Shown here: one piece after another, positions 1 through 64,000 of the stretch
Position numbering within the stretch: the first letter of the stretch is position 1
Layout of the letters: each line of letters starts with the position of its first letter
From: Gammaproteobacteria bacterium
Lineage (GTDB): Bacteria > Pseudomonadota > Gammaproteobacteria > Steroidobacterales > Foliamicaceae
Assembly: GCA_965213995.1 (NCBI GenBank)
Contig: OZ243929.1
Span: 1,439,236 to 1,503,235 of the forward strand
DNA: 64,000 bases
Direction of reading: 5' to 3'
Program-made: the position numbers and the translations under genes
Notes under the pieces: model-generated
What the model was told of the DNA's origin: nothing
The model's input: only the letters and a program-made list of their open reading frames with translations
Database searches by the model: none

Positions 1-19304: not shown

Positions 19305-19365
19305 TTCCGCTGGTCTTTTGCCCGCCTGCTCGCTTATGCTCGCTGCGCCATAGGCACGGCGCTGT
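19305..19365 (+). repeat. Family-2 intergenic repeat, copy 2 (short)
   Basis: ctggtcttttgcccgcctgctcgcttatgctcgctgcgccataggcacggcg matches the reverse complement of 8060-8115. Confidence 0.65.
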
Positions 19366-19429
19366 TTCGAGCTTGCGGATGAAGCCTTTTCCTGCCCCTT
19401 TTTACGGAAGACACATGCCGCTTCGGTTC

Positions 19430-19541
19430 GCCTCTTTGCGCGTTCCCCCTCTCGCGGGAGACGCATGAACCCGTCCATGGGGCTTGGCGGCGGCTGTCCT
19501 GCCGCCGACACTCCCGGAAGAGGGGGAACGCGCAAAGAGGC
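19430..19541 (-). repeat. Family-1 intergenic palindromic element, copy d
   Basis: Arms gcctctttgcgcgttccccctct.. / ..agagggggaacgcgcaaagaggc. Core gagacgcatgaacccgtccatggggctt. Inner hairpin ggcggc-tgtcct-gccgcc. Confidence 0.85.
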
Positions 19542-19681
19542 TTTGGCGGGCGCAGACTCCTTAAGGATCGGCACTCCCAAGCCCTCTGCTTGCATCCTGC
19601 CTCCGGTACTCGCGGAAAGAAGGGCAAGCGGAAAGGCGCCGAAGTGTCTGCTCTAAGTGTGCGAAGCAGGTGTGCGGGGTG

Positions 19682-22222
<2,541 letters not shown>

Positions 22223-22371
22223 TTAGGAAGTTCTAGATATGCGTTCTGTCGCCGGACGGGGCGCCGCCAGAAACACGCGCAAGCGCACCGAACTCACCTG
22301 ACAAGAAACCAAGGGGCCTGTTAGCGCGATGCGACGCCGCTATGAACGCACTCCTTTTTAACGCCGGTCGA

Positions 22372-23433
22372 TTATACCAGCGCGCCGTCGATGAAGCGAA
22401 ATTCCTCGCGCTCGAATTCCTTGCCGAAAGCGCCGGCATCCACCGCCGTGATGAAGAGCTGGCAGTTGCCCGCCCACATCGCGGCCAGCAGCCGCCGAGC
22501 ATGTTCCGCATCGAGCTCTGCGAGCGGCTCGTCCGCCAACAGCACCGGCCTGGCAACGCCGGCCTCATTCAGCAGCTCGGCGGCCGCCAGCACTATTGAC
22601 GCGGCCAGCAACTTCTGCTGGCCCCTGGACGCAAGATACCGCGCCTTCCCTCCCTCAAGACGGAGCACAAGATCGCTGCGCTGCGGGCCGAAACGCGTGG
22701 CGCCAAGCTTGCGGTCGCCGTCCAGGGAGTCACGCAGCGCTTGGGCCAGATTCCCGGCGCGCGGCCAGCCCCGGTAATACTCCCAATCGGCCCGCAAATC
22801 GAGCAATTGCTCCGCGATTCGCTGAAACCGGGGACGCAGCTTCCCCGCCGTGGCCCGGCGTTGCTTCTCCATGGCCTCCGCCGACCGGCAGAACTGCTCG
22901 TCCCAAGCAGTCACCGCTTCAACCCCTGCGCCTGCCCGCAAGCTGGCATTGCGCTGCTTGAGGCTTCGCCTGAACCTTGTCCATGCCGCATGAAAAGCGG
23001 GTTCCACGTGAAACGCCACCCAGTTCAAAAGCAGCCTTCGGCGTTCCGGGCCTTGATCCACCAAGTCCATGACGCTCGCATCCAGATTCAGCACCGGCAA
23101 CGCCCGCGCGAGTTCCGCTCTGCGGATGCCTTTTTTTCCGTCCAGGAGCGCGCGAACCCGCCGGCCTTGGATATTGACGCCCAGTTCCAGCGCGCCGCTC
23201 CGGCCCGCCAAGGTGGCCCTTACGCTTGCCGCCTCCTCGCCATGGCTGACGAGCTGCCGCGCATCGCCCCCCCGAAAGCCGCGCGCGCGGGACAGCAGGA
23301 AAATGCTCTCCAGCAGGCTGGTCTTCCCCGCGCCGTTGTGGCCTCTGATGAGATTTGCCTTCCGGTCCGGCTTCAGGTCCAAGCGCTTCAACGCCCGGAA
23401 ATTACGCAGCCGCAACCGCGTCAGGTCCGACAC
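22372..23433 (-). CDS. recF: DNA replication and repair protein RecF
   Basis: LRLRNFRALKRLDL...IRGHNGAGKTSLLESI (Walker A), SRGQQKLLAASI signature and LLADEPLAELD (Walker B). Confidence 0.9.
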   Translation of the reverse strand: MSDLTRLRLRNFRALKRLDLKPDRKANLIRGHNGAGKTSLLESIFLLSRARGFRGGDARQLVSHGEEAASVRATLAGRSGALELGVNIQGRRVRALLDGKKGIRRAELARALPVLNLDASVMDLVDQGPERRRLLLNWVAFHVEPAFHAAWTRFRRSLKQRNASLRAGAGVEAVTAWDEQFCRSAEAMEKQRRATAGKLRPRFQRIAEQLLDLRADWEYYRGWPRAGNLAQALRDSLDGDRKLGATRFGPQRSDLVLRLEGGKARYLASRGQQKLLAASIVLAAAELLNEAGVARPVLLADEPLAELDAEHARRLLAAMWAGNCQLFITAVDAGAFGKEFEREEFRFIDGALV

Positions 23434-23529
23434 AACACTATCCCGGATATTTCACCAAGCCGCTTGTTGCCTTTCTTATTTTGCTGCTTAGTCAATGGCT
23501 TATGCCCGGATTGCCCGCTTTCCGCCTAG

Positions 23530-23629
23530 TGCGGAACGCGCATGCCGCGTTCCCGCCGGTCTTTTTCCCGATTGTGCGCATAGGCTCGCTGCGCCATAGG
23601 CACGGCTATGGCGCAGATTGGTGCAATAT
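23530..23629 (+). repeat. Family-2 intergenic repeat, copy 3
   Basis: gtgcggaacgcgcatgccgcgttccc...gcgcataggctcgctgcgccataggcacggctatggcgcagattggtgcaatat. It contains the hairpins gcggaacgcg/cgcgttcc(c)gc and gcgccatag/ctatggcgc. Confidence 0.7.
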
Positions 23630-23705
23630 GCGGGCTAGATGGCCCGCTCCCGCTCATTCCTTACCCGGCCGATTTGGGGCCGGCGAGCGCCGCGCGCCGC
23701 AGGCG

Positions 23706-24827
23706 CTACAACCTCATGGGCATTACGATGTGCTGCACACCCTCGCTATCCGGGGCACATATGAGCACGCTGCTGTTGCCGTCGCGCATATGCACTTCGA
23801 CCTCGTCCGATTGCAGCGACCTGAGCACGTCTGAAAGGTAGATGGCGTTGAATCCAACCTTGACCTCCGGCCCATGGTAACGGGCTTCCAGCTCGTCTTG
23901 CGCCTGGGCGCCTTGCCCCCCTTCGGTGCTGATGCCCACGCTGTTTTCCTTAACGACCACCGACACCAGCGGGATGCGCTGATCCCGCACCCCCCGGCTC
24001 TCCCGTGCCACTAGGGCAACCCGGCTGAGAGCGGTTTCCAGCGCCGTGCGATTGGCCACCAGAGGTTTTTCCTGGCGCTCGGGGATAACCCGCCGGTACT
24101 CGGGATACCTTCCTTCGATAAGCTTTGATGTCATCTGCTGGTCCCCGAGCCTGAACTGGACCTGGTTGTCGCCCAGCGCCAACTCCACCTCTTCGCTGTG
24201 CGGCAGCAAAGGACGCAAGGCGTTGATGCTGTTTCTGGGCACGATTCCCTTGCGCGCCTCCGCCGCGCGGCTGTCCGCCGTTTCCGAACACGACAGGCGA
24301 TGGCCGTCGGTGGCCACGAGCCGCAAGCCGTTTTCGCCGATCTCCATCAACATGCCGTTGAGGTAGTAGCGAGGATCCGACTGCGCCATGGCGAAATGCG
24401 TTTCGGCAAGCATTTTCGACAACATCGCGGACTTCAGCACAACCCCTTCGGCGCCGTTGTCCGGGTCGAGCCGGGGAAAATCCTCGGGCGGCAGCGTTTC
24501 CAGGCTTCCCGAGTAGCGCCCGGACTTCACCGAGAGCTGGTTCTCCTCAAGCGCCAGCTCAATGCTGCTTCCCCCTTTCAGCGAGGCGCTGATTCCTTGC
24601 AGAAGCTTGGCCGGCACCGTTACTTTGCCTTCCGCTCCCAAATCGATCACTTCGCAACGGGCCACGAGCGTGAGCTCTAGGTTGGTGCAGGTTGCCGTAA
24701 GCATGCCCTCCGCTGCCTCCAGCAGCGCATTGCGGAGTATAGCCATGGTATCGGCTTGGGTTTGCGCGGCGCTGGTTACCGATTGCAGCAGGCCGTGCAG
24801 GCTCTCTTGGGGAATGCTCATTCTCAT
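23706..24827 (-). CDS. dnaN: DNA polymerase III beta sliding clamp
   Basis: Position between dnaA and recF, about 370 aa, clamp-like repeats (LEENQLSVKSGRYSGSLETLPPEDFP, TDGHRLS, LIEGRYPEYRRVIP, VMPMRL C-terminus). Confidence 0.95.
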   Translation of the reverse strand: MRMSIPQESLHGLLQSVTSAAQTQADTMAILRNALLEAAEGMLTATCTNLELTLVARCEVIDLGAEGKVTVPAKLLQGISASLKGGSSIELALEENQLSVKSGRYSGSLETLPPEDFPRLDPDNGAEGVVLKSAMLSKMLAETHFAMAQSDPRYYLNGMLMEIGENGLRLVATDGHRLSCSETADSRAAEARKGIVPRNSINALRPLLPHSEEVELALGDNQVQFRLGDQQMTSKLIEGRYPEYRRVIPERQEKPLVANRTALETALSRVALVARESRGVRDQRIPLVSVVVKENSVGISTEGGQGAQAQDELEARYHGPEVKVGFNAIYLSDVLRSLQSDEVEVHMRDGNSSVLICAPDSEGVQHIVMPMRL

Positions 24828-25063
24828 GGGATCTCCTTTATTACCTCTTTTTTAAAAAGATAATAATGATGGTGATAAGGCCTGTGGATATCTGTGTCAT
24901 GCTATAAAATTTAATTAAATCAATATGTTAAGCCAATCCATCTTGTGGCGTGGGCTGTGGATTTCGAGTGGCTGCGATTGTGGATTGGCCGCCCGCAAGC
25001 CCGCAGCTAACAATTTCTCCACAGATAAAACCGGCATTTTCCGCAGCTTCTCCAGTCCGGAAT
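24828..25063. other. Candidate chromosomal replication origin (oriC) in the dnaA-dnaN spacer
   Basis: An AT-rich stretch at about 24845-24935 (tttttaaaaagataataatgat..., ataaaatttaattaaatcaatatgttaa) is followed by four TCCACA-core DnaA-box-like 9-mers: TGTGGATAT 24883-24891, TGTGGATTT 24956-24964, TGTGGATTG 24979-24987 and TTCTCCACA 25015-25023. Confidence 0.6.
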
Positions 25064-26416
25064 TTACTGGGCAAGGATACTCGCCAGGCTCTTGTATTGC
25101 TGATTCAGGTTATGATCGGATCCTCGCAGCTCCTGAATGCGGCGAACCGCATTGATGACCGTAGTGTGGTCGCGGCCGCCGAAACCCTCGCCGATATCGG
25201 GAAGGCTGAGATCGGTGTACTCGCGCGCCAGCGCCATCGCCATTTGCCGGGGGCGCACTATGGCGCGCTTCCTGCTTGGCGAACGCAAGTCCGACGGGCG
25301 CACCTGAAAGTAATTGGCGACCAGTTTCTGGATCTCTTCCAGCGTAATGCGCCGGGCCACCGATGCGACATGGTTCTTGAGCGCCTGTCTGGCCAGCGGC
25401 AAATCAATAGGCATTCCGCGAAAACGCGACATCGCTTCAACCGTGCGGTAAGCGCCTTCAAGTTCGCGGACGCTGGAAAAAATATGCTGCGCGATAAATA
25501 TCGCCACTTCCCCGGGGCAAAGCGCGCCGGCGGCCTCGGCCTTGGCCAGAACGATGGCGGCTCGGGTTTCCAGGTCCGGCGGTTCGATATTCACCATTAG
25601 CCCCGACCCCAGGCGCGAGATCACGCGGGTTTCCAGCCCGGCCACCTCGCGCGGCAGCTTATCGCAGGTCAGAACGATCTGGCGGCCGTCCTGCAGGAGG
25701 GCGTTCAGCGTGTGATAGAACTGCTCCTGGGAGCTTTCCTTGCCGGCCAGGAACTGCACATCGTCGAGCAGCAGCGTATCGACGGAGCGGTACGAGCGCT
25801 TGAATTGCTCCACTAGCGCATCCGAGCCGGACCGGCCATAGGAAGCGCGCACCTTGCGCAGCGCGTTCAGGTAATCGTTGATGAACGTGTCCGAATGCAC
25901 ATAAGCCACCCTGAGCTGCTGCCTGCCTGCTAGAAGCTGGTGGCCGATGGCGTGCATTAGATGGGTTTTGCCCAGGCCCACGCCGCCGTAAATGAGCAGC
26001 GGGTTGTAGGCGCGGTGCTTGGCCACGTGTCGGGCGGCATCGTAGGCAACCTGGCTGGTGGGACCTGTTACGAAAGCATCGAAAGTAAATTGCGGGCTAA
26101 GCCGCGAGCCCGGAAGCGGCGGCAGCGACTTGGCGAGTGCCGGCGCCGCGCCCGATCGAGGCAGGGGCCTGTCCAGCAACTCCACGTGGGGTTCGCCGCC
26201 GCTTCTTTCGCAGGCTTGGCGCAGCAGGTCCAAGCAGTTGGACTCTATCCAGCCGCGCACAAAGCGGTTGGGCGCAATCAACCGCAGCTTTCCGTTGCTG
26301 GGGCGGGCCTCGAGAGGCTGGATATAGGTGTTGTACTTTTCCTCGTCGAGAAGCGGCCTTAGTTCCCGGCAGACACGCCGCCAGAGATTGCTTGTTTGGA
26401 GAGCAGCGCCGGACAT
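25064..26416 (-). CDS. dnaA: Chromosomal replication initiator DnaA
   Basis: YNPLLIYGGVGLGKTHLMHAIG (Walker A), LLLDDVQFLAGKE, and the domain IV region HTTVINAVRRI. Confidence 0.95.
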   Translation of the reverse strand: MSGAALQTSNLWRRVCRELRPLLDEEKYNTYIQPLEARPSNGKLRLIAPNRFVRGWIESNCLDLLRQACERSGGEPHVELLDRPLPRSGAAPALAKSLPPLPGSRLSPQFTFDAFVTGPTSQVAYDAARHVAKHRAYNPLLIYGGVGLGKTHLMHAIGHQLLAGRQQLRVAYVHSDTFINDYLNALRKVRASYGRSGSDALVEQFKRSYRSVDTLLLDDVQFLAGKESSQEQFYHTLNALLQDGRQIVLTCDKLPREVAGLETRVISRLGSGLMVNIEPPDLETRAAIVLAKAEAAGALCPGEVAIFIAQHIFSSVRELEGAYRTVEAMSRFRGMPIDLPLARQALKNHVASVARRITLEEIQKLVANYFQVRPSDLRSPSRKRAIVRPRQMAMALAREYTDLSLPDIGEGFGGRDHTTVINAVRRIQELRGSDHNLNQQYKSLASILAQ

Positions 26417-26583
26417 GGGTTGGGTGCTTGACAGGTCCCTGTCTTGGGGTATTCAGGGCCTTTATTCCATAACTTGCCGCCGGAATCAAACCCCTTGCGT
26501 TCATTGACTTTGCGCCTTTCAAACGCTATGCTGACCCACCCTTGTGCGGCGGCCTGCGCGGTCGCGTTTTTAATCATTAAGCC

Positions 26584-26718
26584 ATGAAACGCACTTATCA
26601 GCCCAGCCGGATCAAACGCAAACGCACCCACGGCTTCCGCGCGCGCATGTCCACGCGCACGGGCCGGCTTATCCTCAAGCGGCGGCGGAGCAAGGGCCGG
26701 ACGCGGCTGACCCACTGA
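26584..26718 (+). CDS. rpmH: 50S ribosomal protein L34
   Basis: Not in the ORF track because it is under 60 aa. Manual translation gives [44 protein letters not shown] followed by a stop. Confidence 0.9.
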
Positions 26719-26818
26719 CCGGGCCCTGCCGTCGAGCGCCGCGCCCCGGCCTGTTTCGCTTCAGGTGGCCAGCCAGGTGCGGCGGTCAGAAGAGAATGGG
26801 CTCTTTTCCCTATAGCCT

Positions 26819-27226
26819 GTGACCGCTTCAGCACTCCTATCGCCCGCCGCCGCCCGGCTTGAGTTTCCGCGCAGGCTTCGGCTGCTCAAGGCCGCGCAGT
26901 TCCTAGCCGTATATCGGCGAGGCATGCGGGCGGCTTCGGGGCCGCTGCGCGTTCGAATGATCGCCAACGGACGGGAGCATGGCAGGCTGGGCTTGTCGGT
27001 GGGACTCAAAGCCGCCGGCAGCGCTGTGGCCCGCAACCGAATACGGCGGCAGGTGCGCGAGAGCTTCAGGCTGCATCAGCACCATCTTGCGGGCCTGGAT
27101 ATCGTGGTGAGCGTGCCGCGTATCAACGCCGTCCACAAGCGTGGCGTCAGGCACGCCCTGCCGAAGCTCTGGGGCGCGGTGGCGCGCGCGAAGACCTCCG
27201 GCGGCGCAGCTAGGAAGAGCCGCTAG
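26819..27226 (+). CDS. rnpA: Ribonuclease P protein component
   Basis: RLLKAAQFLAVYRRG...GRLGLSVGLKAAGSAVARNRIRRQVRESFR (RNR motif), located downstream of rpmH. Confidence 0.85.
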   Translation: MTASALLSPAAARLEFPRRLRLLKAAQFLAVYRRGMRAASGPLRVRMIANGREHGRLGLSVGLKAAGSAVARNRIRRQVRESFRLHQHHLAGLDIVVSVPRINAVHKRGVRHALPKLWGAVARAKTSGGAARKSR

Positions 27227-28902
27227 TGGAACGGCTGAGATTTCCCCTCTGGGCGCTTTTCGGCGCCATGCTGCTGTTTAGTTGGCAGGCTTGGAATGCC
27301 GACCGCGCCCGGATGGTTGCCGAGGCCCCGCCGCCGGAAACCGCCTTGGGGGCCATGCCCGCTCTTGAAGAGGACGGGGATTTGCCGGCGTTGCCGTCCG
27401 CGCCCTTCCGCGGCGATTTGCAGGGACCGGCTCCGGCGCCGTCCGCGGCGCCTCAAACGGATTCCGTCGTGCGGGTCCGCACCGATGTCATGGCGGTATC
27501 GATCAGCGCCAGCGGCGGCGACCTCGTCGAGGCTGAGCTGCTGGGCTACGCCGAAGACAAGAAAAACGACGAGGTGAAAGTGCGGCTGCTGAACCCGTCG
27601 CCGGGCCAGGAGTACATCATCAGCACCGGTTTGCGCGCTGCGGACGGGCGCCCGGAAGCCAACCACCGCGAACGCTTCTCGGCCGCCCGCAGCGACTACC
27701 GGCTCGAGGAAGGCGCGGAGGAGCTGGTGGTGCCGCTCACTTGGCGCTCGGGGGGCATCACCGTCACGAAACGGTACCGCTTCCAAAGGGGCAAGTACTA
27801 CATCGGGGTTGAGCAAACGGTGCGGAACGAAAGCGGCGCGGACTACCAAGCGGCTTCGTACGTCTTGATTCGCCGGGCGCACCGTCCCCCGGGCCGGTCG
27901 ATGTTCGACGTGGACACCTATTCGTTCACCGGGCCGGTGTACTACGATGGCGACAGCTACGACCGCATGGATCCCGAGGATCTGGCCGACGAGCCCTTGA
28001 GCGAGAGCGAGATTGCCGGGGGATGGGTGGGATCCATACAGCACCATTTCTTGGGGGCCGCCATTCCCGAACCGACCGAGCCGCATCAGTACGCCGGTCG
28101 TTTCTCCGGCGGCAGCTACCGCCTCAGCGCGATCGGGCCGACCAAGGCGGTGTCGCCGGGCAGCGAGCAGCGCTATTCGTCGCGGTTATTCGTGGGGCCC
28201 AAGCTGCAGGCGCAACTGCGGGAAGCCGCCCCGGGGCTGGTGCTCGCGGTGGATTACGGCATTTTCACGGTATTCGCCCAGCCGCTTTTCTGGTTGCTCA
28301 AGACATTGTTCGGCTTTGTCGGCAACTGGGGCTGGGCGATTATCCTAGCCACGCTGATCATCAAGGCCGCGCTCTTTCCGCTCACCGAGGCCAGCGGCCG
28401 CTCCATGGCGCGGATGCGCAAGCTGCAGCCGCGGCTCAAATCCATCCAGGAACGGTTCAAGGACGACCCGCAAGCCCGCAACCGGGCCATGATGGAGCTC
28501 TACAAGACCGAGAAGGTCAACCCCGCAGCGGGCTGCCTGCCGATTTTTATCCAGCTGCCGTTCTTCATCGCGTTCTACTGGGTGCTAGTGGAAAGCGTGG
28601 AAATCCGCCAAGCGCCGTTTTTGCTTTGGGTCAACGACCTTTCGTCGCGCGATCCTATTTTCGTGCTGCCCGCGCTGATGGGAGCGGCCATGTTCTGGCA
28701 GCAGAAGCTCAGCCCCAAGCCGCCGGACCCCATGCAGGCGAGGATCATGACGGCCATGCCGGTGATCTTCACCGTGTTCTTCATGTTCTTTCCCTCCGGA
28801 CTGGTGCTGTACTGGCTCACCAATTCCGTTTTCTCAACGCTTCAGCAATGGCGGATCAATCGCCGCACCGAAAAGGCGCCGAAAGGACGAGCGGCGCGAT
28901 AG
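27226..28902 (+). CDS. yidC: Membrane protein insertase YidC
   Basis: N-terminal TM, a large periplasmic domain, and the conserved C-terminal core (NWGWAIILATLIIKAALFPL, MRKLQPRLKSIQERFKDDPQ, NPAAGCLPIFIQLPFFIAFY, PSGLVLYWLTNSVFS). Confidence 0.9.
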   Translation: MERLRFPLWALFGAMLLFSWQAWNADRARMVAEAPPPETALGAMPALEEDGDLPALPSAPFRGDLQGPAPAPSAAPQTDSVVRVRTDVMAVSISASGGDLVEAELLGYAEDKKNDEVKVRLLNPSPGQEYIISTGLRAADGRPEANHRERFSAARSDYRLEEGAEELVVPLTWRSGGITVTKRYRFQRGKYYIGVEQTVRNESGADYQAASYVLIRRAHRPPGRSMFDVDTYSFTGPVYYDGDSYDRMDPEDLADEPLSESEIAGGWVGSIQHHFLGAAIPEPTEPHQYAGRFSGGSYRLSAIGPTKAVSPGSEQRYSSRLFVGPKLQAQLREAAPGLVLAVDYGIFTVFAQPLFWLLKTLFGFVGNWGWAIILATLIIKAALFPLTEASGRSMARMRKLQPRLKSIQERFKDDPQARNRAMMELYKTEKVNPAAGCLPIFIQLPFFIAFYWVLVESVEIRQAPFLLWVNDLSSRDPIFVLPALMGAAMFWQQKLSPKPPDPMQARIMTAMPVIFTVFFMFFPSGLVLYWLTNSVFSTLQQWRINRRTEKAPKGRAAR

Positions 28903-30191
28903 TCGCCATCGCCACCCCGCCCGGGCGCGGAGGCGTGGCGGTGGTTCGCGTGTCGGGCGAGGGCGCGCGCCGGATCGCGCAAGAGCTGCTGGGGGCGTTG
29001 CCGCCGCCGCGAAGGGCGCGGCTGGTGTCGCTGACCGAATCCTCCGGCGAGCTGCTGGACCGAGGGCTGGCGCTGTTCTTTCCCGGCCCCGCCTCTTTCA
29101 CGGGCGAGGATGTTCTGGAGCTCCAGGTGCATGGCAGCCCGGTGGTGTGCGATCTGCTCATCGCCCGGATTTGCGAGCTGGGCGCGCGTCCGGCCGGACC
29201 GGGCGAGTTCTCCCTCAGGGCTTTTCTCAACGATCGCATGGACCTCTCCCAGGCGGAGGCCGTCGCGGACCTGATCGACGCGGCCGGAGCTTCCGCAGCC
29301 CGGGCGGCGGCGCGCAGCATGCAAGGCGCGTTCTCCGAAGCGGTGGAGGCGCTGGTGGCTCGCCTGACGCGCCTGCGAGCGCACCTGGAGGCCACGATGG
29401 ACTTTCCGGACGAGGAGGTGGACCCGCTGGAAGACCGCGCGCTGGCCCGTGGCTTCGATGATCTCGGCAAGGCGTTCACGGCCATCGCGGAGGCCGCCGA
29501 GAGGGGCCGCATCCTGCGCGACGGGCTCAATGTCGCGTTATCCGGCGAACCCAACGCCGGAAAGTCCTCGCTGCTCAACGCGCTGGCGGGCGAACCGGCG
29601 GCCATCGTGGCCGCTGAGCCGGGCACCACCCGCGACCTTGTCCGGGTGCAGGTCTCCGTGAAGGGCATTCCCATGGAGCTGATTGATACGGCGGGATTGC
29701 GGGCCGCCCGCGACGGCGCGGAGCGCGAGGGCGTGCGCCGCGCGCGGGCCGCCAAGGAGACAGCCGACCTAGTGCTGCGGGTGTGGGACGCGACGGCGGG
29801 CGGCCCCGAACCGGCGCCGGGGGAGCGCGCCGTGCTGATTCGCAACAAGGTGGATCTGACGGGAGATGCCCCGGGGCGATTGGCCTCCGGCGCGGTGAAC
29901 GTGAGCGCCAGAACGGGAGCGGGGCTGGACGCGTTGCGGGAGCTGCTGGCGGAAAGGGCCGGCGGTTCGCCCGACGGGGCGTTCTCGGCCCGCGCCCGGC
30001 ATATCAGCAGCCTGAGGGTGGCCAGACGGAAGCATCAGGAGGCCGCATCGCTGTTCGACCGGCGGCAAGCGGTTGAGCTGATCGCGGAGGAATTGCGCCT
30101 CGCCCAGGAATGCCTGGGCGAGATTACCGGGGCCGTCAGCAGCGATGATCTCTTAGGCGAGATCTTCTCGCAATTCTGCATCGGCAAGTAG
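28848..30191 (+). CDS. mnmE: tRNA modification GTPase MnmE
   Basis: [21 protein letters not shown]-domain [16 protein letters not shown]...DTAGLR...NKVDL, and the C-terminal FCIGK. The ATG at 28848 overlaps the yidC 3' end. The 722-aa track ORF is an out-of-frame run through yidC. Confidence 0.85.
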
Positions 30192-30250
30192 AATCTGCGC
30201 TTTGCGTGGCGGCGCCGGGGCTTAGCGCCTTGAAGCGGACAGGTTCGGAA

Positions 30251-32116
30251 ATGATGGCAAAGCGATTCGACCTCATCATTGTGGGCGGCGGCCATGCCGG
30301 AACGGAGGCCGCGCTGGCCGCTTCGCGCATGGGCGCGCGGGCGCTGCTGGTCACGCACAGCCTGGACACGCTGGGCCAGATGAGCTGCAACCCCGCCATC
30401 GGCGGCATCGGCAAAGGGCATCTGGCCCGGGAGATCGACGCGCTAGGCGGCATCATGGCCAAGGCCGCCGACAGGGCCGGCATTCATTTCCGCCTTCTCA
30501 ACGCCAGCAAGGGCGCGGCGGTTCGCGCCACCCGCGCCCAAGCCGACCGCTTGCTGTACAAGGCCGCCGTGCGCCATGCGCTGGAAACCGCCGAGGGCCT
30601 CGCGCTGTTCCAGGACAGCGTGGACGACCTGCTGATCGGCAACGACCGCGCCTGCGGCGTGCGGACCCGCTCCGGGCTCGATTTCCGCGCTCCGGCGGTG
30701 GTCCTCACGGTGGGCACTTTCCTGGCGGGAAGGATCCATCTGGGCGAGGCTTGCCATGCGGCCGGGCGAGCGGGAGAGCCGCCCGCCAACCGGCTTGCCC
30801 AACGCTTGCGCGAGCTCAAGCTGCCTGTCGGCAGATTGAAAACCGGAACGCCGCCCCGGCTGGACGCGCGGACTGTCGATTTTTCCGTGATGCGCCGGCA
30901 GCCGGGAGACCGCCCGCGGCCGGTGTTCTCGTTCATGGGGCGCCGCGCCGACCATCCCCGGCAGGTGGAATGCCATATCACCCGCACCACCGAGGCCACC
31001 CACGAGGTCGTCCGCGCCCATCTGAAGCGCTCGCCCATATTCAGCGGCGCCATCGAGGGCGCGGGGCCGCGCTACTGCCCTTCGCTGGAGGATAAGGTGG
31101 TGCGGTTCGCCGACCGCGATTCGCATCAGATATTCGTGGAGCCCGAGGGCCTCGCTTCCGCCGAGGTCTATCCCAACGGCATCTCCACCAGCCTTCCGGC
31201 CGATGCGCAGCTTGAGTTCCTAGCCACCATACCGGGCTTCGAGCGGGCCCGCATGACCCGCCCCGGCTACGCCATCGAATACGACTATTTCGATCCGCGG
31301 GCCTTGCGCGAGGGCTTGGCGGTAGGCGCCATCCCGGGCCTTTACTTCGCCGGCCAGATCAACGGCACCACGGGCTACGAGGAGGCGGCCGCGCAGGGCC
31401 TGCTGGCCGGAGTGAACGCGGTTTTGGCAGCGCGCGGGCAGGCGCCGTGGATGCCCGGGCGCGAGCAGGCCTACTTGGGCGTGCTCGCCGACGACCTTCT
31501 CACCCGGGGCGTGACCGAGCCTTACCGGATGTTCACCAGCCGGGCCGAGTACCGCCTGCGCCTGCGCGAAGACAACGCCGATGCGCGGCTTACGCCGCGG
31601 GGCCGGGAGCTGGGGCTGGTCGATGACGAGCGATGGGAGACGTTCAGCCGCAAGCAGGAGGCCATCGCTGCCGAGCGGGACAGGCTTGCAGGCTTGAAGG
31701 CGAAGGATGGGAGCGGCGGGAGCGCCTGCGCCGCGCTGGAGCTCTTGCGGCGCCCGGATTGGAGCTACCGCAGGGTGGCGGGCCTGCCGGAGGTGGGGCC
31801 GAGAGCGCCGGCGGCGGGAGAATGGCCGGAGCTGGGCGAGCAGATCGACAGCGCGGTCGAGATCCAGGCCCGCTACGCCGGCTACCTCCAGCGGCAGCAG
31901 GCCGAAATCGAGCGCAACCGGCGATTGCGCGGCACCGCCCTGCCCGCCGGCATGGACTACGGCGTGGTGCGGGGCCTGTCGAATGAAGTTCGGGAGAAGC
32001 TGGACCAGGCGCGGCCGGCCACCATTGGCCAAGCGGAGCGAATCCCCGGCATGACCCCGGCCGCCGTGTCCCAGTTGCTGGTTCATCTCAAGAAAAAGGA
32101 GTTGCGGTGCGCCTGA
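30251..32116 (+). CDS. mnmG: tRNA uridine 5-carboxymethylaminomethyl modification enzyme MnmG (GidA)
   Basis: [58 protein letters not shown] and [16 protein letters not shown]. Confidence 0.95.
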
Positions 32117-33747
32117 GGACGCTGCTCGCCGCAGGCGCCGTGGTCCTGGGGGCCTGCGGCGGAGGCGCGCCGGCGGACACGGCGGCGCGGCACGGCCCGG
32201 TGGGCGGCGAGAGCGGCGAGGCGCTCGCCGCTGCGCAGATTCTGCGCCGGGGCAACGGCACCGAGCCGCAGAGCTTGGATCCGCACCGCGCCGAAGGCGT
32301 GCCTTCATCCAATATCCTGCGCGACCTGTTCGAGGGCTTGGTGGCCGAAGCGCCGAACGGCGAGCTGATTCCGGGCGCCGCGGAGTCTTGGGATATCTCC
32401 GAAGACGGCCTGACCTACACCTTCACTCTGCGTCCGGACGGACGGTGGAGCAACGGCGATCCGGTCACCGCCGGCGATTTCGAATTCGGCCTGAGGCGCA
32501 GCGCCGATCCGGAAACGCTATCGCGCTACTCCAGCGTTCTGGCCCCGATCCGCAACGCCCGGGCGGTGATCGCGGGCGATATGCCTCCTGAGGCGCTTGG
32601 CGTGGAAGCGCTGGACGAGCGCACGCTGGTCATACGGCTGGAAGCGCCGACGCCTTACCTGCTGGGGCTGCTGACCCATTCGACCTGCTATGCCGTGCAT
32701 CCGGACACGGTGCTCGAACACGGGGCGAAGTGGTCGCGGGCGGAGACGCATGTGGGCAACGGTGCCTACCGGCTGAAGGAATGGGTGGTGCAATCGCATA
32801 TCCACCTCAGCCGCAATCCGCACTACTGGGACAACGCCAGCACCACCATCGACGATGTGCGCTACTACGCCATCGAGAACCAGGACGCCGAGCTCAAGCG
32901 CTACCGCGCCGACGAGCTGGACATCACCAGCACCATCCCGCAGAAGCAGCTGCGCTGGATCCGCGACAACCTCGCCGACGAGTTCCGCGTGACGCCCTAC
33001 CTGGGGACCTACTACTTCGGCTTCAACGTCACTAAGCCGCCGTTCGCCGGACAGCCGGGGCTGCGCCGGGCGTTTTCGCTGGCGGTGGACCGCGACATCA
33101 TCGCCAACGTCGTGAGCGGCGCCGGCGAGATCGCCGCCTATAGCTGGGTGCCGCCGGTGCGCGGCTACGAGCAGCAGGTGCCGGAGGAGGCGTGGTGGAC
33201 GCAGGAGCGGCGCGAGGCGGAAGCTAAGCGCCTGTACGCCGAGGCCGGCTATTCCAGCGCCAACCCGCTGAAAGTGGAGGTGCTCTACAACACGTCGGAC
33301 AACCACAAGCGCATCGCCATCGCGCTGGCGTTCATGTGGAAGCAGGTGCTGGGCGTGGAGGCCTCGCTGGCCAACCAGGAATGGAAGGTTTTCCTTGAAA
33401 CCCGCAAGCGCAAGGAGGAAACCCAAATCTATCGCGCCGGGTGGATCGGCGACTACGAGGATGCCTACACTTTCGCGCAGCTGCTCGAATCCACCAACGA
33501 GCAGAACGATTTCGGCTACGACAGCCCGCGCTACGACGCGCTGCTGGCAGCCGCATCAGCCGAGCCGGATATCGCCCGCCGCGCCGAGCATTTGCAGGAA
33601 GCCGAGCGGGCGATGCTCGCCGATCAGCCGCTCATGCCCCTGTACTTCTACGTCACCAAGCGGATGGTCAAGCCGTGGGTGCAGGGCTACGAAGGCAACA
33701 TCATGGACCATATCTACACCCGGCACCTCCGCATCCTTGAGCACTAG
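32107..33747 (+). CDS. Peptide ABC transporter substrate-binding lipoprotein (family 5, YejA/OppA-like)
   Basis: Lipobox LGAC after the signal peptide. Family-5 SBP hallmarks follow ([55 protein letters not shown]). Confidence 0.85.
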
Positions 33748-33901
33748 CAGCCTGTTGAAGCGGAGCCCGCGCCTCCCGAACCTCCCATAGCTTATTCAAA
33801 GCGGGCGGAGCGCTCCTCGCCAAGCGGGTTGTCCCCGCGCCCTAGAATGTGACTGATAGTCTACAGACCATAAGTGTGCCAAGCAGCATCCTTGTGCCAT
33901 T

Positions 33902-34120
33902 GTGAATCAAGCGGCACGTCTTGGTTTGGGCATACGCGCCATCCGGACTCAATTAGGCTGGTCCCAAGAAAAACTAGCGGAGGCGTCAGGACTCCACAGA
34001 AGCTATATCAGCCAGCTGGAGAGAGGTCGCCGAAACCCGACTCTTGGCGTGTTGGCGCGATTGGCTGGGGCATTGAATACCAAGTTGTCGGTGCTTGTTG
34101 CGTATTGCGAATCACCGTGA
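33902..34120 (+). CDS. XRE-family helix-turn-helix protein (orphan, 72 aa)
   Basis: LGIRAIRTQLGWSQEKLAEASGLHRSYISQLERGRRNPTLGVLARLAGAL is a canonical HTH_3 motif. GTG start. It lies in a lower-GC insert between the SBP and permease genes. Confidence 0.6.
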   Translation: MNQAARLGLGIRAIRTQLGWSQEKLAEASGLHRSYISQLERGRRNPTLGVLARLAGALNTKLSVLVAYCESP

Positions 34121-34282
34121 CCGTTCCCCTTTTTTCCACATCCGAACAAGTCGATTTAATAAAGCGCGCCTTAGCCAGCCATATGCGGCTGCCGTTTTTT
34201 GCCGGAGCGATTCCCGGCGGCTGGATATGCTTGAAGCGATCCCGCCTGCCTACGGAGCGGCGGCGGCGTTTATGATGCGCGG

Positions 34283-35221
34283 ATGTTTCGTTACGCCATA
34301 AGGCGGGTCTTTGCGGCGATTCCCACGCTGCTGATCCTGATCGCGCTGGCGTTCTTCATGATCCGCGCCGCGCCCGGCGGCCCCTTCGATACCGAGAAAA
34401 CCCTGCATCCGGAAATCGAGGCCAAGATCCGCGCCGCCTACCACCTCGACGAGCCGCTCTATCAGCAGTTTGGACGCTACCTGTGGGGGCTGGCGCAGGG
34501 TGACTTCGGCCCCTCCTTCCAGTACATCGACCGCAGCGTCACCGAGCTGATCCGGGAGGGGTTTCCGGTATCGCTGCAACTCGGCGCCTGCGCCATGCTT
34601 CTGGCGCTGCTCGCAGGCGTGGCGGCGGGCGGCTGGGCGGCGCTGCGGCAGAACCGCTTTTCCGACCATGCCGTGATGGCGGTGAGCATGACCGGCATCT
34701 CGATCCCCAATTTCGTGGTCGGGCCGCTGCTGATCCTGCTGTTCGCGGTGCATCTTGATCTTCTCCCGGCGGGCGGCTGGCCCACGGAGGGCTTCCTCGC
34801 CCGGCTGCCGAACATGGCGATGCCGGTGATCGCGCTGGCGCTGCCGCAGATCGCCTATATCGCTAGGCTGACCCGCGGCAGCATGATCGAGGTGCTGCGC
34901 AGCAATTTCATCCGCATGGCGCGCGCCCAGGGCCTCTCGCAGCCGGCCATCCTGCTGCGGCATGCGCTCAAGCCCGGGCTGCTGCCGGTGCTGTCCTACC
35001 TGGGACCGGCCACTGCGGCCGTGATCACGGGCTCCGTGGTTATCGAGCAGATCTTCGGCGTGCCTGGCCTGGGGCGCCATTTTGTGCAGGGCGCGCTCAA
35101 CCGGGATTACACCCTGGTGATGGGCGTGGTGGTTTTTTACGGGGTGCTGATTATTCTGTTTAATTTCCTGGTCGATATTTGCTACGGCCTGCTTGATCCC
35201 CGGGCCCGGCAGCAAAACTGA
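34283..35221 (+). CDS. Peptide ABC transporter permease (YejB/OppB-like)
   Basis: MFRYAIRRVFAAIPTLLILIALAFFMIRAAPGGPF, with the EAA loop region RMARAQGLSQPAILLRHALKPGLLP. Confidence 0.9.
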   Translation: MFRYAIRRVFAAIPTLLILIALAFFMIRAAPGGPFDTEKTLHPEIEAKIRAAYHLDEPLYQQFGRYLWGLAQGDFGPSFQYIDRSVTELIREGFPVSLQLGACAMLLALLAGVAAGGWAALRQNRFSDHAVMAVSMTGISIPNFVVGPLLILLFAVHLDLLPAGGWPTEGFLARLPNMAMPVIALALPQIAYIARLTRGSMIEVLRSNFIRMARAQGLSQPAILLRHALKPGLLPVLSYLGPATAAVITGSVVIEQIFGVPGLGRHFVQGALNRDYTLVMGVVVFYGVLIILFNFLVDICYGLLDPRARQQN

Positions 35222-35240
35222 TGGCGTCGCGCCTGCGCAC

Positions 35241-36143
35241 GTGAGAAAGAACCGGCGGAATCGCGCAGCGATCCGGCAGGCGGCAGGGGCCGGGCGCGGC
35301 CTCTGGAGCGATGCTTGGAGAGCCCTGCGCCGCAACCGGGCGGCGATGACGGCGGCGGCGATTCTGGCCATGGTGGCGGCGCTCTGCGTGTTCGGCCCGT
35401 TGCTCTCGCCGGTGCCATTCGATTACTTGGACTGGGACTACGTTTCCGTGCCGCCCTCGCTGGAGAACTGGCATTTGTTCGGCACCGACGACTTGGGCAG
35501 GGATCTGTTCGTGCGAACACTGGCGGGCGGCCGCATTTCGCTGATGGTGGGGCTGGTGGCGACCGCGGTGAGCCTCGTGATCGGCATCAGCTACGGCGCG
35601 CTGGCGGGCTATGTGGGGGGCAGGACCGACCAAGTGATGATGCGCATCGTCGATATCCTCTACGCCATGCCTTTCATGTTCCTGGTGATCCTGCTGATGG
35701 TTTTGTTCGGGCGAAATATCGCGCTGATCTTCGTGGCCATCGGCGCCATCAACTGGCTGGACATGGCGCGCATCGTGCGCGGCCAGACGCTTAGCCTCAA
35801 GCGCCGCGAATTCGTCGAGGCCGCGCAGGCGGCGGGCGTTTCCACGCCGCGCATCATCCGGCGGCATATCGTTCCCAACCTCTTCGGCGTGGTGGTGGTT
35901 TACGTCACGCTCACGATCCCGCAGGTGATCCTGGTGGAGTCCTTTTTAAGTTTTCTGGGCTTGGGGGTGCAGGAACCCATGACCTCCTGGGGCGCGCTGG
36001 TCAATGAGGGCGCCAAGGCGCTCGAGAACGCCCCGTGGACACTGGCCTTTCCCGCCGGATTCCTGGCCGCCACGCTGTTTTGCTGCAACTTTATCGGCGA
36101 TGGCCTGCGCGACGCGCTGGACCCGCGCGACAGGAGCGCCTGA
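35241..36143 (+). CDS. Peptide ABC transporter permease (YejE/OppC-like)
   Basis: [50 protein letters not shown] and [24 protein letters not shown]. The start is uncertain: GTG 35241 or ATG 35193. Confidence 0.85.
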
Positions 36144-36144
36144 C

Positions 36145-37953
36145 ATGCCGCTGCTTTCGGTGCGCGGCCTGAGGGTGGATTTCAGCACGCCGGACGGGGT
36201 CGTGGAGGCCGTGCGCGGGATCGACTTCGATCTCGACGCGGCCTGCACTCTGGGCATCGTGGGCGAGTCCGGCTCCGGCAAGAGCCAGACAGTGCTAAGC
36301 CTCATGGGGCTTTTAGCCGACAACGGCCGGTCTTCCGGCAGCGCCCGCTTTGAGGGCCGCGAGCTGATCGGGATGCCGGACGGGGAGTTGCGCGGCATTC
36401 GCGGCAACCGGATCGCGATGATTTTCCAGGATCCGATGACTTCGCTGAACCCGTACTTGAGGATTGGCGCGCAGATGGCCCAGGTTCTGGAGCTTCACGA
36501 GGGTCTGGGGCGGCGCGAGGCGCTCAGGCGCTGCGGCGAGCTGCTTGAGGCGGTGCGGATTCCGGATGCCGGCAAGCGCCTGGATTCGTGGCCGCATGAA
36601 TTGTCCGGCGGCATGCGCCAGCGCGTCACTATTGCCACGGCGCTCTTGTGCAAGCCTTCCCTGCTGATCGCCGACGAGCCCACCACCGCGCTGGACGTGA
36701 CCGTCCAGGCGCAGATCCTTGCTCTGATGAGGGAGCTTAGGCGCGACTTCCAGGCGGCCATCATCTTCATTACCCACGATCTGGGCATCGTCGCCGGATT
36801 TTGCGACGAGGTGCTGGTGATGCAGGATGGCGAATGCAGGGAGCGCGGCGGCGTGGAGTCGGTTTACGCGCGGCCGGCCCATCCTTACACCCGGCGTTTG
36901 CTTTCCGCAGTGCCGCGGCTGGACCAGGATGCGCGTTCGCGCGCCCGGAAGCGGGCCGCGCTGCGGCCGGCGCTGGAAGTGGACGGCCTGGACGTTGTTT
37001 ACTCGCTCAAGCGCCCCGGGATATTTGCGCCAGCGCCTAGGCTGAAGGCTGTCAGCTCAGGCGCGTTTATGATCGCGCCCGGAGAAACGCTGGGCGTGGT
37101 GGGCGAGTCCGGCTGCGGCAAATCGTCGCTTGCGCGCGCGGTGATTGGCCTGGTGCCCGCCAACGCCGGTCGGATCACGCTGCTGGGACGTGATCTTGGG
37201 GAAGCCGACAAGAGCGCGTGGAAGGATGCCCGTCGCGATATGCAGATGGTGTTTCAGGACCCCCTTGCCTCGCTCAATCCCCGTATGACCGCCCGCCAGA
37301 TCGTGGCCGAGCCGCTGGGCGCCTGCCGCCCGGACCTTTCGCGCGGCGAGCGCGGCGAGCGGGTCGTTCGGATACTGAACCGGGTGGGCCTGGCCGACGG
37401 CCAGCTCGACCGCTATCCGCATGAGTTTTCCGGCGGTCAGTGCCAACGCATCGGCATTGCCCGCGCGCTCGCGCCCGGTCCGGCGGTGGTGATCTGCGAC
37501 GAGGCGGTCAGCGCCCTGGATGTGTCGATACGCGCTCAGATCGTGGGCTTGCTCATGGAGCTGCAGGACGAGCTTGGCTTGGCGCTGGTCTTCATCGCCC
37601 ACGACTTGGCTGTGGTCAGACAGATCAGCCACAGAGTGGTGGTGATGTACCTGGGCCGGGCGATGGAAATCGCCCACAGCGAGCATTTGTATGGCAGGCC
37701 CATGCATCCTTACACGCGCGCCCTGATTGAGGCCGCGCCGATTCCTGATCCCAAGGTGGAGCGGAACCGCAAGCGGGAGCCGCTGCAGGGCGAACCGCCC
37801 TCGCCGCTGAATCCTCCGTCCGGCTGCGCTTTTTCGGCCCGCTGTTCCTTCGCCATCGACCGCTGCCGGCGGGAGCCGCCCGAGTTGCGCCCGGTTGCCC
37901 GCAGCATGGTGGCTTGCCACCGCGCCGAGGAAATCGCGCCCTCGGGGGCATGA
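36145..37953 (+). CDS. Fused double ATP-binding-cassette protein (YejF-like)
   Basis: Two complete ABC domains. Walker [11 protein letters not shown] and [10 protein letters not shown], signatures LSGGMRQR and FSGGQCQR, Walker [13 protein letters not shown] and [12 protein letters not shown]. Confidence 0.9.
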
Positions 37954-37959
37954 GCCTGT

Positions 37960-38658
37960 ATGCCGCCCGGTGCCGTCGCCCGTGTGCCCGCCGATTCGCC
38001 AGACCGGCTGGGGGCCGGGCTTGCCGATCTCGGCATCAGCCCGAGCGGCGATGATCTGGCGCGGCTTGACGCTTTTATCGAAATGCTGATGCGTTGGAAC
38101 GCGGCCCACGGTCTCACGGCCCGCGCTTCGCGCCAGGAGCTGGCGACGCGGCACATACTGGACAGCGCTGCGGCGCTGCCGTTTCTGCCGCCGGGCCCGA
38201 TGCTGGACGCCGGTAGCGGCGGCGGCCTGCCCGGCGTGGTGCTGGCCCTGCTGCGCCCGGAGACGGATTGGGTGCTGCTCGATTCCTCGGCCCGCAAAAC
38301 GGCGTTCCTTGGCCATGCGAGGATGGAATTGGGCTTAAGCAACGTGCAGATTGTTCGCTCCCGGCTGGAGAACTACCAGCCGCAGGACGCGCCCGCGGCG
38401 GTGATCGCCCGTGCGCTGGCGCCGCTGCCGAAGCTGGTCGCGCTGGCCCGCCGCATGCTTGATCGGGGCTCTTGGCTGCTGGCCATGCTGGGCCGCCGTC
38501 CCCGCAACGAGGCGCTGGCTTCGCTTGACGGGGTGCATTGCCAGTCGCTGGAGCGGATTCGGGTGCCCGGGCTTGATGCGCAACGCCATATTGCCGTGCT
38601 TCGCCGCCGCGCGGCCGGCCAGGGCGCGGCCCGGAGGGCATGGCAGGCGCAGGCATGA
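37960..38658 (+). CDS. rsmG: 16S rRNA (guanine527-N7)-methyltransferase RsmG (GidB)
   Basis: LDAFIEMLMRWNAAHGLTA...RHILDSAAALPFL...MLDAGSGGGLPGVVLA. Its stop overlaps the parA start (ATGA). Confidence 0.85.
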   Translation: MPPGAVARVPADSPDRLGAGLADLGISPSGDDLARLDAFIEMLMRWNAAHGLTARASRQELATRHILDSAAALPFLPPGPMLDAGSGGGLPGVVLALLRPETDWVLLDSSARKTAFLGHARMELGLSNVQIVRSRLENYQPQDAPAAVIARALAPLPKLVALARRMLDRGSWLLAMLGRRPRNEALASLDGVHCQSLERIRVPGLDAQRHIAVLRRRAAGQGAARRAWQAQA

Positions 38659-39428
38659 AACGCACTTTCGCAGTGGCCAACCGCAAGGGGGGAGTGGGCA
38701 AGACCACAACCGCCATCAATCTCACAGCCTGCCTCGCGCAGATGGGCCGCAAGGCTCTGCTGGTTGACCTGGATCCCCAAGCCAACGCCACCACCGGCTG
38801 CGGAGTGGACAGGGATGCCGTGGGCCTGTCAACCTATGACCTGTTGATGGGAAAGGCCTCGGTCGCCGATATCCGGGTGGGAATCGATTCCGCCGGTTTC
38901 GATCTTCTGCCGGCAACCTCTGCCCTCACGGCTGCGGAAGTGGAGCTTCTGCAGCTGGGCAGCGGCCGCGAGCTGAGGCTGCGCGGCGCGCTGGCGGAAG
39001 TATCGTTCCACTACCAGGCCATCCTGTTCGATTGCCCTCCCAGCCTCAACATCCTTACCCTCAACGCTCTGGCGGCGGCCGAAGGCGTGCTTGTGCCCGT
39101 TCAATGCGAGTATTTCTCGCTGGAGGGTCTTTCATCGCTGGTGGGCGTTATCGAAGACCTCTGCGCGCACTCCAACCCGGACCTTGAGATAAGCGGCATA
39201 ATCCGCACCATGTACGACGGTCGAAACCGTCTGGCCCGCGATGTCTCCGCGCAACTGCGGAAACATTTTCCCGATGAGCTTTTCCGCACGATCATTCCGC
39301 GCAACGTGCGTCTGGCCGAAGCGCCCGGCTTCGGCGTGCCGGCCATCCAGCATGATCGCCTAGCCAGCGGCTCGCTGGCCTACGCCGCGCTGGCGGGCGA
39401 GCTGGTTCGCCGGGGGCTGGGCGAGTAA
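38655..39428 (+). CDS. parA: Chromosome partitioning ATPase ParA (Soj)
   Basis: Deviant Walker A VANRKGGVGKTTTAINL, with DLDPQANAT and ILFDCPPSL. Confidence 0.9.
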   Translation: MKRTFAVANRKGGVGKTTTAINLTACLAQMGRKALLVDLDPQANATTGCGVDRDAVGLSTYDLLMGKASVADIRVGIDSAGFDLLPATSALTAAEVELLQLGSGRELRLRGALAEVSFHYQAILFDCPPSLNILTLNALAAAEGVLVPVQCEYFSLEGLSSLVGVIEDLCAHSNPDLEISGIIRTMYDGRNRLARDVSAQLRKHFPDELFRTIIPRNVRLAEAPGFGVPAIQHDRLASGSLAYAALAGELVRRGLGE

Positions 39429-39435
39429 GCACCGC

Positions 39436-40311
39436 ATGGCTGCGCCCAACCGCGGACTCGGCAAGGGCCTGGACGCCCTGCTCGGACCACGCCAGGAGCG
39501 GGGGCGTCCGATCCTTGACGGCCCCTCGCCGCACGAACTGAAAGAACTGCCTTTGGATGTCTTGCAGCCGGGCCGCTTCCAGCCCCGGCAGATGATCGAT
39601 GCCAAAAGCGTGGCCGAACTGGCTGAATCGATTCGCGCCCAAGGTCTGGTCCAGCCGCTGCTTGCGCGTCCGCTGAACGCTGCGGGCAACGCCGGCGCGC
39701 GCTACGAAATCGTGGCCGGCGAACGTCGCTGGCGCGCCGCCCAGCAAGCGGGCTTCGACCGGATTCCCGTGATCGTCCGGCCGCTCGGCGACGAGGAAGC
39801 CGCTATGGCGGCGCTGGTTGAAAACGTGCAGCGCGAGAACTTGAGCGCCATCGAGCTTGCCGAAGCCTTGCGCCGCATCCTCGAAATTTCCGGCGGCACC
39901 CACAAGGATGCGGCGCAGTCCATCGGAATGTCGCGCGCCGCGGTGAGCAACTATCTGCGGCTTTTAGAGCTTGGCGACACGGCCAGAGCCCTGCTGGCGG
40001 AGCGCAAACTGGAAATGGGCCACGCGCGGGCGCTGCTGGCAGTGGGCAATCCGGCCCGCCAGGCCGCGCTGGCGCGCCGCATCGCCGAGCAAAGCTTAAG
40101 CGTGCGCCAAGCAGAGCGCCTCGCCCGGGCCGAGTCGAGCCCGGCGGCGGCCGCCAAGCCGCGCGATCCCAACGTGGCCCGCCTGGAACAGGATTTAAGC
40201 GAGCGCTGGGGCGCCCCTGTTCGCCTCCGGCACGGGAAGCGGGGCGGACGCTTGGAAATCCGCTACAAAAGCCTGGACGAACTCGACAGCCTGCTTGCCC
40301 GCCTCAAGTAG
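39436..40311 (+). CDS. parB: Chromosome partitioning protein ParB (Spo0J)
   Basis: GLGKGLDALL, LQPGRFQPRQ, YEIVAGERRWRAAQQAG, ALVENVQRENLSAIE and an HTH region. Confidence 0.9.
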   Translation: MAAPNRGLGKGLDALLGPRQERGRPILDGPSPHELKELPLDVLQPGRFQPRQMIDAKSVAELAESIRAQGLVQPLLARPLNAAGNAGARYEIVAGERRWRAAQQAGFDRIPVIVRPLGDEEAAMAALVENVQRENLSAIELAEALRRILEISGGTHKDAAQSIGMSRAAVSNYLRLLELGDTARALLAERKLEMGHARALLAVGNPARQAALARRIAEQSLSVRQAERLARAESSPAAAAKPRDPNVARLEQDLSERWGAPVRLRHGKRGGRLEIRYKSLDELDSLLARLK

Positions 40312-41347
40312 ATCGGCCCGCTTGCGCGGCGGCCGCTTGATGGGCAAGCAGGCTCAGTATCTCGAACATCATGCTTGCGCCCACATGGGCTGTGTTGGCC
40401 GAGGGATCGTATTGCGGCGCCACTTCCACCACATCCCCGCCTGCGATAGGCAGTCCGGCCAAGCCCCGAATCAGCATTTGCGCCTCCAGCGGCGTCAGGC
40501 CTCCAATTTCCGGCGTGCCGGTGCCGGGCGTGAACGCCGGATCGATTCCATCCACATCGACGCTTGCGTAAACCGGCCCGCCCGCGACCTTTTCGCGGCA
40601 CAGCGATATCACGGCTGGCAGCCCCATGCCGTGGAACTCGTCCATGTGGATTACGGTCATGCCGGCATCGTAGCTGAATGCCCAGGCCAGCTCGGCGCTG
40701 CCGCGTATCCCCACCTGCACGCAACGTTCCGGGTCCAGAACGCCCGCCAGAACGGCTTGGCGGAACGGGCCGCCGTGGTGGAACTTCTCGTCGTCGTAAG
40801 GGCCCGCCGTGTCGCAGTGGGCATCGATATGAACCATTCCGAGGGGCGTTTCGGCGCCCAGCGCCTTCATAATGGGGTAGGTAATGGAGTGGTCGCCGCC
40901 GGCGGACACGGGCTTGAGGCCGGCGGCCGCGACCCGGCGGTAGAACGTCTCGATGTCCTCGATGCTTTTTTCCAGGCTGAAGCGCGAGCGAAACGGAACG
41001 TCGCCAATATCGGCGCAGCGCAGCACCCTTGAGGGAATCACATCATGGGTGGGGTGGTAAGGGCCGACCCGCTCGATCGCCCGCAGCGCCCGGGGGCCGA
41101 AGCGGGCCCCGGGGCGGTTGGTCACGCCCAAGTCCATGGGCACTCCCACCAAGACGGTGTCCAAGCCTTTCCAGTCCTCGCGGTAGGGAAAGTCCAAAAG
41201 GGTTGGAAGATCGGCGTACGGCTTCTTCTGGTGCAGATCGCTATCGGCAATCTGCTTGAGCGCGTCGCGGAACGGCACGTCCGCCTTCAGGTCTCCATCC
41301 GACCGCGCGTAACGCTCCCGCAGCCGTTGCAATTTGTTCGCGTCCAC
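40304..41347 (-). CDS. speB: Agmatinase/ureohydrolase family protein
   Basis: Mn-binding motifs GGDHSITYP, VHIDAHCDT and SVDVDGIDPAFTPGTGTPEIGGL. Confidence 0.8.
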   Translation of the reverse strand: MDANKLQRLRERYARSDGDLKADVPFRDALKQIADSDLHQKKPYADLPTLLDFPYREDWKGLDTVLVGVPMDLGVTNRPGARFGPRALRAIERVGPYHPTHDVIPSRVLRCADIGDVPFRSRFSLEKSIEDIETFYRRVAAAGLKPVSAGGDHSITYPIMKALGAETPLGMVHIDAHCDTAGPYDDEKFHHGGPFRQAVLAGVLDPERCVQVGIRGSAELAWAFSYDAGMTVIHMDEFHGMGLPAVISLCREKVAGGPVYASVDVDGIDPAFTPGTGTPEIGGLTPLEAQMLIRGLAGLPIAGGDVVEVAPQYDPSANTAHVGASMMFEILSLLAHQAAAAQAGRST

Positions 41348-41415
41348 TTGCCCGGGCTTCCCAAAAGAAACGCCTTTTACGAATTTGCGTTAGCCTGGAT
41401 TACCGCAATGCACGG

Positions 41416-41754
41416 CTACAGGGTCGAGTCGCCGCTCTCCCCGGTGCGCACGCGATAGGCCTCTTCGAGGTTCATGACGAACACCTTGCCGTCGCCGACC
41501 TTGCCGGTCTTGGCCGAATCCATAATGGCCTCCACCACCCGCTCGGCCAGTTCCTCGGTGCAGGCCACCTCGATTTTGGTTTTCGGGATGAAATCGACCA
41601 TGTATTCAGCGCCCCGATAGAGTTCGGTGTGGCCGCGCTGCCGGCCGAAGCCCTGCACTTCGGACACGGTCATGCCGTTGACCCCCAAATCCGACAGCTT
41701 GTTGCGCACATGATCGAGCCGAAAAGGTTTGATGATGGCCATTACGAGTTTCAT
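41416..41754 (-). CDS. glnB: Nitrogen regulatory protein P-II
   Basis: MKLVMAIIKPFRLDHVRNKL...GFGRQRGHTELYRGAEY (T-loop Tyr)...TGKVGDGKVFV; 112 aa. Confidence 0.9.
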   Translation of the reverse strand: MKLVMAIIKPFRLDHVRNKLSDLGVNGMTVSEVQGFGRQRGHTELYRGAEYMVDFIPKTKIEVACTEELAERVVEAIMDSAKTGKVGDGKVFVMNLEEAYRVRTGESGDSTL

Positions 41755-41813
41755 GGGAGCCTTCCTGCCTGCGGACTGAAGAAAGGAGCCGCAACCGCAG
41801 CCCGAAAATCTTA

Positions 41814-43289
41814 TCAGCGACCGCTCATTGAAGTCAAAAGCGCGCCGTGCGCTTCCTCGCCCGGACCCTTGGCCGCGAGCGGGTGCTCCATCAGCGCAAC
41901 CACGGCCAGTTCGCGGCCGCTCCCGGAACGCACAATTCCGGCGATTGCCGACACGCCGTCGAGGCTGCCGGTCTTCAGGTGCGCCTGGCCGCTGAACGGC
42001 GCGTTCCTGTAGGTTCTCGTGAGCGTGCCGTCGCGCCCGGCCACGGGCAGCGAGGCGATCAGTTCCGGATACAGCGGGCTGTGGGCGGCATGGACCAGAA
42101 CGCGCCCTAGGTCGGCGGCGGAAATCCGCGCAATCCGCGACAGCCCCGAGCCGTTGTCGAGCACTAGGCTGGGCAGGTCCAGGCCCGCGCGGCGCAGCAC
42201 TTCGATGGCCGCAGTGCGGGCTTTTTCCGGCGTTGCCGGCGGGCCGCGCATTTCCGCGCCTAGGCTGAGCAGCAACTGTCGCGCCATCACGTTGTTGCTG
42301 TGCTTGTTCATGAAGCGCACTGCCTGGGAGGCGAACTCCGAGGCGAACTCAAGCCAAGGCTCGGCATCGTCCGGCGCGCTGCCGAGGCGATAGCCGCCTT
42401 CGAGTTCGCCCCCGCCTTCGCGCCATAGCGCGTCGAACAGCCCAAAGGCGTACGCGGGGCCGGAAAGCGCCCGGCGCGGGATCGAGTAGGTGCCGCAGTT
42501 TCGGCTGTAGCTGCCGTCGAGTTCCACGCGATTGTCGCCGGCTCCCGTAATGCGAATCGCAACCCCTCTCTGGAACCCGCCGCAGCGCCCGCCGGTCAGC
42601 CGCACGCGGTTAATCAGTTCCAGCCCGGTCAGCGGCGGGTCCAGACGCGCCCGCACCCGGTTTCCTAGGCGGTCGGGCTCCACCACCGCGCGCACCGACT
42701 GGAAGTTCATCAGCAAAGCGTAGGGCGAGGCGCTGAAGGCGCGGTGCCGGTCGGCTTCGAAACCGCTTACCGGAAGATCATTGGCCGGCAGCCAGCTGTC
42801 GTCGATGACCAGCCCGCCTTTGATGGCGCGCAAGCCTTTCTGCCGCATTCTGTGCTGGAAGAGCCACAGCCGCTCCATGACCAAGCGGGGGTCGCCGCGG
42901 CCTTCGAGGATGAGGGGGCCGGACAACACGCCGCCGCGCAGTTCGCCGCCAAGGTGGGCGCGCGTGGCCCATCGGTATTCCGGCCCAAGGGCTTCAAGAA
43001 CAAGCCAGCCAGTCAGCACCTTGATAACGGAAGCGGGCTTGCGGGGAATATCCGCGCCGTGAGCCAGCAGCGGCTCTTGGCTCCGCACATCCTGCGCCCA
43101 AACGGAGTAGCTGCCTTGCGGAATGCCGTAGTGCGCCAGGATGCGCTTCACCCCGGGCGGCAGTCCATCCCGGGCCCCGGCTGACGGCAAGCCGCAGAGC
43201 ATGGCCAGCGAAAACGCAGCCAGCGCCGCCGCCGGAACCTGCCGCAGGCTTGCAGGGAAAGCCTTGCGACGAAGGCATTCCGCCTGCAT
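41814..43289 (-). CDS. dacB: D-alanyl-D-alanine carboxypeptidase/endopeptidase (PBP4 family)
   Basis: SxxK PASVIKVL, SxN KHSNNVMA and the KTG motif LKTGSLDGV. The internal Met at 43289 gives a signal peptide (AALAAFSLAMLCGLPSAGA). Confidence 0.8.
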   Translation of the reverse strand: MQAECLRRKAFPASLRQVPAAALAAFSLAMLCGLPSAGARDGLPPGVKRILAHYGIPQGSYSVWAQDVRSQEPLLAHGADIPRKPASVIKVLTGWLVLEALGPEYRWATRAHLGGELRGGVLSGPLILEGRGDPRLVMERLWLFQHRMRQKGLRAIKGGLVIDDSWLPANDLPVSGFEADRHRAFSASPYALLMNFQSVRAVVEPDRLGNRVRARLDPPLTGLELINRVRLTGGRCGGFQRGVAIRITGAGDNRVELDGSYSRNCGTYSIPRRALSGPAYAFGLFDALWREGGGELEGGYRLGSAPDDAEPWLEFASEFASQAVRFMNKHSNNVMARQLLLSLGAEMRGPPATPEKARTAAIEVLRRAGLDLPSLVLDNGSGLSRIARISAADLGRVLVHAAHSPLYPELIASLPVAGRDGTLTRTYRNAPFSGQAHLKTGSLDGVSAIAGIVRSGSGRELAVVALMEHPLAAKGPGEEAHGALLTSMSGR

Positions 43290-43377
43290 GAAGGGCGGGG
43301 ATGCCGTCACGGAGGATGCTATCAGGGGCACGTTGTCAGGCACATGCCATAGGGGCGCGCTTTCGCTCCATCCGGCA

Positions 43378-44073
43378 TCAGGCTGAAGCACGGCCTCGAT
43401 TGTCCGCTTGCGCGTTGATGATCCGCCATCCTTGCCGGCGCGCTTCGGCGGCCAGCCTCGCATCGGGATTGACCGCCACGGGACAGCCGCAGGCCGCTAG
43501 CAGGGGTAGGTCGCTGGCGGCGTTTCCGTATGCGCTTGCGCTCGAAAGGCTGGCCTCCAGCTTTTGGCAGAGTTCGCGCGCCGCGGCCAGTTTTTCCTCG
43601 CCCACGCGATGCAATGTCGGCGGCGCAAGGCAAAAGCGGCCATTGCGCTCCGCGCACTGTGTTCCAAGCACCGTCGAAACCTGCAATTCCTCGGCCACGG
43701 CCTCGGCTAGGAAGTGCGGAGCGCCCGAAAGCAGCACCACGATGTCTCCGCGTTCAAGATGCGCCCGCAGGCGCTCAACGCAGGGCGCGAACAGGGCCTT
43801 TTTCAGGCGCTGCGATGCCCAGGCGCCGGCGAGCGAGCGGGCGCTTGCCGCCGTGCGCCGCCACAATAGCGACTTGTTTTTCGCGAACACGCCCAAGCCA
43901 TATCGCGGCAAGTAGCGCAGCGAAAAAACGGCGTAGGCCAGCAGCCTGACCAAGCCGATCCGACCGCGAAAAAGCAGCCAGAGGGCAAACCGCTTCTCCG
44001 TGCTTGGCGCACGCACCAAGGTGCCGTCAATATCGAACAGCGCGAGGCGCTGCGGCGGCTTCGGGCCATTCAT
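43378..44073 (-). CDS. HAD-IB family phosphatase
   Basis: LALFDIDGTLV (DxDGT), VVLLSGAPHFL and AYGNAASDLPLL. The Met at 44073 is preferred over the long track ORF. Confidence 0.7.
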   Translation of the reverse strand: MNGPKPPQRLALFDIDGTLVRAPSTEKRFALWLLFRGRIGLVRLLAYAVFSLRYLPRYGLGVFAKNKSLLWRRTAASARSLAGAWASQRLKKALFAPCVERLRAHLERGDIVVLLSGAPHFLAEAVAEELQVSTVLGTQCAERNGRFCLAPPTLHRVGEEKLAAARELCQKLEASLSSASAYGNAASDLPLLAACGCPVAVNPDARLAAEARRQGWRIINAQADNRGRASA

Positions 44074-44099
44074 GGAGCGCTGCGGTTGCGGGAGAACAG

Positions 44100-44723
44100 T
44101 CACCGCCGCTCCGCGGCGAGAAATTCGAAGATCACCGGCATTCCCCGCGCTAGGCAGAGCGCCACAGAAAGGTAGGTGAGCGCCATGACCAGCCACTCGA
44201 AGCCCGGCTGCACCGTCGCCCACAATTCCATTAGCGACGGCAAAAGCGTTTCTATTCCCGCCGGCAGGGGATTGATTAGGAACAGTCCCACAAAAGCGCA
44301 AGCCTTGATGGTGGCGTAAAACCCGCGCATGAAGCGTCCCGCCACCAGCCATCGGCCCGCCGGCGAGTCCAGCAGCGCCAGCGGGCTGCCCCGGTCGGCC
44401 TGCACCATGCTGGCCCGAATGGCATCCACCAGCACGCCGCGCACCACGAACACAATGGGAATCCAGATGGGTATCAGGTCGAGGTCCGCCAGCACGATCC
44501 AGAGCGTGAGTTCAACGATTCGATCCGCGGCGATATCGAACAGCGCGCCGAACAGGCTCTCCTCGCCCCTGCGGCGCGCCACCCATCCGTCGAGGCCGTC
44601 GGATATGAACACCAAGCCCAGAATGGGCCATATCCATAGTTGCGCGGGCGAGACCGGCTGGTAGGCGATGGCCACCACGACGAGCAGCAAAAAGAGGCGG
44701 CCCAGCGTGATCAGGTTGGCCAT
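44100..44723 (-). CDS. CDP-alcohol phosphatidyltransferase family protein
   Basis: MANLITLGRLFLL... with the signature DGLDGWVARRRGEESLFGALFDIAADR (D-G-x2-A-R...G-x3-D-x3-D). The 442-aa track ORF is an upstream run-on. Confidence 0.8.
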   Translation of the reverse strand: MANLITLGRLFLLLVVVAIAYQPVSPAQLWIWPILGLVFISDGLDGWVARRRGEESLFGALFDIAADRIVELTLWIVLADLDLIPIWIPIVFVVRGVLVDAIRASMVQADRGSPLALLDSPAGRWLVAGRFMRGFYATIKACAFVGLFLINPLPAGIETLLPSLMELWATVQPGFEWLVMALTYLSVALCLARGMPVIFEFLAAERR

Positions 44724-44786
44724 GGCGGAATTATAGACAGCCGGCGCCGATCTTATAATTCGCCTGTTGCTGCCACTTTGCGATTC

Positions 44787-45365
44787 ATGGGCGCACTCTC
44801 TTTTCTGCTCGGCACTGTCGCGGACCTGTACATGGTCTGTTTCGTGATTCGCCTCGCGCTCTATTGGCATGGCGCCGATCCGCGCGACCCGGTGGCTGCC
44901 GTCGTGTTGCGCCTGACCAACCCCTTGGCGGCCCCCTTTCGCCTTTTGGCGAAGCCCTCCCGGCGCGTGGAGACGCATGTGCTTGTTGCGTTTCTTGTGC
45001 TTCAATGCGCGCTGGTCTGGCTTACGGTCAGCGCGGGCTGCGCGACCGGTCCCACCATCTTCCAAATCGTGGCTTTTGGTCTGATCCGCGCCTTGCGGCT
45101 GGTTCTGTGGTTCTATCTCCTGGCGGTTGTGGCCTGGGCCCTGATGAGCTGGTTCTCCCCGAGCGGATACAACCCCTTGGTGGGCGCGCTGCACCGCATC
45201 TGCTCTCCGGCGCTGGCGCCAATCCGGCGCCTGCTTCCGGGCATGGGCGGAATCGACTTCAGCCCCCTCGTGCTCATCCTCGGCCTGCAACTGGCGTTGA
45301 GCTTCCTCCCGGGCGCGGAAGCCGCGGCCTCGCTCGACTGCGCGCGGGGCTTCTCGCCCATTTAG
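44787..45365 (+). CDS. YggT family membrane protein
   Basis: Two YGGT-like repeats (LYMVCFVIRLALYW...LTNPLAAPFR and LRLVLWFYLLAVVAWALMSW...ICSPALAPIRRLLPGMGGIDFSPLV). Confidence 0.7.
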   Translation: MGALSFLLGTVADLYMVCFVIRLALYWHGADPRDPVAAVVLRLTNPLAAPFRLLAKPSRRVETHVLVAFLVLQCALVWLTVSAGCATGPTIFQIVAFGLIRALRLVLWFYLLAVVAWALMSWFSPSGYNPLVGALHRICSPALAPIRRLLPGMGGIDFSPLVLILGLQLALSFLPGAEAAASLDCARGFSPI

Positions 45366-45403
45366 CCAGCGCGCCGCCGCCGCATCCTCAGCCATCGGCC
45401 CGG

Positions 45404-46618
45404 TCAGGAGGATCGCGCCGTCACCCAATGCTCGACCGGCCTGGACAAGAATTCCTCAATGGCGATCCCGTCTCCGCCAACCAGCAGGATGCGGTCCGGC
45501 GAAAAAGCGCCGGCGAAAGCGTTCATTCCGGCAGGCATCCCGCGCATCCGGCCGCTCTTGACTTCAATCGCCGTCAGCCAATCTCCTGCGCGAACCACGA
45601 AATCGACTTCGCGGTTGCGCTCGCGCCAGTAAAAGAGTTCGCACAACCCTTCGGCTGCCGCGTTTGCCAGATGGGCGCCCACTGCGGATTCCGCCAGCCG
45701 TCCCCAAAACTCGCCGTCCTTGCGCGCTTTTGCCAAGCTAAGGCCGGAGCGCGCCGTCATCAGGGCCGTATTTAGGACCTGCAATTTCGGGCTGGAGCCG
45801 CGCCGCCGCGCCTCGTCGCCGGCGTATTTCTGCAAGCCGGCCAGCATTCCGGCGCCCGCCAGCAGCTCTAGGTAATGCGCCAGCGTCGTGGTGTTGCCCG
45901 CGTCCTGGAGCTGCCCCAGCATTTTTGTGTACGAAAGAATCCGGCCGGAATAAGCGCAACCCAGCTCGAACAATCTCCGCAGCAATGCCGGCTTGTTCAC
46001 GCGGGCAAGGAGCAGCACGTCGCGCGCCACCGTGGTTTCAATCAGGGAATCGCGGATATAGCGCGACCAGCGAGCGGGCTGCCTGATCAGCGGCGCAGCG
46101 CCGGGGTAGGCTCCGTAGAAGAGGTACTGCTCCAATGACCATCCAAACGCTTCCCGCATCTCCGCAAAAGTCCAGTGGGGAAGACGCAGAAGCTCGAAAC
46201 GGCCCGCTAGGCTTTCCGTCATGCCTTGCTCAAGCAACAAGGGCGCCGACCCCGACAGCACCACGCTCAATTGCCGTCCGTTGCGCGCGTCTTCGTCCCA
46301 AAGCCGTTTGATGGTTTCCGCCCAATTCGGCGCCTTCTGCGCCTCGTCCAGCAGCAGCAGCGCGCCCGCCGCGCCCCTGTCGTCCGCCAGCAGCCTCGCC
46401 GCCTCCCACTGCTGCGCAACCCATTCCGGCCCGCGCAGCGTCGGCTCGTCGGCGCTGGCGAAGCGATAGGGTTTGCTTGACTGCTTGGCGACTTGGGTGA
46501 TCAGAGTGGTCTTGCCCACTTGGCGCGCGCCAGTCACTATCTGGATAAACCGGCGCGGCGCGCCCAAGCGTTGCAGCAACTCCGCCGCCTGAGGCCGCTG
46601 ATAAGACGGATTACTCAT
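45404..46618 (-). CDS. AAA+ ATPase, COG1373/DUF4143-type
   Basis: Walker A VTGARQVGKTTL and Walker B LLLLDEAQK. The C-terminal part (YWRERNREVDFVVRAGDWLTAIEVKSG) resembles the DUF4143 / PD-(D/E)xK-like module of this family. Confidence 0.8.
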   Translation of the reverse strand: MSNPSYQRPQAAELLQRLGAPRRFIQIVTGARQVGKTTLITQVAKQSSKPYRFASADEPTLRGPEWVAQQWEAARLLADDRGAAGALLLLDEAQKAPNWAETIKRLWDEDARNGRQLSVVLSGSAPLLLEQGMTESLAGRFELLRLPHWTFAEMREAFGWSLEQYLFYGAYPGAAPLIRQPARWSRYIRDSLIETTVARDVLLLARVNKPALLRRLFELGCAYSGRILSYTKMLGQLQDAGNTTTLAHYLELLAGAGMLAGLQKYAGDEARRRGSSPKLQVLNTALMTARSGLSLAKARKDGEFWGRLAESAVGAHLANAAAEGLCELFYWRERNREVDFVVRAGDWLTAIEVKSGRMRGMPAGMNAFAGAFSPDRILLVGGDGIAIEEFLSRPVEHWVTARSS

Positions 46619-46641
46619 TCCAATGAGTAATTTTACTCATT
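46611..46641. promoter_or_regulatory. Overlapping palindromes spanning the AAA ATPase start codon (operator-like)
   Basis: TTACTCATT (46611-19) cc AATGAGTAA (46622-30) tt TTACTCATT (46633-41). The CAT at 46616-18 is the ATPase start codon on the minus strand. Confidence 0.4.
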
Positions 46642-46830
46642 TATAAGAGCAAAAACTTTCGGGTTGGAATGGAATAATGGGTCGAACAGAAACTCCAAGT
46701 GCCTGTTTCTTTTTATTCCGCGAGAAAAAAGTAAACGCCTACTCTTTGAAGCAAATCCTTGTGGTTCGGCGTCGGCCAAGTCGGCCAGTCTGCTCTCGGT
46801 TGTCGGGATCGCTCTTGCGGTTCGGGGCGT

Positions 46831-47283
46831 CTATTCAGTTTCCGCTCCTGCTGCCGCTGGAGCGTCGGGCAGGGCGAGTTCGATGCCGTTGGGGGTTTCG
46901 ATCAGTAGGTCCTCGATAGGGAATAGGGTTTCCGGAGCGGGCAACACCATCTGGCCGCTGCGCATTTCGTTTTCCTTCACGATCGGGCCGGTGATGACGG
47001 CTACGGGCGTGTCGGGGCGTATTGCGGGCAGCGGCGCCGGTATCGGGCCCTGCGCCTCGGCTTCGGCAACTTCCTCCGGCGAGGCGAGGCGCACGGCGTA
47101 GGACACCAGGCGCACAAAGCCTTCCTCGTATTCCTCTTGGAACATCGCGCCCAAGATTAGCAGCCCAAGCACCACGAAGCTGGCGACGACTGCCGAGAAG
47201 CCGAAGCGGAACGCCGAGCGCCGCCGCGCTTGCGAGTCGGCTTGCTGCGCGGCACTGGCCGCGCGGGGCCGCAGGCGCTTCAT
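46831..47283 (-). CDS. Hypothetical single-pass membrane protein
   Basis: Its ATG overlaps the msrB stop (ATGA). One TM segment ([22 protein letters not shown]). No recognisable domain. Confidence 0.5.
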
Positions 47284-47669
47284 TTCTTGTTGAATCGCAG
47301 AGATGCGGAGTTGATGCAGTAACGCATGCCGGTGGGCCGGGGGCCGTCCGGGAAAAGATGGCCCAGATGCGCGCCGCACTTTGAACACACCACCTCGACG
47401 CGCTGCATGCCGTGGCTGGAATCGCTGTGTTGCGTAATCGCGCCGTTGGAGGCGGGCGCGAAGAAGCTGGGCCAGCCGGTGCCGGAATCGAACTTGGCAT
47501 CGGAACGGAACAGCTCGGCGCCGCAGCATACGCATTCGTAGGCGCCTGTGTCCTTGTTGAACAGCAAATCGCCGCTGAACGGCGCCTCGGTGCCCTTTTC
47601 CTGCGTGACGTGGTATTGCTGAGGCGTCAGCCGCTCGCGCAATTCATTGTTCTTCGGCGCCTTGTGCAT
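47280..47669 (-). CDS. msrB: Peptide-methionine (R)-S-oxide reductase
   Basis: [34 protein letters not shown] and RYCINS. Confidence 0.9.
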
Positions 47670-47729
47670 CGCAGCATTGTAGCCCCGCCGTCGTCGTCAG
47701 AAATCCAGCAGGCGTTTCGGGGCGCCTCT

Positions 47730-47819
47730 TTGCGCGCTTGCCTCTCGCGGGAGCGTTGGAGCCACTGCAAGCCAATCGCTTGGCGGGCAGAGCATCTCCC
47801 GCGAGAGGCAAGCGCGCAA
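47730..47819 (+). repeat. Family-1-related element, copy e1 (X-module only)
   Basis: Arms ttgcgcgcttgcctctcgcgggag / ctcccgcgagaggcaagcgcgcaa. The interior gttggagccactgcaagccaatcgcttggcg matches copy c but lacks the CCATGGATGG core. Confidence 0.75.
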
Positions 47820-47866
47820 GCAGGCCCCGGTCGGCGCAGAGCCCCGGGGGCGGCATTCCCCAAGCT

Positions 47867-47966
47867 CTTTGTTCGTTCCCTGCTTCCGGGAGTGTCGGCG
47901 ACAGGAGTCGCCGCCAAGCCCCATGGATGGGTTTATGCGTCTCCCGGAAGCAGGGAACGAACAAAG
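47867..47966 (+). repeat. Family-1 intergenic palindromic element, copy e2
   Basis: Arms ctttgttcgttccctgcttccgggag / ctcccggaagcagggaacgaacaaag are perfect. Inner hairpin ggcgac-agga-gtcgcc is compensatory relative to ggcggc/gccgcc. Core aagccccatggatgggtttatgcgtctc. Confidence 0.85.
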
Positions 47967-48011
47967 GGCGGAATCGAAGCGTTTCCCGTGGGGGGAAGCG
48001 ATGGAAGCGAT

Positions 48012-49934
48012 TCAGGATTCGAGCAGGCGGTTGACGCGGCGCACGAACTCGCCGGGGTCGGCCAGCTCCCGGCCTTGGGTGAGCACGGCCTGTTCGTGCA
48101 GCAGGCGCGTCATGTCCTCGAACAGCTCGGCATCGCCCTCGCGCAAGGCCAAGCGCTTGAAAAGCGCATGCCCCGTATTGATTTCAAGAACGGGCCGGGC
48201 ATCCGGCAGCTCCTGTCCGCTGGCGCGCAAAATCCGCTGCATCTGCACGCCCATTTCCTGCTCGCCCAGCGCCAGGCAGGAGGGCGAATCGGTGAGCCGC
48301 GCGGTGGCCCGCACTTCGGAAACCTCCTCTCCCAGCACGCTCCGCATGCGTGCCAGCAGACCCGCCACATCGGCGTCCCCCGCCGCTTCGCCGACTTCCA
48401 CAGGCGCCGCGCCGGGCAATTCCCCCGCCTCAAGCGCGCCCCGCGTGATATCGCGAAACCGCAATTCCTCATAGGCGCCAAGGTGTCCCACCACCCATTC
48501 GTCGATGGGGTCGGACAAAAGCAGCACCTCCAAGCCGCGCTGGGCGAATACTTCAAGTTGCGGACTCGACCGCGCCGCTGCCGGACTGGCCGCGGTGATG
48601 TAGTAGATTTCCTTTTGCTCCTCGGGCTTGCGCTTGGCGTAATCGGCAAGCGTGGCATCCTGGTTGTCGCCTTGCGAAGCCGTGGTGGCAAACCGCAGCA
48701 ACGCCAGGATGCGGTCCCGGTTGCCCGCATCCTCCACCACGCCTTCCTTGAATACCCGCCCGAACTCGTTCCAGAATGCGCGGTAGCCTTCCGAATCGTC
48801 TTTCGCCAGACGGTCGAGCATATCGAGCACGCGGCGCGCCAAGGCTTGGCGCATGGCGCGCACATCGTCGTTCTGCTGGAGCAGTTCGCGGGACACGTTC
48901 AGCGGCAGGTCGTTGCTATCCACCACGCCGCGCACAAAGCGCAGGTACAAGGGCAGAAACTGCTCGGCATCGTCCATGATGAACACCCGCTGCACGTAGA
49001 GTTTCACGCCTCGCGGAGATTCGCGGTTGAACAAATCGAAAGGCGCCCGCTTAGGGATATACAGGAGGCTCGCGTAATCGCGCCGGCCCTCCACCTGGTT
49101 ATGCGTGTGGCACAGCGGATCCTCGCTGTCGTGGGCGATATGGCGGTAGAACTCTTGGTATTCCTCGGCGCTGATATCGCGCTTGGGGCGGGTCCACAGC
49201 GCCTTGGCCGTGTTCACGACTTCCTGCTGCGGCGCGGCGGCGGAGTCTTTGCCGTCCTGCATGGCCGGCATGCCGACCGGGAATGCGATATGGTCGGAAT
49301 AGCGCCGGATCAGCGAGCGCAACTGCCATGCATCGGCAAAGCCGCGCTCCTTCTCCTTCAGGTGCAGGCGCACTGAGGTGCCGCGGCGCTCGCGCGGCGC
49401 CGCCTTGACCGTGAACTTGCCTTGGCCGTCGGACGACCAGCGAACACCTTCTTCGACCGGCAGGCCGGCGCGGCGCGTGGCCACCTCCACGCGGTCGGCC
49501 ACGATAAACGAAGAGTAAAAGCCCACGCCGAACTGGCCGATTAAACGCGCGTCCTGCTGCTCATCGCCCGACAGCTTGGCTAAAAAGTCGCTGGTGCCGG
49601 ACCGGGCGATCGTGCCGAGTTGCTGCACGGCCTCCTCCTCGGACATTCCAATGCCGTTGTCGCTTACTTCAATCCAGCCTTCATCGGCATCGAAATCCAC
49701 GGCAATGGCCAGCTCGGCATCCTCGCCGAGCAGTTCCGGCTGCGAAATAGCCGAAAAGCGCAACCGGTCGCAGGCATCCGAGGCATTGGAAATCAATTCG
49801 CGCAGAAAGATTTCCTTGTGGCTGTAAAGAGAGTGGATCATCAGCTTGAGAAGCTGCTGAACCTCCGCTTGAAAGCTGCGGGTGCGGGCTCTTCGGCTGG
49901 GCTTGGCGGCGGAATCTTTGGCGGACATGGGCAA
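48012..49934 (-). CDS. htpG: Molecular chaperone HtpG (Hsp90)
   Basis: FQAEVQQLLKLMIHSLYSHKEIFLRELISNASDA, GQFGVGFYSSF and YVQRVFIMDD. Confidence 0.95.
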   Translation of the reverse strand: MPMSAKDSAAKPSRRARTRSFQAEVQQLLKLMIHSLYSHKEIFLRELISNASDACDRLRFSAISQPELLGEDAELAIAVDFDADEGWIEVSDNGIGMSEEEAVQQLGTIARSGTSDFLAKLSGDEQQDARLIGQFGVGFYSSFIVADRVEVATRRAGLPVEEGVRWSSDGQGKFTVKAAPRERRGTSVRLHLKEKERGFADAWQLRSLIRRYSDHIAFPVGMPAMQDGKDSAAAPQQEVVNTAKALWTRPKRDISAEEYQEFYRHIAHDSEDPLCHTHNQVEGRRDYASLLYIPKRAPFDLFNRESPRGVKLYVQRVFIMDDAEQFLPLYLRFVRGVVDSNDLPLNVSRELLQQNDDVRAMRQALARRVLDMLDRLAKDDSEGYRAFWNEFGRVFKEGVVEDAGNRDRILALLRFATTASQGDNQDATLADYAKRKPEEQKEIYYITAASPAAARSSPQLEVFAQRGLEVLLLSDPIDEWVVGHLGAYEELRFRDITRGALEAGELPGAAPVEVGEAAGDADVAGLLARMRSVLGEEVSEVRATARLTDSPSCLALGEQEMGVQMQRILRASGQELPDARPVLEINTGHALFKRLALREGDAELFEDMTRLLHEQAVLTQGRELADPGEFVRRVNRLLES

Positions 49935-49941
49935 GGCTTGG

Positions 49942-50475
49942 CTAGGGCTTGATAGTGATGGGGGTTCCGATGGGCGTCATCATCCAGATTTCCAGCATGG
50001 CGGAATTGCTGACCGCGATGCAGCCGTCGGTCCAGTCCCGCGATGAATAGTAGTTGCGGTCGCGACCGTTGCCCGGACGGATGGGGCGCCCGTGAATCAT
50101 GATGAGGCCGCCGGGAGAGACATCGGCTTCGGCCGCCCGCGCCCGATCCGCTGCGTTGGGATAGGAGATCTGCAAGGCCAGCATGTAGCTGGAATCCGGC
50201 TTGCGAGCCGAAATGCGATAGCTGCCCTCGGGGGTGCGGTAGTCGCCTTCGCGCCGTTTATGGCCCTTAGGCGACAGCCCGAGCGCGATTTCATAGGAAC
50301 GCACGGTTTTTTCATCTTTGATGAGATATAGCCGGCGCAGCGATTTATCAACCGTGATCGAGTCGATAGCGGGCAGGGTTTCCTGCGCCGCCGCGGCCGC
50401 CAAGGAGAAAGCGGCGCCAAGCGCAAAGCCGCACAGCAGCCGCAGGGTTATGGCAACCAGCCGCTGGCGGGTCAT
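49942..50475 (-). CDS. L,D-transpeptidase (YkuD) family protein
   Basis: Signal peptide, then the YkuD core: LYLIKDEKTVRSYEIALG..., IHGRP...DWTDGCIAVSN (catalytic His/Cys). Confidence 0.8.
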   Translation of the reverse strand: MTRQRLVAITLRLLCGFALGAAFSLAAAAAQETLPAIDSITVDKSLRRLYLIKDEKTVRSYEIALGLSPKGHKRREGDYRTPEGSYRISARKPDSSYMLALQISYPNAADRARAAEADVSPGGLIMIHGRPIRPGNGRDRNYYSSRDWTDGCIAVSNSAMLEIWMMTPIGTPITIKP

Positions 50476-50478
50476 GGC

Positions 50479-52584
50479 TCAGGAGACGGAGGCGGAATCT
50501 TTAGCCTGGAGCTTTGGAAACAGCAGTGCCGCTCCCACCTGCAGGCTGTCGGGGTCAAGGCCGGGGTTGTACTGGCGCAGCAGCCACATGGGAATATCGT
50601 TGCGGCGCATGAGTTGCCATACGGAATCACCTCGGCGAACCTTGTATTCGGTGACGCCCACCACGTGGTAGTCGGAGAAAAACGCTTCCTGCAGCGCGTA
50701 ATGAAACGCCACCCGGCGCTCGGTGAAGGTTTGCGCGCTGACCCGGCTGAAGTCCAGCCGCAGCCGCTTGCCCACGCCCACCGGGCGTCCGAATCGCAGG
50801 CCGTTCAGATCCCGCAGCCGCTGGGTTCGGATTTCCAGCCAGTCCGCGTAATGCCCCAGCGTCTCGGCGGCCTGCACTTCGACCATGCCGCCGCTCATCA
50901 CCGAGTAGTCATTCGGGTCCACCAAGCTCACCACGCCGTACGACGGTCCGGTGGGCGCCGGCTCCACCGCAGCCTCGAGCGCCGGTCTGGCTTCCTCCCC
51001 GATCCCGTCGTTGGCCTCGCCGCCGCCGCCGATTTCAGCCGCCGCCATGAGCGATTGCGGCTCCGGCTCGGTGACGGGCGGCTCGGGAATAGGCAGATGG
51101 CCAGCCTTGAGCTTCAGTTCCTGTCCGATGTAAATCCGGTTCTTGTTGGGGATATCGTTCAGCGCCAGCAATTCAGCCTCGGACAAGCGGGCCCGTTGGG
51201 CGATGATGGCGATGGTGTCGCCCCGCCGCACGCGATAAGTGGCGGCGCCTTCTTCTATGGGCTGGGCGGCGGCGGGGGCCAGCCCGGGAATCTCCAGCGA
51301 TTGCCCCGCGCGGATGCGGTGCCTGTTTCGCAGGTTGTTGGTCTGCATGATTCTGGACACGGTGGTTCCGTAGCGCTGCGCGATCAGCGACAGCGTGTCT
51401 CCAGGCTGGATGATGTACTCGCGATCCCGAATCTGGCTGGCAAACCTGAGATCGTCCGCTATGCCCGCGATGAGCGCCTGCGCGTTATCGATGGGCGGCG
51501 CCCTCAAGGTGTAGTTCCGGGGCACGTAACGGGAGCTGCCCAGCACGTTTGCCCGAAAGCCGGGGTTGAGCTCCGCCAGGGTTCTTTCCGACACGCCCAA
51601 GGCATCGGCAAGCGTGTCCATTCGCAGATAGTCCGGCATGTCCAGCATCACGTAGCGAATGGGCGGATCCAGCGTGAGCGGCCCGAAGTAGCGTTCCGCG
51701 TCCTTCTCGATTTCCACCACCGCGATCAGTTCCACATAGAAGTTACGGCCCGCAAACTTGAAGGTTCGCCCCTTGTAGCGCCGCACAACCGTTTCGATAT
51801 CCCGTGTGCCCAACTGCCTTACGGCCCGCAGCATGGCGCCCACGCCCTGGTTGTAGGCGGTAATAGCGAGCGGCCAGCTGTCAAGAAGACTGTGGTTGTA
51901 GGCCAGCAACTGCGCCGCCGCCGTGGAAGCGCGCCAAGGGTCCAGCCGTTCGTCCATGACATTGTCGATGCGCATGAAACGGCGCCCGGTGGAACGCGTG
52001 AATTGCCACATTCCCAGCGCCGATGCCGAGGAGCGGGCCTTGGGGTTGAACGAGGATTCCACATGCGGCAGAGCCACCACGCCTTCAGGAACGCCATGCT
52101 CGCGCAGGGTTGCGAGGATATGCTCTCGCCAGCGCCCGGAGCGCACGAGGCCCTCCTTGAAGCGTTCCGCCATTCCCTGCTGCACGCGGATTCGTCCGGC
52201 CGCGGCCCTCAGGATGGCGCGCGAAGGATTGGGACCCCAAGCATCAAGCGCCCGCTGCTCAAGTTCGCTCAGCTTGGCCGGGCGATTGTCCGCCAAGCGG
52301 TTCAGGACATTGCGGTAGTCGCGCGCGGCCTTGCGGATGGCGTCGCGCCGTCCGCGGGGAGAAAGATTCTTCAATGAAACTTTCCCGTACACCACGCCGG
52401 CGTAAAGGTTGTCGTGAACCAAACCGGCCTCGCCGCCCACTTCGCCGAAAACCTGTTTCCAGAAATCAATCTCGGCGCGCATGCCTTCGGGAACCGGCAA
52501 GCCTCCGGTGTCGGCCGAGGCGGCGAAAGCGAGGGTGAGCGCGAGCGCCGGGAGCAGGGAGAGTGTTCTGGCGCAAGCCCGCAT
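50479..52584 (-). CDS. Lytic murein transglycosylase with three LysM domains (MltD-like)
   Basis: SLT core LPHVESSFNPKARSSASALGMWQF. LysM repeats YIIQPGDTLSLIAQRYG, YRVRRGDTIAIIAQRA and YKVRRGDSVWQLMRRN. Confidence 0.85.
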   Translation of the reverse strand: MRACARTLSLLPALALTLAFAASADTGGLPVPEGMRAEIDFWKQVFGEVGGEAGLVHDNLYAGVVYGKVSLKNLSPRGRRDAIRKAARDYRNVLNRLADNRPAKLSELEQRALDAWGPNPSRAILRAAAGRIRVQQGMAERFKEGLVRSGRWREHILATLREHGVPEGVVALPHVESSFNPKARSSASALGMWQFTRSTGRRFMRIDNVMDERLDPWRASTAAAQLLAYNHSLLDSWPLAITAYNQGVGAMLRAVRQLGTRDIETVVRRYKGRTFKFAGRNFYVELIAVVEIEKDAERYFGPLTLDPPIRYVMLDMPDYLRMDTLADALGVSERTLAELNPGFRANVLGSSRYVPRNYTLRAPPIDNAQALIAGIADDLRFASQIRDREYIIQPGDTLSLIAQRYGTTVSRIMQTNNLRNRHRIRAGQSLEIPGLAPAAAQPIEEGAATYRVRRGDTIAIIAQRARLSEAELLALNDIPNKNRIYIGQELKLKAGHLPIPEPPVTEPEPQSLMAAAEIGGGGEANDGIGEEARPALEAAVEPAPTGPSYGVVSLVDPNDYSVMSGGMVEVQAAETLGHYADWLEIRTQRLRDLNGLRFGRPVGVGKRLRLDFSRVSAQTFTERRVAFHYALQEAFFSDYHVVGVTEYKVRRGDSVWQLMRRNDIPMWLLRQYNPGLDPDSLQVGAALLFPKLQAKDSASVS

Positions 52585-52731
52585 AGTCGGGCTGCCTTTC
52601 TACACCAAAGCGGCGGGTTTCGCAATCCGCGCGCGGGTCTCAATCCTCCATGCGCCTTGCGCGATCAACCTTCCGATGGGCATCATTGCCGCTTAAGTTT
52701 CCAGCCGCGCCGCGAGGTGATTGGAGCCGCA

Positions 52732-53616
52732 GTGAACGAAAAGCCCGGCAAGGCGCAAGCAGCGCTCAAATCGCGCGCCCGCGCCTACGGGCGGCTGATC
52801 CGCTTGAACCGCCCAACAGGAACGCTGCTGCTTTTGTGGCCCACGCTGTTCGCAATATGGCTGGCCTCGGATGGCGTTCCGCCGGGCAATGTGCTGCTTG
52901 TTTTCGTTGCGGGCACCTTCCTCATGCGCTCGGCGGGCTGCGCGCTTAACGATTTTGCCGACCGCCGCGTGGATGCGCTCGTCAAGCGCACCCGCGACCG
53001 GCCGCTGGCAGCGGGTGAAATCCAGCCGGTCGAGGCCCTGGCGGTGGCTGCGGCCTTGACGGTGGCGGCCGCCTTGCTGGCGCTCACGCTGCCGCCTGTT
53101 GTGATCGGGCTTGCGGTGCTGGGCGCCGTCGCGGCCGCGTTCTATCCTTTCGCAAAACGCTTGGTCTCGGCGCCGCAGCTGGTGCTGGGCGTGGCGTTTT
53201 CCTGGGGCGTGCCCATGGCCTACGGGGCCTTGTCGGATTTCGGGGATATTTCCCTGTGGATGCTGTGGCCGCTGACCTACTTGTGGGTGGTTATTTACGA
53301 CACGCTGTATGCCATGGTCGATCGCGACGACGACTTGAAAATCGGCGTGCCGTCCACGGCTGTCCTTCTGGGCGGACGGGACATCGCTTTTATCGCGTGC
53401 GGCCTTGCCGCGTACTTGGCCGGGATGCTGGCATTAGGGCTTTTGCTGGGGCTCGGCGCGCTGTATTTCACCGGCTGGGCGGCGGCGGCGGCATGCGCGG
53501 GCTGGCAGGTCTGGCTGATTCGGGGCCGGGATCGAATGGGCTGTTTCCGGGCTTTCAACAACAATGCGCTGCTGGGCTTTTTCCTCTACGCCGGCTTGGC
53601 CATCGACATGCTCTAG
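52732..53616 (+). CDS. ubiA: 4-hydroxybenzoate polyprenyltransferase
   Basis: RLNRPTGTLLLLWPTLFAIW, NDFADRRVDALVKRTRDRPLAAGEI and YDTLYAMVDRDDDLKIG. The GTG at 52732 is preceded by GGAG. Confidence 0.85.
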   Translation: MNEKPGKAQAALKSRARAYGRLIRLNRPTGTLLLLWPTLFAIWLASDGVPPGNVLLVFVAGTFLMRSAGCALNDFADRRVDALVKRTRDRPLAAGEIQPVEALAVAAALTVAAALLALTLPPVVIGLAVLGAVAAAFYPFAKRLVSAPQLVLGVAFSWGVPMAYGALSDFGDISLWMLWPLTYLWVVIYDTLYAMVDRDDDLKIGVPSTAVLLGGRDIAFIACGLAAYLAGMLALGLLLGLGALYFTGWAAAAACAGWQVWLIRGRDRMGCFRAFNNNALLGFFLYAGLAIDML

Positions 53617-53667
53617 CCCCGCATATTGCAACAAGCGGCTTGTTGCCTTCCTAGTTCGGAGCGTGCT

Positions 53668-53775
53668 TCCCCTGCCCTTTCTCCGCCCCTTTCCCGCAGG
53701 AGACGCATGACTACTTGAAGCTTGACCTGCATAGGTCAAGAACCCGTCCATGGGGCTTGGCGGCGGACGGTCGCT
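53668..53775 (-). repeat. Family-1 element, copy f (degenerate, with nested insertion)
   Basis: The left arm and the core gagacgcatga|acccgtccatggggcttggcggcgg are present. The core is split by ctacttgaagcttgacctgcataggtcaag, which contains the hairpin cttgacct/aggtcaag. No matching right arm was found. Confidence 0.6.
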
Positions 53776-53862
53776 TCCGCCTCAAGTTATGATGGCAAGC
53801 CTTATGGCGGCGGCAAGACGGGCGGGAGCAGTGGCCGGGCTGGCATCGCCCGCCTGCGGGTA

Positions 53863-54726
53863 ATGCCCATGCCTGAAGCGGGGGCCATCGAAACGCCGTC
53901 GGGCAAGGGCGCGGCGGACGAGAATTTTCCCGTTGGCTCATGGTTGCTGCCGGCGCGATTGCGGCGGCATATCGCGGCGTTTTACGCCTACGCCCGGGCC
54001 ATTGACGATATTGCCGATAATCCGCAACTTGAGCCCTCGGAGAAAATCCGCCGTCTAGAGGGTTTCGCGCAGGCGGTGAGCGGAGCGAGAACGGACGACG
54101 CGGCCTACCGCACGGCGCACGATATCCGCCGCAGCCTTGCGGAAACCGGCGTTAGCCATCGGCACTGCGTGGATTTGACCCGCGCCTTCAAGCAGGACGC
54201 GGTCAAGCGGCGCTATGCCGATTGGGGCGAATTGATGGACTACTGCAACTTCTCCGCCGCGCCCGTAGGCCGCTACCTGATTGATTTGCACCGCGAGAGC
54301 GGCAGCGCCTACGAGCCCGCCGACGCGTTGTGCAACGCCTTGCAAGTCCTCAACCATTTGCAGGATTGCGTCGACGACTACCGCCTGCTCGACCGGGCAT
54401 ATCTGCCAGGCGACTGGATGCGCGAGGCCGGCGCAAACCTCGAAATGCTTCGCGAGCCTGCTGCCCCATGCGCCTTGCGTGAAGTTTTCAATCGCTGCCT
54501 GGATGCCACTGACGCCCTGCTGCTTTCGGCCAACCAGCTGGCCGGGCGCTTGCGCGGCGCGCGCTTCGCTATGGAGTCGGCGACGATAGTGGCCATTGCC
54601 TGGAAACTCAGCGCTGAATTGCGCCGCCGCGATCCGGTCGCGGAGCGGGTGGAATTGAGCAGGATGCAATTCGCCGGCTGCGTGATGCGCGGCATCGGTC
54701 GTGTATCGCTTGGCCGAAACGGCTAG
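53863..54726 (+). CDS. hpnC: Hydroxysqualene/squalene synthase HpnC
   Basis: SGKGAADENFPVGSWLLPARLRRHIAAFYAYARAIDDIADN is the HpnC-type N-terminus (ENFPV). A second Asp-rich region, LQDCVDD, follows. Confidence 0.8.
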   Translation: MPMPEAGAIETPSGKGAADENFPVGSWLLPARLRRHIAAFYAYARAIDDIADNPQLEPSEKIRRLEGFAQAVSGARTDDAAYRTAHDIRRSLAETGVSHRHCVDLTRAFKQDAVKRRYADWGELMDYCNFSAAPVGRYLIDLHRESGSAYEPADALCNALQVLNHLQDCVDDYRLLDRAYLPGDWMREAGANLEMLREPAAPCALREVFNRCLDATDALLLSANQLAGRLRGARFAMESATIVAIAWKLSAELRRRDPVAERVELSRMQFAGCVMRGIGRVSLGRNG

Positions 54727-54740
54727 AATAATGCTTCCGG

Positions 54741-55817
54741 TTGATTTTGGAGGTAGCCCTGTTGGGGAGAACGGCTCCTGTTTTCGTGACCGGTGCAGCG
54801 GGGCATGTCGGCGCCAATCTGGTTCGCCGACTGCTCCGAGATGGCGTGAAAGTGCGCGTTCTGCTCCGGCACCAAGACAACAATGAAGGGCTCGACGGCT
54901 TGGACGTGGAGCGCGTGTTCGGTGATATCCGCGACCTTGATGCCACGCGCAAGGCGGTGGAAGGCTGTCAAGGCGTGTACCATGTCGCGGCCAAGATATC
55001 GACCATCGAGGGCAATCACGCCCATCGGCGGGAAATATTCGATTGCAACGTTGTGGGCACCCGCAATATGCTTAAGGCCGTGCGGGAGGCCGATGCCGGC
55101 CGCATGGTGGTGACCGGCTCCTTCAGCGCCGTCGGCTATGATCTTGATAATCCCTCCTCCCCGGCCAACGAATCCATGCAGTTCTATCCCATGGAGCGCA
55201 CCATGCCTTACGAGCGCAGCAAGTCGCTGGTTGAGCATGAGTGCTGGCGCGCCGCGGCAGCTGGCCAGGATGTGGTGGTGGCGACCTGTTGCGCGGTGGT
55301 GGGCGCTGCGGATTTCTTTCCCTCGAGGCTGGGGAGCGCCTTGTGCGCCTTCAGCAACCGCAAGTTGCGGGCCTACGTGGATGGAGGCTTCGAGTTTGTT
55401 GCCGCCCGCGACATCGTGGAAGGTCATGTGCTGTGCATGGAGCGCGGGCGCTCGGGTGAAAAATACATTTTCAGCAGCGAGTACAAAACGATCTCCGAAA
55501 TTCTCGATCTGTTCGAGGAGGTTTCGGGTGCGCCGCGCCCAAACCGCCGGGTTCCGGTGGGCCTGATGCTGCCGTTCTCCGAGGTGGCGAGCTTTTATCT
55601 CAGTCGCTGCCATCCGGATTTTCCGCAGCGCTTTACGCCGGGCGCCATCCGCCTGCTGCGCAAGTGCTTGCACGCCGATACTGGCAAGGCCCAGCGGGAG
55701 CTGGGCTACCGGCCCACCAGCATCCGGGAAGCGGTGCATGAAGCCTATGCGTTCCATCATCAGCGCAATGCCATTACTCATCCGCTCGCCAAGGCGCCGA
55801 GGGAGGGTCCGGCGTGA
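54741..55817 (+). CDS. NAD-dependent epimerase/dehydratase family protein (HpnA-like / 3-beta-HSD-like SDR)
   Basis: VFVTGAAGHVGANLVRRLL Rossmann motif, with an extended-SDR catalytic YERSK (YxxxK). A TTG at 54762, preceded by GGAGG, may be the true start. Confidence 0.8.
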   Translation: MILEVALLGRTAPVFVTGAAGHVGANLVRRLLRDGVKVRVLLRHQDNNEGLDGLDVERVFGDIRDLDATRKAVEGCQGVYHVAAKISTIEGNHAHRREIFDCNVVGTRNMLKAVREADAGRMVVTGSFSAVGYDLDNPSSPANESMQFYPMERTMPYERSKSLVEHECWRAAAAGQDVVVATCCAVVGAADFFPSRLGSALCAFSNRKLRAYVDGGFEFVAARDIVEGHVLCMERGRSGEKYIFSSEYKTISEILDLFEEVSGAPRPNRRVPVGLMLPFSEVASFYLSRCHPDFPQRFTPGAIRLLRKCLHADTGKAQRELGYRPTSIREAVHEAYAFHHQRNAITHPLAKAPREGPA

Positions 55818-55876
55818 CAGGCGGAGAAGGAAATGACAGGCGCCTCAATGGCAGTTACTCCTAAGGAGGATTCGGC

Positions 55877-56986
55877 ATGAACCAGGCACAGGTAGAGGCA
55901 CAGGCAGCGCCGCCGCCCGGCTTTTACGAGGCCGGCAATTTGCGGCAGAAGTCCCGCGCCGCCGGCATGGACCCCGACTATTGGTACGCCGTGGAGGAAG
56001 TCCGGCGGATCAAGCCGGGGACTGTGGTCGAGGTGGTGTTCTGGAAACGCTCGATCGCGCTTTATCGCGCCAAGGACGGATCTTTTCATGCCATGGAGAA
56101 TCGCTGCGCGCACCGCCAGCTCAAACTGTCCTTGGGCGTGGTGGAGGGTTGCCGGCTGGTGTGCTCCTACCACGGCTGGAAATACGACCCGGACGGAAAA
56201 CTGGCCGATACCGATCATGAGCGGATGGGCAAATTGCCCAAGGTGCAAGTCAAAACCTATCCGGTGAAAGTGCGTTACGGCCTCGTATGGCTATTTCCAG
56301 GCGATCCGGACCGGGCCGAATCGCGCCCGATTCCGGATATTCCCGAACTTGAGGGGCGCGGTCGCTGGGCCTGCGTGCCTCTCACTTTTACTTGGACCGC
56401 TCATCACTCGATGGTGATCGATAATGTGAGCGATTTCTCGCATGCTTTTCTGCACCGCCGCTACCGTCCGTTTGTGGGCGCAAAGCTGACCCGTTGCGAA
56501 ACCGTAGGCGACGATGTGCATGTGTCCTACGACACGGAGATAGGCGCCGGCCGCATTTCCAGCCGGTTTGTGGACAAGGCTAGCGTCGACACCCAGTATA
56601 TCGAGCTTTGCTACCAGTACCCGTACCAGTGGTCCAATACCGACGATGCGATCAAGCACTGGCTTTTTGTGCTGCCGATTGATGAGCGGACCACCCGCGC
56701 GTTCTTCCTGTTCTATTTCAAATCGCTGAAAATCCCCGTGGTGCCGGTGCGGATTCCACGCTTCGCCATGACTGCGGTGCTGAAGCTATCCAACCGATGG
56801 CTGATCGGCCCCTTGCTGGGTCAGGACGGATTTGCGGTTGAGGCGGAGCAGGAAGGTTACGAGCGCCACTGGGATGCCCGCCCGCTTGAGTTCAATCCGG
56901 TGGTTAGAGCCTTTCAGAACGTGACGGTGCGCAAGTGGCAGGAGCACTTGGAGCGCGAGAAAGCCAACGGGGCCGCCAGTGCCTGA
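55877..56986 (+). CDS. Rieske [2Fe-2S] non-haem-iron oxygenase
   Basis: Rieske motif CAHRQLKLSLGVVEGCRLVCSYHGW (CxH...CxxH). Candidate mononuclear-iron motif NVSDFSHAFLH. A GGAGG RBS precedes the ATG. Confidence 0.85.
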   Translation: MNQAQVEAQAAPPPGFYEAGNLRQKSRAAGMDPDYWYAVEEVRRIKPGTVVEVVFWKRSIALYRAKDGSFHAMENRCAHRQLKLSLGVVEGCRLVCSYHGWKYDPDGKLADTDHERMGKLPKVQVKTYPVKVRYGLVWLFPGDPDRAESRPIPDIPELEGRGRWACVPLTFTWTAHHSMVIDNVSDFSHAFLHRRYRPFVGAKLTRCETVGDDVHVSYDTEIGAGRISSRFVDKASVDTQYIELCYQYPYQWSNTDDAIKHWLFVLPIDERTTRAFFLFYFKSLKIPVVPVRIPRFAMTAVLKLSNRWLIGPLLGQDGFAVEAEQEGYERHWDARPLEFNPVVRAFQNVTVRKWQEHLEREKANGAASA

Positions 56987-58073
56987 ATCCCAGTTCGCGG
57001 CACCCATTCTGTCGGGCGGCATGCTGATCGATGCCGCCGCGATGGCGGGCGTTTTTCTGGTTTGGCTGTTTGTCGGATCGATGTTTCTGCCCGGCGCCCG
57101 CGTTGCCGGGGAGGATGCGGAAGGGAACCCCGTGAGCTACCGGCTCAACGGCTTGGCGCTGTACCTGCTGACCGCGCTCGCGGCCGCCGCGGCCCATCTG
57201 GGCGGATGGTTCCCGCTGTCGGTGCTCTATAGCCATTTCTTCGCCCTGTTCGCAGTGGCGAATCTGTTCGCGTTTGCGCTTTCCGGATGGCTCTATTGGC
57301 GCGGCGCGCGCAAGCGCCGGCAGCCCGGATTTTGGCGGAACTTTTTCTACGGCACCGAGCTCAATCCTTCGCTGCTGGGCGTGGATCTTAAGATGTTCAG
57401 CTATCGCCCCTCGCTGATCGGGCTGGCGCTGCTCAATGCGTCCTTCGCCGTGGTGCAATACGAAACGCACGGTCGGATTACGCTGGCGATGGCGCTCTAT
57501 CAAGCGCTTGGTTTTATTTACGTGCTCAATTATTTTCAGTTCGAGCGCGGAATGCTGCGAACTTGGGATATCGTGAGCGAACGCTTCGGATGGATGCTGG
57601 TGTGGGGCGACTACGCGCTGGTGCCGTTTTTCTACTGCATTGCCGGTTGGTGGCTGGTGGATGCCGCCGGACCAGCCATGCATCCTGTTTTCGCCGCTGG
57701 CATCGCGCTGCTTTTCGGTGTCGGCTTCTGGATATTTCGCGGCGCCAACTCGCAGAAGGATCGCTTTAAGAATGATCCCGGGGCCATGATTTGGGGCAAG
57801 CCGGCGGAATCGCTTGACGGCCGGCTGCTTGTATCGGGATTTTGGGGCATCGGGCGGCATCTCAATTACACGGGGGAGATTTGCATCTACCTGGCGTTTG
57901 CCCTCACCACCGGGTTCTCTTCCTGGGTGCCCTATCTGCTGCCCGCTTGGATAGCGAGCCTTTTGTGGCATCGCTCGCGGCGGGATGAGCGCCGCTGTCG
58001 GGCCAAGTACGGCGAGCTGTGGGCGCGCTACCGGCAGCGGGTGCCCTGCTGCATGATTCCGTTTGTGTACTAG
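56979..58073 (+). CDS. ERG4/ERG24-family sterol reductase (Delta14/Delta7/Delta24-type)
   Basis: FFYGTELNP, WDIVSERFGWMLVWGDYALVPFFY, FRGANSQKDRFK, LLVSGFWGIGRHLNYTGE and LLWHRSRRDERRCRAKYGELWARYRQRVPCCMIPFVY are family hallmarks. The GTG overlaps the Rieske gene stop by 8 nt. Confidence 0.85.
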   Translation: MPESQFAAPILSGGMLIDAAAMAGVFLVWLFVGSMFLPGARVAGEDAEGNPVSYRLNGLALYLLTALAAAAAHLGGWFPLSVLYSHFFALFAVANLFAFALSGWLYWRGARKRRQPGFWRNFFYGTELNPSLLGVDLKMFSYRPSLIGLALLNASFAVVQYETHGRITLAMALYQALGFIYVLNYFQFERGMLRTWDIVSERFGWMLVWGDYALVPFFYCIAGWWLVDAAGPAMHPVFAAGIALLFGVGFWIFRGANSQKDRFKNDPGAMIWGKPAESLDGRLLVSGFWGIGRHLNYTGEICIYLAFALTTGFSSWVPYLLPAWIASLLWHRSRRDERRCRAKYGELWARYRQRVPCCMIPFVY

Positions 58074-58149
58074 GAGCTTGCGGCCGGCCCGTGGGGCGCG
58101 AAAACCGCTTCGCCGCGACACGGCGCCGTTGGCAGTCCCGCCTGTTTAG

Positions 58150-61100
58150 ATGAAACAATCCTCAAGTATGCCGTCCTATGACATAGCCGTCGTGGGCGCC
58201 GGACCGGTAGGCAGCGTATGCGCCCTGGCCCACGCCCGCAAAGGTGCCCGGGTGGCTTTGCTGGAAGCCAATCCGCGCGCCGTGCGGCGTTTGGCCGGCG
58301 AGTGGCTGCATCCGCCCGGGGCGCGCGCGCTGCGCAATCTGGGGGTTGATCTTGATACGCAGCTGCCCAGTTGCGCGGGCAGAGGGTTTGTGGTGTTCCC
58401 GGACGATGGCGGAGAGTCCATTGTCTTCAATTATCCCGACGAAGCGCCCGGTCTGGTGTGTGAGCACGAGACGCTGGTTGGACGGCTGCGCGAGACCATC
58501 GAGCGCGAGCCGGGAATCGACTATCTGGCGCAAGCGAGGGTGCGCGAGGTGGGGGGCCGGCAGCTCGGCTACACGTTCGATGGCTCGAATCAGCGCCTGA
58601 CCGCCGGCAGAATTGTGGGAGCCGACGGTCGGATGTCGGTGGTGCGCAAATCGCTGGGCCTGTCCGCCGAGCTGATGACCAGCTCGCGGATGCTGGGCCT
58701 GGTTCTCAACGATGTGCATTTGCCGCTGGAGGGCTATGGACACCTGCTGCTGGGCGGTCCGGGCCCGATCCTCATCTACCGGGTGGCCGAGGAGCGCATC
58801 CGCCTCATTGTGGATATCCCGCTGGACCACTGGGCGCCGGGAGATCCGGTCGGCTTGCTGTTGGACGCCTATGCTCCGCTTGTGCCCGAGGAGGTTCGCG
58901 CCGCCTTTGTGCAGGCGTTGCGCTCAGGCAGGTTCAGAGCCGCGGCCAGCAGCTTGCGGCCGCGCGTCACCTACGGCAGCCCGGACCGGGTGCTGATCGG
59001 CGATGCCGCTGGACATTACCATCCGATGACAGCGATGGGGATGACCCTGGGCTTCGGCGATGCGATTGCGCTGGCCGAAAGCGCAAACTTCGAGGAGTTC
59101 TCGAACCGCCGTTTTTTGGATACGCGCGCGCCCGAGCTGCTTGCCATGGGCCTCTACGAGGTCTTCGCCGATCATCGCGACGAGGCCACGATGCTGCGCC
59201 ACGCGGTGTACCGGAACTGGCGGGCGAATGATGCCTTCCGCGAGCGAACCGTGGGCTTGTTGGCCTGCGAGGACACATCCCTTTCCAGCCTGACCTTGGC
59301 GTTCGGTGCCACGGTGCTGCGGTCGGTGGCGGGCGAGATTCCGCTTTCCTATAAAGCCAGCGTATGGCGGCGGCCTCTTGATTTGGTTCAGCGGCTTGCC
59401 GTGCGGCTCGGATGGGCGCTGGTTGGCGTGCGGGACTTGCAGAAGGCCAAGAGCGCAAACGGAAGCATGCAACCGCAGCCAAGCCATCCGCTGGCGCATG
59501 CGTTTTTAGTGTCGATGCCGGCGCGATCCGGCGCGGCGAAGTCCGTTCAATCAAAAGAGCCTGCTCCGCCCGATCCTGAAACCGCCGTTCGGCGGGCCGC
59601 AAAACGGCTAGTGGGTTTGCAGCGCGATGACGGCGCCTGGGAGGGCGAGATGGTGTGGTGCCCCATGCTCACCGCGCAATATGTGCTGCTCCATCATATC
59701 CTCGGGCGGCCGCTGGGCGATGCCCGGCGCCGCAGCGTTCTGCGCCAATTTGAGCGCAGCCGCTTTGCCCAAGGCCAATGGGGCATGCACGACCATTCGC
59801 CGCCCAATCTGTTTGTGACCACCCTGGTTTATGTTGCAGCGAGACTGCTGGGGGTTGAGCGCGACGATCCCTTGATAGAGCCGGCGCGCGCCTTCATGCA
59901 AACCGAAGGCGTTGCAAGCATTCCCAGCTGGGGGAAATTCTGGCTTGCGCTTTTGGGCCTGTACGGCTGGCGCGGGGTCAATCCCGTGCTTCCCGAACTC
60001 TGGCTGCTGCCGCGCTGGTTTCCTTTGCATCCGTCCAACTGGTACTGCCATACCCGCCTGATCTACATGGCCATGGCCGCGATCTACGCGCGGCGGTTCG
60101 TAGCGCCAGCCACGCCATTGATCGCCTCGTTGCGGGAGGAGCTGTATCCGCAGGGGTTCTCAAGCGTCAATTTCTCTGCGGCGCGCAACCTGCTTCGCCA
60201 AGGCGATCTGTTTGCCCGCCCGAGCGTTTGGCTCAGGGCCGGCTACGCCATGGCGCGCCTCTACGACCGCCTCCATATCCGTCGCCTGCGTGCCCGCTGC
60301 GTGAAATCGATCATTCCCCGGATCCGCTGGGAGCTGAACAGTTCAAGCCACACGAATATTTCCCCGGTGAGCGGAATTCTGAATATCCTCGCGTTATGGC
60401 TGCGCGACCCCAACGATTCCGATGGCCTCAAGGCGCTTGAAAAGCTGGAGGACTGGATATGGGATGACGAAGAGCACGGCGCGCGCGTGACCGGCGCCCG
60501 AAGCGCTTCCTGGGACACCGGCTTTGCGCTGCAGGCGCTGTCGGCCGCCGCCAAGGTCGAGGACACCGGGAGCGCCATGCAAAACGCTGCGGACTTCCTT
60601 GCGGCGCAACAGATCAATGTGAGCTTCGAAGGATTTCGCGAAGCCTTCCGGGCGGACCCGAAGGGCGGCTGGTGCTTTGCCGGCGGCTGGCATGGTTGGC
60701 CGGTATCCGACTGCACCGCCGAAGCGGTGCTGGGGCTTGTCGCCGCGCGCGGCGATGCGGCGGACCGCGCCGCGATCGCCAATGCCGTCGCCTTCATGCT
60801 GCGCAGCCAGAACCGCGACGGCGGTTTCGGCAGTTACGAGGCGCGCCGCTCCAGGGTTCCTCTGGAGTGGCTGAATCCTGCGGAGATGTTTGGCGAGTCG
60901 ATGACCGAGCATTCATTTGTGGAATGCACAGCATCCTGCCTCGCGGCGCTGGCCGCGGCGGGCAGGCATTTCCCGGACCTTGCCGACGACTCTGTTTCGG
61001 CAGCCGTGTCGCGGGCGGATGCGTGGCTCAGGCGCACCCAGGCCAGCGACGGGTCGTGGCGCGGAGTGTGGGGCGTGCAATTTGTTTACGGCACGTTTTT

Positions 61101-61512
61101 CGGGGTGCGGGGCCTGCTGGCTGCTGGTTGCAGCCGGACCGATCCGGCTCTGCGCCTAGCCTGCCGGTGGCTGCTGGACCGCCAGCGGGAGGATGGCGGA
61201 TGGGGCGAACACCACAGCGGCTGCTTGCCCGGCACTTACGTGGAGCATGAGGAAAGCCAGGTCATCCAAACCGCTTGGGCATTGATCGCGCTTTTAGAGG
61301 CGGGCGATTCCAACTGGGCGGCGCTTTCGCGCGGCGCCCAGTTCCTGCTGAGAACGCAGCAAGAGGATGGCGGATGGCCCAAGCAGGATATGGCGGGGGT
61401 GTTTTTCCGAACCGCGCTTCTGGACTACGTGCTCTACCGGCAGTATTTCCCTTTGCATGCGCTGGCGCTGTTCGAGCGCCGTCAGGCGCGCTTGGATACG
61501 GCAAGGTCGTGA
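58150..61512 (+). CDS. Fusion protein: squalene monooxygenase (epoxidase)-like FAD domain plus oxidosqualene cyclase
   Basis: N-terminal domain: YDIAVVGAGPVGS, GEWLHPPG (compare the SQMO motif GELLQPGG) and GDAAGHYHPMTAMGMT (compare GDAxNMRHPLTGGGMT). C-terminal domain: multiple QW repeats (QRDDGAWEGE, QNRDGGFGSYE, QASDGSWRGVWG, RQREDGGWGEH, QQEDGGWP) and the catalytic GGWHGWPVSDCTAEAV. One uninterrupted 1120-aa ORF. Confidence 0.85.
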   Translation: MKQSSSMPSYDIAVVGAGPVGSVCALAHARKGARVALLEANPRAVRRLAGEWLHPPGARALRNLGVDLDTQLPSCAGRGFVVFPDDGGESIVFNYPDEAPGLVCEHETLVGRLRETIEREPGIDYLAQARVREVGGRQLGYTFDGSNQRLTAGRIVGADGRMSVVRKSLGLSAELMTSSRMLGLVLNDVHLPLEGYGHLLLGGPGPILIYRVAEERIRLIVDIPLDHWAPGDPVGLLLDAYAPLVPEEVRAAFVQALRSGRFRAAASSLRPRVTYGSPDRVLIGDAAGHYHPMTAMGMTLGFGDAIALAESANFEEFSNRRFLDTRAPELLAMGLYEVFADHRDEATMLRHAVYRNWRANDAFRERTVGLLACEDTSLSSLTLAFGATVLRSVAGEIPLSYKASVWRRPLDLVQRLAVRLGWALVGVRDLQKAKSANGSMQPQPSHPLAHAFLVSMPARSGAAKSVQSKEPAPPDPETAVRRAAKRLVGLQRDDGAWEGEMVWCPMLTAQYVLLHHILGRPLGDARRRSVLRQFERSRFAQGQWGMHDHSPPNLFVTTLVYVAARLLGVERDDPLIEPARAFMQTEGVASIPSWGKFWLALLGLYGWRGVNPVLPELWLLPRWFPLHPSNWYCHTRLIYMAMAAIYARRFVAPATPLIASLREELYPQGFSSVNFSAARNLLRQGDLFARPSVWLRAGYAMARLYDRLHIRRLRARCVKSIIPRIRWELNSSSHTNISPVSGILNILALWLRDPNDSDGLKALEKLEDWIWDDEEHGARVTGARSASWDTGFALQALSAAAKVEDTGSAMQNAADFLAAQQINVSFEGFREAFRADPKGGWCFAGGWHGWPVSDCTAEAVLGLVAARGDAADRAAIANAVAFMLRSQNRDGGFGSYEARRSRVPLEWLNPAEMFGESMTEHSFVECTASCLAALAAAGRHFPDLADDSVSAAVSRADAWLRRTQASDGSWRGVWGVQFVYGTFFGVRGLLAAGCSRTDPALRLACRWLLDRQREDGGWGEHHSGCLPGTYVEHEESQVIQTAWALIALLEAGDSNWAALSRGAQFLLRTQQEDGGWPKQDMAGVFFRTALLDYVLYRQYFPLHALALFERRQARLDTARS

Positions 61513-61525
61513 GGGGCGCCCGAGA

Positions 61526-62269
61526 ATGATCCGCACACGGGCCCGGACAACTGCTGACCACACCCACGCCGCCGCTAGTCAGGGGGAAGGCGTTGCGGTG
61601 CCGGCGGGCGTGCTCCTGACGCTGATACTGGCCGTTTTGGCTTTGCCCGGCCTTGCGGCGCGCTATTGGGCCGACGGCCATCTGAGCTTGGTTTATTCCG
61701 TCCTCTGCGTGTTCTTTGCCGTTAACTTTCTTATCTGCTGGTGGGAAATTTGCCTCTACTTCCGCCGCGACTATATCGAAAAGCGCGCCCGCTACTGGCG
61801 GCAGCACCGAAAGGAAACTGGCCGCTCGCCGGTGCTGGATTTTGTTCTTTCCCGGGTGCCGCTCAAGCGAGCGTTTTCGCTCACTGTTTGGGCCAACGTT
61901 TGGGCCACCTACGCCGAATATGACGGCTCGTACGCGGACCGCCGCAGCTACGGGTTCAACGTCGATGTCGCCAACGGCTTCGCAACGCCGCTGCCCACAT
62001 TGGCGCTCTATGCGGCCTACGCCTTCGAGTTCATTCCGGCCCTTGCCGCAGGCATTCTTGGGGCCATGCTGTTTTGGCAATTCCTCTACATGACCTCCGC
62101 GTATCTTCTGAGCTTTGCGGTAGCGAAGCGCTATGAGCGCCTCAGCGGCCGGGAAATTTGCATCTATATTCTGGCAATGAATTCGGTATGGATACTGTGT
62201 CCGATTTTGGGCCTCTTCGTATCGATCGACCTGATCGTGAGCGGCAGCTACAGCGCCTTGGGATACTGA
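61526..62269 (+). CDS. Polytopic membrane protein, EBP/EXPERA-like (candidate sterol Delta8-Delta7 isomerase)
   Basis: About 4-5 TM segments. A by-eye match to the emopamil-binding-protein pattern: FAVNFLICWWEICLYF (EBP: FIHLVIEGWFVLYY), VWATYAEYDGSYADRRSY (EBP: LWKEYAKGDSRY) and ILAMNSVWILCPILG (EBP: VFMNALWLVLPGVL). Confidence 0.5.
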   Translation: MIRTRARTTADHTHAAASQGEGVAVPAGVLLTLILAVLALPGLAARYWADGHLSLVYSVLCVFFAVNFLICWWEICLYFRRDYIEKRARYWRQHRKETGRSPVLDFVLSRVPLKRAFSLTVWANVWATYAEYDGSYADRRSYGFNVDVANGFATPLPTLALYAAYAFEFIPALAAGILGAMLFWQFLYMTSAYLLSFAVAKRYERLSGREICIYILAMNSVWILCPILGLFVSIDLIVSGSYSALGY

Positions 62270-62316
62270 ACCAGAAGCCTCCCGCAGCCGGCCCCAAAGC
62301 CGCACAGCAGTTAAAG

Positions 62317-62420
62317 CCCGGTTCTCGGCCCCGCCTCGTGGGAGTGTCGGCGGCAGGAGCCGCCGCCAAGCCCCATGGATGGGTTTATGCGTCTCCCACG
62401 AGGCGGGGCCGAGAACCGGG
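62317..62420 (+). repeat. Family-1 intergenic palindromic element, copy g
   Basis: Arms cccggttctcggccccgcctcgtgggag / ctcccacgaggcggggccgagaaccggg are perfect. Inner hairpin ggcggc-agga-gccgcc, core aagccccatggatgggtttatgcgtctc. It lies between convergent genes. Confidence 0.85.
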
Positions 62421-62447
62421 CGAGGTCGAGCACAGCGAGGTTGCTGG

Positions 62448-63734
62448 CTATGCCAGCGGTCGGCGGGTGGGCTGGGCCGTCTGGCGGACGATGGCTTGGG
62501 CGGCGATTTCTCCGGACCGAACTGCCGATTCGATGGTGGCAGGCAAGCCGGTGGCGGTCCAGTCACCGGCTAGGAACACATTGGCGAACGCGCTTGCGGC
62601 GCCGGGGCGCAGACGCGCTTGTTCCGGTGTTTGAACAAACGTGGCCCGCTTTTCTTTCACCACGCGGTACGGCGGAAGGCTCGCCGGATTGTCGGCCAGC
62701 GCGGCAGCGACATCGCGCCAAGTTCGCTCAGCCAGCACCGCGGCTGATTCATGCACCAGATCAGCTGCGGCGCTAATGGTGACGGAGGCCACATCGCCGC
62801 GAACAAAAAGCCATTGCGCCGTGCCTCCGATCAGTCCGATAAACGGGAGCTGTGCGGGAATATCGGCTGGTTGGGACAAACGAAAATGCACATTCACGAT
62901 GGGGCTGCTTTGCAGCGGCGCCGCGAGTCCGGGCAGCAAGCCCGCCGCGGCCTGCGGCGGAACGGCTAGCACCACCCTGTCGTCCGCGCCGAGCCGCACG
63001 CGGCGCTCGCCGAAACACAGCGCCTCCGCCCGTCCATTCGACCGCTCGATTTGAGTGAGCCGCCGCTTAAATTGCAGCTCCGCTCCTTGTGCCCGCAGCC
63101 AAGCGAGCGCCGGGTCCACAAACGCGTCGGACAGCCCCCGCGCGGCGATCAGCGGACGGCAAGCGGCCTCGCCTTTGGCGAAGGTCTCGCGCAACACCGG
63201 CCGCAGCAATTGCGCGGCGCCCTCGGTGGCCGGCATGTTCAGCGCCGCCACGGCAAGCGGTTCCCAGAAACGCTCAAATAAAACGCCGCGGCTGCCCACG
63301 CAGTCCGCGACTGTCCGGCTGGGTCCGGCGAGCATCAATGCGAGCGCCGAAAGATGGCTCCATGCCGAGGAGTCGGGCGTTCTTCTGCCGGGATGAAAAA
63401 TCCACCAGGGCACGATGCCCGAGTTGGGGCGCAGCATCCATCGCCGCCCGCCGCCCACATCGAAAAAGGGAAAGCAGGCTCTTTCCGGGCCGACCAGCGC
63501 GTTGGCGGCGGCGCCGACCAGCGAGAGGTAGCGGGCAGTCGATTGGTTGCCGCTCAGCAACAGATGATTGCCGTTATCAATGCTGCATCCGAGCCGGGCA
63601 TCGGCAAAGGAGCGGCAGCGCCCGCCGGCCCGCCCGCTTGCCTCATGCAGCACTACCGCATGCTTTTTCGCGAGCAGGGAAACGGCCGTGGAAAGCCCCG
63701 CCAGCCCGGCGCCTATGACGTGCGTTCGGGGCAA
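62448..63734 (-). CDS. hpnE: Squalene-associated FAD-dependent desaturase HpnE
   Basis: HVIGAGLAGLSTAVSL...VLHEASGRAGGRCRSF dinucleotide fold, an amine-oxidase-like body and the C-terminal FLAGDWTATGLPATIESAVRSG. It lies downstream of hpnD. Confidence 0.85.
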   Translation of the reverse strand: MPRTHVIGAGLAGLSTAVSLLAKKHAVVLHEASGRAGGRCRSFADARLGCSIDNGNHLLLSGNQSTARYLSLVGAAANALVGPERACFPFFDVGGGRRWMLRPNSGIVPWWIFHPGRRTPDSSAWSHLSALALMLAGPSRTVADCVGSRGVLFERFWEPLAVAALNMPATEGAAQLLRPVLRETFAKGEAACRPLIAARGLSDAFVDPALAWLRAQGAELQFKRRLTQIERSNGRAEALCFGERRVRLGADDRVVLAVPPQAAAGLLPGLAAPLQSSPIVNVHFRLSQPADIPAQLPFIGLIGGTAQWLFVRGDVASVTISAAADLVHESAAVLAERTWRDVAAALADNPASLPPYRVVKEKRATFVQTPEQARLRPGAASAFANVFLAGDWTATGLPATIESAVRSGEIAAQAIVRQTAQPTRRPLA

Positions 63735-63752
63735 ACCCGCTGCGGGCTTCCG

Positions 63753-64000
63753 CTAACCGCTCGTTCGGGAATGGAGAAATCCATGGCGCAGCACCATCCA
63801 AAGCTTGCGCCAGCGGCCTATGACAACCGGTTGGGCCCATTGCTGCCAGCCCCGCGCATCAAGCTTCTTGAGCGTATGCCTGTAGATCTCCATCATAATA
63901 ACGACCGGTCGGGTCACGCGCTGGCTTAATTGCGGCAACAGCTTGTCCGTTTCCGAGTAGTAGCCGATCGCGCGTCCGGCCAAGTCTGTGCAGGCAGCGG
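63753..64000 (-). CDS. hpnD: Presqualene diphosphate synthase HpnD (C-terminal part; gene continues beyond the window)
   Basis: ...LAGRAIGYYSETDKLLPQLSQRVTRPVVIMMEIYRHTLKKLDARGW...RWRKLWMVLRHG matches the HpnD/phytoene-synthase-family C-terminus. The frame stays open to position 64000. Confidence 0.7.
   Translation of the reverse strand, partial: AACTDLAGRAIGYYSETDKLLPQLSQRVTRPVVIMMEIYRHTLKKLDARGWQQWAQPVVIGRWRKLWMVLRHGFLHSRTSG

What the first reader, a model, noticed from the sequence alone, without database searches (positions are those of the whole stretch)
53863..64000. Sterol-type (oxidosqualene-based) triterpenoid biosynthesis cluster in a bacterial chromosome
Six co-directional genes run with spacers of at most 77 nt or overlaps: hpnC (54726) to SDR (54741), SDR (55817) to Rieske (55877), Rieske and reductase overlapping by 8 nt, reductase (58073) to the fusion ORF (58150), and the fusion ORF (61512) to the EBP-like gene (61526). 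Convergent hpnE-hpnD adds the rest of squalene synthesis.

Together they encode HpnC/D/E squalene synthesis, epoxidation, cyclisation by an enzyme carrying VSDCTAEA, an ERG4/ERG24-family reductase, a Rieske oxygenase with an SDR, and an EBP-like membrane protein. VSDCTAEA is the oxidosqualene-cyclase acid motif, whereas squalene-hopene cyclases carry DxDDTA.

Sterol synthesis is rare and patchy in bacteria (Methylococcales, some Myxococcota, Gemmata and a few others). A compact operon that joins the bacterial three-enzyme squalene route to this many downstream, eukaryote-like tailoring functions would be unusual. An automated pipeline would probably label it 'hopanoid' because of the hpn genes.
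Basis: partly seen in the sequence, partly recalled or inferred. Interest (0 to 1): 0.92.

Follow-up and report, generated by a model that had tools for sequence, protein, structure and literature searches.

The report
Bacterial sterol operon missing CYP51
This is a real bacterial sterol-synthesis operon of a type already described in sponge-associated bacteria, but this copy has lost the enzyme that removes the sterol 14-methyl group and carries an unannotated distant relative of the animal sterol isomerase EBP.

Summary
Six co-directional, tightly packed genes (53863-62269) plus convergent hpnE-hpnD encode HpnC/D/E squalene synthesis, a single 1120-aa squalene epoxidase-oxidosqualene cyclase fusion, an ERG24-type sterol reductase, a Rieske oxygenase with an SDR, and a 247-aa membrane protein.

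The cyclase is clearly an oxidosqualene cyclase, not a hopene cyclase. The Rieske/SDR pair are the bacterial C-4 demethylase SdmA/SdmB, not eukaryote-like enzymes.

The 247-aa protein has no Pfam or NCBIfam match. Its predicted fold matches only human EBP, and it keeps 7 of 11 EBP catalytic-determinant residues, though not His76.

The cluster is not rare. The fusion occurs in at least 549 species-representative genomes across many phyla, mostly sponge-symbiont MAGs. The sdmB-sdmA-erg24-erg11-fused erg1/7 cluster was published in 2022-2023.

Three things are particular here:
- CYP51 (erg11) has been deleted in place, leaving a 63-nt relic at 58091-58153.
- No sterol methyltransferase is present.
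- HpnCDE flank the operon.

All remaining genes, including ERG24, are under purifying selection. Whether C-14 demethylation is encoded elsewhere in the genome remains open.

Verdict: a variant of a known kind, of moderate interest.

The parts
53863..54726 (+). hpnC: hydroxysqualene (squalene) synthase, first gene of the operon
   Evidence: TIGR03464 HpnC 257.4 bits, above the cut-off of 250.45. PF00494 169 bits. dN/dS 0.12-0.19.
54741..55817 (+). sdmB-like SDR: C-4 decarboxylase / 3-ketoreductase of bacterial C-4 sterol demethylation
   Evidence: Best NCBIfam hit is NF052578 SdmB at 293 bits, below the equivalog cut-off of 600; HpnA is next at 236. PF01073 3Beta_HSD 66 bits. 74-85% identical to the gene at the same position in about 65 other clusters.
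55877..56986 (+). sdmA-like Rieske oxygenase: 4-methylsterol monooxygenase
   Evidence: NF052579 SdmA 421 bits over its full length, below the cut-off of 600. Rieske and VanA_C domains. A CxH...CxxH motif is visible in the translation. dN/dS 0.08-0.10.
56979..58073 (+). ERG24-type sterol reductase (Delta14-reductase family)
   Evidence: PF01222 246 bits. 245 bits to PDB 4quv, the Delta(14)-sterol reductase of Methylomicrobium, aligned to the C-terminus including the GxWGxxRHxNYxGE region. dN/dS 0.14-0.18 in the CYP51-less lineages.
58091..58153 (+). Relic of a deleted CYP51 (sterol 14alpha-demethylase): 20 codons plus a stop, whose TGA overlaps the fusion ATG
   Evidence: It translates to VGRENRFAATRRRWQSRLFR*. 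This equals the first 12 codons (VAREYDLAAIRR) joined to the last ~8 codons (..SLFR*) of the CYP51 in sister locus L082, fused at a CGGCG microhomology. Alignment score is 25, against 4.8 +/- 2.1 (maximum 16) in 2000 shuffles. The L082 gene is CYP51: 323 bits to M. tuberculosis CYP51.
58150..61512 (+). Single ORF fusing squalene epoxidase (aa 5-393, nt 58162-59328) to oxidosqualene cyclase (aa 473-1114, nt 59566-61491). The catalytic motif VSDCTAEA lies at nt 60703-60726. An alternative start is at 58168.
   Evidence: PF08491 SE 95 bits, plus SQHop_cyclase_N and _C. TIGR03463 761 bits. PDB 6c6n squalene monooxygenase 95 bits and 1w6k lanosterol synthase 439 bits. The fusion is conserved over its full length in hundreds of proteins.
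61526..62269 (+). 247-aa membrane protein, a distant EBP/EXPERA-like putative sterol double-bond isomerase
   Evidence: No Pfam or NCBIfam hit. The family has 320+ members. AF2 model pLDDT 83.8, pTM 0.80. The only convincing Foldseek PDB matches are human EBP 8w0r and 6oht (probability 1.0, TM 0.56-0.57; the next hit has TM below 0.26). hhalign against EBP gives E 1e-4. The family's near-invariant residues coincide with EBP catalytic determinants (PMC4263179). dN/dS 0.19-0.29.
62448..63734 (-). hpnE: hydroxysqualene dehydroxylase, convergent with the operon
   Evidence: TIGR03467 394.9 bits, above the cut-off of 283.05.
63752..64000 (-). hpnD: presqualene diphosphate synthase; only the C-terminal 81 codons lie in the window
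   Evidence: Translation. It is 94% identical to the C-terminus of the L001 gene, which passes TIGR03465 HpnD (294.5 bits, cut-off 278.6).

Best explanation
This is a chromosomal operon about 30 kb from oriC in an uncultured gammaproteobacterium. Its closest relatives are MAGs, and the wider family is dominated by sponge symbionts. It belongs to the already published 'sponge-symbiont' bacterial sterol cluster type.

Inferred pathway, from domain homology:
1. HpnD, HpnC and HpnE convert farnesyl diphosphate to squalene.
2. The N-terminal flavin epoxidase domain of the fusion protein makes 2,3-oxidosqualene.
3. The C-terminal cyclase domain cyclises it, most likely to lanosterol, because the residue equivalent to V453 is valine.
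4. SdmA (Rieske oxygenase) and SdmB (SDR) remove one or both C-4 methyl groups.
5. The EBP-like membrane protein most likely shifts a nuclear double bond, in the manner of a Delta8-to-Delta7 isomerase.

Shown directly: in this lineage the CYP51 gene that normally sits between ERG24 and the fusion gene was removed by an in-frame, microhomology-flanked deletion. A 63-nt relic remains.

Inferred: the ERG24 reductase has stayed under purifying selection since that deletion. I therefore judge it slightly more likely than not that C-14 demethylation is still supplied from outside the operon, either by a CYP51 elsewhere in the genome or by exogenous Delta8,14 sterols. If it is not supplied, the products are 14alpha-methyl, C-4-demethylated sterols. 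No side-chain methyltransferase is present, so the products should carry an unalkylated C8 side chain.
For: - Gene identities.
- OSC rather than SHC: TIGR03463 761 bits against TIGR01507 284. Human LSS 439 bits against SHC 198, with DCTAE aligned to D455 and V852 aligned to V453. The V453 = lanosterol rule for bacteria is from PMC4919349.
- Same cluster type elsewhere: 65 of 80 GTDB loci carry SdmB-SdmA-ERG24-P450-fusion. The published A. aerophoba cluster has the same order.
- CYP51 deletion: there is no P450 in the 64-kb window. The relic aligns to both ends of the L082 CYP51. The relic is shared by L001 and L002. L082's gene is CYP51.
- Phylogeny: (L082,(L084,(window,L001,L002))) in 404 of 500 bootstraps.
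- No vertical CYP51 ortholog (above 76% identity) from these lineages in a 5.8-billion-protein search.
- Purifying selection on all genes.
- EBP-like assignment. A distant family member lies in another steroid-type cluster, P450 / KshA-like Rieske / 3beta-HSD.
- Chromosomal context of dnaA, dnaN, gyrB, rnpA, yidC, mnmEG and parAB.
Against: - No lipid or enzyme data exist for this organism or for any member of the fused-cyclase clade that I could find.
- SdmA and SdmB score below NCBIfam equivalog cut-offs (421 and 293 against 600), so their substrate and the number of methyls removed are inferred.
- The OSC has A783/H848 where lanosterol synthases have T381/C449 and cycloartenol synthases have Y/H, so the product is not certain.
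- The EBP-like protein lacks the His76 proton donor and fails the Pfam EXPERA threshold.
- ERG24 under purifying selection is hard to reconcile with a true absence of C-14 demethylation.
- The rest of the genome could not be searched.
Confidence: 0.8

Rival explanations
1. The pathway is complete. A second CYP51, probably a xenolog acquired with another partial cluster, is encoded elsewhere in the genome. This redundancy allowed the in-operon copy to be deleted. The cell then makes C-14- and C-4-demethylated Delta8/Delta7 sterols (zymosterol or lathosterol-like), with ERG24 acting normally.
For: - ERG24 has dN/dS of 0.14-0.18 across lineages that diverged after the loss (dS up to 0.5), the same as in CYP51-containing comparisons.
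- In about 12 of 80 loci the fusion gene stands alone, so sterol genes can be dispersed.
- Horizontal spread of these genes is evident.
Against: - No CYP51 lies within the 64-kb window or within +/-10 kb in L001, L002 or L084.
- In the search with the sister-lineage CYP51, the next hit after self is only 76% identical, and none of the listed hits comes from the 2.54-Mb contig of L001. Only 120 of 1652 hits were listed, so a divergent xenolog is not excluded.
Confidence: 0.45
2. C-14 demethylation is truly lost and the operon makes 14alpha-methyl sterols. ERG24 is retained because it acts on exogenous Delta14 sterols from the host or neighbouring symbionts, or has a different double-bond specificity.
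For: - CYP51 deleted in place, with different junctions in the window clade and in L084.
- No vertical ortholog detected.
- The CYP51-less state has persisted through the L084/window divergence.
Against: ERG24's only established substrate class is produced by CYP51. No evidence of changed specificity was obtained: it is 62-73% identical to the ERG24 of CYP51-containing clusters.
Confidence: 0.35
3. It is a hopanoid or tetrahymanol (squalene-cyclising) cluster, as the hpn gene names would suggest.
For: HpnC/D/E equivalogs are present. The SDR's second-best NCBIfam hit is HpnA, at 236 bits.
Against: - The cyclase scores 761 bits on the OSC model and 284 on SHC.
- It carries DCTAE rather than DxDDTA.
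- It is fused to a squalene epoxidase.
- No SHC is present in the window.
Confidence: 0.02
4. The 247-aa protein is not an isomerase. It could be a non-catalytic sterol-binding or transport protein of the EXPERA fold, like sigma-2/TMEM97.
For: The His76 proton donor is replaced by Ile/Leu. The Pfam EXPERA threshold is not met. Foldseek E-values are only 0.02-0.17.
Against: - Seven of the 11 alanine-scan catalytic determinants of EBP are identical, and E122 is conservatively D.
- These are the most conserved columns of a family with mean column identity of 22%.
- The family is embedded among sterol enzymes in two unrelated cluster types.
Confidence: 0.25

Closest known systems
Sponge-symbiont bacterial sterol gene clusters (Brown et al. 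2023, PMC10070321; 'clusters of steroid genes' of Kelly et al. 2022, PMC9531527)
   Same: The order sdmB-sdmA-erg24 followed by a single fused erg1/erg7 (SMO/OSC) gene is the same. Proteins are 62-85% identical. The cluster is spread across many bacterial phyla in sponge microbiomes.
   Different: - erg11 (CYP51) is deleted here, leaving a relic.
- No sterol methyltransferase is present, whereas 58 of 87 loci have at least one.
- hpnC and hpnE-hpnD are joined to the cluster. That joining is seen only in this gammaproteobacterial clade and in L083.
- An EBP-like gene follows the fusion directly. The papers I read do not annotate it.
Methylococcus capsulatus sterol pathway (SMO, OSC, CYP51-ferredoxin, SdmAB, 8,14-Bsr)
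   Same: Bacterial lanosterol-type synthesis with SdmA/SdmB C-4 demethylation (PMC10202945, PMC13277303).
   Different: - M. capsulatus has separate SMO and OSC genes and a CYP51-ferredoxin fusion.
- It uses an NTF2-type 8,14-reductase instead of ERG24.
- SdmAB scores here are below the Methylococcus equivalog cut-offs.
Human EBP (3beta-hydroxysteroid Delta8,Delta7-isomerase; PDB 6oht, 8w0r), EXPERA superfamily
   Same: The predicted fold of the 247-aa protein matches only EBP (TM 0.56-0.57). E80, W101, Y104, D108, Y111, N193 and W196 are conserved, and E122 is D.
   Different: - 13-14% sequence identity.
- No Pfam PF05241 hit.
- His76 and Arg110 are not conserved.
- It is bacterial. PMC8237579 infers that EBP arose within eukaryotes, and the known bacterial C-8 isomerases are ERG2-type (PMC10202945).
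MaSR1, Delta14-sterol reductase of Methylomicrobium alcaliphilum (PDB 4quv)
   Same: 245 bits, aligned to the C-terminus including the cofactor-binding signature.
   Different: The window protein is about 60 residues shorter at the N-terminus. No in-operon enzyme generates its presumed substrate.

Membership tests
Oxidosqualene cyclase (as opposed to squalene-hopene cyclase) | Scores higher on OSC than on SHC profiles and structures | tested here: met
   TIGR03463 761 bits against TIGR01507 284. 1w6k 439 bits against 1gsz 198. It is below the TIGR03463 subfamily cut-off of 851 but above the general TIGR01787 cut-off.
Oxidosqualene cyclase (as opposed to squalene-hopene cyclase) | Catalytic Asp in a VxDCTAE motif, aligned to human D455 | tested here: met
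   V852-S-D854-C-T-A-E-A aligns to human V453-A460. It is invariant in 23 homologs.
Oxidosqualene cyclase (as opposed to squalene-hopene cyclase) | Cyclises 2,3-oxidosqualene to a protosteryl-derived tetracycle (lanosterol or cycloartenol) | not testable with these tools
   Only the V453-equivalent valine (V852) points to lanosterol. A783 and H848 are atypical.
Squalene epoxidase (flavin SE/ERG1 type) | SE domain plus an N-terminal FAD-binding GxGxxG motif | tested here: met
   PF08491 95 bits and PF01494 60 bits. 6c6n 95.5 bits over residues 5-372. VVGAGPVGS is visible in the translation.
SdmA/SdmB bacterial C-4 sterol demethylase | Match to the NCBIfam equivalog models NF052579 and NF052578 above cut-off | tested here: not met
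   421 and 293 bits against cut-offs of 600. Both are the best hits and cover the full length. The models are built on Methylococcales sequences.
SdmA/SdmB bacterial C-4 sterol demethylase | An adjacent Rieske oxygenase and SDR pair inside a sterol cluster; Rieske CxH..CxxH ligands | tested here: met
   Adjacent genes at 54741-56986, conserved next to ERG24 in about 65 loci. The motif is visible in the translation. The published homologous pair is named sdmA/sdmB.
SdmA/SdmB bacterial C-4 sterol demethylase | Removes C-4 methyl group(s) from lanosterol-type sterols | not testable with these tools
   One or two methyls may be removed. Methylococcus removes one, and Calothrix SdmAB removes two (PMC10202945).
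ERG4/ERG24 sterol reductase | PF01222 above gathering score; homology to a solved Delta14-reductase | tested here: met
   246 bits against a cut-off of 27. 4quv 245 bits.
EBP / EXPERA superfamily | Pfam PF05241 above gathering score | tested here: not met
   No hit even at E up to 10. Two distant family members give sub-threshold hits, E 0.04 and 0.7. A profile search against PDB sequences finds no EBP.
EBP / EXPERA superfamily | EBP fold | tested here: met
   The top two Foldseek PDB hits are EBP, with probability 1.0 and TM 0.56-0.57. All other hits have TM below 0.26. Model pLDDT is 83.8.
EBP / EXPERA superfamily | Catalytic determinants H76, E80, W101, Y104, D108, R110, Y111, E122, T125, N193, W196 (PMC4263179, PMC6549186) | tested here: inconclusive
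   Seven are identical (E74, W126, Y129, D133, Y136, N219, W222). E122 is D147 and T125 is N150. H76 is I70 and R110 is S135. The TM2 mapping rests on an ungapped extension of the hhalign anchor.
HpnC/HpnD/HpnE three-enzyme squalene route | NCBIfam equivalog cut-offs for all three proteins | tested here: met
   HpnC 257.4 above 250.45 and HpnE 394.9 above 283.05. HpnD is truncated by the window end; its 94%-identical ortholog in L001 scores 294.5 above 278.6.
Published sponge-symbiont sterol cluster (sdmB-sdmA-erg24-erg11-erg1/7 fusion-SMT) | CYP51 (erg11) between erg24 and the fusion | tested here: not met
   Only a 63-nt relic remains.
Published sponge-symbiont sterol cluster (sdmB-sdmA-erg24-erg11-erg1/7 fusion-SMT) | Fused SMO/OSC gene preceded by sdmB-sdmA-erg24 | tested here: met
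Published sponge-symbiont sterol cluster (sdmB-sdmA-erg24-erg11-erg1/7 fusion-SMT) | Adjacent sterol C-24 methyltransferase(s) | tested here: not met
   There is no SMT homolog in the window, L002, L082 or L084. L001 has only a generic methyltransferase. 58 of 87 loci have at least one SMT.

The most novel reading that the evidence does not exclude
The 247-aa protein founds a bacterial branch of the EBP/EXPERA superfamily that no profile library recognises, with about 330 clusters at 50% identity. On this reading it acts as a sterol nuclear double-bond isomerase with a modified proton-donor arrangement. EBP-type isomerases would then not be a eukaryote-only invention. Separately, the CYP51-less operon would be a natural source of 14alpha-methyl sterols in sponge holobionts.
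Probability: 0.4. Interest if true: 0.65.

Novelty: new variant of a known kind. Interest (0 to 1): 0.45.

Why it matters
Bacterial sterol clusters in sponge symbionts bear on two debates: whether sterane 'sponge biomarkers' can be bacterial, and how the sterol pathway evolved. The cluster type itself is already known, so this window does not change that picture.

Two details are worth passing to specialists.

First, a clade of symbionts deleted CYP51 in place yet kept the downstream Delta14-reductase under selection. Either C-14 demethylation is supplied from elsewhere, possibly shared within the holobiont, or the reductase does something else.

Second, a conserved and unannotated EBP-like membrane protein accompanies sterol genes in two unrelated cluster types. 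It is a concrete candidate for a missing bacterial sterol isomerase, and it is directly testable in existing E. coli lanosterol-producing expression systems.

Tried and rejected
- Exact look-up of the fusion protein found nothing.
- An Rfam scan of the window found nothing.
- Pfam at E up to 10 and a profile search against PDB sequences did not link the 247-aa ORF to EBP. Only fold search, hhalign and residue mapping did.
- A promoter/terminator scan gave no promoter-like site, and no terminator in the intergenic gaps.
- The GC-rich hairpin at 62340-62373 in the convergent gap is not better than shuffles, z = -1.56.
- A literature search for the MAG names found nothing.
- The genomic contexts of distant family members P0446 and P0464 were uninformative short contigs.
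- A hopanoid cluster reading was rejected: the cyclase is an OSC.
- A decaying or pseudogenised cluster was rejected: dN/dS is 0.08-0.29 and there are no stops.
- A mobile island was rejected: the flanks are oriC-region housekeeping genes, and the downstream synteny VTT-MFS-rdgB-rph is shared with relatives.

Full report
**Observation**

Six co-directional genes run from 53863 to 62269, with gaps of 14, 59, 76 and 13 nt and one 8-nt overlap. hpnE (62448-63734) and the 3' end of hpnD (63752 to the window end) converge on them. The region has the same composition as the rest of the window, about 64% G+C.

**Gene identities**

- NCBIfam places HpnC (257.4 bits, cut-off 250.45) and HpnE (394.9 bits, cut-off 283.05) above their equivalog cut-offs.
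- The hpnD fragment is 94% identical to a full-length gene in relative L001. That gene passes the HpnD model at 294.5 bits against a cut-off of 278.6.
- The SDR and Rieske proteins have SdmB (293 bits) and SdmA (421 bits) as their best, full-length hits. Both are below the Methylococcus-trained cut-offs of 600. These are the bacterial C-4 demethylation enzymes, not eukaryote-like ones.
- The reductase is ERG4/ERG24 (246 bits). It matches the solved Methylomicrobium Delta14-reductase 4quv at 245 bits.
- The 1120-aa ORF joins a squalene epoxidase domain to a cyclase domain. The epoxidase scores 95 bits on PF08491 and 95 bits against human SQLE 6c6n.
- The cyclase scores 761 bits on the oxidosqualene-cyclase model against 284 on hopene cyclase. 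It scores 439 bits against human lanosterol synthase and 198 against SHC.
- VSDCTAEA (residues 852-859) aligns exactly with human V453-A460, so D854 corresponds to D455. V852 corresponds to V453. In bacteria tested so far, valine at this position tracks lanosterol and isoleucine tracks cycloartenol (PMC4919349). A783 and H848 sit where lanosterol synthases have T381 and C449, so the product call is provisional.

**How common it is**

- The fusion protein has more than 700 database homologs. Hundreds are full length at 62-68% identity, and the family alignment has a mean column identity of 77%.
- A scan of one genome per GTDB species found at least 549 genomes encoding it. The best 80 are almost all MAGs whose names mark them as sponge symbionts (Ca. 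Porisulfidus, Ca. Poriferihabitaceae, Spongia_Bin9, the SB06xx and APA bins).
- These genomes span Gamma- and Alphaproteobacteria, Binatia, Nitrospirota, Nitrospinota, Acidimicrobiia, Acidobacteriota, Verrucomicrobiota and Desulfobacterota.
- The nearest genome (95% identity) is 'Gammaproteobacteria bacterium isolate r_cahl1' (JAPYNE01).
- The literature already describes this. Kelly et al. 2022 found ERG24-CYP51-LSS clusters in 115 of 537 Ircinia MAGs from 10 phyla. Brown et al. 2023 list an Aplysina aerophoba cluster ordered sdmB, sdmA, ERG24, ERG11, one gene hitting both ERG1 and ERG7, then SMT, and explicitly mention 'fused SMO/OSC homologs'.
- The claim of rarity therefore does not stand.

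**What is different here: CYP51 is missing**

In 65 of the 80 loci a ~470-aa P450 lies between ERG24 and the fusion. In the sister locus L082 this P450 is unambiguously CYP51: 323 bits to M. tuberculosis CYP51 and 320 to M. capsulatus CYP51.

The window, L001, L002 and L084 lack it, and no P450 exists anywhere in the 64 kb.

The 76-nt 'spacer' is a relic:
- Positions 58091-58153 read VGRENRFAATRRRWQSRLFR*.
- This is the first 12 codons of the L082 CYP51 (VAREYDLAAIRR) joined at a CGGCG microhomology to its last codons (...SLFR*).
- It keeps the ATGA stop/start overlap with the fusion gene.
- The alignment score is 25, against 4.8 +/- 2.1 for shuffles, with a maximum of 16 in 2000.
- The relic is shared by L001 and L002.
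- L084 has a different junction: 7 nt, with a GTG start fused to codon 7 of the fusion gene.

A neighbour-joining tree of four concatenated proteins (2118 columns) gives (L082,(L084,(window,L001,L002))) in 404 of 500 bootstraps. This implies one loss with later trimming, or two losses.

Searching the sister CYP51 against 5.8 billion proteins returned itself and then nothing above 76% identity. That database does contain proteins from the L001, L002 and L084 assemblies. A relocated vertical copy is therefore unlikely. A divergent xenolog is not excluded, because only 120 of 1652 hits were listed.

**Selection**

Pairwise dN/dS within this clade:

| Gene | dN/dS |
|---|---|
| SdmA | 0.08-0.10 |
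| SdmB | 0.08-0.18 |
| Fusion | 0.10-0.16 |
| HpnC | 0.12-0.19 |
| ERG24 | 0.14-0.18 |
| 247-aa ORF | 0.19-0.29 |

None of these genes has a stop codon or frameshift. The operon is functional. ERG24 in particular has been maintained since CYP51 was lost, over dS of up to about 0.5. This is the main unresolved tension. ERG24's known substrate is the Delta8,14-diene that CYP51 produces.

**The 247-aa protein**

- It has no Pfam or NCBIfam match.
- It belongs to a family of 320+ proteins of about 244 aa, all annotated as hypothetical. The family has 329 representatives at 50% identity.
- An AlphaFold model built on 28 homologs is confident: pLDDT 83.8, pTM 0.80.
- Foldseek against the PDB returns human EBP as the top two hits (8w0r and 6oht; probability 1.0; TM 0.56-0.57 normalised to the target). 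Every other hit has TM below 0.26, although the E-values are only 0.02-0.17.
- hhalign of a 67-sequence family alignment against human EBP gives E = 1e-4 and probability 57%. The EBP sequence I supplied was verified against 6oht.
- hhalign aligns WATYAEYDGSY with WKEYAKGDSRY and MNSVWILCP with MNALWLVLP.
- Of the 11 alanine-scan determinants of EBP activity (PMC4263179; mechanism in PMC6549186), seven are identical. These are E80/E74, W101/W126, Y104/Y129, D108/D133, Y111/Y136, N193/N219 and W196/W222.
- E122 is D147 and T125 is N150. H76 is I70 and R110 is S135. These mapped positions are nearly the complete set of near-invariant columns of the family.
- The E74 and I70 mapping relies on extending the hhalign anchor through TM2 without gaps. 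That step is my inference.
- Homologs lie within 10 kb of the fusion in 34 of 81 loci.
- A 31%-identical member sits between two KshA-like Rieske oxygenases and a 3beta-HSD-type SDR, next to a P450, on an unrelated metagenomic contig.
- I conclude it is a divergent EXPERA-fold protein acting on sterols, most likely an isomerase with an altered proton donor.
- Hoshino and Gaucher infer that EBP arose within eukaryotes. The bacterial C-8 isomerases reported so far are ERG2-type. I found no paper annotating this family, but my literature access is partial.

**Other differences**

- No sterol methyltransferase lies in the window or in its close relatives, whereas 58 of 87 loci have one to three.
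- HpnC and HpnE-HpnD flank the cluster only in this gammaproteobacterial clade and, rearranged, in L083.
- The window is the chromosomal origin region: gyrB-recF-dnaN-dnaA on the minus strand, then rnpA-yidC-mnmE-mnmG ... rsmG-parA-parB on the plus strand. The operon is therefore core chromosome, transcribed in the direction of replication.

**Verdict**

The finding is real and its central interpretation is right, but it is a member of a published kind. The in-place CYP51 deletion, with ERG24 retained, and the EBP-like gene make it a variant worth a specialist's attention rather than a discovery of a new system.

Noticed in passing
window 19682-40311: The window spans the chromosomal replication origin region. 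gyrB, recF, dnaN and dnaA lie on the minus strand (19682-26416). rnpA, yidC, mnmE, mnmG, an oligopeptide ABC transporter, rsmG, parA and parB follow on the plus strand. The cumulative GC skew has its minimum at about 24-26 kb. The sterol operon lies about 27-36 kb to the right and is co-oriented with replication.
   Followed up: partly
L003-L081: The fused epoxidase-cyclase is 62-68% identical across at least nine phyla of mostly sponge-associated MAGs. This is a very narrow identity band, which implies extensive horizontal transfer of the cluster among sponge symbionts.
   Followed up: partly
L086 2410-8672: A distant (31% identical) member of the 247-aa family sits in a different steroid-type cluster: P450, two KshA-like Rieske oxygenases, the EBP-like gene, a 3beta-HSD-type SDR and an F420H2-quinone-reductase-like gene. 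This could be a sterol-modifying or sterol-degrading pathway.
   Followed up: no
L084 1671-5694 and L082 1234-4278: In the sister lineages the genes upstream of ubiA-hpnC include an MMPL/RND protein with a weak sterol-sensing-domain hit, plus DUF1329/TP_0789-like (LolA-like) and DUF1302 proteins. These are possible sterol export components. In the window they are absent, and htpG, a YkuD transpeptidase and an MltD-like LysM transglycosylase lie there instead.
   Followed up: no
L001 1-5303 versus window 50479-53616: The operon is 95% identical in protein between the two, yet the upstream flank differs. L001 has a YcaO-domain gene, two unannotated genes and a class I methyltransferase where the window has mltD and ubiA.
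   Followed up: no
L084 14297-17014; L082 14150-16203: The relatives carry two amine-oxidase-family genes downstream of the EBP-like gene: hpnE plus a paralog, which is apparently split in L082. The window has only hpnE.
   Followed up: no
window 988-3209: A lower-G+C stretch (58-60%, against about 64% elsewhere) carries two minus-strand ORFs. One of them (1851-3209) has a weak N6/N4 DNA methylase match. This may be a foreign restriction-modification remnant.
   Followed up: no
window 11137-14675: A DUF1838 protein, a 484-aa ORF with no Pfam match and a thiolase-like protein form a co-directional trio of unknown role.
   Followed up: no
L083 2768-15722: A more distant relative (72% identical fusion) has HMG-CoA synthase directly upstream of sdmB. 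Its hpnC/D-type and hpnE genes lie on both sides of a CYP51-containing cluster, and no EBP-like gene lies within 10 kb.
   Followed up: no

Follow-up and report, generated by a model that had tools for sequence, protein, structure and literature searches.

A predicted SdmAB-type C-4 sterol demethylation gene pair in the sterol operon of an uncultured gammaproteobacterium

The gene pair and its operon

The stretch of DNA analyzed here (the window, 64 kb in length) carries two genes on the forward strand that directly follow each other in its ORF list: an sdmB-like gene coding for an extended SDR (54762..55817; 351 aa from the probable start), and downstream of it an sdmA-like gene coding for a Rieske [2Fe-2S]/mononuclear non-heme-iron oxygenase (55877..56986), recognized by Pfam, NCBIfam and identity to SdmA. 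Both ORFs are present as given in the preliminary description, which had noted an adjacent SDR and Rieske ORF at 54741-56986. The mechanical ORF of the SDR gene runs from a TTG at 54741 to 55817. Since this TTG is not conserved (it reads TTT in the two closest relatives, with a 1-nt indel at the same place in L001), whereas the TTG at 54762 is kept in all three genomes compared and has GGAGG 8 nt upstream, the latter is most likely the true start, giving a gene at 54762-55817. The ATG of the Rieske gene is preceded by AAGGAGG. The two ORFs are real genes and not chance ORFs: their GC3 (0.74) exceeds their GC2 (0.43-0.46); dN/dS against the orthologs in L001, L002 and L003 is low, as under purifying selection (SDR, 0.07-0.15; Rieske gene, 0.075-0.10); and the catalytic and ligand residues of both proteins are invariant or nearly so (at least 98% in 79-81 homologs).

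The preliminary description had placed the pair inside a sterol operon, which is correct: the window has a squalene synthase gene upstream of it and an ERG4/ERG24 gene and an epoxidase-cyclase fusion downstream. The upstream gene (53722..54726, forward strand; probable start near 53860) codes for an HpnC-type squalene synthase, with a Pfam SQS_PSY match and an NCBIfam HpnC score of 256.6 bits against a cut-off of 250.45; it is the first gene of the block common to the closest relatives and is found only in the clusters of the window, L001 and L002. The downstream ERG4/ERG24-family sterol reductase gene (56979..58073, forward strand; Pfam ERG4_ERG24, 246 bits; dN/dS 0.14-0.16) has a start that overlaps the Rieske stop codon by 8 nt. 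It is followed by a gene for a fused protein of 1120 aa (58150..61512, forward strand), in which an N-terminal squalene epoxidase (Pfam SE and FAD_binding_3) is joined to a C-terminal oxidosqualene cyclase (SQHop_cyclase_N and SQHop_cyclase_C; NCBIfam 2,3-oxidosqualene cyclase, 761 bits, under the 851-bit cut-off).

Beyond the cyclase lies a gene for a conserved multi-helix membrane protein, which we termed memX (61526..62269, forward strand), with homologs of 45-91% identity in 39 of 80 related loci. It has no Pfam match and, with a 32-sequence profile, no PDB sequence match; an AlphaFold2 model from the single sequence (pLDDT 57.5) was too poor for fold searches. A pattern in it resembling W..E / D..RY raised an EBP-like sterol isomerase as a candidate, which neither Pfam nor the search with that profile against PDB supports. 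Convergent with the operon is a gene on the reverse strand (62448..63734; Pfam Amino_oxidase, 121.8 bits) for a flavin amine-oxidase-family protein with counterparts of 91-95% identity in L001 and L002 only; its family and its pairing with HpnC suggest an HpnE-like protein of the hydroxysqualene dehydroxylase type. No SMT was seen in the window. A promoter scan of 52-64 kb returned 0 promoter-like sites, and terminator-like sites were at the shuffled expectation.

The 80 related loci come from sponge-symbiont MAGs of many phyla, at 73-97% identity. The SDR ortholog is present in all 80 that have the Rieske ortholog and lies directly upstream of it in 77; between homologs, the distances measured on one protein are correlated with those on the other (pairwise, r = 0.67). 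An ERG24 homolog is found in 77/80, in nearly all directly downstream of the Rieske gene, and the SE and OSC matches are contiguous in 78/80. Within this cluster, which sponge symbionts of many phyla have in common, no unit is more tightly linked than the SDR-Rieske pair.

Affinities of the Rieske oxygenase and the SDR

The two proteins have a domain composition like that of SdmA and SdmB, as had been proposed: Pfam identifies Rieske and VanA_C (50.9 bits) domains in the oxygenase and Epimerase/3Beta_HSD in the SDR, the 3Beta_HSD match scoring 66 bits. The motifs named in the preliminary description were likewise recovered. The Rieske protein has the [2Fe-2S] motif CxH...CxxH (C77-A-H79 ... 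C96-S-Y-H99), and its D186-F-S-H189-A-F-L-H193 and D317 align with ENVCDFNHEYLH and LLGED of bona fide SdmA; by homology the latter residues would form a mononuclear iron site of the form D-x2-H-x3-H with a C-terminal Asp. C77, H79, C96, H99, D186, H189, H193 and D317 are invariant in 81 Rieske homologs. The SDR, numbered from TTG 54741, has an intact TGxxGxxG motif (T17-G-A-A-G-H-V-G24, including the G18-A-A-G-H-V-G24 originally noted) together with S127 and Y157-E-R-S-K161. Among the 79-81 sponge-symbiont SDR homologs T17, G18, G21, G24 and Y157 show no variation, and 80/81 have K161; S127 is conserved across a 43-sequence reference set.

The SdmA model (NCBIfam NF052579) is the best match of the Rieske protein, at 421.3 bits over model positions 5-348 of 351, with the second-best family at 37 bits. 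The score is under the equivalog cut-off of 600 bits; this cut-off delimits the methanotroph orthologs, and the SdmA and SdmB models are tuned to the methanotroph proteins. As bona fide SdmA references we took proteins that pass the NCBI cut-off: those of L081 (697 bits), L082 (712) and L083 (713), the first of which lies in a locus with the methanotroph-type order MMPL / Phosphonate-bd / TAtT / Rieske / SDR, that is, a bstABC-sdmA-sdmB operon. In BLASTP the window protein is 44% identical to bona fide SdmA over 350 aa (E 2e-114, 326 bits), and over the full length its identity to methanotroph SdmA ranges from 44 to 48%. It is closer, at 57-63%, to the Rieske proteins of sterol clusters from Gemmataceae, Hormoscilla, Methylocaldum and Nannocystaceae. 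An AlphaFold2 model from a shallow alignment of 44 sequences (pLDDT 56.4) was too poor for fold searches. On these grounds the protein is predicted to be a C-4 methylsterol monooxygenase.

For the SDR the best NCBIfam match is SdmB (NF052578; 293.4 bits, cut-off 600), followed by HpnA (TIGR03466; 236.5 bits, cut-off 367.65), both under their cut-offs. The SdmB model gives 218-265 bits even for unrelated members of the SDR superfamily; as the score of the window protein is only modestly above these, HMM scoring alone does not place it, and we rejected the NCBIfam score as sole proof of SdmB identity. BLASTP against bona fide SdmB, represented by proteins passing the NCBI cut-off (P0295, 671 bits; P0291, 683 bits), gives 42% identity to P0295 over 332 aa (E 5e-85). 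Overall, the SDR is 41-49% identical to SdmB and SdmB-like proteins (41-42% to methanotroph SdmB) and 33-35% identical to bona fide HpnA (35% to P0376). In a bootstrapped neighbor-joining tree, built without the E. salina and Calothrix sequences, it falls inside a clade, here called clade A (89% bootstrap), and HpnA forms a separate clade (98%) that excludes it. Clade A and the methanotroph SdmB-like proteins group together in 42-56% of replicates, as against 3-7% for alternative groupings (3% for clade A with HpnA). Members of clade A adjoin genes for SdmA-like Rieske proteins, P450, OSC, SE and ERG24 in Gemmataceae, Hormoscilla, Methylocaldum and Nannocystaceae, and elsewhere SDRs of this clade occur as fusions with squalene synthase, HMG-CoA reductase, polyprenyl synthase or P450. 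The SDR is accordingly predicted to be a 3beta-hydroxysteroid-4-carboxylate 3-dehydrogenase (decarboxylating)/3-ketosteroid reductase.

Predicted pathway and alternative readings

Comparison of sequence and phylogeny with SdmA/SdmB, KshA and HpnA hence brings out a specific affinity of the oxygenase to SdmA and an SDR lying outside the HpnA clade. The suggestion that these genes form an SdmA/SdmB-type C-4 demethylation pair is supported by the best NCBIfam matches, the BLASTP identities to bona fide SdmA and SdmB, and the position in clade A. We consider it very probable that the pair encodes a bacterial SdmAB-type C-4 sterol demethylation system, located in an operon for de novo sterol synthesis. 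The bacterium is an uncultured gammaproteobacterium, to which MAGs of sponge symbionts are the closest relatives. The mechanism outlined below is taken over from the characterized Methylococcus, Enhygromyxa and Calothrix enzymes, and its substrate, chemistry and cofactor are those we infer for the window proteins.

In such a pathway the fused epoxidase-cyclase would first convert squalene to a 4,4-dimethyl tetracyclic sterol. In the SdmA-like oxygenase the [2Fe-2S] cluster would then deliver electrons to the mononuclear iron, for which H189, H193 and probably D317 are the predicted ligands, with D186 as the putative bridging residue, and with O2 the enzyme would take one C-4 methyl group through the alcohol and the aldehyde to the carboxylate. 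The SdmB-like SDR, by means of S127, Y157 and K161, would oxidize the 3beta-hydroxyl to a ketone, upon which the C-4 carboxylate would be lost as CO2, and would finally reduce the 3-ketone back to the alcohol. An Arg at position 43, after beta-2, suggests NADP(H) as the cofactor of the SDR. A Pfam scan of 33 window genes, a set that leaves aside some 15 genes of the first 26 kb, brought up no dedicated ferredoxin or reductase; the electrons for the oxygenase therefore probably come from a housekeeping reductase, the way in which characterized SdmA proteins function in E. coli.

A first alternative is that the pair acts in C-4 demethylation and is insufficient by itself, with an SdmC-like second SDR encoded elsewhere being needed for decarboxylation/ketoreduction or for the second methyl group. 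This is the situation in Enhygromyxa salina, where SdmA and SdmB alone give only the 4-methylaldehyde and a third protein, SdmC, is required (PMC10202945); hence, a two-gene pair is not automatically sufficient. The window SDR is about equidistant from two Nannocystaceae SDR representatives (43-48% identity), which would fit such a division of labor, as would the equal likeness of a published sponge-symbiont ortholog to E. salina SdmB and SdmC (51-52%). However, SdmC is reported as restricted to Nannocystaceae, and a single SDR of this family was found in the window. It retains S127, Y157 and K161, whereas some clade-A members, including one from Nannocystaceae (P0136), lack the Tyr/Lys. Moreover, the SdmAB of Calothrix sp. 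NIES-4105 alone removes both C-4 methyl groups (PMC10202945). We therefore regard the need for a further SDR as unlikely.

Given its sterol context, the Rieske enzyme could also be a sterol ring hydroxylase or desaturase of the KshA or Neverland/DAF-36 type in place of a C-4 methyl oxidase, as the preliminary description had allowed, and there is a weak similarity in this direction: KshA chains score 25-39 bits in the PDB sequence search, the upper ones 35-39 bits, and Pfam KshA_C 16.6 bits. That KshA_C (PF19298) score is below the gathering score of 23.3 and well below that of VanA_C, a pattern shared by bona fide SdmA; the best PDB chain reaches 73 bits, and the non-steroid Rieske oxygenases 7qwt, SxtT/SxtDIOX, DdmC and NdmA outrank KshA. 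Measured in bits, the protein is closer to SdmA by a factor of about 10, in BLASTP as in HMM scoring. Together the Pfam and PDB scores speak against this reading, which is very improbable; of the two types, the direct comparison covered KshA. Neverland carries a KshA_C-type catalytic domain. Finally, the notion of the SDR as a hopanoid-associated sugar epimerase of the HpnA type, which would owe its position only to traveling with hpnC and hpnE, can draw on TIGR03466 as the second-best NCBIfam match and on the HpnC- and HpnE-like genes flanking the cluster, yet the neighbor-joining tree speaks against it, and it is extremely improbable in view of the sub-threshold score and the lower identity to HpnA than to SdmB-like proteins. 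Moreover, the SDR stays joined to the Rieske gene in 77 of 80 loci, where hpnC/hpnE are missing, and the scanned genes of the window include neither a squalene-hopene cyclase gene nor any other hopanoid gene.

Relation to known sterol clusters and the absence of CYP51 from the window

Returning to the SdmAB-type system, its prototype is the SdmA/SdmB pair of Methylococcus capsulatus Bath, MCA1016/MCA1017 (Lee et al. 2018 PNAS, as cited in PMC10202945, PMC6385002 and PMC10070321). The window pair has in common with it the side-by-side Rieske oxygenase and extended SDR with the same metal-binding and catalytic motifs, and a full-length similarity of 44-48% (Rieske) and 41-42% (SDR) to the methanotroph proteins passing the SdmA/SdmB cut-offs. 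Unlike in the methanotroph operon, the order is reversed, with the SDR first, there are no adjoining bstABC transporter genes, the scores are under the equivalog cut-offs, and the SDR belongs to a different subclade. Methylococcus SdmAB takes off only the 4beta-methyl group, and it is this group and not the 4alpha one on which the characterized methanotroph system acts, a difference from the eukaryotic complex (PMC6385002). The divergence of the window pair from the methanotroph enzymes (44/42%) matches that of the experimentally validated SdmAB of Enhygromyxa and Calothrix: the SdmA/SdmB of E. salina are 45/41%, and those of Calothrix 44/45%, identical to the M. capsulatus proteins (Lee et al. 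2023, Suppl. Table 2, PMC10202945). The link to the Calothrix and E. salina proteins rests on these published identities and on relatives of the same family or phylum (L085, L088 and L089), the cluster proteins of cyanobacteria (Hormoscilla), planctomycetes and Nannocystaceae being those with which the window proteins share clade A and, for the Rieske protein, an identity of 57-63%. In the Calothrix and Hormoscilla clusters CYP51 lies between the SDR and Rieske genes, whereas in the window the Rieske gene directly follows the SDR gene, with CYP51 missing.

The overall chemistry, as we infer it here, parallels that of eukaryotic ERG25/ERG26/ERG27: methyl to carboxylate, 3-dehydrogenation with decarboxylation, and 3-ketoreduction. 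A 3Beta_HSD/extended-SDR fold is common to the SDR and ERG26, and in an SdmAB-type system the ERG26 and ERG27 steps are both thought to fall to one SDR. Unlike ERG25, a membrane enzyme of the fatty-acid-hydroxylase di-iron type, the oxidase of the window is a Rieske enzyme. SdmAB is the bacterial answer to C-4 demethylation, independent in origin from the eukaryotic one.

The nearest published counterparts are the sponge-symbiont sterol clusters, which share the order sdmB, sdmA, ERG24 and fused SMO/OSC across many phyla, at 70-85% protein identity, and for which horizontal transfer has been proposed (Kelly et al. 2022; PMC9531527). The cluster type and its sdmA and sdmB homologs are already listed in Brown et al. 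2023 (PMC10070321, Fig. 3, Suppl. Data 1), as is the epoxidase-cyclase fusion (Methods and Suppl. Data 1). The cluster of an A. aerophoba symbiont has the gene set and order of the window; its sdmA is 47% identical to MCA1016, and its sdmB 45% to MCA1017, 52% to Calothrix sdmB and 51-52% to E. salina sdmB and sdmC (PMC10070321). Among the features that set the window apart from the published symbiont clusters are the lack of an SMT, the HpnC-type squalene synthase upstream, and memX and the HpnE-like gene downstream. The original reading of the pair was thus right, and the finding is not new, as this kind of operon has already been published for sponge-symbiont bacteria; with the cluster type, the sdmA/sdmB homologs and the fusion all in the literature, the window opens no new question and is one more well-preserved example of the SDR-Rieske sterol gene pair.

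The clusters of the window, L001 and L002 lack CYP51, which is present in 77 of the 80 related loci; it was not found anywhere in the 64-kb window. Because this usual companion of the pair is missing from both cluster and window, the substrate in the source organism is uncertain. One reading, which we consider unlikely, is that CYP51 was lost in the lineage made up of the window and the two MAGs nearest to it, from a symbiont cluster that is strictly conserved in other respects, while SdmAB and ERG24 were kept under purifying selection. Were CYP51 truly absent from the genome, the end product would be unusual, namely C-4-demethylated sterols that keep the 14alpha-methyl group; alternatively, the bacteria may complete sterol intermediates that the sponge host or neighboring symbionts provide. 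In either case, if true, SdmAB of sponge symbionts would work as a two-protein system and feed 4-desmethyl or 4-methyl sterols into the sponge sterol and sterane biomarker pool; bacterial sterol synthesis affects the reading of sterane fossils as biomarkers of eukaryotes or sponges.

Organization and conservation of the sterol operon

The SDR and Rieske genes belong to a tight run of plus-strand genes extending from a UbiA prenyltransferase (52414-53616) to a membrane protein. After the prenyltransferase it contains, in order: an HpnC-type squalene synthase (ORF 53722-54726), which scores 256.6 bits, above the cut-off, with the NCBIfam HpnC model; the extended SDR (ORF 54741-55817); the Rieske/non-haem-iron oxygenase (55877-56986); a sterol reductase of the ERG4/ERG24 type (56979-58073), its start overlapping the Rieske gene by 8 nt at the stop codon; a fused squalene epoxidase (SE) and oxidosqualene cyclase (OSC) of 1120 aa (58150-61512); and memX, a conserved membrane protein without a family assignment (about 61526-62269, about 247 aa). 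An HpnE-like amine oxidase gene (62448-63734, minus strand) is convergent with the operon.

The motifs quoted for the two proteins in the preliminary description are all present where it placed them. Codon-position GC and dN/dS indicate that both genes are functional and under purifying selection: against three orthologues, the SDR has a dN/dS of 0.07-0.15 and the Rieske gene one of 0.075-0.10. The Rieske ATG has an AAGGAGG ribosome-binding site upstream. The mechanical SDR ORF starts with a TTG at 54741 that is TTT in both closest relatives (the MAG loci L001 and L002), with an additional indel in L001. The TTG at 54762, with a GGAGG ribosome-binding site 8 nt upstream, is kept in these relatives together with that site; hence, we place the SDR start at 54762.

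Scanning one genome per species, we recovered 360 relatives of the Rieske protein and analysed the best 80, which are 72-95% identical to it and come almost entirely from sponge MAGs. These are annotated as Gammaproteobacteria, Alphaproteobacteria, Nitrospirales, Binatia, Opitutales, Thermodesulfobacteriota, Palauibacter, Poriferihabitaceae and Porisulfidus. Each of the best 80 loci has an SDR orthologue (73-97% identity), which in 77 immediately precedes the Rieske gene; ERG24 is present in 77, after the Rieske gene in nearly all; and the pairwise distances of the SDR and Rieske proteins are correlated (r = 0.67). SE and OSC matches are contiguous in 78 of the best 80 loci, and this fusion already appears in the Methods ('fused SMO/OSC homologs') and Supplementary Data 1 of Brown et al. 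2023 (PMC10070321).

The cluster DNA is 93.5% and 92% identical to that of the gammaproteobacterial L001 and L002, respectively. The left edge of this homology, at 53759, is abrupt and lies just upstream of hpnC; the flanks beyond it (UbiA, LysM transglycosylase and HtpG on the window side) are unrelated, and the sterol block thus occupies a different genomic neighborhood in these close relatives. The HpnC-type synthase and HpnE-like oxidase flank the sterol genes only in the lineage of the window, L001 and L002, and neither the window nor the 10-kb flanks of L001 and L002 yielded an HpnD paralogue. About 13 kb separate the operon from parB, which belongs to a chromosomal origin neighborhood at 26819-40311 (rnpA, yidC, mnmG (gidA), rsmG (gidB), parA, parB), itself split by an operon for an oligopeptide ABC transporter.

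Homologues of memX (45-91% identity) occur in 39 of the best 80 loci, usually no more than a few kb from the cluster, with the invariant residues W126, Y129, D133, S135 and D138 and the motif W-A-x-Y-x-x-Y-D-x-S-Y-x-D-R-R. An EBP-like sterol isomerase was suspected and found no support, as memX matched no Pfam family and a 32-sequence profile no PDB sequence. Between memX and the HpnE-like gene lies one copy of a short dispersed palindromic repeat (REP/MITE-like, core ...CGGGAGTGTCGGCGGCAGGAGCCGCCGCCAAGCCCCATGGATGGGTTCATGCGTCTCCCG...), which is found at 7871-7997, 8221-8342, 19445-19525, 47888-47945 and 62341-62415, and in the relatives at L001:16421-16546, L002:1246-1336 and L002:16482-16548. 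L002 carries an extra insertion of ~1.8 kb between the same two genes.

Affinities of the Rieske and SDR proteins

With the NCBIfam SdmA model, matched over its whole length, the Rieske protein reaches 421 bits; this is below the curated cut-off, and the second-best family has 37 bits. Its identity over 350 residues to the reference SdmA (697 bits) of L081 is 44% (E 2e-114); this contig carries the operon published for methanotrophs (bst genes of MMPL, phosphonate-binding and TAtT-like type, then Rieske, then SDR). Identity is 57-63% with the Rieske proteins encoded in Gemmataceae, Hormoscilla, Methylocaldum and Nannocystaceae clusters.

As SDR references we used proteins from an exhaustive representative search that pass the NCBIfam cut-offs (SdmB: P0295, 671 bits, and P0291, 683 bits; HpnA: P0376, 513 bits), and fetched the contigs of both SdmB proteins. 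The window SDR reaches 293 bits with SdmB and 236 bits with HpnA, both below the curated cut-offs; since ordinary superfamily members attain 218-265 bits on the SdmB model, the former score is by itself weak evidence. Its identity is higher to SdmB (42%, E 5e-85) than to HpnA (35%, E 8e-58). In an NJ tree of 43 sequences and 328 columns, bootstrapped with 500 replicates, the sponge-symbiont SDRs form a clade with 100% bootstrap, and the window SDR falls with those of Gemmataceae, Hormoscilla (a cyanobacterium), Methylocaldum and Nannocystaceae in clade A (89%), outside the HpnA clade (98%). Clade A groups with SdmB-like proteins in 42-56% of the replicates, against 3-7% for any alternative.

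Outside sponges, clade-A SDRs consistently lie in sterol clusters that include an SdmA-like Rieske gene: SE, SDR, P450, Rieske, OSC ... ERG24 in Gemmataceae; SQS, ERG24, SE, OSC, ERG2 ... SDR, P450, Rieske in Hormoscilla; SDR, Rieske in Methylocaldum; and ERG24, P450, SDR, Rieske in Nannocystaceae. By locus-tag order, Calothrix has the same SDR-P450-Rieske arrangement as Hormoscilla (Lee et al. 2023, PMC10202945). The pair at L087:2301-4535, from a contig attributed to Methylocaldum, a methanotroph, has the gene order of the window, unlike the canonical sdmA-sdmB type of methanotrophs; hence, Methylococcaceae may hold both SdmAB subtypes. Several clade-A SDRs from the representative search (P0122, P0123, P0126, P0127, P0128, P0146, P0152) are predicted fusions, of the types: polyprenyl synthase, squalene synthase and SDR; squalene synthase and SDR; SDR and P450; HMG-CoA reductase and SDR; HMG-CoA reductase, squalene synthase and SDR.

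ALTERNATIVES weighed for the pair, both raised in the preliminary description, were an HpnA-type SDR and a KshA-like Rieske enzyme. The former is ruled out by score, identity and tree, and by 77 loci in which the SDR still adjoins the Rieske gene although hpnC and hpnE are absent. Against the latter, the Pfam score is 16.6 bits for KshA_C (threshold 23.3) and 50.9 bits for VanA_C, a pattern shared with bona fide SdmA, while KshA PDB chains (25-39 bits) rank behind 7qwt, SxtT/SxtDIOX, DdmC, NdmA and carbazole dioxygenase. The 44% and 42% identities, the clade A placement and the conserved pairing in sterol clusters instead argue for the proposed SdmA/SdmB pair. These identities to methanotroph references match those of homologues with proven activity: SdmA/SdmB of E. 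salina and Calothrix are 45/41% and 44/45% identical to M. capsulatus, respectively (Lee et al. 2023 Suppl. Table 2, PMC10202945).

Predicted chemistry of the pair

After the characterised systems, the Rieske oxygenase would use O2 in each of three successive oxidations of a C-4 methyl group. The SDR would then catalyse a 3-dehydrogenation driving decarboxylation and afterwards restore the alcohol by reducing the 3-ketone. The Methylococcus system removes one methyl group, that of Calothrix both (PMC10202945). A Pfam scan of 33 window genes yielded no ferredoxin or reductase, which fits the activity of characterised SdmA proteins in E. coli without a co-expressed partner (Lee et al. 2023, PMC10202945). 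As the window SDR retains Ser127, Tyr157 and Lys161 and some clade-A SDRs, including one from a Nannocystaceae cluster, have lost the Tyr/Lys, it is expected to be catalytically competent, like SdmB of M. capsulatus and Calothrix or SdmC of E. salina. The Tyr-x3-Lys is lost in P0134, P0153 and P0136 (L089:8001-9068, Nannocystaceae MAG); the last has AAAITL in place of PYxxxK and is encoded beside the Rieske gene of a sterol cluster. This loss might be related to the situation in E. salina, where SdmB cannot finish demethylation without SdmC (Lee et al. 2023, PMC10202945).

Published clusters and the missing CYP51

An Aplysina aerophoba metagenome contig in Supplementary Data 1 of Brown et al. 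2023 (PMC10070321) carries a cluster of the window's type as consecutive genes 12 to 16: gene 12, matched by both ERG1 and ERG7 and therefore an SE/OSC fusion; CYP51 (13); ERG24 (14); sdmA (15), 47% identical to MCA1016; and sdmB (16), with identities of 45% to MCA1017, 52% to the sdmB of Calothrix and 51-52% to sdmB and sdmC of E. salina. For Ircinia symbionts of ten phyla, Kelly et al. 2022 (PMC9531527) reported a core of ERG24, CYP51 and LSS, made a case for horizontal transfer and surmised that SdmA/SdmB were among the unannotated neighbors. The SdmAB reading of the pair is well supported; with the cluster type already published, the window therefore adds an example rather than a new kind.

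Peculiar to the window lineage is the absence of CYP51 from the cluster, in which it differs from the A. aerophoba contig. Only a 76-nt spacer (58074-58149) separates ERG24 from the fusion gene, and no P450 remnant was found there or anywhere in the 64-kb window; at this place L003, a third orthologous locus, has a CYP51-type P450 (L003:12083-13582). L001 and L002 also lack CYP51 between ERG24 and the fusion, in contrast to 77 of the best 80 loci with a P450 in the CYP51 position. ERG24 is still constrained (dN/dS 0.14-0.16). CYP51 may lie elsewhere in the genome; if it does not, the sterol product would be unusual.

What the first reader, a model, noticed from the sequence alone, without database searches (positions are those of the whole stretch)
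56979..58073. ERG4/ERG24-family sterol reductase with no CYP51 in the window
The 364-aa protein carries the full C-terminal signature of eukaryote-like sterol C=C reductases (LLxSGxWGxxRHxNYxGE ... RDxxRCxxKYGxxWxxY). It is translationally coupled to the Rieske gene.

A Delta14-reductase normally acts on the diene made by CYP51 14-demethylase. No P450 is encoded anywhere in these 64 kb. Three readings remain: CYP51 lies elsewhere, the enzyme is a Delta7- or Delta24-type reductase, or 14-demethylation uses non-P450 chemistry (the Rieske oxygenase is an obvious suspect).
Basis: partly seen in the sequence, partly recalled or inferred. Interest (0 to 1): 0.65.

Follow-up and report, generated by a model that had tools for sequence, protein, structure and literature searches.

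The report
Sterol reductase beside a deleted CYP51
This is a normal-looking bacterial sterol C-14 reductase gene in a sterol operon of a likely sponge-symbiont bacterium, and its usual partner gene CYP51 has been cut out, leaving a 20-codon stump, yet the reductase is still kept intact by selection.

Summary
Window 56979-58073 (+) encodes a 364-aa ERG4/ERG24 reductase whose GTG start overlaps the stop of the upstream Rieske gene by 8 nt. No P450 is present in the 64 kb.

The context changes the interpretation.
- The gene lies in the operon SdmB-SdmA-reductase-[gap]-fused squalene epoxidase/oxidosqualene cyclase.
- In 78 of 80 related species genomes, and in the nearest sister lineage, a bona fide CYP51 sits in that gap.
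- In the window the gap holds an in-frame 20-codon relic (58091-58153): the CYP51 N-terminus joined to its C-terminus. So CYP51 was deleted in place.
- The Rieske protein is the known C-4 demethylase type (SdmA). It is unchanged relative to CYP51-bearing relatives, so it is not a substitute 14-demethylase.
- The reductase is orthologous to the CYP51-adjacent delta-14 reductases. It keeps its catalytic and NADPH-binding residues and is under purifying selection (omega about 0.15) as strong as in CYP51-bearing genomes.

I could not determine whether another 14-demethylase exists elsewhere in the genome. No vertically inherited copy appears in the protein database. The verdict is a new variant of a known operon, of moderate interest.

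The parts
56979..58073 (+). ERG24/TM7SF2/MaSR1-type sterol reductase, 364 aa. An alternative ATG at 57021 would give 350 aa.
   Evidence: Pfam PF01222 E=6.4e-73. 4QUV E=1.6e-71. The AF2 model matches only 4QUV, TM 0.62. Y181, K260, N296 and R332 are invariant; E300 stands in place of MaSR1 D363 in all 134 family sequences. Omega is 0.14-0.18.
58091..58153 (+). In-frame 20-codon relic of CYP51 (VGRENRFAATRRRWQSRLFR*). It joins the N-terminal ~12 codons to the C-terminal ~8 codons at the Arg-Arg codons, where both ends of the intact gene carry CGGCG. Its TGA stop overlaps the ATG at 58150.
   Evidence: Translation. Comparison with L001 CYP51 termini VAREYDLAALRR... and ...RRRSHTSLFR*. The 3' part reaches a score matched by 0 of 500 shuffles, the 5' part by 4 of 500. 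blastn E=2e-4. The same relic is in L006, L008, L076, L002 and L078.
55877..56986 (+). Rieske [2Fe-2S] oxygenase of the SdmA type (sterol C-4 methyl oxidase), 369 aa.
   Evidence: Pfam Rieske plus VanA_C. NCBIfam NF052579, 4beta-methylsterol monooxygenase, 421 bits; this is below the 600-bit equivalog cutoff, and the next hit scores 37 bits. It sits directly upstream of the reductase in the related loci where it was detected, nearly all of them.
54741..55817 (+). SDR/3beta-HSD-like protein of the SdmB type. Relatives' gene calls give 351 aa, which would start near 54762.
   Evidence: Pfam Epimerase and 3Beta_HSD. NCBIfam NF052578 SdmB 293 bits, cutoff 600.
58168..61512 (+). Fused squalene epoxidase / oxidosqualene cyclase, 1114 aa (1120 aa if it starts at the ATG at 58150). 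The cyclase half is of the lanosterol-synthase type.
   Evidence: Pfam SE plus SQHop_cyclase_N/C. TIGR03463 761 bits. Human lanosterol synthase 1W6K E=1.6e-130, with V at position 453 and the D455 equivalent (V/I rule from PMC4919349).
61526..62269 (+). Conserved 247-aa multi-pass membrane protein with a predicted EBP-like fold; candidate sterol delta8-delta7 isomerase.
   Evidence: No Pfam match. 320 homologues, all unnamed. AF2 pLDDT 85. Foldseek top hits are human EBP 8W0R and 6OHT, probability 1.00 and 0.99, TM 0.49-0.58, E=0.027 and 0.25.
53722..54726 (+). HpnC-type squalene synthase family protein.
   Evidence: Pfam SQS_PSY. TIGR03464 HpnC 256.6 bits, above its cutoff.
62448..63734 (-). 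HpnE-type hydroxysqualene dehydroxylase.
   Evidence: TIGR03467 394.9 bits, above its cutoff.

Best explanation
The gene encodes a working NADPH-dependent sterol reductase. It is the orthologue of the delta-14 reductase (ERG24/TM7SF2/MaSR1 type) found in a horizontally spread bacterial sterol operon. That operon's normal order is SdmB-SdmA-reductase-CYP51-squalene epoxidase/lanosterol synthase.

Shown:
- In this species and its closest relatives, an in-frame internal deletion between two short CGGCG repeats removed CYP51. It left a 20-codon stump between the reductase and the cyclase gene.
- The rest of the operon is intact and under purifying selection.

Inferred:
- The enzyme still works as in its relatives. 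A Tyr181/Glu300 pair protonates C15 of a delta-8,14 sterol diene and NADPH delivers hydride to C14.
- The diene is made by a 14-demethylase encoded outside the operon, for example a second, more divergent CYP51 that made the operon copy dispensable.
- The Rieske and SDR genes upstream remove a C-4 methyl group, not the C-14 methyl.
For: Identity and fold.

Orthology and synteny:
- 78 of the 80 best species-representative loci have reductase and CYP51 adjacent.
- The window's protein is nested inside that clade.
- The sister lineage carries CYP51 between the reductase and SE/OSC on three independent contigs.
- That P450 is a CYP51: its top PDB hits are named CYP51, E about 1e-96.

Deletion:
- Homology to L001 breaks 12 nt before the reductase stop and resumes 38 nt before the CYP51 stop.
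- The relic ORF and its similarity to both CYP51 termini.
- Seven independent CYP51-less assemblies besides the window (L002, L003, L006-L008, L076, L078), from several samples and assembly projects.

Function retained:
- Omega is 0.14-0.18 at dS 0.27-0.52 between CYP51-less lineages.
- Among 78 CYP51-bearing pairs of similar divergence, only 10 have omega of 0.14 or less, and 6 have an equal or higher reductase/SE-OSC rate ratio.
- Y181, K260, N296 and R332 are invariant (residue roles from PMC4951196 and PMC12489058).
- There is no radical substitution specific to the CYP51-less lineages.

Operon continuity: no terminator or promoter-like site was created at the junction.
Against: No second CYP51 was found.
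- With the sister lineage's CYP51 as query, nothing lies between 77% and 97% identity, where a relocated vertical copy is expected. The reductase and CYP51 diverge at about the same rate.
- None of the 120 listed CYP51 clusters sits on the known Mb-scale contigs of this species. This applies to cluster representatives only.
- In the species-representative scan, the two assemblies of this clade (JAPOTY01, JAPYNE01) gave a reductase locus but no CYP51 locus among the 80 kept.
- No other genome in that set showed an extra orphan CYP51, so second copies seem rare in this family.
Confidence: 0.45

Rival explanations
1. The lineage has no sterol 14-demethylase at all. It makes 14-alpha-methyl sterols: lanosterol, then C-4 demethylated by SdmAB. 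The ERG24-type reductase is kept because it reduces a different double bond, for example delta-24(25) in the side chain or another nuclear bond. This activity would already have existed before CYP51 was lost.
For: All negative searches for CYP51. Purifying selection on the reductase since the deletion is as strong as in CYP51-bearing genomes. The clade in which the loss occurred, together with its CYP51-bearing sister, shares radical substitutions at sites that are at least 95% conserved elsewhere in all four enzymes. These include H261D next to the NADPH-binding Lys of the reductase, which suggests the pathway had already diverged. CYP51 removal may have happened twice, because the junctions differ and L003 pairs with CYP51-bearing L001 on the reductase tree. 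From general knowledge, the ERG4/ERG24 family does include side-chain reductases (ERG4).
Against: To my knowledge, no ERG24-clade enzyme is known to be bifunctional. No substitution in the reductase tracks the loss of CYP51. In relatives that carry a sterol methyltransferase, a separate divergent paralogue is present, presumably for side-chain reduction. Absence of CYP51 genome-wide is not shown.
Confidence: 0.28
2. The reductase has no substrate of its own any more. It is retained for a non-catalytic reason, such as a structural role in a membrane enzyme complex or keeping translation of the downstream cyclase coupled. Alternatively, it acts on delta-8,14 sterols taken up from the host.
For: The operon is tightly coupled: an 8-nt overlap with SdmA, and a relic ORF whose stop overlaps an in-frame ATG upstream of the cyclase start. 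The organism belongs to a group dominated by sponge-symbiont MAGs, so host sterols are at hand (record titles; PMC9531527).
Against: Selection acts over the whole protein, and the catalytic and cofactor residues are invariant in all 16 clade members. That is not expected for a mere spacer or scaffold. Delta-8,14 dienes are transient intracellular intermediates in eukaryotes (general knowledge), so they are an unlikely nutrient.
Confidence: 0.12
3. One reading: 14-demethylation is done by non-P450 chemistry, with the Rieske oxygenase replacing CYP51.
For: The Rieske gene is translationally coupled to the reductase. From general knowledge, Rieske oxygenases can oxidise sterol methyl groups (SdmA at C-4).
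Against: The same Rieske gene sits directly upstream of the reductase in nearly all of the 78 CYP51-bearing operons. Its best family match is SdmA, 421 bits against 37 for the next family. Only 2 of its 170 strongly conserved positions differ in the CYP51-less lineages, and both changes are shared with CYP51-bearing L001. Its omega is 0.08-0.10 throughout. There is no duplicate copy in the loci.
Confidence: 0.04

Closest known systems
MaSR1, delta(14)-sterol reductase of Methylotuvimicrobium alcaliphilum (PDB 4QUV)
   Same: Same family and fold: E=1.6e-71, 37-38% identity over the structural alignment, Foldseek TM 0.62. The NADPH-contact residues N359 and R395 and the predicted catalytic Tyr241 are conserved as N296, R332 and Y181.
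   Different: About 60 residues shorter at the N-terminus. The alignment starts at MaSR1 residue 74, and the model shows about nine long helices instead of ten TM segments. The predicted catalytic Asp363 is Glu300 in every member of this subfamily. No CYP51 partner is present in the operon here.
'Cluster of steroid genes' TM7SF2/ERG24-CYP51-LSS/ERG7 of sponge-associated bacterial MAGs (Kelly et al. 2022, PMC9531527)
   Same: Same operon family. The order is reductase-CYP51-fused SE/OSC in 78 of the 80 related species loci, many from sponge MAGs of several phyla. Omega values are similar to those published: ERG24 0.13, LSS 0.17.
   Different: The middle gene, CYP51, is missing and replaced by a 63-nt relic. 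That paper did not annotate the SdmA/SdmB genes, which lie upstream of the reductase in most of the loci I examined.
Methanotroph sterol pathway: CYP51 plus SdmA/SdmB, with the NTF2-fold 8,14-Bsr reductase (Lee et al. 2026, PMC13277303)
   Same: Uses SdmA/SdmB-type C-4 demethylation and a lanosterol-type cyclase.
   Different: Most methanotrophs lack the ERG24-type reductase and use the unrelated 8,14-Bsr. Here the ERG24-type enzyme is present. No NTF2-family (8,14-Bsr-like) Pfam match appeared among the window ORFs scanned, which were mostly 150 aa or longer. No specific 8,14-Bsr search was run.
Orphan ERG4/ERG24 reductases of intracellular bacteria such as Coxiella burnetii (from my own knowledge, not checked here)
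   Same: A sterol reductase of this family in a bacterium without the matching upstream eukaryote-type step.
   Different: Those bacteria lack sterol synthesis altogether and act on host sterols. Here the squalene-to-lanosterol and C-4 demethylation genes flank the reductase.

Membership tests
ERG4/ERG24 sterol reductase family (Pfam PF01222) | Significant match to the family profile over most of the protein | tested here: met
   246 bits against a gathering cutoff of 27; residues 24-364 match profile positions 72-432.
ERG4/ERG24 sterol reductase family (Pfam PF01222) | C-terminal cofactor-binding signatures and the NADPH-contact residues (MaSR1 N359 and R395, equivalent to LBR N547 and R583) | tested here: met
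   LLVSGFWGIGRHLNYTGE and RDERRCRAKYGELW are present. N296 and R332 are invariant in 134 family sequences. Residue roles come from PMC4951196.
ERG4/ERG24 sterol reductase family (Pfam PF01222) | Predicted catalytic Tyr/Asp pair (MaSR1 Y241/D363; ScERG24 Y257/D374) | tested here: inconclusive
   Tyr is conserved (Y181). The acidic residue is Glu300, not Asp, in all 134 subfamily members, including those next to CYP51 (roles from PMC12489058).
ERG4/ERG24 sterol reductase family (Pfam PF01222) | MaSR1-like multi-pass membrane fold with ten TM segments | tested here: inconclusive
   The AF2 model (pLDDT 74, pTM 0.76) matches only 4QUV (E=2.8e-16, TM 0.62). However, the protein lacks the first ~70 residues of MaSR1 and the model has about nine long helices.
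Delta-14 sterol reductase subfamily (ERG24/TM7SF2/LBR/MaSR1, EC 1.3.1.70) | Closest characterised relatives are delta-14 reductases, and the protein is orthologous to reductases genomically paired with CYP51 | tested here: met
   Both PDB sequence hits are delta(14)-sterol reductases. The protein is nested among 78 CYP51-adjacent reductases, far from the SMT-associated paralogues.
Delta-14 sterol reductase subfamily (ERG24/TM7SF2/LBR/MaSR1, EC 1.3.1.70) | A sterol 14-demethylase in the same organism to supply the delta-8,14 diene | tested here: not met
   Absent from the operon and the 64-kb window. No vertical copy was detected in the databases. The rest of the genome could not be scanned.
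Delta-14 sterol reductase subfamily (ERG24/TM7SF2/LBR/MaSR1, EC 1.3.1.70) | NADPH-dependent reduction of the C14=C15 bond in vitro or in a heterologous host | not testable with these tools
   Requires an experiment.
DHCR7 / ERG4 subfamilies (delta-7 and delta-24(28) reductases) | Phylogenetic grouping with characterised DHCR7 or ERG4 proteins | not tested
Indirect evidence is against: synteny with CYP51 in orthologues, and a separate divergent paralogue next to SMT.
Bacterial 'cluster of steroid genes' (ERG24-CYP51-LSS; PMC9531527) | The three core genes adjacent in this order | tested here: not met
   The reductase and the fused SE/OSC are adjacent, but CYP51 is reduced to a 63-nt relic. This is therefore a derived variant, not a standard member.
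SdmA / SdmB bacterial sterol C-4 demethylation pair (neighbouring genes) | Score above the NCBIfam equivalog cutoffs built on methanotroph proteins | tested here: inconclusive
   SdmA 421 bits and SdmB 293 bits, each against a cutoff of 600. Each is the top hit; for SdmB the hopanoid-associated HpnA model is close behind at 236 bits. The pair lies upstream of the reductase in most related operons.

The most novel reading that the evidence does not exclude
This bacterial lineage is a natural CYP51 knock-out. It makes 14-alpha-methyl sterols and keeps an ERG24-type reductase for a reaction that does not depend on 14-demethylation. That would be a substrate specificity not yet described in the delta-14 clade of the ERG4/ERG24 family, or a dual specificity shared by the whole bacterial operon family.
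Probability: 0.27. Interest if true: 0.7.

Novelty: new variant of a known kind. Interest (0 to 1): 0.5.

Why it matters
Bacterial sterol operons of sponge symbionts bear on how sterane biomarkers are read and on the origin of eukaryotic sterol synthesis. This lineage offers a clean natural experiment. One step, 14-demethylation, was excised from an otherwise conserved and selected operon, while the enzyme that normally consumes its product was kept.

There are two outcomes.
- A second demethylase exists elsewhere. That is ordinary, but it would show redundancy and gene shuffling in these mobile operons.
- The reductase has a CYP51-independent job. That would extend the known chemistry of the ERG24 clade and predict unusual 14-methyl sterols in sponge holobionts.

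Both outcomes are directly testable with the existing lanosterol-producing E. coli system.

Tried and rejected
1. H261D in the FRGANxQK[H/D]xF motif first looked like a marker of CYP51 loss: Asp in all 16 CYP51-less sequences, His in 117 of 118 others. The single exception turned out to be the CYP51-bearing sister L001. It is therefore a clade marker that predates the loss.

2. Relaxed selection on the reductase was rejected. Omega is 0.14-0.18. The reductase/SE-OSC rate ratio of 1.5 in the relic-bearing lineage is matched or exceeded by 6 of 78 control pairs.

3. Neofunctionalisation of SdmA was rejected.

4. One versus two CYP51 losses is unresolved. Concatenated informative sites split 22:21:10 and the bootstrap splits about evenly. 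The reductase NJ tree and the different junctions favour two losses, but a second deletion of the relic in L003 is equally possible.

5. I tried using 'longest contig' lengths as fingerprints to place CYP51 hits on the species' Mb-scale contigs. This works as a positive control for many relatives, but it applies to cluster representatives only, so a negative result is weak.

6. I first took the 3.18-Mb ENA contig to be the window's source. It is 98.5% identical. The window is 99.87% identical to another assembly (L008), so these are the same species and not the same record.

It cannot detect a CYP51 that shares none of three exact 8-mers with the probe, and only the best 80 of 155 relatives were returned.

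8. A sequence-level link between the 247-aa protein and EBP was not found with Pfam or a PDB profile search.

9. No terminator, promoter-like site or unusually stable structure lies in the junction.
Full report
**Observation.** The ORF at 56979-58073 (+) is real and encodes 364 aa from a GTG start. It matches Pfam ERG4_ERG24 at E=6.4e-73. It also matches the crystal-structure protein MaSR1, a bacterial delta(14)-sterol reductase (4QUV), at E=1.6e-71. An AlphaFold model (pLDDT 74) finds only 4QUV in the PDB, with TM 0.62. The GTG overlaps the stop of the upstream Rieske gene by 8 nt. The 14 residues before the alternative ATG are conserved across the family, and relatives are called with the same overlap. 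The translational coupling is therefore supported. No P450 is encoded in the window: there is no Cys-ligand loop in six frames, no tblastn hit with two CYP51 queries (best E=0.44), and no PF00067 in Pfam scans of the ORFs.

**Surroundings.** The reductase is the fourth gene of a plus-strand cluster, in this order:
- HpnC-type squalene synthase (53722-54726);
- an SDR whose best family match is SdmB (54741-55817);
- a Rieske oxygenase whose best match by far is SdmA, the 4-methylsterol monooxygenase (55877-56986; 421 bits against 37 for the next family, though below the 600-bit equivalog cutoff);
- the reductase;
- a fused squalene epoxidase/oxidosqualene cyclase (58168-61512);
- a 247-aa membrane protein (61526-62269).

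HpnE lies on the other strand. The cyclase half has Val at human position 453. Wei et al. 2016 found this residue to track lanosterol rather than cycloartenol production in bacteria. The rest of the window is housekeeping DNA around the replication origin.

**Relatives show what is missing.**
- The reductase has over a thousand relatives in metagenomes.
- In a relative at 81% identity (L001, a 2.37-Mb contig) the cluster is collinear, but a 469-aa P450 lies between the reductase and the cyclase gene.
- That P450 is a CYP51: its top PDB hits are named CYP51, including M. tuberculosis CYP51, at E about 1e-96.
- The arrangement is confirmed on two further contigs of that lineage and in a 73% relative that also carries a sterol methyltransferase.
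- I scanned one genome per species with a concatenated probe (window reductase plus L001 CYP51). It returned 155 relatives, of which the best 80 were kept. Of these, 78 have reductase and CYP51 adjacent. The typical order is SdmB-SdmA-reductase-CYP51-SE/OSC, with or without SMT and the 247-aa gene.
- The record titles are mostly sponge-symbiont MAGs from several phyla.
- This is the 'cluster of steroid genes' TM7SF2/ERG24-CYP51-LSS described by Kelly et al. 2022.
- Only two of the 80 loci, both from the window's own clade, have the reductase without CYP51 (L076, L078).
- With L002, L003 and L006-L008, seven independent assemblies besides the window show the CYP51-less order.

**The deletion.**
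- Against L001, homology stops 12 nt before the reductase stop and resumes 38 nt before the CYP51 stop.
- The 94 nt between the reductase and the conserved cyclase start contain an open 20-codon frame, 58091-58153: VGRENRFAATRRRWQSRLFR*.
- Its first 12 codons resemble the CYP51 N-terminus of L001 (VAREYDLAALRR). Its last 8 resemble the C-terminus (RRRSHTSLFR*). The join is at the Arg-Arg codons, where both ends of the intact gene carry CGGCG.
- The 3' similarity is reached by 0 of 500 shuffles and the 5' similarity by 4 of 500.
- The same relic occurs in L006, L008, L076, L002 and L078. One deletion therefore predates the split of these lineages, which is reductase dS about 0.29 deep.
- L003 has no relic. 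Its cyclase gene starts 7 nt after the reductase stop. Whether that is a second, independent loss is unresolved.
- The junction has no terminator, no promoter-like site and no unusual structure.

**Is the reductase still in use?**
- Pairwise dN/dS between CYP51-less lineages is 0.14-0.18 at dS 0.27-0.52.
- In 78 CYP51-bearing pairs of similar divergence, only 10 have omega of 0.14 or less.
- The one mild signal is that the reductase evolves 1.5 times as fast as SE/OSC in the relic-bearing lineage. Six of the 78 control pairs match or exceed that ratio.
- The residues reported to contact NADPH (MaSR1 N359 and R395) and the predicted catalytic Tyr241 are invariant here as N296, R332 and Y181. 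The acidic partner is Glu300 in all 134 subfamily sequences, a family trait.
- Of about 145 positions conserved at 95% or more in the family, six differ in the CYP51-less group. The only radical one, H261D, is shared with CYP51-bearing L001.
- The enzyme therefore looks unchanged and selected.

**Is there a CYP51 elsewhere?** This could not be answered directly, because no tool scans a named genome.

Indirect evidence against a relocated copy:
- Reductase and CYP51 diverge at similar rates (71% and 70% identity between L001 and L004). A vertically inherited copy should therefore be about 80% identical to L001's.
- The protein database holds Mb-scale contigs of this species. It returns one 98% hit from L001's own lineage and nothing else above 76%.
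- The two CYP51-less assemblies in the species-representative set gave no CYP51 locus among the 80 kept.

Limits of this evidence:
- Only the top 120 protein hits (68% identity or more) are visible.
- Contig fingerprints apply to cluster representatives only.
- The genome scan needed one of three exact 8-mers.
- A divergent or horizontally acquired second CYP51 is therefore not excluded.

- The Rieske-as-14-demethylase idea is not supported. The same gene sits upstream of the reductase in nearly all of the CYP51-bearing operons, it is SdmA-like, and it has no change specific to the CYP51-less lineages.
- The delta-7/delta-24 reading is not supported by orthology. In some relatives a separate, very divergent ERG4/ERG24 paralogue sits beside the sterol methyltransferase and is the more natural side-chain reductase.
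- 'CYP51 elsewhere' stays open.

**Most likely mechanism.**
- Shown: identity, fold, orthology, in-place deletion of CYP51, and continued purifying selection.
- Inferred: the enzyme still reduces the C14=C15 bond of a delta-8,14 diene with NADPH. This needs a demethylase encoded elsewhere, and redundancy would also explain why the operon copy could be lost (about 0.45).
- Main rival, about 0.28: there is no demethylase, and the reductase has a CYP51-independent substrate that it could already use before the loss.
- Minor rivals: non-catalytic retention or host-derived substrates (about 0.12), and Rieske-based 14-demethylation (about 0.04).

**Comparison and novelty.** The protein is a member of the ERG4/ERG24 family and, by orthology, of its delta-14 clade. 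The operon is a derived variant of a published operon family. The CYP51 deletion relic, together with retention of the reductase, is not mentioned in the papers I read. I rate it a new variant of a known kind, with interest about 0.5.

**Side findings.**
- The 247-aa operon protein has no sequence-detectable family. It folds confidently (pLDDT 85), and its only high-probability structural matches are human EBP, the sterol delta8-delta7 isomerase.
- A short intergenic repeat family flanks the cluster.
- The clade shares radical substitutions at otherwise conserved sites in all four enzymes.

Noticed in passing
window 61526-62269 (+): A conserved 247-aa multi-pass membrane protein follows the cyclase gene in many of these sterol operons, with or without CYP51. 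It has no Pfam or PDB sequence match, and all 320 homologues are 'hypothetical'. Its AlphaFold model (pLDDT 85) matches only human EBP, the sterol delta8-delta7 isomerase, with high probability (8W0R/6OHT, probability 1.00/0.99, TM 0.49-0.58, E=0.027/0.25). It is a candidate bacterial sterol isomerase that sequence methods do not detect.
   Followed up: partly
window 58168-61512 (+): Squalene epoxidase and oxidosqualene cyclase are fused into one 1114-aa protein. tblastn with the fused window protein recovers a single SE/OSC feature in nearly all related loci, which fits fusion being the rule in this family, although domain architecture was confirmed only in the loci with gene calls. The cyclase half has the lanosterol-type Val453.
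   Followed up: partly
L036, L061, L083 (second reductase hit near the SMT gene): Some related operons carry a second, very divergent ERG4/ERG24 paralogue next to the sterol methyltransferase. It forms a distant branch from the CYP51-adjacent reductases and is a plausible side-chain (delta-24(28)) reductase.
   Followed up: partly
window 7860-8344, 19296-19606, 23442-23611, 47860-47981, 53666-53710, 62312-62444: A family of 40-120-nt intergenic repeat elements (core CTCGCGGGAGACGCATGAACCCATCCATGGGGCTCGGC) occurs in both orientations, including at both edges of the sterol cluster. The conspecific assemblies L006 and L007 carry an extra copy between the UbiA and squalene synthase genes.
   Followed up: partly
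window 19682-26416 (-) and 27226-40311 (+): This is the replication-origin neighbourhood: gyrB-recF-dnaN-dnaA diverging from yidC-mnmE-mnmG, followed after an oligopeptide ABC transporter by rsmG-parA-parB. The sterol operon lies about 30 kb from dnaA.
   Followed up: no
SdmA R224A; SdmB D203A and N347H; reductase H261D (window 57759-57761); SE/OSC N267S and N603G: The clade formed by the window's species, L002, L003 and CYP51-bearing L001 shares radical substitutions at positions that are at least 95% conserved in the other ~75 species, in all four operon enzymes. H261D lies next to the NADPH-binding Lys260. The pathway of this clade may have diverged before CYP51 was lost.
   Followed up: partly
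between window 62269 and 62448, compared with L001 16666-18024 and L003 14497-15855: The window's species lacks a 452-aa amine-oxidase/CrtI-like gene that lies between the 247-aa gene and HpnE in L001 and L003. This is a second gene loss in the cluster.
   Followed up: no
window 52414-53616 (+): A 4-hydroxybenzoate polyprenyltransferase (UbiA; TIGR01474, 277.8 bits, just above its cutoff) sits directly upstream of the squalene synthase gene. It is syntenic in L001 and L003. It is probably a ubiquinone gene rather than part of the sterol pathway.
   Followed up: no

Follow-up and report, generated by a model that had tools for sequence, protein, structure and literature searches.

Gene content of the locus

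The stretch of DNA analyzed in this study (the window, 64,000 nucleotides) carries a sterol biosynthesis operon that includes a single open reading frame (ORF) predicted to encode both a squalene monooxygenase (SMO) and an oxidosqualene cyclase (OSC) (Table 1). The genes of the operon occur in the order HpnC, SdmB, SdmA, an ERG4/ERG24-type reductase, the fusion gene and an EBP-like membrane protein, and the order SdmB-SdmA-ERG24-(CYP51)-fusion is kept in approximately 70 of 80 loci. There was no CYP51 gene within the window, though the ERG24-type reductase is present. The same arrangement characterizes the sub-lineage made up of the window and the loci L001, L081, P0002 and P0003, all of which have HpnC upstream and HpnE/HpnD downstream of the fusion gene and no CYP51 or sterol methyltransferase (SMT) gene beside it. 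In L081, the closest relative, HpnD follows HpnE on the same strand.

Table 1. Genes and features of the sterol biosynthesis locus in the window, with the evidence for each assignment.
Feature	Coordinates	Strand	Evidence
HpnC (hydroxysqualene/squalene synthase), first gene of the operon	53722..54726	+	Pfam SQS_PSY; TIGR03464, 256.6 bits (cut-off 250.45)
SdmB-like sterol C-4 demethylation dehydrogenase	54741..55817	+	NF052578, 293 bits, best match but under the cut-off of 600; syntenic in 72/80 loci
SdmA-like Rieske 4-methylsterol monooxygenase	55877..56986	+	NF052579, 421 bits, best match but under the cut-off of 600; Pfam Rieske and VanA_C; syntenic in 72/80 loci
ERG4/ERG24-family sterol reductase	56979..58073	+	Pfam PF01222, 246 bits; syntenic in 70/80 loci
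Fused SMO-OSC gene, complete	58150..61512	+	ORF list; Pfam and NCBIfam domains; full-length homologs of 1116-1181 aa
SMO FAD-binding and substrate-binding core, residues 1-371	58150..59262	+	Pfam SE and FAD_binding_3; 6C6N match; mapped pocket residues; Foldseek
SMO C-terminal helical domain, residues 372-460	59263..59529	+	Alignment to unfused L082 SMO; fixed length; AF2 secondary structure; hydrophobic moment
Fusion junction, residues 461-474	59530..59571	+	Short, variable, Pro/Ser-rich, low model confidence
OSC domain, residues 475-1120, predicted lanosterol synthase	59572..61509	+	TIGR03463; TIGR01787; 1W6K; 1W6J; V852
DCTAE catalytic motif, residues 854-858	60709..60723	+	Motif search; aligned to human D455-C456-T-A-E
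ORFX, conserved 247-aa membrane protein with EBP-like fold	61526..62269	+	AF2 and Foldseek
HpnE (hydroxysqualene dehydroxylase), convergent with the operon	62448..63734	-	TIGR03467, 394.9 bits (cut-off 283)

The gene that follows the fusion, ORFX, starts 13 nt past the fusion stop codon and is present in 30 of the 80 loci. It had no matches in Pfam or NCBIfam. Members of its family are approximately 244 aa long, and the AF2 model (pLDDT 86.6) had only two meaningful matches in Foldseek searches, both to structures of human EBP (8W0R and 6OHT). Based on this predicted fold, ORFX is a candidate sterol C-8 isomerase.

Reading frame and junction of the fused gene

The preliminary description of this DNA had reported an ORF of 1120 aa with no internal stop, and the ORF list agrees, giving one unbroken frame from an ATG start to the stop codon; all of the motifs that it had quoted were also recovered from the ORF by motif search. 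Its account of the linker held in part. A short linker is indeed present, but its true extent is residues ~461-474, and residues 372-460 belong to the C-terminal helical domain of the epoxidase; the stretch first quoted as linker maps to residues 455-479. The junction of ~12-14 residues is bounded on one side by residue 460, where the alignment to the unfused SMO of L082 ends, and on the other by residues 465-475, where that to the unfused OSC begins, is rich in proline (17%) and serine (16%), and has pLDDT values of 30-45 in the AF2 model. Its length is nearly invariant in the family, and it is flanked by the conserved motifs LAxAFLxSMP and SPDAGPAL.

A missed stop or a frameshift at ~59450-59620 had been raised as a concern, and both are excluded to the extent that sequence comparison allows. 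In 81 of 81 related loci, which come from independent assemblies of different projects and in many cases lie on Mb-scale contigs, the SMO and OSC parts are in one frame with no stop between them. The DNA of the junction is colinear in the window and in the two assemblies 95%-related to it (L001 and L081), with substitutions but zero indels, and GC3 is steady across the junction (0.65-0.83). At the level of sequence, these comparisons confirm a genuine natural fusion, in which a single gene is predicted to code for both of the enzymes that lead from squalene to the first sterol.

The squalene monooxygenase half

Judged from sequence and modeled fold, residues 1-460 are assigned as a complete bacterial-type SMO, including its own C-terminal helical domain. 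The N-terminal half had been proposed to be of the squalene epoxidase type, and this was borne out in that SE (PF08491; EC 1.14.14.17) is its top Pfam family, at residues 156-393 with 95.2 bits versus a cut-off of 20.1, and human SQLE is its best match both by sequence (6C6N, 2e-27; the next, PqsL, at 1e-10) and by fold (6C6N, TM 0.82 over 439 columns; PqsL, PHBH and UbiI at 0.65-0.74). Pfam FAD_binding_3 was matched at residues 10-309, and the GxGxxG, DG and GD(x)nHPxTGxGM motifs of the GR2 Rossmann fold are all present, as GAGPVG at residues 16-21, GADG at 157-160 and GDAAGHYHPMTAMGMT at 284-299, with GEWLHPPG at 50-57. Among the mapped residues, D285, P292 and M298 align with D408, P415 and M421 of the human enzyme, and L331, L335, F339, L371 and F385 align with L469, L473, F477, L509 and F523. 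D285, P292, M298, Y210, F339 and F385 are identical throughout the family.

The model places helices at residues 314-371, 379-395, 407-435 and 447-452, and these helices, the aligned residues and the 6C6N fold match correspond to the pocket-completing C-terminal helical domain of squalene epoxidases. Across 119 family members the region 372-460 is constant in length and keeps the same conserved motifs, and its helix 407-435 is amphipathic and cationic, with a net charge of +5. By homology, residues 372-460 are likely a membrane-associated domain.

The Tyr195-Gln168 pair of the eukaryotic enzyme, in which the Y195-Q168 hydrogen bond of human SQLE is required for >90% of activity and a Y195F variant is nearly dead, is absent. 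Its positions are occupied by F80 and H54, which do not vary within the family and belong to a bacterial signature, W52/H54/F80, where human SQLE has F166/Q168/Y195. This F/H pattern is common to nearly all bacterial SMOs examined, fused or unfused (61 of 63 representatives, with GEWLHP in 98 of 105 further SMOs), and it therefore appears to mark a bacterial SMO subtype and not a defect of the window protein.

The oxidosqualene cyclase half

The cyclase half is supported as a complete OSC by its sequence features, in line with the earlier claim of a complete C-terminal cyclase with QW repeats. Pfam SQHop_cyclase_N (residues 480-774, 182.5 bits) and SQHop_cyclase_C (785-1108, 199.2 bits) were both matched, two alpha/alpha-barrel domains with QW repeats were found (QW-type motifs at 491, 887, 964, 1012 and 1070), and the half matched human lanosterol synthase at 2e-130 by sequence (1W6K) and at TM 0.78 by fold (1W6J). 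The score for TIGR03463 (EC 5.4.99.7/8; 761.3 bits) was under the curated cut-off of 851, yet this was by far the best-scoring model, and the broader TIGR01787 was passed (511.6 versus 322.7). As the OSC of the unfused relative L082 also falls short of the TIGR03463 cut-off (764.8), the lower score reflects the clade rather than the fusion. Squalene-hopene cyclase was considered and rejected as an identity for this half, with TIGR01507 at 283.7 bits versus a cut-off of 431.1 and an acid motif of DCTAE rather than DxDDTA.

The sequence VSDCTAE lies at residues 852-858, with D854, C855 and E858 invariant in 85 sequences; H634 and Y896, which align with human H232 and Y503, are also invariant. 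V852 is invariant in the family and aligns with human V453, and Wei et al. (2016) found that valine at this position tracked with lanosterol and isoleucine with cycloartenol in all of the bacteria that they tested. The product of the cyclase is predicted from this residue to be lanosterol.

Distribution, related systems and origin of the fusion

The fusion was identified in no fewer than 401 species-representative genomes of at least eight phyla, and its full-length fused proteins form >120 clusters at 90% identity. The carriers are mostly sponge-associated bacteria, and many of the names of the metagenome-assembled genomes (MAGs) point to sponge hosts. The window protein is 95% identical to a protein of a GenBank MAG (JAPYNE01) and 62-68% identical to those of a large sponge clade. 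Database searches for orthologous fusions were thus positive; the fusion is not rare, and the novelty implied for it in the preliminary description does not stand. Consistent with this, "fused SMO/OSC homologs" are mentioned in the Methods of Brown, Olagunju, Giner & Welander (2023, Nat Commun 14:1859), where the fused N-termini are merely trimmed for phylogeny, and the window gene has the features of those homologs (one ORF, an N-terminal SMO, a cyclase from SQHop_cyclase_N onward and a sterol gene cluster). The architecture is already known, having been noted in passing, and is not a new discovery. In the literature searched, we found no description of the function, junction anatomy or origin of fused SMO/OSC proteins, and no biochemical characterization or enzymatic data for any fused member.

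The single SMO-cyclase ORF of the window is the same as that of the fused homologs of Brown et al. (2023) and of the steroid clusters of sponge symbionts (Kelly et al. 2022, Microbiome 10:164). The symbiont clusters share SdmA/B and the ERG24-type reductase as partners and often include CYP51 and SMT, unlike the window sub-lineage described above. The separate but adjacent genes MCA2872/MCA2873 of Methylococcus capsulatus and those of the L082 pair belong to the same two families, in the order SMO then OSC and in the same operon context, and the M. capsulatus SMO and OSC jointly make lanosterol in E. coli (PMC12146001). In humans, SQLE and lanosterol synthase (LSS) are separate ER proteins, and SQLE requires cytochrome P450 reductase. 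The window SMO half shares with SQLE the FAD motifs, the hydrophobic pocket and the C-terminal helical domain, and the OSC half shares with LSS the DCTAE acid and the equivalents of H232, Y503 and V453. However, the bacterial SMO half is without the N-terminal regulatory and membrane region of the eukaryotic enzyme, and the OSC half of the window protein begins at approximately human residue 84.

The operon of L082 has the order SdmB-SdmA-CYP51-SMO-OSC, with SMO and OSC encoded as two polypeptides by genes that lie 5 bp apart, the first ending in its own stop codon. Its SMO (477 aa) aligns with residues 10-460 of the window protein at 55% identity, and its OSC (666 aa) aligns with residues 475-1112 at 72% identity. 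The L082 SMO extends 18 residues further at its C-terminus and the OSC ~9 residues further at its N-terminus, and the ~13-residue junction of the fusion takes the place of both extensions. Since such a close relative has the two genes 5 bp apart in a related operon, the fusion may be explained if adjacent SMO and OSC genes lost the stop codon and the short spacer that had separated them. In neighbor-joining (NJ) trees, which are rough and too crude for counting fusion and fission events, the fused proteins together with L082 were monophyletic with 100% bootstrap support versus 29% for the fused proteins alone, the unfused L082 pair nested inside the fused clade, and distant fused and unfused OSCs interleaved. 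The nested position of the unfused pair shows that fusion is dispensable and weakens any claim of obligate channeling.

Proposed function and alternative explanations

In our view it is probable that the ORF encodes a genuine bifunctional SMO-OSC enzyme that arose by stop loss, is a monotopic membrane protein and is predicted to convert squalene to lanosterol. Both halves are full-length with their cofactor and catalytic motifs, and the surrounding sterol operon also supplies squalene (HpnC and HpnE, with HpnD in the closest relative). The N-terminal FAD domain would convert squalene to (3S)-2,3-oxidosqualene; D854 of the DCTAE motif would then act as the general acid that protonates and opens the epoxide, and the C-terminal domain would cyclize it to lanosterol, which SdmA/SdmB, the ERG4/ERG24-type reductase and the EBP-like ORFX may subsequently modify. 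There was no transmembrane-like segment in the fusion protein, and, like both of its parents, it would be monotopic on the cytoplasmic face of the membrane. Fusion would fix the two activities at a 1:1 stoichiometry and hold the cyclase within a few nanometers of the oxidosqualene exit, a proximity that would favor channeling and limit over-epoxidation to dioxidosqualene. Channeling of the epoxide between the two active sites is plausible.

Alternative explanations of the fusion and its two halves were weighed against the same data. That sequencing or assembly overlooked a stop codon or introduced a frameshift, and so made one gene out of two neighbors, is conceivable in principle, as the 5-bp spacing in L082 means that one error could mimic a fusion, but the agreement among the 81 loci, the colinear junction with its substitutions and the continuous GC3, together with the absence from the window protein of both the SMO tail and the OSC head of the unfused relative, effectively refute an artifact on sequence grounds, and we give it practically no weight. 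It is very improbable that the N-terminal domain is instead a flavoprotein of the UbiH/aromatic-hydroxylase type or an epoxidase that has lost its catalytic activity. Such an identity is suggested by the NCBIfam matches to this domain, which are to UbiH/UbiF-type families in a collection without an SE model, by the label "2-polyprenyl-6-methoxyphenol hydroxylase-like" that JGI often gives to unfused homologs, and by the replacement of the human catalytic Tyr195 by Phe and of Gln168 by His. Yet all of the UbiH-type scores were far under their cut-offs (71.5 bits versus 224.65 for TIGR01988, UbiH/UbiF/VisC/COQ6), UbiI reached a TM of only 0.65-0.66 while SQLE was the top match by a wide margin, the hydrophobic pocket residues are conserved, the F/H pair is the bacterial norm, and the SMO domain is fused to or adjoins an OSC in sterol operons. 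As to the product of the cyclase, human C449 aligns with His848, as does H477 of plant cycloartenol synthase, and human T381 aligns with an alanine, which matches neither the Thr of the lanosterol type nor the Tyr of the cycloartenol type; neither position follows the eukaryotic lanosterol pattern, so the position of human V453 is the one from which lanosterol is called. Against this, Val852 is invariant in the family and the rule of Wei et al. (2016) held in all bacteria tested, and we regard cycloartenol, parkeol or another protosteryl-derived product as quite unlikely.

The benefit conferred by the fusion is a separate matter. The fusion may be near-neutral, with stop loss having hard-wired the co-expression of adjacent and probably translationally coupled genes, and with independent domains that exchange oxidosqualene through the bulk membrane without kinetic coupling. 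We lean against this explanation but take it seriously, given that the L082 pair is as similar to the window protein as are the fused proteins of the sponge clade and lies within the fused clade, that the junction is short, variable and predicted to be disordered, that the full-length AF2 model (pTM 0.57) leaves the interdomain geometry unsettled and supports no defined interface, and that the existence of SMO-SQS and SQS-cyclase fusions suggests that fusion comes easily in such operons. Nevertheless, the fused state has been kept in more than 400 species-level genomes with a junction of almost invariant length and conserved flanks, which is more persistence than a neutral accident predicts, and the NJ trees are too rough for fusions and fissions to be counted. 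At the other extreme, the fusion could be an adaptive coupled machine, in which the SPDAGPAL start of the cyclase, the LAxAFLxSMP motif and helix 407-435 form a conserved connector of fixed length that holds the two active-site entrances next to each other in the membrane leaflet, so that oxidosqualene passes directly with no dioxidosqualene formed, and which, as a one-gene "sterol starter", let the operon spread horizontally through at least eight phyla of sponge symbionts; we consider this unlikely. If true, it would also supply a structural template for an SQLE-OSC metabolon, the first of its kind.

Significance of the fused enzyme

If the bifunctional enzyme that we favor is active, the gene would represent a ready single-gene route from squalene to lanosterol, which would be of practical use because, when expressed on its own in E. 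coli, bacterial lanosterol synthase has poor solubility, and making sterols in that host took extensive tuning (PMC12146001). The fusion is also a natural test case for the benefit of coupling epoxidase and cyclase, a metabolon question not yet settled in the sterol pathways of eukaryotes or the triterpenoid pathways of plants, and close unfused relatives such as L082 constitute a built-in control. In addition, the fusion is a marker of a sterol operon with a very wide distribution among sponge microbiomes and so bears on which organisms make the "sponge" sterol biomarkers (Brown et al. 2023; Kelly et al. 2022).

Other fusions also join consecutive or cooperating enzymes of the sterol pathway, but with different partners. 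These include the CYP51-ferredoxin fusion of M. capsulatus (Lamb et al. 2021) and the SMO-SQS and SQS-cyclase fusions that we observed in this study (P0201, P0206, P0209, P0220, P0187 and L083), among which SMO-SQS links the epoxidase to the preceding step of the pathway and not to the following one.

A genuine fusion of squalene monooxygenase and oxidosqualene cyclase

At 58150–61512 the ORF list for the window shows one ORF that begins with ATG, has no internal stop codon and encodes a protein of 1120 aa in which a squalene monooxygenase (SMO, the epoxidase) is followed by an oxidosqualene cyclase (OSC). A motif search of this protein located all of the motifs that had been named in the preliminary description; Pfam models matched both parts of the protein, and the best NCBIfam model the cyclase part (see the table of features). 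The preliminary description had also advised looking for a missed stop codon or frameshift and for orthologous fusions. Neither error was apparent, as in all 81 of the 81 loci that were fetched the SMO and OSC parts share one frame with no stop between them, and the junction DNA of the window is colinear, with substitutions only, with that in two 95%-related genomes that were assembled independently. As far as sequence comparison goes, these observations rule out an assembly or sequencing artefact. Orthologous fusions proved to be abundant: a scan covering a single genome for each species gave 401 matching stretches, and full-length proteins (1116–1181 aa, 64–95% identity) with the same two-part architecture fell into more than 120 clusters. 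A look-up by exact sequence matched no deposited copy of the window protein; the records nearest to it are JAPYNE01 (MAG r_cahl1) and ENA ERZ25067981. Within the ORF, GC3 at the junction is 0.65–0.83. We regard the gene as almost certainly a genuine fusion in which both enzymes are intact. Because homologues align with the protein only from residues 4–10, its true start could lie a few codons from the ATG at 58150, upstream of which no obvious Shine-Dalgarno motif was found in the inspected stretch (58120–58152).

Features of the fusion protein and of the neighbouring genes (nucleotide positions are those of the window)
Feature	Position	Strand	Basis
HpnC	nt 53722–54726	+	
SdmB-like	nt 54741–55817	+	
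SdmA-like	nt 55877–56986	+	
ERG4/24-family reductase	nt 56979–58073	+	
SMO-OSC fusion	nt 58150–61512	+	ORF list
ORFX	nt 61526–62269	+	
HpnE (convergent with the set)	nt 62448–63734	-	
W52 codon	nt 58303–58305		residue mapping
H54 codon	nt 58309–58311		residue mapping
F80 codon	nt 58387–58389		residue mapping
FAD_binding_3	residues 10–309		Pfam
GAGPVG	residues 16–21		motif search
GEWLHPPG	residues 50–57		motif search
SE (squalene-epoxidase domain)	residues 156–393		Pfam, 95.2 bits vs cut-off 20.1
GDAAGHYHPMTAMGMT	residues 284–299		motif search
SMPARSGAAKSVQSKEPAPPDPETA	residues 455–479		motif search
SQHop_cyclase_N	residues 480–774		Pfam
TIGR03463, 2,3-oxidosqualene cyclase	residues 485–1107		best NCBIfam model, 761 bits
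SQHop_cyclase_C	residues 785–1108		Pfam
DCTAE	residues 854–858		motif search

Identity of the epoxidase and cyclase halves

The assignment of the N-terminal half as an epoxidase, made originally with the reservation that it might prove to be a UbiH-type flavoprotein, withstood comparison with solved structures. The best sequence match was human squalene epoxidase (SQLE, 6C6N; 2e-27), followed by PqsL (1e-10), and in the full-length AlphaFold model this half superposes on 6C6N with a target-TM of 0.82 over 439 columns, while PqsL, p-hydroxybenzoate hydroxylase and UbiI reach only 0.65–0.74. UbiH/UbiF-type NCBIfam models scored far under their cut-offs (e.g., 71.5 vs 224.65). A UbiH-type N-terminal domain is ruled out by these matches and those to Pfam. 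The FAD contacts D408, P415 and M421 of human SQLE map to D285, P292 and M298 in the fusion, and the hydrophobic pocket residues Y335, L469, L473, F477, L509 and F523 to Y210, L331, L335, F339, L371 and F385.

A real discrepancy from the human enzyme is that the positions of human Y195 and Q168 are occupied by F80 and H54, given that loss of the hydrogen bond between Y195 and Q168 costs human SQLE >90% of its activity, even in Y195F (PMC6327030). Where bacterial SMOs carry GEWLHP...GxGF, the residues of human SQLE are F166 and Q168 together with Y195, which is important for catalysis. W52, H54 and F80 are invariant across the fused family, the same W/H/F pattern was present in 61 of 63 representatives at 50% identity, be they unfused, SMO-OSC or joined to squalene synthase (SMO-SQS), and GEWLHP was found in 98 of 105 further SMO sequences, including ones named Gemmataceae, Nostoc and Calothrix. 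We read the three residues as a probable signature of the bacterial subtype. Since human Y195F is nearly inactive, the region of the active site around the Y195 position must presumably be organised differently in bacterial SMOs.

The C-terminal half had been described as a complete cyclase with QW repeats, and this was borne out by its match to human lanosterol synthase (1W6K; 2e-130, human residues 84–721), its intact motifs and the presence of five QW-type repeats in the motif search. It superposes on the human enzyme with a TM of 0.78 in the full-length model. The catalytic VSDCTAE motif is intact and invariant in the family, as are H634 (human H232), Y896 (human Y503) and V852, which corresponds to human V453. 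Among bacteria, Val at position 453 has correlated completely with lanosterol production, and Ile at that position with cycloartenol (Wei et al. 2016). The product call is somewhat uncertain, because the residues at human positions 381 (Ala) and 449 (His) depart from the eukaryotic lanosterol pattern. The TIGR03463 score of the fusion falls under the curated cut-off of 851, as does that of the unfused cyclase of the related locus L082 (765 bits), and the score for the squalene-hopene cyclase model is clearly insufficient (284 vs 431).

Anatomy of the junction and origin of the fusion

Locus L082 (6001–9440; ENA ERZ24894576, a 430-kb contig) is the closest unfused arrangement, with an SMO of 477 aa and an OSC of 666 aa that lie 5 bp apart in an operon of the order SdmB-SdmA-CYP51-SMO-OSC, and its similarity to the window protein equals that of the fused sponge-clade proteins. 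The unfused SMO aligns to residues 10–460 of the fusion and the unfused OSC from 465/475 to 1112. As the unfused SMO aligns through residue 460, residues 372–460, with helices at 379–395, 407–435 and 447–452 in the AlphaFold model, are the C-terminal helical domain of the SMO itself. An alignment of 119 family members is almost free of indels between residues 365 and 500 and has the conserved motifs LACED, AWRRAR, LAVRLxWLLRGV, LAxAFLxSMP and SPDAGPAL. The junction proper comprises only about residues 461–474, which are variable, Pro/Ser-rich and modeled with a pLDDT of 30–45. A long flexible Pro/Ala/Ser linker is ruled out, as the residues before this short stretch (372–460) are conserved SMO tail.

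Relative to L082, ~13 residues of the fusion take the place of an 18-residue SMO tail with its stop codon, the 5-bp spacer and the first ~9 residues of the OSC. The fusion very probably arose by loss of a stop codon between adjacent genes, and read-through of neighbouring genes is the simplest possible origin.

Distribution and evolution

The best 80 of the 401 matches, grouped by their record names, included Gamma- and Alphaproteobacteria, Binatia, Nitrospirales, Acidimicrobiia, Bryobacterales, Vicinamibacterales, Thermodesulfobacteriota, Opitutales and Chloroflexi. Sponge-host names were frequent among these 80 loci (Aplysina, Rhopaloeides, Carteriospongia, Spongia, Porisulfidus and Poriferihabitaceae) and many of the loci lie on Mb-scale contigs; a literature search with "Rariloculus" for the habitat of related MAGs gave no match. 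The window protein is 62–68% identical to the proteins of this cross-phylum clade, the whole of which forms one cluster at 50% identity. The operon is common to genomes named as at least eight phyla, and across the 80 loci its proteins are about 80, 75, 68, 74 and 57/72% identical for SdmB, SdmA, ERG24, CYP51 and the fusion, respectively; conservation is consistently lower in the SMO half than in the OSC half. A similar spread across phyla is described for the "clusters of steroid genes" of Ircinia symbionts (Kelly et al. 2022), and the two observations together suggest horizontal transfer of the operon, which may be extensive within sponge microbiomes.

More distant fused clades were identified among the 50%-identity representatives (P0121–P0126, 38–50% identical in the SMO half and 50–54% in the OSC half; P0132 and P0136, with cyclase halves 33–34% identical), where unfused OSCs and SMOs occur alongside them. 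In neighbor-joining trees with a simple distance correction, which are too crude for counting fusion or fission events or giving their direction, fused and unfused cyclases interleave. The unfused L082 cyclase nested inside the fused clade: it grouped with the core fused clade at 100% bootstrap, and the fused proteins alone were monophyletic at 29%. Judged from these trees, fusion and fission appear to be labile in evolution.

Other fusions of early sterol enzymes are present in public data (proteins P0201, P0206, P0209, P0220, P0187 and P0186, and locus L083 1–2425). One type, of ~1080–1190 aa, starts with an SMO and ends in a squalene synthase; the ~400 aa between them include a weak cyclase-like piece. 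An example in a Myxococcota MAG adjoins SdmB, SdmA, HMG-CoA reductase, an unfused OSC and a sterol methyltransferase (SMT). Squalene synthase is joined to a cyclase in a second type (P0187), and in P0186, a third type, the cyclase carries an N-terminal extension of ~400 aa.

Possible coupling of the two activities and prior reports

It is likely that squalene is converted via oxidosqualene to lanosterol within one polypeptide. No transmembrane-like segment was detected in the fusion (top 19-residue Kyte-Doolittle mean 1.38), and helix 407–435 is amphipathic with a net charge of +5. The structure papers on SQLE and OSC describe the two parent enzymes as monotopic membrane proteins, and we infer that the fusion is monotopic as well; the cyclase would be tethered beside the helices that line the substrate pocket of the epoxidase. 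The full-length AF2 model does not establish an interdomain interface, since its mean pLDDT is 72.9 and its pTM 0.57, with a low-confidence junction, and a Foldseek-type fold search with it returned no PDB entry covering both halves. A kinetic channelling effect that goes beyond co-localisation and the 1:1 stoichiometry is a tentative proposal that we consider somewhat doubtful, and a neutral fusion with no kinetic coupling is about equally plausible. The question is directly testable because the fusion combines epoxidase and cyclase in one gene, occurs naturally and widely, and has close unfused counterparts as controls, of which L082 provides the natural control for any test of a benefit of fusion.

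The observation and structural interpretation in the preliminary description were correct, but its case for novelty was not sustained: the architecture is already known and abundantly deposited. Such proteins are labeled "FAD-dependent monooxygenase" or "squalene--hopene cyclase" in GenBank, and a single sentence, in the Methods of Brown et al. 2023, was the only mention found in the literature. The fusion is not discussed in Hoshino & Gaucher 2021, in Wei et al. 2016, in a 2025 survey of triterpenoid cyclases or in the other papers searched, and in the freely accessible literature covered we found no biochemical characterisation of it and no description of its junction anatomy or origin.

Genomic context

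The fusion is the fifth gene in a tightly spaced, co-directional set. Squalene synthesis genes of the hopanoid type flank the sterol genes: HpnC lies upstream and HpnE downstream in the window, and HpnD follows HpnE in L081, a 95%-related locus (L081 15602–16390). The cluster thus specifies the HpnCDE route to squalene, its epoxidation and cyclisation, and sterol tailoring, and in this lineage all steps between farnesyl diphosphate and sterol seem to be contained in it. Flanking by HpnC/HpnE was seen only in close relatives of the window: in tblastn searches squalene synthase and HpnE were matched in only one of the 80 related loci (L001), and L081 has the same genes. The order SdmB-SdmA-ERG24-P450(CYP51)-fusion was seen in about 70 of the 80, and 60 of the 80 also have a sterol methyltransferase gene close by. 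CYP51 lies between the ERG4/24-type reductase and the fusion in 72 of the 80 loci, but is lacking there in the window and L001, and neither CYP51 nor SMT was found within the 64-kb window. A C-14-type (ERG4/24) sterol reductase is present even though the window lacks CYP51; either CYP51 is elsewhere in the genome or the reductase acts on another double bond.

Beginning 13 nt past the stop codon of the fusion is ORFX, which encodes a conserved, multi-helix membrane protein of 247 aa with no Pfam or NCBIfam match. Its family (~244 aa) was found in the same symbiont taxa and at 30 of the 80 related loci. The AF2 model of ORFX is confident (pLDDT 86.6, pTM 0.82) and its fold matched human EBP, the sterol delta8-delta7 isomerase (8W0R and 6OHT; prob 1.0, TM 0.5–0.58), with all other matches at TM <0.3, which makes ORFX a candidate bacterial sterol C-8 isomerase.
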